This document shows, one piece after another, positions 1 to 35,247 of a stretch of DNA of 35,247 nt. Position numbers and translations under genes: made by a program. The notes below the pieces were generated by a model that was not told where the DNA came from, made no database searches, and worked only from the letters and a program-made list of their open reading frames with translations. Source of the stretch: a virus (Duplodnaviria; Caudoviricetes); IMG/VR virus record IMGVR_UViG_3300012921_000008, positions 1 to 35,247 of that record; one strand, 5' to 3'. Every line of letters starts with the position of its first letter. The stretch's first letter is position 1.

Positions 1-1
1 G

Positions 2-136
2 TCGGATGGTGTCGAGTGCCTGGTGTTCGTGCATCGCATCGCGGTCCACAAAGATCAGGACAACACGCAGTTTGAAGAGCAACTGAAAGAGCAGTTGCCA
101 CCCGGCCGGTTTGTGCCGTTGTCAGCCATCCTTTAG
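2..136 (+). CDS. Partial hypothetical protein (3' end only)
   Basis: Open frame SDGVECLVF...PLSAIL ends at TAG 134-136, overlapping the AGGAG ribosome-binding site of the next gene. Confidence 0.55.
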   Translation, partial: SDGVECLVFVHRIAVHKDQDNTQFEEQLKEQLPPGRFVPLSAIL

Positions 137-144
137 GAGTCATC

Positions 145-405
145 ATGTCAGAAGCCACAGCAGAAGCGACGGAAGTGAAATTGATCGACCGCCCCCGCGA
201 CGCGGTGCAAAGCGTCTTGACTAAGCTCATAGGTAGCCCCGTCTGGATCACCCGCGAATGTGCCAGAGATCTGGCTATCCGGGGGATCGGGCGTTACGTG
301 TGCAAGAGCTGCCTGAGTGCTTGTGAGATGGTTCTGATTGATTGCCACGGTCCACACGGCTGGAACATTCGTCGCGTGTACCTGTCAACACCAGCTACTC
401 GCTGA
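145..405 (+). CDS. Hypothetical protein, Cys-rich (CxxC)
   Basis: AGGAG RBS then ATG 145; CKSCLSAC motif. Confidence 0.6.
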   Translation: MSEATAEATEVKLIDRPRDAVQSVLTKLIGSPVWITRECARDLAIRGIGRYVCKSCLSACEMVLIDCHGPHGWNIRRVYLSTPATR

Positions 406-650
406 TTCGCGAGCCACGGCATTGAAAAGCAGCCACGCCGTGGTATGTCGCGGCTGCCACCAAAGGGCACGGTGAATCGACGCATTAGAGCGCCAGAAGC
501 GTAGCAGCCCGAAATCAGGCGTGACCAGGCCGGGAGAGCAGCGGCCAATGCGCGGTGCAGGATTGCCACCCTTGGCCCGTTTCGCCCGGTTCGATTCCGG
601 GGCCGCGCTCTGTCGGAAGAATGAAACCACAACGGAAAGGAGTCCGATCC

Positions 651-896
651 ATGCTCGTGCTGTCACGTCAGCGCAACGAACGCATCCTGGCAGGCCCGGT
701 GGAAATCACCGTGGTCGACATTCGTGGCGACAAGGTCCGCCTGGGCATCGCCGCACCGCAATCTGTGCCGATCCATCGCCACGAGGTGCTGCTGGAGATT
801 TTCCAGCAGTCGCCCGCAGCCCTCGCGGCGCTGGGCTATGAAATCTCACCGTGTGGCCTGGTGGTGCCACGCAACGAATGGAAGGGAGCCGCATGA
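651..896 (+). CDS. csrA: Carbon storage regulator CsrA/RsmA-family RNA-binding protein with a C-terminal extension
   Basis: MLVLSRQRNERILAGPVEITVVDIRGDKVRLGIAAPQSVPIHRHEV matches the CsrA consensus; AAGGAG RBS upstream of ATG 651. Confidence 0.92.
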   Translation: MLVLSRQRNERILAGPVEITVVDIRGDKVRLGIAAPQSVPIHRHEVLLEIFQQSPAALAALGYEISPCGLVVPRNEWKGAA

Positions 897-1282
897 CCAA
901 TTTCTACGGCCGAGAGTTCTACGAACAATTGCAGATTGTCCAGGCCACAAACGCGGCACTGGCGAGCGTGCGGGAGGCCTGCACAGTGCTGGGCAATGAA
1001 CCAGACCAGATTCCGAGAATGTATGGTTACCTCGATCTGCTGGCCCAACTGGCCACGGTCGAATTGCAACTGATGACCGGGCTGGAAGTGTCTTCCGAGT
1101 TCTTGCCAGAGCTATCGTTGCCAGGTTCATCGATCGTGTTGCAGGCCGAACTGCAATCCAGGCTGAATCAAGCCGTGGAAATGCTCGGGCGGTTCCGCGA
1201 TGGCGGGATTGTCCTCACCGCCGATCTGGAAGCCTGCCTCGCGGCAGTCACGGCCCCGGTGGGCGTTGAGGTGAGACCATGA
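893..1282 (+). CDS. Hypothetical helical protein
   Basis: ATGA overlap with the csrA stop; GGGAG RBS. Confidence 0.7.
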   Translation: MTNFYGREFYEQLQIVQATNAALASVREACTVLGNEPDQIPRMYGYLDLLAQLATVELQLMTGLEVSSEFLPELSLPGSSIVLQAELQSRLNQAVEMLGRFRDGGIVLTADLEACLAAVTAPVGVEVRP

Positions 1283-2250
1283 CAACCTTGGTGACGAATC
1301 TCGTCAGTCGCTGGAAGCTCGACGAAGCCTCTGGGTCGGCCATTGATGCGCAGGGTCTATACAACGCCACCGCGAATAACGCACCAGGTGCGGCAGCCGG
1401 GAAGCTCAACGGCTGCCGCACATTCAACGGTACCAATCAGCGTTTTTCGGTGGCGGATAACGCCGACCTCGCCGGAGGCAACCGAAACTTCAGCGTGCGT
1501 GCCGTGCTCAATGCCGCTGCCCTGGTGGCCGACATGGTCATCGTCTCAAAGTCGACCAACAGCAGTAACCAGCGAGAATGGCGACTGCTGTTCAACTTCG
1601 CGACGTCTCGATTCCGGTTCGATGTGTCGCCTGATGGCACGTCCGGGGCAATGGTCTCCGTCGATGCCAACGTGCTCGGGGCACCGAGTACGGGCACGTG
1701 GTACATCATCCACGCCTGGCACGATGCTACCAACGACCAGATCGGGATCGCCGTGAATGCGGGCACAGCCACCACGCAGGCTCACGCTGGCGGCGTGTTC
1801 GATGGCTCATCGACGTTCGTCATTGGAGCCTACAACGCGTCGCTCTCTGCCTGGAATGGCTCCATCGACGAAGTGGCGTTCTGGTCGCGCGTGCTGACCA
1901 GCGGCGAGCGAACAGAGGACGTCAACGACATCAATGCGGGGCTTGATCCCTTTGTCGACCCGCCCACGATCACGAGTGGTCTGACGGCAGCAGGCGAAAA
2001 ATGGGTGGCCTTCAACTATCAAATCACCGCCTCGAACGCCCCGACAGCCTATGGAGCGACGGGCCTGCCCGCTGGTCTCTCGATCAATGCAGGGACCGGT
2101 GCCATCGCCGGCACACCGACCGAGACCGGGGAATTCGAGGTCACGCTCTCCGCGACGAACAGCGGAGGGACCGACAGCGAAACCTTGACCCTCACCATCG
2201 CCGCCGCCACTGGTGGCGGTCGTAATCTCACCCTGTTAGGAGTTGGCTGA
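1279..2250 (+). CDS. LamG/concanavalin-like jelly-roll protein with a C-terminal putative Ig (He_PIG-like) domain
   Basis: LVSRWKLDEASG start, WNGSIDEVAFWSRVLT LamG end motif, GLPAGLSINAGTGAIAGTPT Ig motif; ATGA overlap with the previous gene. Confidence 0.85.
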   Translation: MTTLVTNLVSRWKLDEASGSAIDAQGLYNATANNAPGAAAGKLNGCRTFNGTNQRFSVADNADLAGGNRNFSVRAVLNAAALVADMVIVSKSTNSSNQREWRLLFNFATSRFRFDVSPDGTSGAMVSVDANVLGAPSTGTWYIIHAWHDATNDQIGIAVNAGTATTQAHAGGVFDGSSTFVIGAYNASLSAWNGSIDEVAFWSRVLTSGERTEDVNDINAGLDPFVDPPTITSGLTAAGEKWVAFNYQITASNAPTAYGATGLPAGLSINAGTGAIAGTPTETGEFEVTLSATNSGGTDSETLTLTIAAATGGGRNLTLLGVG

Positions 2251-2550
2251 ATGCCTCGTGACAGCACCCCCATTAATGTTTCTGATGCCGGAGACAACAC
2301 CCTCATTGAGGCTGTCGCGGGCCAACCCATCATCGTCCTGGGTTATCGGCTGACCGTCGCGGACGCCGTCGAAGTGGTGTTCAAGTCCGCAGCAACTGAA
2401 CTGGAACCGTTGATACTGGGGACCGGCATTTCCAGTGCCCACGCCGAGCAGGGGTTGTTCGCCACGCAACCAGGTGAAGCGCTGGTGCTCAATCTCTCCG
2501 ACGCAATCGCGGTCAAGGGGGGACTGACCTACCGCGTGGGCAACTACTGA
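2251..2550 (+). CDS. Hypothetical beta-rich protein
   Basis: ATG directly after the LamG stop; alternating hydrophobic pattern. Confidence 0.7.
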   Translation: MPRDSTPINVSDAGDNTLIEAVAGQPIIVLGYRLTVADAVEVVFKSAATELEPLILGTGISSAHAEQGLFATQPGEALVLNLSDAIAVKGGLTYRVGNY

Positions 2551-2673
2551 AACTCTCACCCCGCAGCTCGTGGCTGCGGATAGCGTCGGCTGCCGGACCC
2601 AGGGGAAGCCCCTCATCCGACCCAGGGGAAGGGCAGCCGACGTGAATTCAAACAGTTCCAAGGATTGGACCTG

Positions 2674-3759
2674 ATGCCGAGACTTCGCAACCCTGACCCG
2701 CTGCAAATGACGCTGGCGCTCGACTTCGGCCAGCAGATGGACATCTTCCGCACGATGCGTGTCGGCCCGTTCTCGCATCGCTGGATGATGTTCGTGATCT
2801 GGTCACACCTGGGCCGAGCGCGCTCCACTTGGCGAATGAGCGCGGAAGACTTGGGCGCAGAGATGCAACTACATCCCAGCGCGGCTGTGCGGATCGCGAA
2901 GAAGCTGGACACGCTGGGTGTGCTCCGTCGCTCCGAAGTCGCGAAAGGTTTGTATGACTTTTCGATCTGCTGGGGCGTGCTCTTCGGGCTTCGCGACGAG
3001 GCAGAAAACCTCTGCGCACGCGCAGAGGAAGACTGCGCACGCGCAGAGGAAGACTGCGCACGCGCAGAGGAAGACTGCGCACGCGCAGAGGAAGACTGCG
3101 CACGCGCAGAGGAAGACTGCGCACGCGCAGAGGACACTATTTATAACCATGAACTACCAAGAACCACCATCAACATCCCTGCGCCTGTGCCAGAGGACGA
3201 AGCGATGATGGTGGTGGCAAGACTCGTGGATGCGGGAGTCGGACAAATCGGTTCGACAATCGCCACGGCAGAGGCCCAGGGCATGACCCTGGAACAGATC
3301 GCCGCCGTGATCGAGCATTATCACTCGCACCCCGGGCGCTGGCCCCAAGGCGTGCTCTGCGAGCGCCTGACCAGGCGAGGAGCCCGCATGCTCGATGCGC
3401 ACCAGGGCTGGTACGGCGAGACAGAGCACTGGCAACGAGAGCAAGCCCGCATCGAGCGCGAGGCCCAGGCCCGCGCACAACTCACCCAGGCCGAGGAGAC
3501 CGCTATGCCCAAGCTGATCACGTACCCTCAGCAGGATTTTGCCGAGGAAAAGTTTGGACCGCTGCTTGATGAGATGACCTACCCGCAAGTGGCGGACCTG
3601 GTCAGAGATGACCTGTTCGTCGCGAAAATGTGCCTGAAGGGAAATCACCGACAGCCGGGCATGATCCGCGAACGCTGCCTCTCGCGCATGCAGCATCTCG
3701 CTGCCATCGAGCGCGAAAAACAGGAGCGTCAGGTCTCGCTGGCCACCGCCACGGAATGA
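2674..3759 (+). CDS. Putative replication initiator (N-terminal winged HTH, internal iterons)
   Basis: HTH-like MSAEDLGAEMQLHPSAAVRIAKKLDTLGVLRR followed by a tandem 21-bp repeat and an AT-rich patch, as in lambda-O-type genes; AAGGA RBS favours ATG 2674 over TTG 2665. Confidence 0.65.
   Translation: MPRLRNPDPLQMTLALDFGQQMDIFRTMRVGPFSHRWMMFVIWSHLGRARSTWRMSAEDLGAEMQLHPSAAVRIAKKLDTLGVLRRSEVAKGLYDFSICWGVLFGLRDEAENLCARAEEDCARAEEDCARAEEDCARAEEDCARAEEDCARAEDTIYNHELPRTTINIPAPVPEDEAMMVVARLVDAGVGQIGSTIATAEAQGMTLEQIAAVIEHYHSHPGRWPQGVLCERLTRRGARMLDAHQGWYGETEHWQREQARIEREAQARAQLTQAEETAMPKLITYPQQDFAEEKFGPLLDEMTYPQVADLVRDDLFVAKMCLKGNHRQPGMIRERCLSRMQHLAAIEREKQERQVSLATATE
3012..3134. repeat. Six tandem 21-bp repeats CTGCGCACGCGCAGAGGAAGA (last one partial); probable replication iterons
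   Basis: Copies start at 3012, 3033, 3054, 3075, 3096 and 3117; each contains the inverted repeat CTGCGC-AC-GCGCAG. Confidence 0.95.
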
Positions 3760-5912
3760 TCATGCTGCCCGACCTGATCGCCGAACCGCTGCAATTGCCC
3801 GAGCGTTATGAGCCCCTCGACCGGCAACGCTCGCTGCTGGTCGACATCCCCGACGTGCGGCGGTGTGGGCAGTGCGGTCAGTTGCTCGAACGCAATCCCC
3901 ACCACGCCGCGGCAGTGTGCCTGCGGTGTGATCCCGAATCCCTCTTTGCAAGGAATCATCTCATGTCCGCTGCTGCCGCACGCAAGACTAGATCGAAGCC
4001 AGCGAAACCCGCTCAGCCCATCGACCGCGACGCCGCGTTACGGTCAGCATTGCTGCGGACGGAACTCGACCAGAAGCTGTGGGCGGAACTCAAGCTGACC
4101 CACAACAACGTGCTGGACAGCCAGCAGATTTTGACCGCAGTGAGCGAGACCTGGGCGGGAGATTACAAAGAGCATGGTGAGCATGGCGAAGTCAATTTGC
4201 GCGGCGGGGAAAAGCCCGCGATCTGGTTCGGGCCAAAAGCTGGAAAGCCCGACTTGCAAGACATGGAACTGGTGACCGCCGTGCGTCGCGTGCTAGACAT
4301 CTCAGACAACCTGACGGGCTTGGCCAATGGTCGCGTAAAGGGCAAGAGCGGCAAGTTCAAGGCCCCGGCCGCGACGCCCGCAGATGACCAGGCGAGGGAA
4401 GCCCTCGGCAAAATGGTGCTGATCGAAGAACGGGAGATGCGGCTCGAAGAGATCATACCGAGCGCAGAGAACCCCCGCGAAGATTGGGACGAAGCGTTCC
4501 TGCGAACGCTGGGGGAATCGATCCGCGACCATGGACAGTTCGACCCGGTCATCGTGAGGGAGGATGACGGCCGAGGCTTCCACGAGATCGTCGACGGCGA
4601 AAGCCGCTACCGCGGGGCACAACTGGTCGGGCTGAAGACCTTGACCGCCCGCATCGTGCGTTGCACCGATGCAGACGCCGCGATGGTCCGGGTGTTGTCT
4701 TACCGCCAGCGGCGCGACCTCAACCCGATCGAGGAAGCCCGCGGCCTGAAGTTGCTGCTGCACAAGTACGGTTGCTCGCAGCGGCAGCTTGAAGAACGCG
4801 TCGGCATCAGCCAGGCACAAATCTCCAATCGCGTGCGGCTGCTGAAGATCCCCGAAGCCTGGCAAAAACGCGTGGTGGCAGGCGAGATCAGTGCCAGCGG
4901 TGCCCGCGCGATGGCGGCGTGGGCCGATGTGCCCGAGTTTTGGAAAGAGGCGAACAGCACCTGGTCGAATAAGTTTGCCAAAGAAGAGTTCCTGGACAAC
5001 GTGCCGCGCGGCGTGAACTCGATCCTGCATGAGATCACCGAGCCGCTGAAGGGTTCGCACTACAATCATGCGATCAACAAGAACATCACCTGGGCGATCG
5101 ACCTGGATTCACTGGCACCCGATCAGCAGCAAGCCCTGCGCATTCGAGACATCCCCGACGACGATGGGAAAACCGAGCCACGGGCGTTCAACGTCGGTCT
5201 TGCGAAGCAACTGCAAGCCGCCGCGAAAGCGGCTGTGATGGAGCGTGCGGCGAAGAAGGCCGACAAGCAAGACGAGGCCGCAAAGAAGCTGTCGACAAAG
5301 GAGCAGAAGGCCCGGCAGGAGCAGTTGGAAAAACAGTATCACACCCGGCTGGCCCGATATCTGGTCGGCTGGTACCAGGGCCGCATTGCCGCGATGTTTG
5401 GCGAGTTGACCGACACGCAGTTGATGGACTACACGCTGCACTTCGTCGCGGCCGATGGTCACATCGACCGATTGCGGTCCATCGAGGCAAAGGCCGATGA
5501 GTTCCAGCCCGCTAGCAAGCGCAAAGGGCAGGCATCCACCACGGGCTGGCCGCTCGATGCGTGGCGTAAAATCCCCGAAGACGATCGCCGCGATGCCTGG
5601 GTGGCGATGCTCTGCGAATGGATCTGTTCGACCACCGAAGGCTATCGCCGCATGGTCCGTCCGCAGGATGTGTTGATGGTCGCGAACGACTTCGGTGTGT
5701 CGCTCGATGAATGGACCGTGACGCATGAGTTTCTTGAGCTGCACACGTCCGCTCAGTTGCTCGCGCTGTGTGAGGAGTGGGGGCATTATGCGGGTCCACC
5801 AAAGGAGTGCAGCAAACGCGGGGACATGCTGGCGTGGATCGGGAAGGTCTGCGGCGACAAGCCCGCCCCGAAGGTGCTTCGTGCGTTGAACGTTGCTGGC
5901 CTGCTGAAGTGA
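3756..5912 (+). CDS. Large ParB/RepB/Spo0J-family protein
   Basis: ENPREDWD...LGESIRDHGQFDPVIVR...IVDGESRYRGA ParB-N motifs; LNPIEEARG...SQRQLEERVGISQAQISNRVRLL HTH; ATGA overlap with the rep stop; alternative start ATG 3963 has an AAGGA RBS. Confidence 0.88.
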   Translation: MIMLPDLIAEPLQLPERYEPLDRQRSLLVDIPDVRRCGQCGQLLERNPHHAAAVCLRCDPESLFARNHLMSAAAARKTRSKPAKPAQPIDRDAALRSALLRTELDQKLWAELKLTHNNVLDSQQILTAVSETWAGDYKEHGEHGEVNLRGGEKPAIWFGPKAGKPDLQDMELVTAVRRVLDISDNLTGLANGRVKGKSGKFKAPAATPADDQAREALGKMVLIEEREMRLEEIIPSAENPREDWDEAFLRTLGESIRDHGQFDPVIVREDDGRGFHEIVDGESRYRGAQLVGLKTLTARIVRCTDADAAMVRVLSYRQRRDLNPIEEARGLKLLLHKYGCSQRQLEERVGISQAQISNRVRLLKIPEAWQKRVVAGEISASGARAMAAWADVPEFWKEANSTWSNKFAKEEFLDNVPRGVNSILHEITEPLKGSHYNHAINKNITWAIDLDSLAPDQQQALRIRDIPDDDGKTEPRAFNVGLAKQLQAAAKAAVMERAAKKADKQDEAAKKLSTKEQKARQEQLEKQYHTRLARYLVGWYQGRIAAMFGELTDTQLMDYTLHFVAADGHIDRLRSIEAKADEFQPASKRKGQASTTGWPLDAWRKIPEDDRRDAWVAMLCEWICSTTEGYRRMVRPQDVLMVANDFGVSLDEWTVTHEFLELHTSAQLLALCEEWGHYAGPPKECSKRGDMLAWIGKVCGDKPAPKVLRALNVAGLLK

Positions 5913-5926
5913 TTTCAGTGAAATCA
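5910..5926. promoter_or_regulatory. 17-bp palindrome TGATTTCAGTGAAATCA, parS-like site 1
   Basis: Perfect inverted repeat overlapping the ParB stop codon; near-identical copies at 21288 and 31943. Confidence 0.6.
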
Positions 5927-5937
5927 GGGAGTCCCGC

Positions 5938-6195
5938 ATGCAGCAACAACTGTTCGACCCCGGCCCTGTGATTGAACGTGCTGAATTGGAGCGACGTTGC
6001 ACGCCAGCAAAATCAGGCACTGGGCCTGCGGGCGAAACTTGCCGGACTTGCCGATTCAAGATTCATCGCGATCAGGTGGCAGGACGGTATCTCAAATGCG
6101 CGTTGATGCAGAAGGAATGGAGCCGCGGCGGTGGGACTGATATTCGGGCCGGTTGGTTGGCCTGCCGTTGTTGGCAGCCTGTTGAGAAGGGGTGA
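5938..6195 (+). CDS. Hypothetical Cys-rich protein
   Basis: GGGAG RBS; CRTC...C...ACRCW pattern. Confidence 0.7.
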   Translation: MQQQLFDPGPVIERAELERRCTPAKSGTGPAGETCRTCRFKIHRDQVAGRYLKCALMQKEWSRGGGTDIRAGWLACRCWQPVEKG

Positions 6196-6201
6196 AATCT
6201 G

Positions 6202-6498
6202 ATGAGTTGCCACATAAACGGCAGAGACCTGGCGGCGATCCAGTTCACGCCTGACACCAGCCACGGTCACTTGATCTGGATGCGTGACGTACCGACTGAC
6301 GTTGAGGGCTGCTGCTGCTCGATTCATCTCCTGCCCTGCCGCACGGGCTTCATCGCGGAAATCTGGAATCATCAGCGCGACGAGCCTGGCCTTATGAGTA
6401 ATGCCGCACTGCCAAAGCCACTCACGACGATGCAGCAGGTGCTGGACCTGCTCTCGTTGTGCGGCGTTCCTCAGCCTGCGTTACGAGGTGGATTATGA
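6202..6498 (+). CDS. Hypothetical protein
   Basis: Tightly packed between co-oriented neighbours; ATGA overlap with the next gene. Confidence 0.6.
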   Translation: MSCHINGRDLAAIQFTPDTSHGHLIWMRDVPTDVEGCCCSIHLLPCRTGFIAEIWNHQRDEPGLMSNAALPKPLTTMQQVLDLLSLCGVPQPALRGGL

Positions 6499-7022
6499 CT
6501 TTTGAGGACTACTGTTTAGCGGAATGTTCAGCAAGGTTCACGCAGCCGATCAGCCCTGCACAACGGATCTTTATGGATTCGGTCGCATTGGTGGTCGAGG
6601 GTGGCGGACAGGTGGAAGTGCCCTCACTTCCGCGAGGTTGCGGGACGACAACGATCCTTCAGGCTGCGGCCTGTTTCGCAGTCAAGGTCCACAAGGAGCC
6701 GTTTGTGGTTTTGGTCGGGTCGAACCGGATGTGGAATATCATGCCATCGATGGCGGAACGACTGGGCCTGGGAGGCTCTTCTTACCGTCGCTGTGGTCGC
6801 ACATGCTGGGTCCAACTGAATCATGGAGATCGCTATTCGTCAGTGCTCCTCGTGTGCAGCCAGAAAGATTCCCTGCGCGGCTTAAGCCACAAGATCAACG
6901 GCAGCTATGAGCGTCCGTCCCTTGTGATCGTCGATGGCCATACGCCTTTGTCTGCGCGCGAACGCAAGCATTTCAAGCTGCTCGCGTCCAAGGCGTTTAT
7001 CTCAGACCCCCTGAATGTCTGA
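6495..7022 (+). CDS. Truncated, degenerate paralog of the terminase large-subunit ATPase domain
   Basis: LPRGCGTTTI vs TerL MPRGSGKTSI; FVVLVGS vs YIVLIGA; LRGLSHK...RPSLVIVDG vs LRGLNHR...RPGMVLLDD; GAGGTG RBS. Confidence 0.75.
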   Translation: MTFEDYCLAECSARFTQPISPAQRIFMDSVALVVEGGGQVEVPSLPRGCGTTTILQAAACFAVKVHKEPFVVLVGSNRMWNIMPSMAERLGLGGSSYRRCGRTCWVQLNHGDRYSSVLLVCSQKDSLRGLSHKINGSYERPSLVIVDGHTPLSARERKHFKLLASKAFISDPLNV

Positions 7023-7085
7023 GGCTACTGTGAGTCCAATACCAAGGCGTTACCCGTCGCCGTCCACGGGTGAGGAGTGAGAGCG

Positions 7086-7307
7086 ATGTCGACTGAAGAG
7101 AACGAAGTGTACGAAGCTGATGACCCGATCGCACTGCTCAGGGAGATCATGGACGAGATTGGAAATATCGAATTCAAGGGATCAGAGGACGGTAGCTACC
7201 GCATGGGATTCCTCGAAGGTCGAGCGACGGAGATCACGCGCGGCATGCCGGAGCATCCAGAGTGGTGGAACTATGCGTGTTTTTGCAACGAGTGCCGAGC
7301 CGCCTGA
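7086..7307 (+). CDS. Hypothetical acidic protein with C-terminal CxCxxC
   Basis: GAGGAG RBS before ATG 7086; ACFCNECR. Confidence 0.65.
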   Translation: MSTEENEVYEADDPIALLREIMDEIGNIEFKGSEDGSYRMGFLEGRATEITRGMPEHPEWWNYACFCNECRAA

Positions 7308-7362
7308 TCAGGTAATTAACCATCACCCAGCCAAGGCTGGGTAACTCAACGAGGAATCCACG

Positions 7363-7608
7363 ATGCCGCAGATCATCGTGAAAAGCGGTCCCGTCGCAGT
7401 GAAGATGCCGTGGGTGCGTCGCTGCCACTGCGGGCGAAGGCCAGACATCTCGACGGGATATACCGGGTATGACGTTGGGACTGGTCCGTTCTTGATTAGA
7501 TGCAATTGTGGTCGCGGAGACGACTGGCAGAAATGCACGTTCTCACGGAGTTGGACCAAGACTCGTGCCGTCAGGAACTGGAACCGCATGATTCGCGAAA
7601 ACCCCTAA
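7363..7608 (+). CDS. Lar-like (restriction-alleviation family) zinc-finger protein
   Basis: CHCG...IRCNCG...TKTRAVRNWNR pattern; GAGGA RBS. Confidence 0.5.
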   Translation: MPQIIVKSGPVAVKMPWVRRCHCGRRPDISTGYTGYDVGTGPFLIRCNCGRGDDWQKCTFSRSWTKTRAVRNWNRMIRENP

Positions 7609-7650
7609 CCACACATCACCCGGCCCGGCCGGAACAACGAAAGGGAGAAC

Positions 7651-7989
7651 ATGGAAAACCAGATGATTGTCACAAAGCAGGATCAGATCGAGTTCCTTGA
7701 GTCGATGCGCGAATCTGGCCTGTATCTCCAGTGTTGGAAACTGGACGATGGCGAGGAGCATTCAGTTGCCGCCCGGACAGCGGACGAGGCGTTACGTGAG
7801 GTGGCGAAGCTGGCTGACATGACCCTCAGTCAGTATCTCCGCCACAATGAGGTGAAGCTCTGTGTTCTTGGATACGGCCATCTCCTGACCGTGCGAAACT
7901 CAGACACGGACGTCAGAGAAACCAAGACCGTGGCCGAGTGGCTGGCCGACATCCGCAAAGCCGTAATCATCGCCACGACGGCTTGGTAA
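7651..7989 (+). CDS. Hypothetical protein
   Basis: GGGAG RBS; fills the gap between intergenic motifs. Confidence 0.7.
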   Translation: MENQMIVTKQDQIEFLESMRESGLYLQCWKLDDGEEHSVAARTADEALREVAKLADMTLSQYLRHNEVKLCVLGYGHLLTVRNSDTDVRETKTVAEWLADIRKAVIIATTAW

Positions 7990-8074
7990 CCATCACTCAG
8001 CAGAAACCCCTTACCGTTTTGGTAAAGGGTTTCTGATTCTCCATCCGCAAAACGGTTTACCAAAAAGGTAAGGA

Positions 8075-8095
8075 AAAGGACGGGTAACTATGCCA
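8075..8095 (+). repeat. 21-bp direct repeat AAAGGACGGGTAACTATGCCA, copy 1 (RBS plus start codon)
   Basis: Identical to 8771-8791. Confidence 0.9.
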
Positions 8096-8404
8096 AACCA
8101 CTGGCGACGCTGCTGGGATTGCGAGAATCTGGCAGTCCACGCTGACAACGTCGTGCCTCACGTGCTCTGCACCAAGTGCGGGTCACAAGACACCCGCGCG
8201 CTGAAGCTGAAGCCGTGCCCATTCTGCGGCCAGGCCGCGACGATCCAAAAGGGCGGTGAGCACAACGGCAAGAGTTATTTTTCGGTCGGGTGTGCCGACT
8301 ACAAATGCCGCGGGTGCCACGGGACATGCGCGGCCCCGGAAGAAAAGATGCGTGAAGAAATCTCGGCATGGAACAAACGGGCAAAGGATACTGTGAGTGC
8401 GTAA
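8090..8404 (+). CDS. Lar-family restriction-alleviation-like protein with an extra N-terminal zinc finger
   Basis: LKPCPFCG...YFSVGC...C...EEISAWNKRA, preceded by CWDC...CTKCG. Confidence 0.7.
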   Translation: MPNHWRRCWDCENLAVHADNVVPHVLCTKCGSQDTRALKLKPCPFCGQAATIQKGGEHNGKSYFSVGCADYKCRGCHGTCAAPEEKMREEISAWNKRAKDTVSA

Positions 8405-8783
8405 CATCTCGTGTGCCCTGACGCCTCAGCAGATTCGCAACCGCACCAAGACTGTGACGCGCCGACTTGGTTGGAAGCATGCGAAGCCCGGCGAACTGCT
8501 GTGCATCTGCGAAAAGTGCATGGGCCGCAAGCCGGGTGAACCGCTGGTGAGGCTTGCGATTGTGCGAGTGATCCATGTCCGCCGCGAACCGCTGAATCTG
8601 ATGTCCCTGGCGGAACTGTACGGTGACATTGAAGCGATCCATGAAGGCTTTCCTGACCTAAGTGGCTATGAGTTCGTGAAGATGTTCCAGCAGCACATGG
8701 GCTGCCGTGACTCTGACGAGGTGACACGCATCGAGTTTCGTTATTTGCCTGGAGGAAAGTTTCAGCAAAGAAAGGACGGGTAA
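8397..8783 (+). CDS. ASCH/PUA-like domain protein
   Basis: QIRNRTKTVTRRLGW...KPGE...VRREPL...EGF...EFVKMF...VTRIEFRY pattern. Confidence 0.65.
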   Translation: MRNISCALTPQQIRNRTKTVTRRLGWKHAKPGELLCICEKCMGRKPGEPLVRLAIVRVIHVRREPLNLMSLAELYGDIEAIHEGFPDLSGYEFVKMFQQHMGCRDSDEVTRIEFRYLPGGKFQQRKDG

Positions 8784-8791
8784 CTATGCCA
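8771..8791 (+). repeat. 21-bp direct repeat, copy 2
   Basis: Identical to 8075-8095. Confidence 0.9.
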
Positions 8792-9046
8792 TCGAACCAA
8801 TACACAGATTTTGCATTCCCGGTGCAGCGAGCGATCGAGGAAGACACGCTTGCAAGAGCACTGAGGGCACAACTCGACCTGATGGGCAAGACCGGGGAGA
8901 AGCTCGTCCAGGAGCATCGTGAGCGGGTAGCGGAGGCGCTGCTCACGGCGGGCATCACGCTGATACCGTGCGAGCATCTGCTCGACCATCAATTTGCGGT
9001 CAGCCCCGGCGTGTACGAGGCAGCGAAACGGCAGGTGTCACGATGA
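8786..9046 (+). CDS. Hypothetical protein
   Basis: AAGGA RBS; ATGA overlap with the next gene. Confidence 0.7.
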   Translation: MPSNQYTDFAFPVQRAIEEDTLARALRAQLDLMGKTGEKLVQEHRERVAEALLTAGITLIPCEHLLDHQFAVSPGVYEAAKRQVSR

Positions 9047-9303
9047 GATGCACGATCGTCAAAAGCATCGACGTTGAGGCCGAGGTGGACGTGGACATTG
9101 ACGATCTTTTCGGTGAGCTATTTGACCGCATCGATTCGTCGCTGCCCGAAAGCGTGCGACAACTCCTGCCGTCCTTGGACGTGGCTACCAAGCTCCTGGC
9201 CCGCGTCACAGATGAGCACATCGCCGCAATGCCGCCGAAGGCCAGAGTCGAATTGCTGAAACGTTTGACAGAGCAGGCCAAGCGATACGAGCGAGCACAA
9301 TGA
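9043..9303 (+). CDS. Hypothetical protein
   Basis: ATG 9043 overlaps the previous stop (MRCTIVKSIDVEAEVDV...). Confidence 0.7.
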   Translation: MRCTIVKSIDVEAEVDVDIDDLFGELFDRIDSSLPESVRQLLPSLDVATKLLARVTDEHIAAMPPKARVELLKRLTEQAKRYERAQ

Positions 9304-9518
9304 CAGATCGCGCGAAACTGAGTCGCCTCGGGTGGCTGATGCTGGCAGCAATCCCCGCGCTGCCGTGGGTCCACGCGGCAATCGCGGCACACGGGCCTGC
9401 ATGGATACGCCCCGGGGATTGCACGGTGTCAGCCCTCGATTTGTCGCTGCTGCTGTGCGGGGCCTGGCTGTGCTGTCGCGGCCTGGCGCTGCTGATTGAG
9501 TCTTCTGAAACTCGCTAA
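9300..9518 (+). CDS. Small membrane protein (two hydrophobic segments)
   Basis: ATGA overlap; LGWLMLAAIPALPWV and LSLLLCGAWLCC segments. Confidence 0.55.
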   Translation: MTDRAKLSRLGWLMLAAIPALPWVHAAIAAHGPAWIRPGDCTVSALDLSLLLCGAWLCCRGLALLIESSETR

Positions 9519-9525
9519 CCAACTA

Positions 9526-9963
9526 TCAGCGATCTTTCGCTGTTGTAGACGAGGATCGAAAATGAGGGTTGCCAACCCTCCGCTCTCGACTCCATTTGAG
9601 ATTGGCCTTCAGCCGGTCTCTCAGGGCACCATCCCTAAGGCTTTGCTTCAGAACGTAATCAGAGGCACCCGCCGCGATTGCTTCGACGACCACATCACGA
9701 TCGGAATTTGCCGTCAACATAACAATTGGCACATTCTGCATCTTCGGCACAGACCGGAATTGAGTCAGTGTGTACAGTCCCGTCCAGCCAGGCATCTCCA
9801 TGTCAAGCAACACGCATTCAGGAGTGAAGGCTTTGAGCAATTCGAGCGCTTGCTCGCCAGATTCAGCTTCGATCACCAGGAATTGTTCTCGGAGCGTCAT
9901 CGAGACCAGCCGCCGAAAGCAACGATCGTCATCCACCAGCAGAACGCGGTGTCGTTCGAGCAT
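9526..9963 (-). CDS. Single-domain response regulator (REC/CheY-like)
   Basis: VLLVDDD, VLLDMEMPG (phospho-acceptor Asp), IVMLTA, AGASDYVLK. Confidence 0.88.
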   Translation of the reverse strand: MLERHRVLLVDDDRCFRRLVSMTLREQFLVIEAESGEQALELLKAFTPECVLLDMEMPGWTGLYTLTQFRSVPKMQNVPIVMLTANSDRDVVVEAIAAGASDYVLKQSLRDGALRDRLKANLKWSRERRVGNPHFRSSSTTAKDR

Positions 9964-10146
9964 GTCTGTGAGTTTCTGAGCGAATGTGAGGTAGGGACAG
10001 ATACCGAAGCATATGCGACGAATCCCGTAGTGAGCTGCGGGGATGTTAAAAATCCGTGAGAACAGCAAACGGGAGGAGAGCAGAGACCTTACAGACGACA
10101 GCGGTGGGCACGGTCGTTGCATTGGCGAACGACTGCTAACGGATTG

Positions 10147-10311
10147 TCATTTGCCCTGCTCATGTGAGCGTGCCAGTAACTCCAAGAAGGGCTTCAGCCA
10201 TTGGCTGATCACTTCGTTCACCGGCTGCTGACGGGCTGCTGCGTGCTTCCGCAGGGCGATCTTTTCTGACCGGGTGAGGCGAATGGTCAACGGGTCTTTG
10301 TTCGAGGGCAT
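10147..10311 (-). CDS. Ribbon-helix-helix (CopG/Arc-like) DNA-binding protein
   Basis: 54 aa, PLTIRLTRSEKIALRKHAAARQQPVNEVISQWL; AAGGA RBS on the minus strand. Confidence 0.7.
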   Translation of the reverse strand: MPSNKDPLTIRLTRSEKIALRKHAAARQQPVNEVISQWLKPFLELLARSHEQGK

Positions 10312-10323
10312 GGCAAATCGTCC

Positions 10324-10347
10324 TTGACAAGGTCTGGGTGCATCACC
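10324..10347 (+). promoter_or_regulatory. Putative late promoter/operator, copy 1 (TTGACAAGGTCTGGGTGCATCACC)
   Basis: 20 of 24 bases match 13910-13933; starts with a -35-like TTGACA; lies in the divergent intergenic region. Confidence 0.55.
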
Positions 10348-10442
10348 CCACATAGCCGTTGTCGATCGGCCACCCGCTCCCTGGGTGGTGGCGGGCAGCG
10401 GCAAGGACGCCGCGTGCCCGCTTCTCTTTCTGAAGCGGCGGC

Positions 10443-11234
10443 ATGTTAGCACAACGCAAAAAACCTGCCGAGCCACCAGCGCCTAAAGGTACTTCCCACG
10501 AGTTGAAATCCGATACCTTACGTGGGGAACGGCAGGCGCTACACACTTTCTTGCCGGTGCCCGCGACGCTCACGGTTTCCCGAAATCCTCTGCTCTCGCA
10601 GCATGAAGTGACCAAGGTCGACGTGTCGGAGATCGAAGCGGCCACAGTCTTTACGCGATCGCGGCCGACGAAAAAACGCGAACTCCGCGACTTGCGGCAG
10701 AAACAGAACGCCGCGGCGGCGATCGCCGAATTGACCCGCGACGTCGAAATCTACGGGTTCACGAAAGGCCAGTTCGGTCTGCTGCAACTGACCGAGGCGC
10801 TGCTCGATGTGATCGGCCCGGCCCACGTTTCACTGTCGACCTGGACTGCGGCCCGCCACGAAATCCAGTCGATGGCAAAACTCGTGCAGGCCGGGAAGTT
10901 GACCGGCATGCGATGGCTGATCGATTTCACGTTCTCCCGCCGCGACCCCGAAGCGGCCCACCAGATCCGGCAGACCTTCGGCCTGGACTGCATCCGCGTC
11001 GCGCAGACCCACGCCAAGTTCGCGTTGTTCGAGAACGCGGACTGGCAGGTAGTGTTACGCACGTCGATGAATCTCAACATGAATCCCCGGTTCGAGGATT
11101 TCACCATTGCCCACGACATCGAGTTGGCCGCGTTTCTGCGAGCTCTGCTCGATGACATCTGGACCCGGCAGAAACGGAGCCTTGCCGATGCCGCAGGACG
11201 AGACCAGCGCCAGCACTTCGCTCGCGACCTGTGA
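10443..11234 (+). CDS. Phospholipase-D-like (HxK) domain protein; start uncertain
   Basis: THAKFALF...VLRTSMNLN resembles the HKD/GSxN motif. Confidence 0.65.
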   Translation: MLAQRKKPAEPPAPKGTSHELKSDTLRGERQALHTFLPVPATLTVSRNPLLSQHEVTKVDVSEIEAATVFTRSRPTKKRELRDLRQKQNAAAAIAELTRDVEIYGFTKGQFGLLQLTEALLDVIGPAHVSLSTWTAARHEIQSMAKLVQAGKLTGMRWLIDFTFSRRDPEAAHQIRQTFGLDCIRVAQTHAKFALFENADWQVVLRTSMNLNMNPRFEDFTIAHDIELAAFLRALLDDIWTRQKRSLADAAGRDQRQHFARDL

Positions 11235-11517
11235 CGACGCCACAGCCGTCGAACAGGTCGCCAAGTGGATTCTGACCGGTGCCCGCGATGCCGACGTCCT
11301 GGAAGCGATTGCGGCCACCTGGCCGGAACGGGACGCCCTAGCCCTGGTGATGCAGGCCATCACTCAACTGAAGGCGTCGGCCAACGTCGACCGTGACACG
11401 GTGCGGGGTTTCGTGTTTGAGGCCCGGAAAGACCTGTACCGGCAGATGCGGGAGATCGGCGATTTCGCGGGAGCACTGCGTGCCCTGAAAGACATCTCAG
11501 CGGACCTGGCTGTATGA
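11188..11517 (+). CDS. Putative terminase small subunit
   Basis: Helical 109-aa ORF with GGAG RBS, ATGA-coupled to TerL; call is positional. Confidence 0.5.
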   Translation: MPQDETSASTSLATCDDATAVEQVAKWILTGARDADVLEAIAATWPERDALALVMQAITQLKASANVDRDTVRGFVFEARKDLYRQMREIGDFAGALRALKDISADLAV

Positions 11518-13619
11518 GTTTCTTCGCCAAGGACGGTCAGGCGGGCACGGCAGCCCCCGATGATCAATACGCAGGCCAGGGTGGCAAGCGTGCCCGTGAA
11601 GCCCAGCGGCAGCGCGAGAAGTCGGTGAACGCTCGGGACATCGCGGCCGACTTTCCCGAAGTGCAGGATGCCGAACGCCGCGCGAAGGCCAAGGCCTCGC
11701 TGCAATTCTTTTGCGACAACTACGGCAAGACTACATTTGCGCTGCCCTGGTCGGCGGATCACCTGGACGTGATTCGGGCCATCGAAGCGGCGGTGACGTC
11801 TGGCGGCCAAATCGCACTGGCGATGCCCCGTGGGTCGGGTAAGACCTCGATCGTGTTGTGGGCCTGCATCTGGGCCATCCTCAACGGCCTGCAACGCTAC
11901 ATCGTCCTGATTGGTGCCACGCAGGAGGCGGCGAAGGCACTCCTGCAATCGATCAAGGATGAGCTTGAAACGAACGAAATGCTGTTAGCGGACTATCCCG
12001 AGGTCTGCTACCCGATCGTGCGTTTAGAGGGCATCACCCAGCGGCGGCTGTTGTTCAACGGCTCGCCGATCAAGATGACCTTCACCAAGACGAAGATCGT
12101 CCTGCCGAATGTCCCCGGCAGTGAGACGTCGGGCTCGGTGATCGGTGTCGCGGGTCTGACGGGAGCACTCCGCGGACTGAATCATCGGTTGCCCAACGGC
12201 GAACGCATCCGACCAGGCATGGTGCTCCTGGATGACCCGCAGACCGACGACTCGGCCACCAGTCCCGCCCAATGCGATAAGCGTGAACGCCTGGTGGCCG
12301 GGGCGGTGCTCGGCCTGGCCGGGCCGGGGCTGCGGATCGCCGCCGTGATGGCCTGCACCGTGATCGCCCCCAACGATCTCTCCGAGCGGTTCCTGGATCA
12401 TGACAAGCATCCCGAGTGGCACGGTCGACGCACGGCGCTGTTGAAGAAGTTTCCGAAGCTGGAAGGGGTGCAACTCGAAACGATTCTCGAATACGCCGAA
12501 GTCCGTTCCAAAGGTCTCGAAACTGACGACGATGGCGCTGCCGCCAACAAGTTCTATCGATCGCATCGCAAGGTGATCGAAGCGGGGTTTGAGGCCTCAT
12601 GGCCGGCACGGAAGCTGGCCAACGAGGTTTCGGCCATTCAGCACGCGCTGAACCTCTACCTGACCGACAAGTTCGCCTTCTTCGCCGAATACCAGAACGA
12701 CCCCGCTGCCGGTGAGACCGAAGACGGCACGCTGACCCCGACGTTGATCCTGACCCGCACGCATGGGTACGACCGCCGCATGGTGCCCCCGGGGGTGGTC
12801 TGCCTCACGGCCGGCATCGACGTCCAGGGCGAACTGTTGTACTGGGCGGTGGTGGCGTGGGAAGCGAATTTCACCGGGTACGTGATCGATTACGGTTCCT
12901 ACCCCGATCAGAAGCGGCCTTATTTCACCTATGCCGACGCCCGCAAAACGCTCTCCCGCGAATTCAAAGGGGCGAGCATCGAAGCCCGGCTGTATCAGGG
13001 CCTGGTGCAACTCGGCACGCAACTCGTCACGCGCGACTGGCTCAAGCCCGATCGGGAGACACTCCGCATCGAACGGACGTTGGTCGATTCCGGGTATCAG
13101 GCCGAGACGGTGCGAAAGTATGTCGCGGAGTCAGGAAACCTGCGTCCGCATTTGATGCCGTCGAAAGGCTGGGGGAAGCCGATGCGACCGGCGAGCAACA
13201 ACCGCATCGAGCAGGGACCGGGCTGGCAGATTCCCCCCGTGGCTCGCGGCCGCGTGGTCAGGGAGTGCAACTACGAATCGTCGCTGTGGACGACCTTTGT
13301 CCGCAACCGGCTGTTGTCACTGCCTGGTCAACGCGGCTCACTGACGTTTTGGGAAGAGTCTCCCACGCCGCACAAGATGATCGCGGACCATTGCGACGCG
13401 GAAGTGAAAGTCGGGGTGACGATCGACAGCCAGGGCGGTCGGCATGACGTCTACGACCTGAAGCCAGGGCGTCCCGACAACCATCTGTGGGACTGCGTGA
13501 AGATGGCCGCAGTGGCTGCATCGACGACGCGAAAAGTGAAGTTTGAGCTCTCGGATAATCCCCGCGCGAAGAAGCCGCGAAAGCGGGGCACCAAAGTCTA
13601 CGAACTGAAGGAGGACTAA
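11514..13619 (+). CDS. terL: Terminase large subunit (GpA-like C-terminal nuclease)
   Basis: Walker A MPRGSGKTS, Walker B VLLDD, nuclease LTAGIDVQ, LVDSGY and DNHLWDC motifs. Confidence 0.93.
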   Translation: MSFFAKDGQAGTAAPDDQYAGQGGKRAREAQRQREKSVNARDIAADFPEVQDAERRAKAKASLQFFCDNYGKTTFALPWSADHLDVIRAIEAAVTSGGQIALAMPRGSGKTSIVLWACIWAILNGLQRYIVLIGATQEAAKALLQSIKDELETNEMLLADYPEVCYPIVRLEGITQRRLLFNGSPIKMTFTKTKIVLPNVPGSETSGSVIGVAGLTGALRGLNHRLPNGERIRPGMVLLDDPQTDDSATSPAQCDKRERLVAGAVLGLAGPGLRIAAVMACTVIAPNDLSERFLDHDKHPEWHGRRTALLKKFPKLEGVQLETILEYAEVRSKGLETDDDGAAANKFYRSHRKVIEAGFEASWPARKLANEVSAIQHALNLYLTDKFAFFAEYQNDPAAGETEDGTLTPTLILTRTHGYDRRMVPPGVVCLTAGIDVQGELLYWAVVAWEANFTGYVIDYGSYPDQKRPYFTYADARKTLSREFKGASIEARLYQGLVQLGTQLVTRDWLKPDRETLRIERTLVDSGYQAETVRKYVAESGNLRPHLMPSKGWGKPMRPASNNRIEQGPGWQIPPVARGRVVRECNYESSLWTTFVRNRLLSLPGQRGSLTFWEESPTPHKMIADHCDAEVKVGVTIDSQGGRHDVYDLKPGRPDNHLWDCVKMAAVAASTTRKVKFELSDNPRAKKPRKRGTKVYELKED

Positions 13620-13621
13620 GC

Positions 13622-13867
13622 ATGGCTAAAGGACGACCTGCAGGCGCTGAGAACATCCAGGCGCAAACCGTCAGCAAGCTCTCCCGGTGCATCGCCCCCG
13701 GTTGCGAGAGCACGGAACGCAAGGTGCTCGGGACCACCGAACAAGAGTACGAAGGTCTCGACGACGAGGGGCAACGCTACACCCACATCGTGCGGCGACG
13801 GGTGCAGTGTTCCGCCTGTGGACAGGTGCGGATTGACCGGGAATTGGCCTGCCGAGCCAAGAAATAA
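13622..13867 (+). CDS. Small zinc-ribbon protein
   Basis: CIAPGC...RRRVQCSACG; GGAGGA RBS. Confidence 0.7.
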   Translation: MAKGRPAGAENIQAQTVSKLSRCIAPGCESTERKVLGTTEQEYEGLDDEGQRYTHIVRRRVQCSACGQVRIDRELACRAKK

Positions 13868-13882
13868 GCAGGCCCTGCTTTT
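13866..13882 (+). terminator. Short hairpin with T-tail (AAGCAGG-C-CCTGCTT-TT)
   Basis: Inverted repeat at the stop codon, just upstream of the second promoter-like motif. Confidence 0.4.
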
Positions 13883-13909
13883 CCGGTCAGAATTTTGGGT
13901 GGTTTGCTC

Positions 13910-13933
13910 TTGCCAGAGTCCGGGTGCATCACC
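13910..13933 (+). promoter_or_regulatory. Putative late promoter/operator, copy 2 (TTGCCAGAGTCCGGGTGCATCACC)
   Basis: Near-copy of 10324-10347, 13 nt upstream of ATG 13947, which has no RBS. Confidence 0.55.
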
Positions 13934-13946
13934 GCCTATTTCCGGG

Positions 13947-14159
13947 ATGAGCGACCCCGAGCCCACTACCGCTGAAACGAACCTGGCCAAGATTGAGGCG
14001 TTGATCGCCGCCAATCCCGGCGTGACGCGCGTCGTGGTCGACGGGGTCGATACGACCTTTGCGGACCTGATCGCCCAGCGGAAGTACTGGCAGCGTGAGG
14101 TCAACATGGAGCAAGGCAAGCGCTCCACGATCGTCCATGTCGACCTGAGTTGTTTCTAA
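13947..14159 (+). CDS. gpW-like head completion/adaptor protein
   Basis: 70 aa, helix-VVVDG-hairpin-helix pattern, located between TerL and portal as in lambda-type heads. Confidence 0.6.
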   Translation: MSDPEPTTAETNLAKIEALIAANPGVTRVVVDGVDTTFADLIAQRKYWQREVNMEQGKRSTIVHVDLSCF

Positions 14160-14180
14160 CCGACCCCGGAGACCTGCACC

Positions 14181-15662
14181 GTGTCGGTACAACTCAGCGA
14201 ACTCACCAGCAGCATCGGCTTCGGCTATGGCCAAGGCGGGTCCACGGGTACACAACTCGCCGCGCGAGCCGAGTTGTTTGGCTTCGGTTATGACGCCGTG
14301 TCCAACAAGGGACGCCGCAAGCCCCCGGACGGCGTGCTCCGCAGTGAAGATGCGGAGTTAAACCGCACCGAGCGCCGCAAGCTGACGTCGGGCACGCGGG
14401 ACATCCATCGGAACTTTGCCATCGCTCAATGGATGATCCGCAAACACCTGGACTACGTGACCACGTTTCGTTTCCAACCGAAGGGGCCGCATGCCGACTG
14501 GCTCGCGGCCAAAGTGCGGGAATGGTCGAAGCCGGAACACTTCGACATTGCGGGACGCCATCACCGCCGGATGTTCTTCCGCCTGCTCGAAGCGCGGCGA
14601 ATCATCGATGGCGACTGTGGCATGGCCAAGATTTTGACCGGCCACGTGCAGGCCATCGAAGGGGACCGCATCTGCACGCCCTACGGTGGCCCGCCACCAG
14701 GTGTGCCGATCGACCGCGTAATTCACGGCGTGCAGGTCAACGACGTGGGCAAGGCCGAGGCCTACAGCATCTGTAAGCGTGGTCGGGTGACCGACTGGGG
14801 CCAACAGGGGATCGACCTGAAGTTCGAGCGGATGATTCCCGCTCAGCACATGTGGCTGCATGCCCGCTTTGACCGCTTTGACCAGGTGCGGGGGATCAGC
14901 CCGATTGCGTGTGCCCTCAACGATCTGCGGGACACCTATGAATCGTTGGAATACATCCGCATGCGGATGAAGCTGCAGCAGTTGTTCGGCCTGGTGCTCT
15001 ATCGGGGTGACCCGCAGTCCATCACGCGCGAATCCGACGCAGAAAGCGACTACGAAACCCAGAACTACGGCGAGACGATTCGCCTGAACGGGACGAAGAT
15101 TCTAGACCTCGACATCGGCGACCGGGCCGAGTTCCTGGAATCGAAGGCCCCGGCGAACGAGACCCAACAGTTCATTGACCAGTTGGTAGGGATCACGCTG
15201 AAGTGCCTCGATATCCCGTTCTCGTTCTTCAAAGAGAACTTCTCCAACTACTCCGGATCACGGCAGGCCCTGCTGCAATACGAGCAGAGTGCCAGCCACA
15301 CCCGCAGTGAAAACATTGACCTGTCCGACGACTGGCTCGATTGGCGGTTGGGCATTGCGGAATTGCAAGGGGACTGGCCCGAGGGAGCCCGCCGTTCGGA
15401 CTTCTGGTGGCTGTGGATTCCGGCCGGGATGCCCTGGATCGATCCCCTCAAAGAGATCAGCGCCGAAGTTGAAGCGCTCAATGCGCAGCTCACAAGTCGG
15501 CAACGCATCTGCCGCGAACGCGGCCAGGACTTTTACCAGGTGGCCGACGAACTCAAAGAGGAACGGGACTACCTGGAATCGATCGGTCTCACGACTGACA
15601 CCACCCCCAACGCCGATTTGAACTCGGCTCTACTGGCAGCAGGAGCACGCGACGATGCCTAA
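14181..15662 (+). CDS. Portal protein, lambda family
   Basis: RDIHRN, DQVRGISP, NYSGSRQALL, WIDPLKE motifs. Confidence 0.92.
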   Translation: MSVQLSELTSSIGFGYGQGGSTGTQLAARAELFGFGYDAVSNKGRRKPPDGVLRSEDAELNRTERRKLTSGTRDIHRNFAIAQWMIRKHLDYVTTFRFQPKGPHADWLAAKVREWSKPEHFDIAGRHHRRMFFRLLEARRIIDGDCGMAKILTGHVQAIEGDRICTPYGGPPPGVPIDRVIHGVQVNDVGKAEAYSICKRGRVTDWGQQGIDLKFERMIPAQHMWLHARFDRFDQVRGISPIACALNDLRDTYESLEYIRMRMKLQQLFGLVLYRGDPQSITRESDAESDYETQNYGETIRLNGTKILDLDIGDRAEFLESKAPANETQQFIDQLVGITLKCLDIPFSFFKENFSNYSGSRQALLQYEQSASHTRSENIDLSDDWLDWRLGIAELQGDWPEGARRSDFWWLWIPAGMPWIDPLKEISAEVEALNAQLTSRQRICRERGQDFYQVADELKEERDYLESIGLTTDTTPNADLNSALLAAGARDDA

Positions 15663-16734
15663 AACGAAGATCACCGGCAAGCCCCCACGCCAGGCGTTCC
15701 GCTTCGCGGCCCAGGTGCAGATCGGCCGGGGTGCAAAGTTCTCCGACGTCCCCAAGACCGAAGGGGAGATGGATGACGCCCCGAAACCCGAGGGCGAGCT
15801 CGACGACAGTCCGGAGAAGCCGCCGCAAGAGATGGACGACAGCCCGCCCAGCGAGCCAACGCCGGAGGATCCCAAACCCGCCGAGATGGCGGACGAAAGC
15901 GTGCAGCCGATCAACGTTCTCGCCCGCACCGGCGGTGTGGCGGATCAACTGTTCTGGGGCCGCTGCGTCCACGACTTCGCGGGGATGCAGGCCCCGTCGG
16001 TGATCACGATCGATTATTGCCATGACCCGATGCAGGTGATCGGTGTCGGCGATGGGATCAAGGTCGATGCCGGAGCCCTGTCGATCAGTGGCAAACTCAT
16101 CTCGTGTGCTCTAGGCGACCGGGCCTCGGAAGTGATGAAGCGTTCCAAGCTCGGTACCCCCTATCAGGCCTCGATCCTGATGGGCTGGAACGATTACACG
16201 CTGGAAGAAATCGCCGCCGGGGAAACGGCCGAGGTCAACGGCCAGCAAATCGCCGGGCCGGTGGCCATCTTCCGCAAATGGTCACTCCGCGGCCTGGCGG
16301 TTTGCCCGTATGGTTCCGATGCCGGAACGTCGATCGGCTTCGAGGGGGAGACGCCCCCCGAAGCGGAATTGAACGACGAACCGACGCCGGAAACGGCTCT
16401 CAATGATGACCCCAACGCGAAGCCGGAAGGGGAACTCGATGACGAACCCGCCGGGGGGGAAGTCTATCTCGAGGAGTTCGGCGACCGCGGCGGCATCTAC
16501 TTCGCCAAGGGCTTCAGTCTCACCAAGGCCCGGCAACAATTCGCGGCCGATCTGGCAGCAGAGAACAAGGCCCTGAAGGGCGACCTGTTGAAGGCCAAGG
16601 GGCAATTGAGCGCGGGCACCACCCCCGTCACGTTCCAGTCGGCCGAGCCACACACGCCGGGAGTGAATGCCACTCCCAATCTGTCCCCCAACATGTCCCG
16701 GTTCGCGCTGGGACTCAAGATTCCCAAGCGTTAA
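15655..16734 (+). CDS. Prohead protease/scaffold protein
   Basis: Between portal and capsid; IDYCHD, YQASI and LAVCPYGSD motifs; acidic Pro-rich flanks. Confidence 0.75.
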   Translation: MPKTKITGKPPRQAFRFAAQVQIGRGAKFSDVPKTEGEMDDAPKPEGELDDSPEKPPQEMDDSPPSEPTPEDPKPAEMADESVQPINVLARTGGVADQLFWGRCVHDFAGMQAPSVITIDYCHDPMQVIGVGDGIKVDAGALSISGKLISCALGDRASEVMKRSKLGTPYQASILMGWNDYTLEEIAAGETAEVNGQQIAGPVAIFRKWSLRGLAVCPYGSDAGTSIGFEGETPPEAELNDEPTPETALNDDPNAKPEGELDDEPAGGEVYLEEFGDRGGIYFAKGFSLTKARQQFAADLAAENKALKGDLLKAKGQLSAGTTPVTFQSAEPHTPGVNATPNLSPNMSRFALGLKIPKR

Positions 16735-16781
16735 CCCTGCGGCCCGACCGCGTTTCCTACTTCCACTGAAAGGATTCGATC

Positions 16782-17696
16782 ATGCCGCAAGGCAACCTGA
16801 CTCTCCTGGACATCGCCAAGAAAAACGGCAGCGATGCCCTGGTCGGACTGATTGAAGAAGTCCAGACCTCTGCCCCCGAGATCGAACTCGGGGCCGCCCG
16901 CACCATCAAGGGCATCTCCTACAAGGTCATCGTCCGGACCAACCTGCCACGGGGTGGTTTCCGTGGGGCCAATGAAGGGGTGACCCCGGTCAAAAGCGAG
17001 TACGCCAACAAGACCTTCGAGGCGATGATCTTCAACCCCCGGTGGGATTGCGATAAGGCGGTTGCCCAGGCTGACGAGGACGGCGTCGAAGCGGTGATCG
17101 CCCGCGAAGCCGAAGGGATCATGCGGGGTTCGCTCATCCATCTCGGCAGCCAGTTCTACTATGGTGAGTCGAACGATGCGAAAGGCTGCCCCGGCCTGCT
17201 CGCCCAATACGATGCCGACCGGATGACGGTTGACGCGACCGGCGAGGGTGCAGCCACCACCTCCGTCTGGGCCGTCAAATGGGGACCGCAGTACACGCAG
17301 TGGCTGTGGGGCAATGACGGGCAGTTGGCGCTGTCTGAAGTGCTGGAACAATCCAAAACGGCCCAAGGCGGCGGGGAGTACACCGCCCTGGTGCAAGAAA
17401 TCCTGGCTCGGGTCGGTTTGCAAGTGGGCAGCCGTCACTCCGTGGCCCGCATCAAGAACATCTCGGCGGCGGCGGGTAAGACCTTGACCGATGCGTTGAT
17501 GTTCAAGCTGCTCAACAAGTATCCCGCCGGGTTGCAGCCCGACATGTTTCTCATGAACCGGGACGCCCTGGAGCAACTGCGGGCGAGCCGCACGGCGACC
17601 AACCCGACCGGTGCCCCGGCCCCGATCCCGACCGAAGTGGGCGGCGTCCCGATCAAGGCCACCGACTCGATTACGTTTGCCGAAACAGCGGCCTAA
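16782..17696 (+). CDS. Major capsid protein
   Basis: 304 aa after the scaffold; LTLLDIAK start, FRGANEG, YGE...GL, GVPIKATDSI end typical of HK97-fold capsids. Confidence 0.85.
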   Translation: MPQGNLTLLDIAKKNGSDALVGLIEEVQTSAPEIELGAARTIKGISYKVIVRTNLPRGGFRGANEGVTPVKSEYANKTFEAMIFNPRWDCDKAVAQADEDGVEAVIAREAEGIMRGSLIHLGSQFYYGESNDAKGCPGLLAQYDADRMTVDATGEGAATTSVWAVKWGPQYTQWLWGNDGQLALSEVLEQSKTAQGGGEYTALVQEILARVGLQVGSRHSVARIKNISAAAGKTLTDALMFKLLNKYPAGLQPDMFLMNRDALEQLRASRTATNPTGAPAPIPTEVGGVPIKATDSITFAETAA

Positions 17697-17730
17697 GCGA
17701 TCGCCGCGGCCAGCGGACCTTGAACCAAGC

Positions 17731-17760
17731 CCCGCGGCGGCATGTGTCCGCCGCGGGTTT
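17731..17760 (+). terminator. Rho-independent terminator-like hairpin after the capsid gene
   Basis: CCCGCGGCGG/CCGCCGCGGG 10-bp stem followed by TTT. Confidence 0.55.
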
Positions 17761-17785
17761 CCCTCACGCTTTGCAGGATTGAATC

Positions 17786-18190
17786 ATGAAGCCCGCTTTG
17801 AAAGATGCCAGCCTGGTCAAGTCGTTCGCGCTCCCGAACGGCGCCGGGTCGACCTATTCCGCCGCTATCCAGGTCGCCACTGTGGGCGAAGACTTCGTGG
17901 CGATGATGGAATTGTTGATCACTGCTCCAGCCCTGGCCGTGGGAGACCTGGGCAACGCCGACACTATGACCTACATCGTGCAGCACTCCGACGACGAGGC
18001 CTTCACGAGCCCAGTTGATCTGTATGGGGTCTGTCTGACGCAGACGGGAGCCGGTGGTATCGGGGCGGTCGCGGCCACCAAGCGCGTCCGCCTGCCAACC
18101 GACGTCAAGCCGTGGGTGCGTCTCAAGGCGACAAACAGCGATGCCAACGACGCGTCCGATAAATCGGCTTCGCTGAGCCTGCTGTTCTAA
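17786..18190 (+). CDS. Capsid cement/decoration protein (beta-sandwich)
   Basis: Position after the capsid gene; VQHSDD...F...RLP...PWVRL pattern. Confidence 0.6.
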   Translation: MKPALKDASLVKSFALPNGAGSTYSAAIQVATVGEDFVAMMELLITAPALAVGDLGNADTMTYIVQHSDDEAFTSPVDLYGVCLTQTGAGGIGAVAATKRVRLPTDVKPWVRLKATNSDANDASDKSASLSLLF

Positions 18191-18232
18191 CCTCGACCCT
18201 TTCCCCATCCGCCTCGCGCAAGGAAGCCTGAC

Positions 18233-19330
18233 GTGAAGTATGTGAAATCCATCGACGGCACGAAGACGTACATCTTCTGTACGGCATTAGCTGTGCTGGG
18301 GGTCTGCGAACTGCTCGGCCTGGTCGAAGCCGATTTGAAGGACGCGTTGTTCCACGAGTTGTTGGCCGCGATCGCTGCCAGCTTGCGGCACAAGTTATCG
18401 AAGCTGCCCGCCGATTCGGTAGCCAGGTGGCAACGGGTGTCGGAGTTGATGCAGTCGATTTCGCGATCCCTGCCACAGCCGGTCAACGGCCACAAGCCGG
18501 ATACACACCCGCGTGACATCGCAGGGAGTGCGTGTTTGTTGTTGCTGCTGTGGCCATGCGTCGCGCTAGCCAGCGATGACATCCGGATTGCTGGTCCGAG
18601 TGGTGTCCCCGTCGCGGGCTTTCCTTGCGAACTCCATATCCAGGGGAAGCTGCCCGAAGGGACCAAGATCACGTGGGATTACTTCCCGCGATACGAAGGT
18701 GTGCCCCTGGTCGAACCCCTGAAGGGGGGACGCGTAGCCCGGCTCAACACTCTGCCGGGGGTTTACAAGATCATTGCCAGCATCACCCCGCCGGGGGATG
18801 CCCCCGGCGTGATCCGCTACAAGGATTTCAGCGTGCCAGGCTCGCAGTATGTGCCCGACCCGCCGCCCATTCCTACGCCGCAACCCAGCCCAGGGCCAGT
18901 GCCTCAGCCAACCCCGCCTGCTCCGAATCCTGCCCCTACGCCGCAACCCATTCCGCCAGTGAATCCCGACCCCGTGTTCCCACCAGGTCAGTTTCAGTTG
19001 GCTGAGGCCACGTATCGGCTCGCGGTGAATGTCCCCTCGGCGAATCGCCGGGGAGAGATTACCTGCCTGTCATCGAAAGTGGTGGCCCTGATCAACGGAT
19101 TGCGAGACGCGCAGGACAAGAAAACGCCGCTCTCGCCTCAGGTGATTGTGCAGTCGATCGCCGGGGCGTTTGATCAATGCCTGCCGTCCCCGGCTTGGGA
19201 TGACTGCCGGAATCGGTTCACGGATCTCGTGGCGAAACTCTACCAGGGCGGACAACTCCGCACGAACGCCGACTGGCAAACCCTAGCGGAAGAAGCCCTG
19301 CAAGGTCTGAACGCGGCCGCGGTCCGGTAA
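18233..19330 (+). CDS. Membrane protein with a holin-like N-terminus, an internal signal-like segment and a Pro-rich exported part
   Basis: GTKTYIFCTALAVLGV TM segment; CLLLLLWPCVALA; PPIPTPQPSPGPVPQPTPPAPNP linker. Confidence 0.6.
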   Translation: MKYVKSIDGTKTYIFCTALAVLGVCELLGLVEADLKDALFHELLAAIAASLRHKLSKLPADSVARWQRVSELMQSISRSLPQPVNGHKPDTHPRDIAGSACLLLLLWPCVALASDDIRIAGPSGVPVAGFPCELHIQGKLPEGTKITWDYFPRYEGVPLVEPLKGGRVARLNTLPGVYKIIASITPPGDAPGVIRYKDFSVPGSQYVPDPPPIPTPQPSPGPVPQPTPPAPNPAPTPQPIPPVNPDPVFPPGQFQLAEATYRLAVNVPSANRRGEITCLSSKVVALINGLRDAQDKKTPLSPQVIVQSIAGAFDQCLPSPAWDDCRNRFTDLVAKLYQGGQLRTNADWQTLAEEALQGLNAAAVR

Positions 19331-19368
19331 CGACCAGGATTTATCGACGCCCTCAAGGATGAGTGACC

Positions 19369-20457
19369 ATGCCTCGCGTGTTCCTGCAACTGAAGTTTGC
19401 CTGTACCCAGCGTGGGACGTTGATCGCCTGCGCGTTGCTGCTCGCGTCGATCGCGTCTCTCGCGGTTTGCATGCAGTCCCGGCAACCCGATGCGGTGGCC
19501 ACGGTCGACCAGGAGCCCGCCGTTGCGGTGGCAGCACCAGCCCCGGCAGCCGCGGCCCCGCCGAAGTTTCAGGCGGGTTTGCCGGGGGACTTCTTAGAGC
19601 GATCGCGTGATGCGTTCAAGGCCTACCCCGAACCATTCCGCGTGCGAGCGGGTGATCGCAAACAGTCCGCGTTGCTCTGGCAGGCGGTGCTGCTAGTCGC
19701 CACGGGAAAAAAGCCGCACGGAAAGCACTACACGTGTGGACCACAGCAAACTGGCGACTGTGTTTCGTGGGGGCAGGCAGCGGCGATTTACTACACCGGG
19801 GCCAACGCAGTGCAGGCGGGGAACGCCTCGGCGATTGATGACCCCTATCAACCCGCGCTCTACGGTATCGCACGTGTGACACAGGGTGGTGGACGGCCCG
19901 GCTGCCGCAGTGCGGGGGCTTATCCGTCAGATGCCGCCGAAGGGTTTCGTGAATATGGCTGGCCCACCTACGCGGAAGCCAATCGAGAGTATAGCGGCCG
20001 CGTGGCCGATCAAATGGGCTGTGATGGACCGCCCCAAGAGCTACTGAAGAAAGCGGCTGCTAGGGCGGGTGGTGACTGTTACCCCATTCGTTCGGTCGAT
20101 GAACTGATCGAGTCGTTGCAAAACGGCTACGCTGGCACCGCGGGCATTCCCTGGCAGCCGGGCCGCGAGAGAAACGTCAGCGGCCGCATCGTTACCGAGT
20201 TCAACGGCTCAAATCAGGGAGGCCACCAAGTTGCCTGGGTGGGTTGGGACGGAGAGCGTCAGCAATGCATCTTCGCCAACTCCCACGGACCTGATGCCCA
20301 CAGTCCCAATCCAGGCGACCCGCCTGGCTCATTCCGCGTCACGTTAAAGACGCTCGAATGGATGCTCCAGAACGGTGAGTTCTGGTCCTTTTCGTCGGTT
20401 CCCGGCTTCCCGCCGCAGGAACTGGACTTTTCCCCGTTGCGGCCCAAGAGCCGCTGA
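19369..20457 (+). CDS. Papain-like (C1) cysteine peptidase with an N-terminal membrane anchor or signal
   Basis: QQTGDCVSWG (oxyanion Gln, catalytic Cys), GGHQV (His), ANSHG (Asn). Confidence 0.82.
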   Translation: MPRVFLQLKFACTQRGTLIACALLLASIASLAVCMQSRQPDAVATVDQEPAVAVAAPAPAAAAPPKFQAGLPGDFLERSRDAFKAYPEPFRVRAGDRKQSALLWQAVLLVATGKKPHGKHYTCGPQQTGDCVSWGQAAAIYYTGANAVQAGNASAIDDPYQPALYGIARVTQGGGRPGCRSAGAYPSDAAEGFREYGWPTYAEANREYSGRVADQMGCDGPPQELLKKAAARAGGDCYPIRSVDELIESLQNGYAGTAGIPWQPGRERNVSGRIVTEFNGSNQGGHQVAWVGWDGERQQCIFANSHGPDAHSPNPGDPPGSFRVTLKTLEWMLQNGEFWSFSSVPGFPPQELDFSPLRPKSR

Positions 20458-20468
20458 GAGGTGCTGCT

Positions 20469-20828
20469 ATGCGTTTCTTCTATGCCCTGTTGTGTCTCTG
20501 TGGTTCGTGCCAGATGGCCCCCGCTCAGGAGCCATTGAACTTTGCGTCGATGGCTCAACGTCAACCGGCGATCGCCGCCGCTCCGGTGGCTCCGCTCGAT
20601 TTCCGGGCGATGGCTGAGCGCCGCCCCGCTATGAACGCGGCCCCGGTACCGGCGCTGAATTTCGAGGCCATGCGGGAACGTGCCGCACCAGCGGTGCCTG
20701 CGGTCTCGAACATGCCACCCTGTGTTGGCCCGAACTGCCCCACGCCGTCCGCGCTGAACAGTTACCAGACCGGTGGCAAATGGGTGACGGGGTTATTCGG
20801 CAAGCCCCGGTGGAAGCCCTACAAATAA
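20469..20828 (+). CDS. Exported or lipoprotein-like protein with three internal repeats
   Basis: MRFFYALLCLCGSC signal; PLNFASMAQR, PLDFRAMAER, ALNFEAMRER; GAGGTG RBS. Confidence 0.65.
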   Translation: MRFFYALLCLCGSCQMAPAQEPLNFASMAQRQPAIAAAPVAPLDFRAMAERRPAMNAAPVPALNFEAMRERAAPAVPAVSNMPPCVGPNCPTPSALNSYQTGGKWVTGLFGKPRWKPYK

Positions 20829-20894
20829 CCCGGCTGCCACCAGGTCTGTTCCATCGTCACATTCCGTTTCTCCGCTTTGCCTTGAGGCCTGATC

Positions 20895-21290
20895 ATGTCC
20901 CAGCGAACCCAAGCCCTGCTCGTCGCTCACGACGCCGCCTGCAACGCCCAGGGCGTCACGTTCACCTATTACCAGGATGGCGTGGCCATCCCCGACGTGC
21001 TCGCCCTCCCTGGCAAGTCCGAACACGAAACCTTCGACAAGGTGGGGCTTGCCACCAACGTCGAAATTCAGGACTGGATCGTGCGAGCCGATCGGCTGCT
21101 GGTCAACGGCGTGCAGATCACACCCAAACGCGGGGACTCGATTGTCCTGGTGTATGAAGATGTGACGACGCATTTTGCGGTCCATCACCCGGACGGGAAT
21201 CGGGCACCCTTCAAGCGCTGTGACGCCCACGGGGTGCTGCTGCGGATTCACTCCATGGTGATCGAACCGGACCCCGAACCCGAAGAGTGA
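20895..21290 (+). CDS. Head-tail joining (head closure) protein
   Basis: QGVTFTY...QDWIV...L...PKRGDSI...LLRIH pattern and position. Confidence 0.65.
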   Translation: MSQRTQALLVAHDAACNAQGVTFTYYQDGVAIPDVLALPGKSEHETFDKVGLATNVEIQDWIVRADRLLVNGVQITPKRGDSIVLVYEDVTTHFAVHHPDGNRAPFKRCDAHGVLLRIHSMVIEPDPEPEE

Positions 21291-21304
21291 TTTCGCTGAA
21301 ATCG
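21288..21304. promoter_or_regulatory. parS-like palindrome, site 2 (TGATTTCGCTGAAATCG)
   Basis: Its reverse complement CGATTTCAGCGAAATCA differs from site 3 at one base; overlaps a stop codon. Confidence 0.6.
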
Positions 21305-21339
21305 CTCCTGCTCCCTGTCAGCAAACCACAGCGTGACCC

Positions 21340-22299
21340 ATGCCCACTGCCGCACCGATTACCGACTGGCTCAATGCCCTGGTGGCTCACCTCAACACCG
21401 AGGACGCGCAAACGCTCCTCGGTGTTGAGGCCCGCCGGGCGTACCAGGAGACCATCGACGCGAAAGCGGCAGGGACACACCTGGTGGTCTTGCCCGACCA
21501 GTGGCGACCCTTGGCCTGCTGCGGGGGCATTCGACTCGAACAACACCTGGTCAACGTGATCATTCAGCGGCGGGATGCCAAAGCTGATGTGACGCTCATT
21601 GATGAGGACCAGTTGCTGGCCGTGCAGGTGCGGGAATTGTTGACTGACTTTGCGGCCGGCGATGGTCGCGTGGTCGATGTCATCGGCCCGCTGACGATCG
21701 ACCAGGACAAGCTGCAATCTCCTGGCGTGTCGCAAATCCAGATCGTGCTCGATTGTGATCTATTGCTGATCACCGAGGCCGAAGAGGAAGAGGAACCAGA
21801 AGGCGATCCGCCGGAACAGTCGCTGTTGACCGTGGCACGGGCAGCGGTGTGGAACGCGGTCAAGAACTGGCCCGCCTTGGATGATGTGTTTGCCCGCTTG
21901 TACGAAACCGATACCGATCTGGCGGAACTGCAACTCCGCGACCCTGCGGCGAGTGAGTTGCCCGCGATCGCCGTGTTCTGGGGGGGCATCTCTCCCGTTT
22001 GGAAATGGAACCGGGCACAGGAATGGCCAATGGCCCTGCGGCTGTCGCTCTGGCTGCCGGGGGACCAGCACACCCCGGCCGAGCGGGTGTGCGAGGACGT
22101 GTTTAATGCGTTGTATCAAGCCAAGCCCGAGGGCAGCACGGTCCCCTATGTCGAAGCGGCCACCGGTTACCCGCCCCGCCGCGTAGGCAGCATGACCCTG
22201 AACACTGTGACCCTCGGCCGCGTGCAGCAACTCCGAGCGCTGCGCGTCGATGTGGCCTTTACGCTCGGCTCCAACAAAGACCCCCACGGCGAGGATTAA
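21340..22299 (+). CDS. Tail completion/terminator-like protein, apparently two domains
   Basis: Position before the tail tube; two roughly 150-aa halves split by EAEEEEEPEGDPPE. Confidence 0.55.
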   Translation: MPTAAPITDWLNALVAHLNTEDAQTLLGVEARRAYQETIDAKAAGTHLVVLPDQWRPLACCGGIRLEQHLVNVIIQRRDAKADVTLIDEDQLLAVQVRELLTDFAAGDGRVVDVIGPLTIDQDKLQSPGVSQIQIVLDCDLLLITEAEEEEEPEGDPPEQSLLTVARAAVWNAVKNWPALDDVFARLYETDTDLAELQLRDPAASELPAIAVFWGGISPVWKWNRAQEWPMALRLSLWLPGDQHTPAERVCEDVFNALYQAKPEGSTVPYVEAATGYPPRRVGSMTLNTVTLGRVQQLRALRVDVAFTLGSNKDPHGED

Positions 22300-22302
22300 C
22301 CG

Positions 22303-23268
22303 ATGCCCTTTACCGCTCCCTCTCCCATCGTGCGGGCCAAAAGCTACCTGGCGATGGTCCGCGAATCGACGTGGGGCACCACGCCCGGCAGTCCCACCTG
22401 GATTCACGTCCCGTGTGAAAACTATGGGATCGAGTTTCAGCCACAGAACCGCAAATCGAAGCCGTTCCTGGGGGCTTTCGGGCATAAACACAACCGGAAC
22501 ATCAAAGGCTGGCCCGCTGGTCAGAATTCGTTCTATTTGCATGGCTGGCGGCCCACGGGGTTGACCGAATCACTCGCCCAATGGCTGTTGACGTGGGCCT
22601 GTGCCAATCCCGAGACCGCCGATCGGCTGTCAAACAGTTGCTTCTGGGCCGAGGGGCCGAACATCGGGAACCAGATTGATAAGGGCGTTCGCGTCAATCA
22701 GTTCACGCTGTCGGGGAGTGAAGACCAGCCGATCATGCTGGCGACCGACTGCATCGGCCGCGACCAGGTGGGGGATGACGTCGCCGGCAGTGCTCCGACC
22801 TTGCCGAATGACCGGAATCGTCTGGTGGAGTACCTGTTCGAGCACATGACGTTTGAACTGGACGGGACCGAGATCCCGGTGGGCGGGTTCTCCTGGACTG
22901 GGAACTTCGCCATGAAAGTAGCCTGCTACAACGATGTGCGGCCGCACGTCGTGCGGGCTGTCGACATGGCCTCGACGCTGCAACTCACGCGGCCCCGCGA
23001 AGATGACGTGTGGCAGGAGATCGTGCGGTCTCTCGATCCTGAAGACGAGCACGAGCTCGTCATAGCCATGAAGGGGCTGCACATGGGGACGGGGGACGTT
23101 GATACGGAGTGGAACCAGACCACGATCACCTTCCCGCTGCTCGCCCTGACCACGGCACCACGCCAAGGGGGCCGCGATGACCTGGCGTCGATGCAACTCA
23201 ATTTCGACGTGCTCAAACCCGACACGTCGGACGCCCGCTATTCGCTCGAATTCGAGGACGTGGCCTAA
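22303..23268 (+). CDS. Major tail tube protein
   Basis: ESTWGTTP N-terminal motif; GVRVNQFTLSG; position before the chaperone and tape measure. Confidence 0.75.
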   Translation: MPFTAPSPIVRAKSYLAMVRESTWGTTPGSPTWIHVPCENYGIEFQPQNRKSKPFLGAFGHKHNRNIKGWPAGQNSFYLHGWRPTGLTESLAQWLLTWACANPETADRLSNSCFWAEGPNIGNQIDKGVRVNQFTLSGSEDQPIMLATDCIGRDQVGDDVAGSAPTLPNDRNRLVEYLFEHMTFELDGTEIPVGGFSWTGNFAMKVACYNDVRPHVVRAVDMASTLQLTRPREDDVWQEIVRSLDPEDEHELVIAMKGLHMGTGDVDTEWNQTTITFPLLALTTAPRQGGRDDLASMQLNFDVLKPDTSDARYSLEFEDVA

Positions 23269-23271
23269 CCG

Positions 23272-23736
23272 ATGTTTTCCCTGTCCTACGACGTTCGCGA
23301 GGCACAGCAGCAGGTGCAGGGGATCATGCAGGCCCTGGACCGGCAGAAGCCTGCCATGCTCGCCGACATCGGCCAGTATCTCGTCACCGAGGCTCACCAG
23401 GATTTTCTGGTGAAGTCGCTTGGCGGTACAGGAGACGACGGCGTGCGCTGGATGGCACTGGCTCCTGGCGAAGCGATTGTGAAAGAGCGAATCGGCAAAC
23501 CCCTGATCGGTATTCGATCGGGGGAACTGGCCGCGCTCAACAGTTGGCGGATGACGATCGGTGGGGCCACCGCCTGGGGCAAACATCTCGGCCGCGATCA
23601 ACTCGTGATCGAGAACACCGATCAACCCAAAGCCAACTATTTCAACTTCCATCGGCCGATGCTCCCGGAGCGGTTGCCGAATGCCTGGTACCGCCACTCC
23701 GAAAGCCTCGCGGCCGAACACCTTGACCGTCTGTAA
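23272..23736 (+). CDS. Virion morphogenesis (Mu gpG-like) protein
   Basis: MLADIGQYL...F...DDGVRWMALAP...LI...G.L...RPMLP pattern. Confidence 0.65.
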   Translation: MFSLSYDVREAQQQVQGIMQALDRQKPAMLADIGQYLVTEAHQDFLVKSLGGTGDDGVRWMALAPGEAIVKERIGKPLIGIRSGELAALNSWRMTIGGATAWGKHLGRDQLVIENTDQPKANYFNFHRPMLPERLPNAWYRHSESLAAEHLDRL

Positions 23737-23748
23737 GGAATCCCGCTG

Positions 23749-24165
23749 ATGATCACGCTCTCGACTCCCGCCACCAAACCGGAACGTCACCCGATCGGCT
23801 GCCGAGGTGGCATCTTCACTTTGCTGATCAACCGTCCGACTTATGCCCAGCGCGTGGCCGACGAAGGCTGGTCCTTCCGTCTCTGGGGTGACGACCCAGG
23901 CAATGGCTATGCCCACCAGATCACCCACCGCATGGCCTCTTGTGTCGTCGGCTGGGAAGGCGTGCATGACGCGAACGGTGCGGGGCTGGTCTTTTCCCTC
24001 GACTCGCTGCGAACGCTGCTGGGGCAGCACCCCGACGCCTTGCAGCAGGTGCTGTCAGTGCTGGCCAAACTGTTCGCGGTGGATGCGGACCAGGTGGGAA
24101 AGTCCGAGCCGCCGCCCGTCGCTTCTGGCGCGGCGGAAGACACGATCGAGACCCCGCACTCCTGA
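23749..24165 (+). CDS. Tail assembly chaperone (gpG-like)
   Basis: CVVGWEGVHDANG motif; slippery site near the end; precedes the tape measure. Confidence 0.75.
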   Translation: MITLSTPATKPERHPIGCRGGIFTLLINRPTYAQRVADEGWSFRLWGDDPGNGYAHQITHRMASCVVGWEGVHDANGAGLVFSLDSLRTLLGQHPDALQQVLSVLAKLFAVDADQVGKSEPPPVASGAAEDTIETPHS

Positions 24166-24353
24166 CCTATGTCGACTTGGCGGCCACTGCGTCGGTTTGT
24201 CGAGAACTGAATCTGACGCGCGAACAGTTTGAGGCGTTGCCCGCTGACCTGGCGGAAGCACTGCTGGTGATCCACGCCGAACGCGAAGACCACCAGGCGG
24301 AACAATGGAAGGCGCTGTGCCGTGGCAGTCACTCTGCGACTGAATCTCGATGA
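24096..24353 (+). other. -1 programmed frameshift site G GGA AAG and gpGT-like extension ending at TGA 24351-24353
   Basis: Lambda-type heptamer in the correct phase; the -1 frame reads VRAAARRFWRGG...EQFEALPADLAEALL...SATESR*. Confidence 0.8.
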
Positions 24354-26433
24354 CCAGGCAACCCAAGGCCTCGAAAACTTCAACGAGGCCTTGGGGGCCA
24401 CCGCGCCTGTGGCGAAGGCGACCGCCGCCGAGATGCAGCAACTCACGGCAGCGCATCAGCAACAGGTGAAGGTCATCCACGAGCACCGCGGTTCCCTGCT
24501 CGAATTCGCAGGAGATACGGTCTCGGGACTCGCCAAAGCGACCGCAGCATGGCTGAGCTATCGCCAGTCGGTCATGTGGCTCCAGACGCTCCAGGCCCCA
24601 TTGCAGGTGGCCTCGTCAGGCATGCGCACGCTGGCCAGCAGCACGTCCTTCGTGGCCACGTCCGGCCTGCGGGCGTTGTCATTCGTGCCGAGGTTCGGGG
24701 CGGCGGTCAGCACTACGATTCCCATCATTTCGGGTGCCACGCTGGCACTCACGGCCCATGAGATGGTGTTGGCCCGGACTGGCATCCGCTTCACACAGTC
24801 CGCAGCAGCAACCGAAGAACAGCGGATGCAGTTCTCCCGGCTGAAAGCCGAAGCGGATTCTCTGCATCAGTCCCTGGCCCGTGTGGCAAAATCACAGGGG
24901 GTCGACCTCGCTGGCCTGGGCGTGTCCAGTGGGTCGAACCTCGACCGATTAAAGGGGGCTGCCGGGGATCTGGGCTCGTCGATCACCCGGCCACTGGTTG
25001 ATCTGGCTCGCGGCGCTCGTGACGCATCGCGGGCACTCAATCCGCTGGTTCCAATCTGGCGTGAGATCGACGCCGCCGCCACGCGCTCCACCGATCAAAT
25101 GATCGAGAACATCGGGCACGTGAAAAACCTGTCGGAATCGCTGGCCGATTCCTTCTTCGGGGAAGGGTACAGCGAACGTGTCCGGCAGATGGACCAACTC
25201 ACCGCAAAACGAAAGGATGAACTCGACGACTTCGCCCGCTTGCGTGATGTGCATCGCACGTTGGAACAGGAACGTTCCGCAGCAGCCAACTTGCAACGTG
25301 TACGGTCCCTGCAATCCACGTCCGACATCGATGGCGAGATACAACGAATCAAGGACAAGGCCGGGGCACTGGCATCATCCAGCCAGTTCAGCGAACAGGA
25401 AGCCCAGCGGCTTCACTCCACGCTGTCACAACTGGAACAGCAGCGGACGGAGATCATCGACCGTGAAACCGAACGCCGCAAAGACCTCGAAACCAAGTAC
25501 CGCGACTATCAGAAGCAACTGGCCCACGAATGGCGGGACGAACAGCAGGCCATCTTGCGGGGCATCATCGATCGGCACAACGCGGAATACGATCGCCAGC
25601 AGGCTTTGCTCAAACAAAGGACCGAAGGGGCACGCGATCTGCAACGCACAGCCGCGAACGAGGCCCTGCAATCGGCGATCGCCGCTCTCGAAGCCGAAGG
25701 GGCCACGGCGGACGACGTCCACCAAGCCAAGCTGCGTTTGATTCAACAAGAGACCGATCAACGCATCACCGCTGCCGATGACGACGAATCGCGACAAAAG
25801 GCGTGGTTTGATGGCCAGCAGCGGCGACTTCAGGCCGAGGGTGATTTCCATCGTCGGCAGATGATGCAGCAAGCCCAGGACCGCAAAGCCAAAACCGAAG
25901 AAGAAGAACGCCTGGAGAAGGAGAAACAACAGCGACTCCAGCAACTGCTGCAACAGGCAGGTGGGCCGGATGGTCGGCAGATGGTCCAAAGCCTTGACCC
26001 GCGGGCCGTGCGATCGGCCTATCAGCAGCGGCAGGCCGACCAGGCGGAACGGGCTTTCCGTCAGAATAATTCTTACGACATGACCGACGCCCGCGCCTTT
26101 CGCCGGTTCAACGCGCAAGCGAACCAGGTACGCAGGTCCGCCGAGACGCAGGCCTATCGTGATTTCAATCGCGGGAACGTCGATCCTGCTCAGATGGCCA
26201 ACGCTCAGGCCCAGGCGGGCCAGCAGGCCCTGCAGGCGCTCCAGCAAAACGGCCAACTCTCGCAACAGGTGTTGCAAGTGCTCCAGCAGCAACTCCAGAC
26301 CGCCGCCACGGAACAGGCCACGCTGGCTCAATTGCAGCAGCAGGTGCAGCAACTCGCGACCGTCGCCGGACAGCAGGGACAGCAGGCAAATCAAACCCGC
26401 ACCCGCGCCCAGCAGGGAGGTCTGCGGCGATGA
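24322..26433 (+). CDS. Tape measure protein
   Basis: 703 aa, Ala/Gln-rich coiled coil, directly after the chaperone frameshift. Confidence 0.8.
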   Translation: MAVTLRLNLDDQATQGLENFNEALGATAPVAKATAAEMQQLTAAHQQQVKVIHEHRGSLLEFAGDTVSGLAKATAAWLSYRQSVMWLQTLQAPLQVASSGMRTLASSTSFVATSGLRALSFVPRFGAAVSTTIPIISGATLALTAHEMVLARTGIRFTQSAAATEEQRMQFSRLKAEADSLHQSLARVAKSQGVDLAGLGVSSGSNLDRLKGAAGDLGSSITRPLVDLARGARDASRALNPLVPIWREIDAAATRSTDQMIENIGHVKNLSESLADSFFGEGYSERVRQMDQLTAKRKDELDDFARLRDVHRTLEQERSAAANLQRVRSLQSTSDIDGEIQRIKDKAGALASSSQFSEQEAQRLHSTLSQLEQQRTEIIDRETERRKDLETKYRDYQKQLAHEWRDEQQAILRGIIDRHNAEYDRQQALLKQRTEGARDLQRTAANEALQSAIAALEAEGATADDVHQAKLRLIQQETDQRITAADDDESRQKAWFDGQQRRLQAEGDFHRRQMMQQAQDRKAKTEEEERLEKEKQQRLQQLLQQAGGPDGRQMVQSLDPRAVRSAYQQRQADQAERAFRQNNSYDMTDARAFRRFNAQANQVRRSAETQAYRDFNRGNVDPAQMANAQAQAGQQALQALQQNGQLSQQVLQVLQQQLQTAATEQATLAQLQQQVQQLATVAGQQGQQANQTRTRAQQGGLRR

Positions 26434-28568
26434 CGCTCCGTATGCAGCAGCGGCTCACCCGGTGGGGTTCCACTCCGGCACCGACCACGACCACGAGCAC
26501 TTCATCCTCGACCACGGGTGGCGGCTCCACGACCGGCGGGGGAAGTACGACGGCTGAAGGAAGTACCACGAGCGGAGGCACGACCACCGCCGAGGCGGCA
26601 CCGACCGAGGGAGGCTATGAGGACGTCGACTTGGCCGCAATCGGCTTCGGCGATCCGCAATTCCAGATGACCGACGACGCCCCGTGGTCGGCCACCTGGA
26701 CGTGTCTGGTACCGCAACACACAGCACCAATTCCGTGGGGGGCCTTTGTCCGCATCTGGGACGATGCGGCCAACGATCCGAGTGGCACCCCTTTCAGCGA
26801 ATCAAACCCCATCTTCGAGGGCTATGTGGAAGCGGTCACACCCGGGGATGATTCCATCGGCGTCAATTACACCGCCTACGCTCCCACGTATCGGGCCACG
26901 AAGGTCTGCACCATCTTCTCCAAGGCCTGGCCAGCCGGGACGGTCCCCGATGAACCGCCCTTGCCACCCGAGGCGAGCGTGCCCCGATTGGTTTACAACG
27001 TCCGCATCTCGAATGATCCCGATTGGGCTCACCAGGTGGGGGGCGATGGCACCTTGGGGCAAGTCATCGCCGGGCTGTTGGAGTACTGCTATCACTCGCT
27101 GGTCTGGTGTGATGCCGCACCGGGGGATGGCGTCGAAGGCTGGGAAGACAACCCGCCCTACGTCCAGGCCGAGATGGATGCCCTGACCGTGAAGTGCCAG
27201 GAGAAACTCGATTTTCAATCGGAATCGGTCTTTTCCGCAATTCAACGCATCCGCCGGTACGATCCCCGCCTGCGCCTCGTCTGGGAGCCCGGTACGCGGC
27301 TCTGGCATGTCCGCAACTTGACCACCGCCCCCGCGAAATCGATCTGGCTCAATCGTCGCGATGTGGCGTTCCCCGTCCTGTCGATGCAACTGAAACCGTC
27401 GACTGAGCAGTGTGTCACGGCGGTTTCGATCTACGGGCCGGAACAGTCCGAAACCGTCGATCTGCGGTGGGATGATCCCAACGGCGACGGCAGCCCCAGC
27501 ACGTCGTCCACGACGTTGCCTCCCGAAGACGTGGAGTTGATCCCGCTGGGTGATCCGGTGGTGATCCAGAACTACACCACGGCCCTGGGAGCCAAGCAGG
27601 CCCGCTTCTGGTCGGCCTGGCAGATTGCGGACGAAGATCTGCGGCGTGGGGCTCGTGAGTTGCCGACGCCCTACGAATACCAGGTCTCGCCCACCATGCT
27701 CCGCACGACCAGTTACCCGCTGGTGCTCTGCTCGTGGGATACCGGGCTGACCTGGACTGAGTGGCCCGCGTACTACAACACCCGCACCGGCATCATCCGC
27801 TTCCCCTCCGTTCCGGTGTTCGGCAAGACCAACGAAAAAGGCGAAAGCCTTGTCCCCGCCAGCACGCAGACGCTGTTCGTGCCGAACGCGATGCGGGTGA
27901 TCTGGGCACCCTACGAAGAACCGCTGCAAGTCCGTCGGCCAGCCGTGGGCTTTGAGGGGACCGCCTACACACAGGCCGGGATCGCGATTGAGGACTATCA
28001 CTACGACGAAGCCCTGGCGGTCGGCTACGAAGACGGCCAGCCGGTCACCACGGCGGAACGCCGGGCCGCATTCGAGACCTACGCCCAAACACTGCTCGAT
28101 CAGCGGAAGAACATCGCCTGGACTGGTGGTGCTCAGCTGGATGGCCTCGACTGGTCTTACAGCCGCTTGCATCGCCGCGTCCGCATTCTGGCCAAAGACG
28201 GCGACGGGAACACGTTGACCACCGGCTGGGAAGGGATCGAAGCCTATGTGACCAGTGTCACTTATGACCTGGAGAACCAGACCACGACGCTGGTCTTCTC
28301 CGGCGATCGCCTGGCGTTGTTCGGCATGGATGAGGGGCAACTCAAACAGCAGTTGAACATCAAGGCCCTGCAACAGGTCGCCGATTTTCAGGTGTCGTTG
28401 ATCCACGCCTGGCGACCGCTGCCGAGTGGCAAGATGGTGCGGGAAGTGGTAGGGGTGCAAACCACCCGGCAGTACCACTACGTCGAACCGGGCAGCATGC
28501 AGGCCCCGGCTTCGCAGGATTTCGGGTACGCACCAGGTTCGATGCTGTTAGACGGCGGGGGGCTCTGA
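26430..28568 (+). CDS. Minor tail/tip protein with an N-terminal Ser/Thr/Gly-rich insert
   Basis: ATGA-coupled to the tape measure; IFEGYVEAV and VTSVTYDL tail-hub-like motifs; TTGGGS repeats near the N-terminus. Confidence 0.7.
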   Translation: MTLRMQQRLTRWGSTPAPTTTTSTSSSTTGGGSTTGGGSTTAEGSTTSGGTTTAEAAPTEGGYEDVDLAAIGFGDPQFQMTDDAPWSATWTCLVPQHTAPIPWGAFVRIWDDAANDPSGTPFSESNPIFEGYVEAVTPGDDSIGVNYTAYAPTYRATKVCTIFSKAWPAGTVPDEPPLPPEASVPRLVYNVRISNDPDWAHQVGGDGTLGQVIAGLLEYCYHSLVWCDAAPGDGVEGWEDNPPYVQAEMDALTVKCQEKLDFQSESVFSAIQRIRRYDPRLRLVWEPGTRLWHVRNLTTAPAKSIWLNRRDVAFPVLSMQLKPSTEQCVTAVSIYGPEQSETVDLRWDDPNGDGSPSTSSTTLPPEDVELIPLGDPVVIQNYTTALGAKQARFWSAWQIADEDLRRGARELPTPYEYQVSPTMLRTTSYPLVLCSWDTGLTWTEWPAYYNTRTGIIRFPSVPVFGKTNEKGESLVPASTQTLFVPNAMRVIWAPYEEPLQVRRPAVGFEGTAYTQAGIAIEDYHYDEALAVGYEDGQPVTTAERRAAFETYAQTLLDQRKNIAWTGGAQLDGLDWSYSRLHRRVRILAKDGDGNTLTTGWEGIEAYVTSVTYDLENQTTTLVFSGDRLALFGMDEGQLKQQLNIKALQQVADFQVSLIHAWRPLPSGKMVREVVGVQTTRQYHYVEPGSMQAPASQDFGYAPGSMLLDGGGL

Positions 28569-30049
28569 TGCTGAGGCAGGAACCCCACGAACTGACGGCC
28601 AAGTTGCATGAGATTGAGCAGCAACTGATCACGCTCAATCTGGAGAACAAACGCCAGTGGTACGGCCGCGTGGAACAACCGCCTACGCATCCCCCCGACT
28701 GGCTAGGGGGACAATGGAAGGGTGAGCCCTTTGAATGCGGAGCCTGCTACAAGATCCTTGTCAACGATACATTCGACGAGAGCAGCTGTGATTGGTGTGA
28801 GGATCTGAACCGCACTTTCGTCGTGCAATATCTCGGTGGTCTAACTGATTGTGATTTCCTGTCCTGTCCCGAGGCAGTCAGTACCACCGGTGGGGGCAGC
28901 ACAACGGGCGGCGGTAGCACCACGGGGGGTGGCTCATCGACGGGTGGGGGTAGCACCACTGGCGGGGGGAGTTCAACCAGTGGAGGTAGTACGACGGGCG
29001 GCGGATCGACGACCGGGGGCGGCTCCTCGACCAGTGGGGGCAGCACGACCGGGGGTGGCTCGACAGCGAGCGACGATTGTACGGTCATAACGAGTGTACG
29101 TGGCCTCCTAAGATACAGGCCAGACAGTGTTAATGCTCGTGGACGTCTGACTTTCACGATTATACCTCAGGTCGGCAGTTACAATATCCTAAGTTGGGAT
29201 CGCGGCCCAGATGCCACCGGACCAGTGACGTTGCCCTGCTTCCTATACCCGATAGAAGGGTCCGCTGGGGGCGGTTTTGAGTGCTACAACACCAGCAATA
29301 ACCCGGTGTATGTCGCCAAGATCGCCTGCACGACAGGGAATTGCCACACGTCCTCCAGCACGACGGGAGATGGCTCGACATCCAGCACGACCAGTGATGG
29401 CAGTTCTTCGAGTACGACCAGCGACGGCTCCACATCGTCGACCACCAGTGACGGCAGTTCCAGTAGCACGACGGGCGATGGCTCGACCACTGGCGGGGGC
29501 TCAACGACCGGTGGGGGCAGCACCACGGGTGGCGGTTCCACCACTGGCGTGGGTTCCACCACGGGGGGCGGATCGACAACTGGCGGCGGTAGCACCACGG
29601 GGGGCGGCTCAACGACGGGTGGGGGCAGCACGACTGGGGGCGGATCGACAACCGGGGGGGCCTGCGGTGGAACTCAAGAATGGATCGGCGCACCGGGGGC
29701 GCCCAGTCCCACCGGGTATGTCTGGGTGCTGAGCGGTGAAGGCTCAGCCTGCGGAGGGAGTTGTGAAGCAGGTTACGCCTGCCTCAGTCTACGCCCGGAA
29801 GGGTATCCGTCGTCCGCCGGACAAACGGCCATGTCGGAATGTGCCTGCCGTGACGTCGCTGGCGAACTCGGTTGCGAATCACCCACTGGCTGCATCATGG
29901 AATGGGATGCCACCAACGGCAACTGGGTGGTGCAATTCAGCGACTGTGCTTCCGAGGCCCCCGGCTGCACATGTTATTACCCGACGCTGCCGCCGGGGTC
30001 ATATGACGGCGAGCTGCAATTCTTGCCCTGCGTACCGGAGCCCGATTGA
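28568..30049 (+). CDS. Cys-rich putative tail fibre/adhesin with long STTGGG repeat linkers
   Basis: Three Cys-rich modules separated by repeat blocks; TGATG coupling at both ends. Confidence 0.7.
   Translation: MLRQEPHELTAKLHEIEQQLITLNLENKRQWYGRVEQPPTHPPDWLGGQWKGEPFECGACYKILVNDTFDESSCDWCEDLNRTFVVQYLGGLTDCDFLSCPEAVSTTGGGSTTGGGSTTGGGSSTGGGSTTGGGSSTSGGSTTGGGSTTGGGSSTSGGSTTGGGSTASDDCTVITSVRGLLRYRPDSVNARGRLTFTIIPQVGSYNILSWDRGPDATGPVTLPCFLYPIEGSAGGGFECYNTSNNPVYVAKIACTTGNCHTSSSTTGDGSTSSTTSDGSSSSTTSDGSTSSTTSDGSSSSTTGDGSTTGGGSTTGGGSTTGGGSTTGVGSTTGGGSTTGGGSTTGGGSTTGGGSTTGGGSTTGGACGGTQEWIGAPGAPSPTGYVWVLSGEGSACGGSCEAGYACLSLRPEGYPSSAGQTAMSECACRDVAGELGCESPTGCIMEWDATNGNWVVQFSDCASEAPGCTCYYPTLPPGSYDGELQFLPCVPEPD
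28880..29059 (+). repeat. 10 x STTGGG-type hexapeptide repeat with diversified codons
   Basis: 18-nt period with variable synonymous codons. Confidence 0.9.
29348..29662 (+). repeat. 5 x nonapeptide (SSSSTTSDG-type) followed by 10 x STTGGG
   Basis: 27-nt period at 29348-29482, then 18-nt period at 29483-29662. Confidence 0.9.
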
Positions 30050-31371
30050 TGCTCACCATTGGCATGGCCACCTATCGTGATTCCAAAGCTCTGTGGCACA
30101 CGCTACAGATCTTGCAGGCCAACGCGATCGCCGAAGGCGTCCGCGACCAGGTCGAATTCGTGGTGGTCGATAATGACCCAGCGGGGCCGCACGGAAAGAC
30201 CAACGCCAAATACACGCAGAACGTGCGAGGGCGGTATGTCGCGTTGCCCGAACCGATCGGGACCGCTCCGCCGCGGCAACGCGTGTTCGATGAAGCCCGG
30301 GGCGAATGGGTGCTGGTGATCGATGCCCACGTCCACCTGCAGCCGGGCCGCTTGCGGCAACTGGTCGAGTGGACCACGGACAACACCAGCCCGGACCTGT
30401 ACCAGGGCGTGCTGCTCAACTCCGAACAGCGGTATCCCGTGGCCGACTTCGACCGCTACGTGCGTTCGCTGAAACTCGACCCCAAAACCATCAGCGACGC
30501 ACTGCGGACACAGATCCGCCGCGGCTTCGACGCTGACCGGCCTTACATCCAGTGGACCCACTGGGCGGGCCGTTGGGGTGAAGATGGTCTGTTCGGCAAA
30601 GCCGCGGTCAATCCGGCCGCGGTCGATCCGCTGTGTGAACCGTTCCAGATCCCCTATGGCGGGCTCTGGTGCTTCCTGTCAAGGCGGGACGCCTGGCTCG
30701 GCTTTCATCCCGAGTTCCGACAATTCGGGATCGAAGGCTACATCCAAACGAAGTACCGACGGGCCAATCGCGGCGTATGGTGTCTCCCCTGGCTGCGGGG
30801 GACGCACTGGTTTCGAGACAGCAAGGTCTACCAGCCCGAGTTCCCGTTCTCATGGAAACACCGCACGCGGAACTACGTGCTCGCGTGGAAGGACGTGCGG
30901 ATGCGTCCGCTCCACGAAGTCTATCAGCATCACGTGAAACATCCCGGCCGCACGACCGAGGCCCAATGGCAGGCCATCCTGAGTGAACTGGGCATCGATC
31001 CGAAAGAAGCTGAAGCACCAGCCGCTCAGCCGGTAGCGATCACCATCAGCAAAGGACCGGGGACCGAGTTGAAGGCCCTGATTGCGTCACTGGGGATTCA
31101 GCCCAAGCCGCAGTGCGGTTGCAACAAACTAGCTGCGGAGATGAACGCCTGGGGTGTGGCAGGCTGTCGGGCTCGGCATCACGAGATCTGCGGCCGCATC
31201 CAGGACAACGCGGCCGAATGGGGCTGGACCCTGGCACTTTCGGTGCCGAAAGCCGCACTGAAGGCGGTGACGTCCGGCCTGGTGTTCTCCATCAACCCCC
31301 TCGACCCAATTGGCTCCCTTGTGAGCGAGGCCATCCGCCGGGCCGAAACCCAGGAAAGGCAGGCCGCATGA
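30049..31371 (+). CDS. GT-A fold glycosyltransferase (GT2/ppGalNAc-T-like) with a C-terminal Cys-containing domain
   Basis: LTIGMATY, FVVVDND, ARGEWVLVIDAH (DxH), GGL...FGIE...HWFR. Confidence 0.85.
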   Translation: MLTIGMATYRDSKALWHTLQILQANAIAEGVRDQVEFVVVDNDPAGPHGKTNAKYTQNVRGRYVALPEPIGTAPPRQRVFDEARGEWVLVIDAHVHLQPGRLRQLVEWTTDNTSPDLYQGVLLNSEQRYPVADFDRYVRSLKLDPKTISDALRTQIRRGFDADRPYIQWTHWAGRWGEDGLFGKAAVNPAAVDPLCEPFQIPYGGLWCFLSRRDAWLGFHPEFRQFGIEGYIQTKYRRANRGVWCLPWLRGTHWFRDSKVYQPEFPFSWKHRTRNYVLAWKDVRMRPLHEVYQHHVKHPGRTTEAQWQAILSELGIDPKEAEAPAAQPVAITISKGPGTELKALIASLGIQPKPQCGCNKLAAEMNAWGVAGCRARHHEICGRIQDNAAEWGWTLALSVPKAALKAVTSGLVFSINPLDPIGSLVSEAIRRAETQERQAA

Positions 31372-31937
31372 ACCCAGACTACATCGCCGAAATCGAACGG
31401 GGTTACCCGTGGTTCACGTATGCTGCGTTCTATGACTGGCTCGCGGAACGCTGTCGGGACATCGTCGAAGTGGGCTCGTGGAAAGGGTTCTCGACCGCTC
31501 ACCTGGCACGGGCGATCAAACGCCGTCCCGATCGCGGCTGGCTGCATGCCGTCGACGTGTGGCACAACGCAGGAGCCTACTGGGGGGACTTCCAGAAGCG
31601 TTTCCCGGGTGACACCGGCGAACATCTCTACCAGACGTTCCTGACGCACCTGATGGCCTATGACGTGCAGGATGTGGTGATTCCCTACCGCATGCCGAGC
31701 CTGATTGCGGCGACCGTGTTGGCCAATCAGCGCAGACAGTTTGACGCCGTGTTCATCGACGGTGATCACACCTATCCGGCAGTCCGGGCAGACATCCTGA
31801 CCTGGCTGCCGTTGGTGCGAACCGGTGGGATTCTGTCGGGGCATGACTACAACAACCGCCACGTGCGGCGGGCGGTTGACGAGCTGCTCCCCGCCGTGAA
31901 TCAGGCCGAGGGGCATGTCTGGTGGGTGACTGTCTGA
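31368..31937 (+). CDS. Class I SAM-dependent methyltransferase (Methyltransf_24-like)
   Basis: IVEVGSWKGFST, VDVW, FDAVFIDGDHTY, GGILSGHDY. Confidence 0.9.
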   Translation: MNPDYIAEIERGYPWFTYAAFYDWLAERCRDIVEVGSWKGFSTAHLARAIKRRPDRGWLHAVDVWHNAGAYWGDFQKRFPGDTGEHLYQTFLTHLMAYDVQDVVIPYRMPSLIAATVLANQRRQFDAVFIDGDHTYPAVRADILTWLPLVRTGGILSGHDYNNRHVRRAVDELLPAVNQAEGHVWWVTV

Positions 31938-31942
31938 ACCGA

Positions 31943-31959
31943 TGATTTCAGCGAAATCA
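31943..31959. promoter_or_regulatory. parS-like palindrome, site 3 (TGATTTCAGCGAAATCA)
   Basis: 16 of 17 bases match site 1; intergenic, 5 nt after a stop codon. Confidence 0.6.
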
Positions 31960-32020
31960 GAGACGTGAAAGAGTGCAGCACTCTTTCACATTTACAGATC
32001 CGAGGAAGGAAAGAGCGATC

Positions 32021-32254
32021 ATGGAACAGCCAGCATCAAACGCCGCACCGCTGTTGTTGATGGCGATGTACCGGGACGGTGAAGACCTGGAAATTACCTT
32101 CTATGGTGAGGACCGCAGCGGGCAGCAGGCTAGCGTCTCACGCACCCTGAGTTATGCCGCGGCCATCGGTCTGGCCACGCAGATCATCCAATCCGCCGGG
32201 CGATCCTTTGACAGGCCCAGCGAATCCGTCCTGGTGTTAGAAGACCTCACATAA
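32021..32254 (+). CDS. Hypothetical protein
   Basis: AGGAAGG RBS before ATG 32021. Confidence 0.6.
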   Translation: MEQPASNAAPLLLMAMYRDGEDLEITFYGEDRSGQQASVSRTLSYAAAIGLATQIIQSAGRSFDRPSESVLVLEDLT

Positions 32255-32320
32255 CCGACGTGGCCGGCCGGTAGTTCGAGCTACCGACCGGCCCGCACGT
32301 CAGCCTATTCGACAGGCCGA

Positions 32321-32347
32321 CATGCGTTCCACGGAAGGAACCGCATG
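32321..32347 (+). promoter_or_regulatory. Hairpin with an ACGGAA hexaloop (CsrA-type site)
   Basis: CATGCGTTCC-ACGGAA-GGAACCGCATG; contains CANGGANG. Confidence 0.45.
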
Positions 32348-32493
32348 CGTCCTGTCGTTGACTTACTTCAGACCGTCGCCGGCGACGGTGTTTCCCGGCG
32401 TTGTTCGATCGATATTCGTGGACCGCCAGTTCTCGAACACTCCCAACCGCACAATCCCGACCGCAGTTGTGAACCATGTTCGAGGACTTCCCG

Positions 32494-33267
32494 ATGCAAC
32501 CGATTTATCGAACGGATTCGATTGAGCTTTTCCACGCCGACGCCTTGACTCTGCTGCCGACGTTTCCCGCCGGGGCTTTCGATGCCGTGATCACTGATCC
32601 ACCGTACTGCTCTGGCGGGATGACCGCCGGGGAACGCCGCCGGGCTCCCGAGGACAAATACGCCCAGGATCGCGAGATGTGCGGTCGGCCGACCTTCGGC
32701 GGTGATTTGAAAGACCAGCGCTCTTTCACCTGGTGGACGATGTGCTGGCTCTCGCTCTGTCGGCAGAGTTTGAAAGAAGGGGGCTACTGCCTCGTGTTCT
32801 GTGACTGGCGGCAGTTGCCCGCGTTGACCGATGCCTTCCAGGCCGCGGACCTCACGTGGCGGGGCGTGATCGCCTGGGACAAAGGAGGAGCGTCCCGTGC
32901 ACCACACAAGGGCTATGTGCGTCACCAATGCGAGTACATCGTCTGGGGAACACATGGTCGTTGCCCGGCCGCGACGCATGCGGGGCCATATCCGGGCTGT
33001 TATCAGATCCCGGTCGACCGCAAGGACAAGCATCATCTGACGGGGAAGCCCACGGCCTTGATGCGACAACTCGTGAAGATTGTCCCACCCGGTGGCCGCG
33101 TGCTCGACCCGTTCGCGGGGTCTGGAACGACTCTCGTGGCCGCTCAGCTTGAGGGCCGGAAAGCAGTCGGCATCGAGCGCGAACAGCCCTACTGTGACAT
33201 CACGCAACAGCGACTAGAAACCGTCGCAATGCTGAAGGCTGGACCGCCAAAACTGATGGCGATCTGA
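32494..33267 (+). CDS. DNA methyltransferase, N6A/N4C, beta-class motif order
   Basis: ITDPPY precedes HLTGKPTALM and VLDPFAGSGTT; GAGGA RBS favours ATG 32494. Confidence 0.92.
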   Translation: MQPIYRTDSIELFHADALTLLPTFPAGAFDAVITDPPYCSGGMTAGERRRAPEDKYAQDREMCGRPTFGGDLKDQRSFTWWTMCWLSLCRQSLKEGGYCLVFCDWRQLPALTDAFQAADLTWRGVIAWDKGGASRAPHKGYVRHQCEYIVWGTHGRCPAATHAGPYPGCYQIPVDRKDKHHLTGKPTALMRQLVKIVPPGGRVLDPFAGSGTTLVAAQLEGRKAVGIEREQPYCDITQQRLETVAMLKAGPPKLMAI

Positions 33268-33268
33268 C

Positions 33269-33298
33269 ATCACCGGGCGCTAAGTCCGGTGATCATTT
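33269..33298 (+). terminator. Hairpin after the methyltransferase gene
   Basis: ATCACCGGGC/GTCCGGTGAT stem with a weak T-tail. Confidence 0.4.
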
Positions 33299-33321
33299 GC
33301 CGTGGTCCTGTGCTCAAGGTC

Positions 33322-33365
33322 GACTGAAAATCCTGGTGTCGCCGGTTCGATCCCGGCTCTGGCCA
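33322..33365 (+). mobile_element. att core: 3' half of tRNA-Phe(GAA), attP-like
   Basis: Anticodon loop CTGAAAA, T-arm GCCGG-TTCGATC-CCGGC, acceptor 3' strand TCTGGCCA; no D-arm or 5' strand; next to the integrase. Confidence 0.85.
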
Positions 33366-33370
33366 CTCCC

Positions 33371-33410
33371 GAACCCGTTAAGGCATAACGCTTTGCGGGT
33401 TTCTTCTTTT
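33371..33410 (+). terminator. Terminator for the reconstituted tRNA
   Basis: GAACCCG...CGGGTTT stem followed by CTTCTTTT. Confidence 0.6.
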
Positions 33411-33437
33411 GGGGTTTCTGGTGCCTGATTCATGCGG

Positions 33438-33456
33438 TACCACCAGATTACCACCA
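33438..33456. repeat. TACCACCA x2 with 11-bp period; possible integrase arm-type sites
   Basis: Direct repeats between the att core and the integrase stop. Confidence 0.4.
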
Positions 33457-33457
33457 C

Positions 33458-34606
33458 TCAGCCAATCTTGTTGATCAGAGATTCTACCTTGGCGGCCGCT
33501 TCCGCTTGCATCGACGGCATAACGTGGGAGTAAACCCCGAGCGTAACGGCTATCTGAGAGTGCCCCAGCCGCTCCTGAACAACACGCGGGTGAATCCCCG
33601 CCGACAGCAACATCGTGGCGTGAGAATGCCTCAGATCGTGGAATCGCGTGGACTCTGGCAAGCCAGCCGTTTTCAGGATCGGAGAGAATGACCGTCGCGC
33701 GACATTTTGTCTTCTGAGGTATCCACCAGCGTTGTTAGGGAAAACCAGCGGGCAAGCCGCAAGCCCTTCGGTCATCAGCTTGGCACGATGCGTCACCAGC
33801 GCCGTTACTGCGGATTCCGGCAGGTGGATCAATCGCTTCCCCTTTTCGGTCTTCGGCTCGTTTTCGTAGAACTTGCCGTCCACTTCCACGATGGTGCGAC
33901 GAACTTGCAGAGTTCCGGCCTTGAGGTCGATATCGCCCCACTTCAGCCCGAACAATTCACCCTGCCTCATACCAGTGCAGACCGCGAGAACGTAAAGCGA
34001 ATGGAGACGATCATCCTGGGCAGCTGCGAGGAATGTTCGCACCTGGGAATCATCCAGTGGCTTTACTTCGTGAGTCTTCAACTTGGGACGCTCGACGGCA
34101 TCAGCCACATTGCGGGCTACAAGCCCCCATTTCATCGCTACTTCCAAGGCGCGATGCAGCACCGCATGACACTGGTACTGAATTCTGCGAGACTTCCCAC
34201 GCCGGTCAAGTTCGGCGTAGAGCCATTGCACGTTGGCGGGGGTGAGACTGGCCAGTTTCATTCCGCCGATCAGTGGGGAAATGTGCAGGCGAACCAATTG
34301 GCTGTAGCTTTGGTAGGTCGTATTCCGCACTGAGAGTTTGACGGCATCTTCAAGCCACCGCTGAAGGTACTCATCAACTTTAAGTTTGCTGGTAGGCTGA
34401 AGTGCCCCGTCCAGCTTCTGATTCTGTAAGCGAGTCAGCTTCTCGGTGACTTCGCGCTTCGTCTCTCCGTAGACATACTTGCGGAGCCGCTTTCCTCCAG
34501 CCGAATAGCCAACGGTGATGATTGCGAGCCACCGGCCGTCTTTTCGTTGTCTGATGCAACCATCACCGTTGCCCCGTTTCTTCCCGTTCGGTTTCTTGTC
34601 GCTCAT
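33458..34606 (-). CDS. int: Tyrosine integrase
   Basis: GMRQGELFGL (Arg), PKT (Lys), FHDLRHSHA (HxxR), LGHS, VYSH (Tyr); N-terminal RGNGDGCIRQRKDGRW arm-binding domain. Confidence 0.96.
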   Translation of the reverse strand: MSDKKPNGKKRGNGDGCIRQRKDGRWLAIITVGYSAGGKRLRKYVYGETKREVTEKLTRLQNQKLDGALQPTSKLKVDEYLQRWLEDAVKLSVRNTTYQSYSQLVRLHISPLIGGMKLASLTPANVQWLYAELDRRGKSRRIQYQCHAVLHRALEVAMKWGLVARNVADAVERPKLKTHEVKPLDDSQVRTFLAAAQDDRLHSLYVLAVCTGMRQGELFGLKWGDIDLKAGTLQVRRTIVEVDGKFYENEPKTEKGKRLIHLPESAVTALVTHRAKLMTEGLAACPLVFPNNAGGYLRRQNVARRSFSPILKTAGLPESTRFHDLRHSHATMLLSAGIHPRVVQERLGHSQIAVTLGVYSHVMPSMQAEAAAKVESLINKIG

Positions 34607-34666
34607 GTGATCTCTTTCGATATGAGAGCCCCGCCATCAATTGACAGCGGGGCTCTGACCGGGAGG

Positions 34667-35020
34667 TTAACCGACCGCGATGCCTACTCTGAACCGTTTC
34701 CTCAGTGCCCTTGCAGCACGGTGGAGGTCGTTCAGGTACTCGGCGATGCTGCGCTCTCCCTTTCGCGAGTTGCAGTATTGGCAGCAGATGGCCATGTTTC
34801 GGACCAGATTCAATCCGCCTCGGCTGACCGGGATAATGTGGTCTATCCGTGCGGTGTTCCTCGTCAGACGGCATCCGCAGTATTCGCAGGTTCGCCCACG
34901 CTTGACCATTTGTGTTCTCCAACAGGCCATTTGCTCATGGCCCATGATCGAGAACACTGTTCCCGCGGGGATCTCCGGCAGCGGTGACGACAGATCGTGC
35001 AGGATGGTTAGCCTTGCCAT
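34667..35020 (-). CDS. HNH endonuclease
   Basis: CEYCG...IDHIIPVSRGG...NMAICCQYCNSRKG. Confidence 0.88.
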   Translation of the reverse strand: MARLTILHDLSSPLPEIPAGTVFSIMGHEQMACWRTQMVKRGRTCEYCGCRLTRNTARIDHIIPVSRGGLNLVRNMAICCQYCNSRKGERSIAEYLNDLHRAARALRKRFRVGIAVG

Positions 35021-35247
35021 GACGAAACCCCCCGCAGTCCATGGACTCGGCCGGTCTGAACACGGACGAAACGACGCACCTTGAAGGGTGTTCGCTGACG
35101 GTCTTCCCTTTCAGAGAAATCGATCACTTCGCGGCCACCGGCCCGCTGTCGCTCATCCTTGTGTGACCAACTGGCCTGAAACTCCAGGCACGCGGCCCGA
35201 ATCTCCTGTTGGCTTGGGAGGTAGGCCTCCGGTGGATCGAATTCCAC
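35008..35247 (-). CDS. Hypothetical protein, probably truncated by the window edge
   Basis: Open frame runs from the window end and overlaps the HNH start. Confidence 0.45.
   Translation of the reverse strand: MEFDPPEAYLPSQQEIRAACLEFQASWSHKDERQRAGGREVIDFSEREDRQRTPFKVRRFVRVQTGRVHGLRGVSSWQG

Follow-up and report, generated by a model that had tools for sequence, protein, structure and literature searches.

Why should a temperate phage that encodes an intact large terminase (TerL) also carry, about 4.5 kb upstream of it and away from the TerS and portal genes, a second and much smaller gene resembling the ATPase core of that enzyme? We examined this question in a 35-kb temperate phage record (the window, that is, the whole stretch of 35,247 nucleotides), in which TerL is accompanied by genes for CsrA, for ParB and for a Lar-like protein, by portal, capsid and tail genes, and by an integrase gene at 33458-34606. 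The named relatives of the window TerL are almost all from Planctomycetota, from which we infer the host phylum. A first-pass annotation had read the ORF at 6495-7022, whose protein is here called P0001, as a catalytically dead copy of the phage's own terminase ATPase, possibly acting as a decoy or as an inhibitor of packaging.

A small ORF encodes a degenerate terminase ATPase core

The features on which the analysis was built are the following:

6485..6490, + strand: Shine-Dalgarno-like GAGGTG, from the sequence
6495..6498, + strand: ATGA start/stop overlap with the upstream ORF 6202-6498, from the sequence
6495..7022, + strand: mini-TerL gene, predicted pseudo-ATPase of 175 aa (P0001), TerL ATPase core
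6561..6563, + strand: Q23 at the adenine-binding (Q-motif) position, from alignment
6630..6653, + strand: degenerate Walker A PRGCGTTT (P46-T53), with T51 in place of lysine
6876..6881, + strand: R128-G129 'RG' motif (R220-G221 in the own TerL), from alignment
6921..6938, + strand: degenerate Walker B LVIVDG (MVLLDD in the own TerL), from alignment
11514..13619, + strand: the phage's intact large terminase, 701 aa, with a gpA-type nuclease (PF20454, phrog_38), from family scans

P0001 matched TerL by BLASTP with an E-value of 3e-7, and a TerL profile scored 41 bits on it against at most 4.8 bits for shuffled sequences. Its structure model was clean and well folded, had terminases as its top fold matches and aligned to residues 115-290 of T4 gp17. 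The proposed kinship with the TerL ATPase core was thus borne out. P0001 corresponds to residues ~63-283 of the own TerL (encoded at 11700-12236), with a net deletion of ~33 residues ahead of Walker B, and shares the motifs FC..F..P, PRGxG, RG and RPxhhhhD with gpA-type planctomycete-phage TerL. No family was found for it in Pfam, PHROGs or NCBIfam. When P0001 was compared by tblastn with 50,697 phage records, the sole match was the TerL of Bacillus phage BalMu-1 (E 0.03), and no T4-like genome was matched among them.

The anatomy described in the first-pass annotation was also recovered: threonine replaces the Walker A lysine, glycine replaces the second Walker B acid, the protein stops after 175 aa without the C-terminal part of the ATPase or the nuclease domain, and the frame is intact behind a ribosome-binding-like site and a coupled start. 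The Walker A lysine was present in 330 out of 330 sampled TerL domains (partly by construction of the sample), and the acidic pair of Walker B, DG in P0001, was DD in all 330. From these replacements, P0001 is predicted to be catalytically dead. Other parts of the core were retained in P0001 and the five short relatives described below, together the six minis. The P-loop arginine R47 is kept in all six, the RG-motif arginine (which we take to correspond to P74-26 R139) in four, and P0001 keeps the GxG loop. The position of Q23, presumably the Q-motif, is occupied by glutamine in five of the six minis and by histidine in 327 out of 330 sampled TerL domains, the own TerL included. The T4 and P74-26 residue equivalences used throughout are our assumption, drawn in part from motif position.

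Relatives and selection

Relatives of P0001 were sought in 5.8 billion proteins plus 1.84 billion representatives, and five short ones were found. P0003 (175 aa) is 69% identical to P0001 without any indel, while P0123 (275 aa) and P0132 (283 aa) are 33% and 39% identical. P0125 (292 aa) has serine where the Walker A lysine stands, and P0133 (180 aa, on 6 contigs) keeps both Walker motifs. None of P0123, P0132, P0125 and P0133 has a Pfam family. In P0133, a stand-alone piece of the TerL ATPase, GRGKTS and LIDD are intact and the internal deletion is larger; its motifs make it a possible active counterpart resembling T4 vs.8. P0123 bears an acidic C-terminal extension of ~100 aa (L003 6600-6899), also present on P0132, for which no family or fold match was found.

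The Lys-to-Thr replacement is common to P0001, P0003, P0123 and P0132. These four proteins all start with MTF, have one extra residue ahead of Walker A and form a single clade (support 100/100) in a tree of 28 rows, from which P0125 and P0133 were omitted as the long branches they formed in a quick tree. The Walker B pair varies across the six minis (DG, DG, GE, DE, DN, DD), with DE kept in P0132, and the common lesion is therefore the loss of the lysine. The replacement and the start were unchanged in the three relatives at 33-69% identity, all with intact frames.

We then compared the minis in pairs. P0001 and P0003 differ at 55 out of 175 sites, and their mean BLOSUM62 score is 0.09 where a neutral single-step null gives -0.57 (z 3.1); of the 55 changes, 23 are conservative (p 0.017). 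P0123 and P0132 differ at 89 out of 274 sites (z 2.8), with 35 of the 89 conservative (p 0.07). The probability of a stop-free frame under neutrality was 0.06 for the first pair and 0.012 for the second; the null is rough, the comparison is at the protein level, and the databases contain open frames only, which biases the intactness test. No stops, frameshifts or signs of neutral decay were found in the homologues, and the pattern of substitutions does not suggest a gene in decay.

A relic of a displaced terminase, now in decay, is accordingly an improbable reading. In its favour, mini-TerL genes are rare and patchy and form long branches, the bias towards open frames weakens the intactness argument, and the third-position GC content of the gene (GC3 0.65) is below that of the core genes (0.77-0.80). 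However, the GC3 is like that of the adjoining accessory genes (0.56-0.72), the start is coupled in both phages that carry the gene, the model is well folded, and start and Lys-to-Thr persist across the divergence given above, with zero indels in 175 aa between P0001 and P0003. Altogether, P0001 is very probably a selected pseudo-ATPase derived from TerL. It is an unannotated, Walker-A-dead variant of the vs.8/Ksap-type proteins.

Origin and distribution of the mini-TerL gene

The claim that the gene copies the phage's own terminase did not survive. P0001 is only 24% identical to the own TerL, no closer than to other members of the TerL family; the own TerL ranks 28 out of 120 against P0001 and 92 against P0003; and the two differ at the Q-motif position (Q against H). 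Recent duplication of the own TerL was rejected, as a clade of P0001, P0003 and the own TerL was excluded by the AU test (p=0.0085), while grouping the four minis with the wider own-TerL clade was compatible with the data (p=0.19). By these alignments and trees, the gene diverged long ago from the wider TerL family of planctomycete phages.

The ORF belongs to a same-strand run of small genes, flanked by the replication/ParB genes on one side and the nuclease-TerS-TerL block on the other, a position that suggests 'delayed early' expression. P0123 is encoded at the same relative position in a prophage, G001 (L001/L003), and its gene likewise opens with an ATGA overlap. The TerL proteins of the two phages are 40% identical, and P0001 is the only ORF in window 2550-11500 with a protein match in G001 (L003). 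The closest TerL relative with available DNA (L019/G002, 57% identity across the whole TerL) runs collinear with the window between CsrA and TerL and lacks a mini-TerL gene there. A second TerL-like gene was also absent from 172 TerL-centred loci, 83 of which extend at least 6 kb upstream. Viral scans with P0001, P0133 and P0003 gave no further loci; that with P0125 gave one match (L224), discarded as an unrelated chance match. Scans with P0132 and query A2 returned G001 only, and a scan of genome contigs with A2 found none. Among the matches listed for 401 genomes of the order of G006, all lay in frames of at least 341 aa resembling full TerL, with 29 weaker ones beyond, and P0123 was not recovered in 401 genomes of the class of G005 in a search run without a positive control. 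From these scans, mini-TerL is an old, rare and patchy accessory gene.

Other features of these phages were recorded on the way. The accessory region that holds mini-TerL includes a Lar-family restriction-alleviation gene in the window (8090-8404) and a Mu Gam-like gene in G001 (L003 10791-11435). Upstream, a CsrA-family regulator (555-896) is present too in G001 and L019, and a probable replication protein (2665-3759) has about six tandem CARAEED repeats. An early-region protein with LamG and Ig-like (He_PIG) domains is encoded at window 1279-2250 and L003 1363-2304; the G001 version shares the C-terminal Ig part only (69%) and differs in its N-terminal domain. Just ahead of the packaging module, the minus strand carries at 9526-10476 a moron-like pair, one gene with a response-regulator receiver domain and one small ORF without annotation. 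The stretch 10443-11517 encodes an endonuclease (phrog_16945) and then a TerS candidate of 136 aa (11107-11517), and L019 has both genes conserved (64-66%). Downstream of the tail module, 30046-33267 holds glycosyltransferase, methyltransferase and DNA methylase genes.

At 33324-33367, after the DNA methylase and ahead of the integrase, lies the 3' part of a tRNA-Phe gene that is 86% identical to a tRNA-Phe gene of G005; it was detected by the genome search and not by Rfam, and is a likely attachment core. Because phage-type genes stand on both sides of it, the record may be an excised, permuted form or a tandem-element junction. The window contig and the L003 contig begin at the same base, with the first 123 bases identical and one mismatch in 147 (window 1-147 against L003 1-147): the immunity regions of two divergent prophages have a segment in common, at which the assembly breaks.

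The position and ancestry of the gene also bear on a second explanation, in which the protein would bind TerL, TerS or portal as a regulator of packaging or a dominant-negative subunit, and would either delay packaging of its own phage or block that of a competitor. Terminase motors are described as ring-shaped, with arginines acting in trans (PMC5727402), four of the six minis retain the RG arginine, a satellite-encoded TerL inhibitor, Gpi, has been reported (10.1101/2024.04.22.590561), and the window phage and G001 occur in one assembly (L002, L003). Nevertheless, we consider this explanation unlikely. P0001 is no nearer to its own TerL than to others, and ~33 residues within it, the C-terminal portion of the ATPase and the nuclease/portal-binding domain are missing. 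TerL R257, invariant in the 10 rows compared, is matched by Phe or Leu in the clade of four minis and would be placed like the trans-arginine of D6E, as that residue is described in PMC5727402. In addition, no promoter of its own was found for the gene in a weak scan that performed at chance level, which leaves expression in the lysogen unsupported, and the gene sits within a coupled, apparently lytic operon.

A possible decoy for terminase sensors

The ATPase domain of TerL is reported to be enough by itself to activate EcAvs2, through an interface that a bridging ATP seals (Evans et al. 2026, PMC13601566). As both Avs2 and Avs3 are reported to read TerL through the ATP bound to it (PMC13601566; 10.64898/2026.08.25.746987), a decoy has a structural rationale. 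P0001 would be made before TerL, as suggested by its coupled rightward operon upstream of the packaging module, and might dock in the sensor cavity, given that it covers the part of the TerL ATPase contacted by Avs2. Lacking the lysine by which this ATP is held, and predicted to be unable to hydrolyse it, P0001 would not supply the terminase-bound ATP that bridges the interface, and oligomerisation would not be driven. Avs2/Avs3-type receptors would in this way be occupied without being switched on. We give this reading, a non-activating decoy for ATP-bridged terminase sensors, a probability of roughly 0.3.

The terminase residues listed as contacting Avs2 or its ATP in the Avs2-trypsin preprint (Q138-S276; 10.64898/2026.08.25.746987) all fall inside the T4 gp17 segment 115-290 if, as we assume, their numbering is that of T4. 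The P0001 equivalents of R162, R245 and Q143 are kept and those of K166 and E256 are lost. The adjoining counter-defence-type genes, Lar-family in the window and Mu Gam-like in G001, also speak for a decoy, as does the presence of Avs2-like genes in the host phylum: they were found in 7 out of 301 genomes, one of them above the cut-off and homologous to the solved EcAvs2. Several observations count against it. With these numbers, and Avs3a-like genes in 2 out of 301, terminase sensors are rare in the sampled phylum. The arginines that are retained, and the segment that is covered, also belong to the conserved core of the fold in any case. Loss of Walker B is not common to the minis (DE in P0132), and P0133 keeps both motifs. 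When co-expressed, vs.8, Ksap1 and Ksap2, the three small phage proteins of this kind published so far, are all reported to activate Avs2 (PMC13601566, PMC11564622). Ksap1/2 are described as doing so mainly through a C-terminal sensor surface (PMC13601566), so loss of ATP binding need not block activation. The same source reports that single EcAvs2 mutations at the bridging ATP leave defence unimpaired while a triple mutation impairs it, and that Upx is mostly still activated by Walker B mutant terminases; recognition by Avs2 is redundant.

These activation data would fit the opposite role, in which the prophage mimic deliberately activates a host terminase sensor and aborts the growth of superinfecting phages, TerL ATPase domains alone, vs.8 and Ksap1/2 being Avs2 activators in the account of PMC13601566. 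We regard this as very improbable; the gene belongs to what appears to be the lytic operon of the phage, and setting off the sensor from there would damage the phage itself.

A stronger competitor is a TerL core exapted for some other accessory role, binding a host protein, nucleotide or DNA, in which the loss of the lysine merely cuts wasteful ATP turnover or detection by Avs. The stand-alone vs.8 and Ksap1/2 are maintained despite triggering Avs2, and another, possibly anti-defence, role is proposed for them in PMC13601566. The retained Q23, R47 and GxG loop of P0001 suggest that a nucleotide pocket may persist. The ATPase domain of P74-26 TerL is described as its main DNA-binding site, and P0001 and P0003 are basic (pI 9.1 and 8.6); in contrast, the same domain in P0123 and P0132 is near neutral (pI 7.1 and 7.6), which argues against general DNA binding. 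Stand-alone proteins of 120-155 aa with this fold also occur among viral models: the BFVD set includes proteins of 121-154 aa with a related fold from Gordonia phage Octobien14, Mycobacterium phage DirkDirk, Vibrio phage JSF10 and Enterobacter phage phiEap-3, and small stand-alone proteins of the TerL-ATPase fold are, on the models, probably a recurring theme. This explanation names no target or mechanism and is, in sum, about as likely as the decoy. Packaging interference, a relic and a deliberate trigger are weaker readings than these two.

Why phages keep stand-alone terminase-ATPase-like proteins is stated as an open question in PMC13601566; the ones tested trigger Avs2, which seems counter-productive for the phage. 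A natural family with the fold and the sensor-contacted arginines and without the ATP-binding lysine offers a ready test of whether a trigger turns into an inhibitor once the ATP bridge is removed. If the decoy reading is true, P0001 would be a PAMP-derived decoy and might broadly inhibit the Avs family that is most widespread; if it is false, an unannotated family of pseudo-enzymes that reuses the fold of the packaging motor still remains. Speculatively, phages could repeatedly derive an ATP-blind decoy by gene duplication from their most-watched protein, a Walker-A-dead core encoded ahead of TerL that plugs Avs2/Avs3-type receptors, and vs.8 and Ksap could be forms of it that certain receptors have come to recognise. 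In the literature searched, mostly outside subscription papers, no inactive terminase paralogue was described as a decoy, and the portions consulted of PMC13581612, 10.1101/2025.06.06.658234, PMC13716836 and 10.1101/2023.04.06.535777 mention no terminase-derived one.

Comparison with known systems

The nearest known counterpart is T4 vs.8. Like P0001, it is a separate accessory protein with homology to the ATPase domain of TerL, encoded by a phage that has a full TerL as well, and the same combination of a small separate TerL-ATPase-fold gene beside full TerL occurs in the window and in G001. However, vs.8 is reported to keep its Walker motifs A and B and to be toxic with EcAvs2 (PMC13601566), whereas P0001 has lost the Walker A lysine and, unlike vs.8, comes from gpA-type planctomycete-phage TerL and finds no tblastn match in T4-like genomes. 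Ksap1 and Ksap2 are demonstrated Avs2 activators (PMC11564622; PMC13601566). No clear TerL sequence homology is reported for them (Bechon et al. 2024, PMC11564622; PMC13601566), while in P0001 this homology is measurable. The authors of PMC13601566 leave open what vs.8 and Ksap1/2 do.

Two further systems resemble the proposed functions. DSAD1 (anti-DSR2, PMC11087589) is a phage protein reported to block competitively, and without activation, a sensor of a structural-protein trigger. Its likeness to the proposed decoy is a functional analogy only: competition has been shown for DSAD1, its sensor is a different one, and the account of DSAD1 consulted does not present it and its trigger as paralogues. 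Similarly, the PLE protein Gpi is a precedent for a protein inhibitor of TerL, encoded by a satellite and not described as a TerL paralogue in the available text of 10.1101/2024.04.22.590561. Finally, the gpA-type TerL of Planctomycetota prophages (PF20454 nuclease, phrog_38) is the source family of P0001, which differs from it by the missing lysine, the altered Walker B, the deletion of ~33 residues, the loss of the C-terminal ATPase part and of the nuclease, and its location outside the packaging module.
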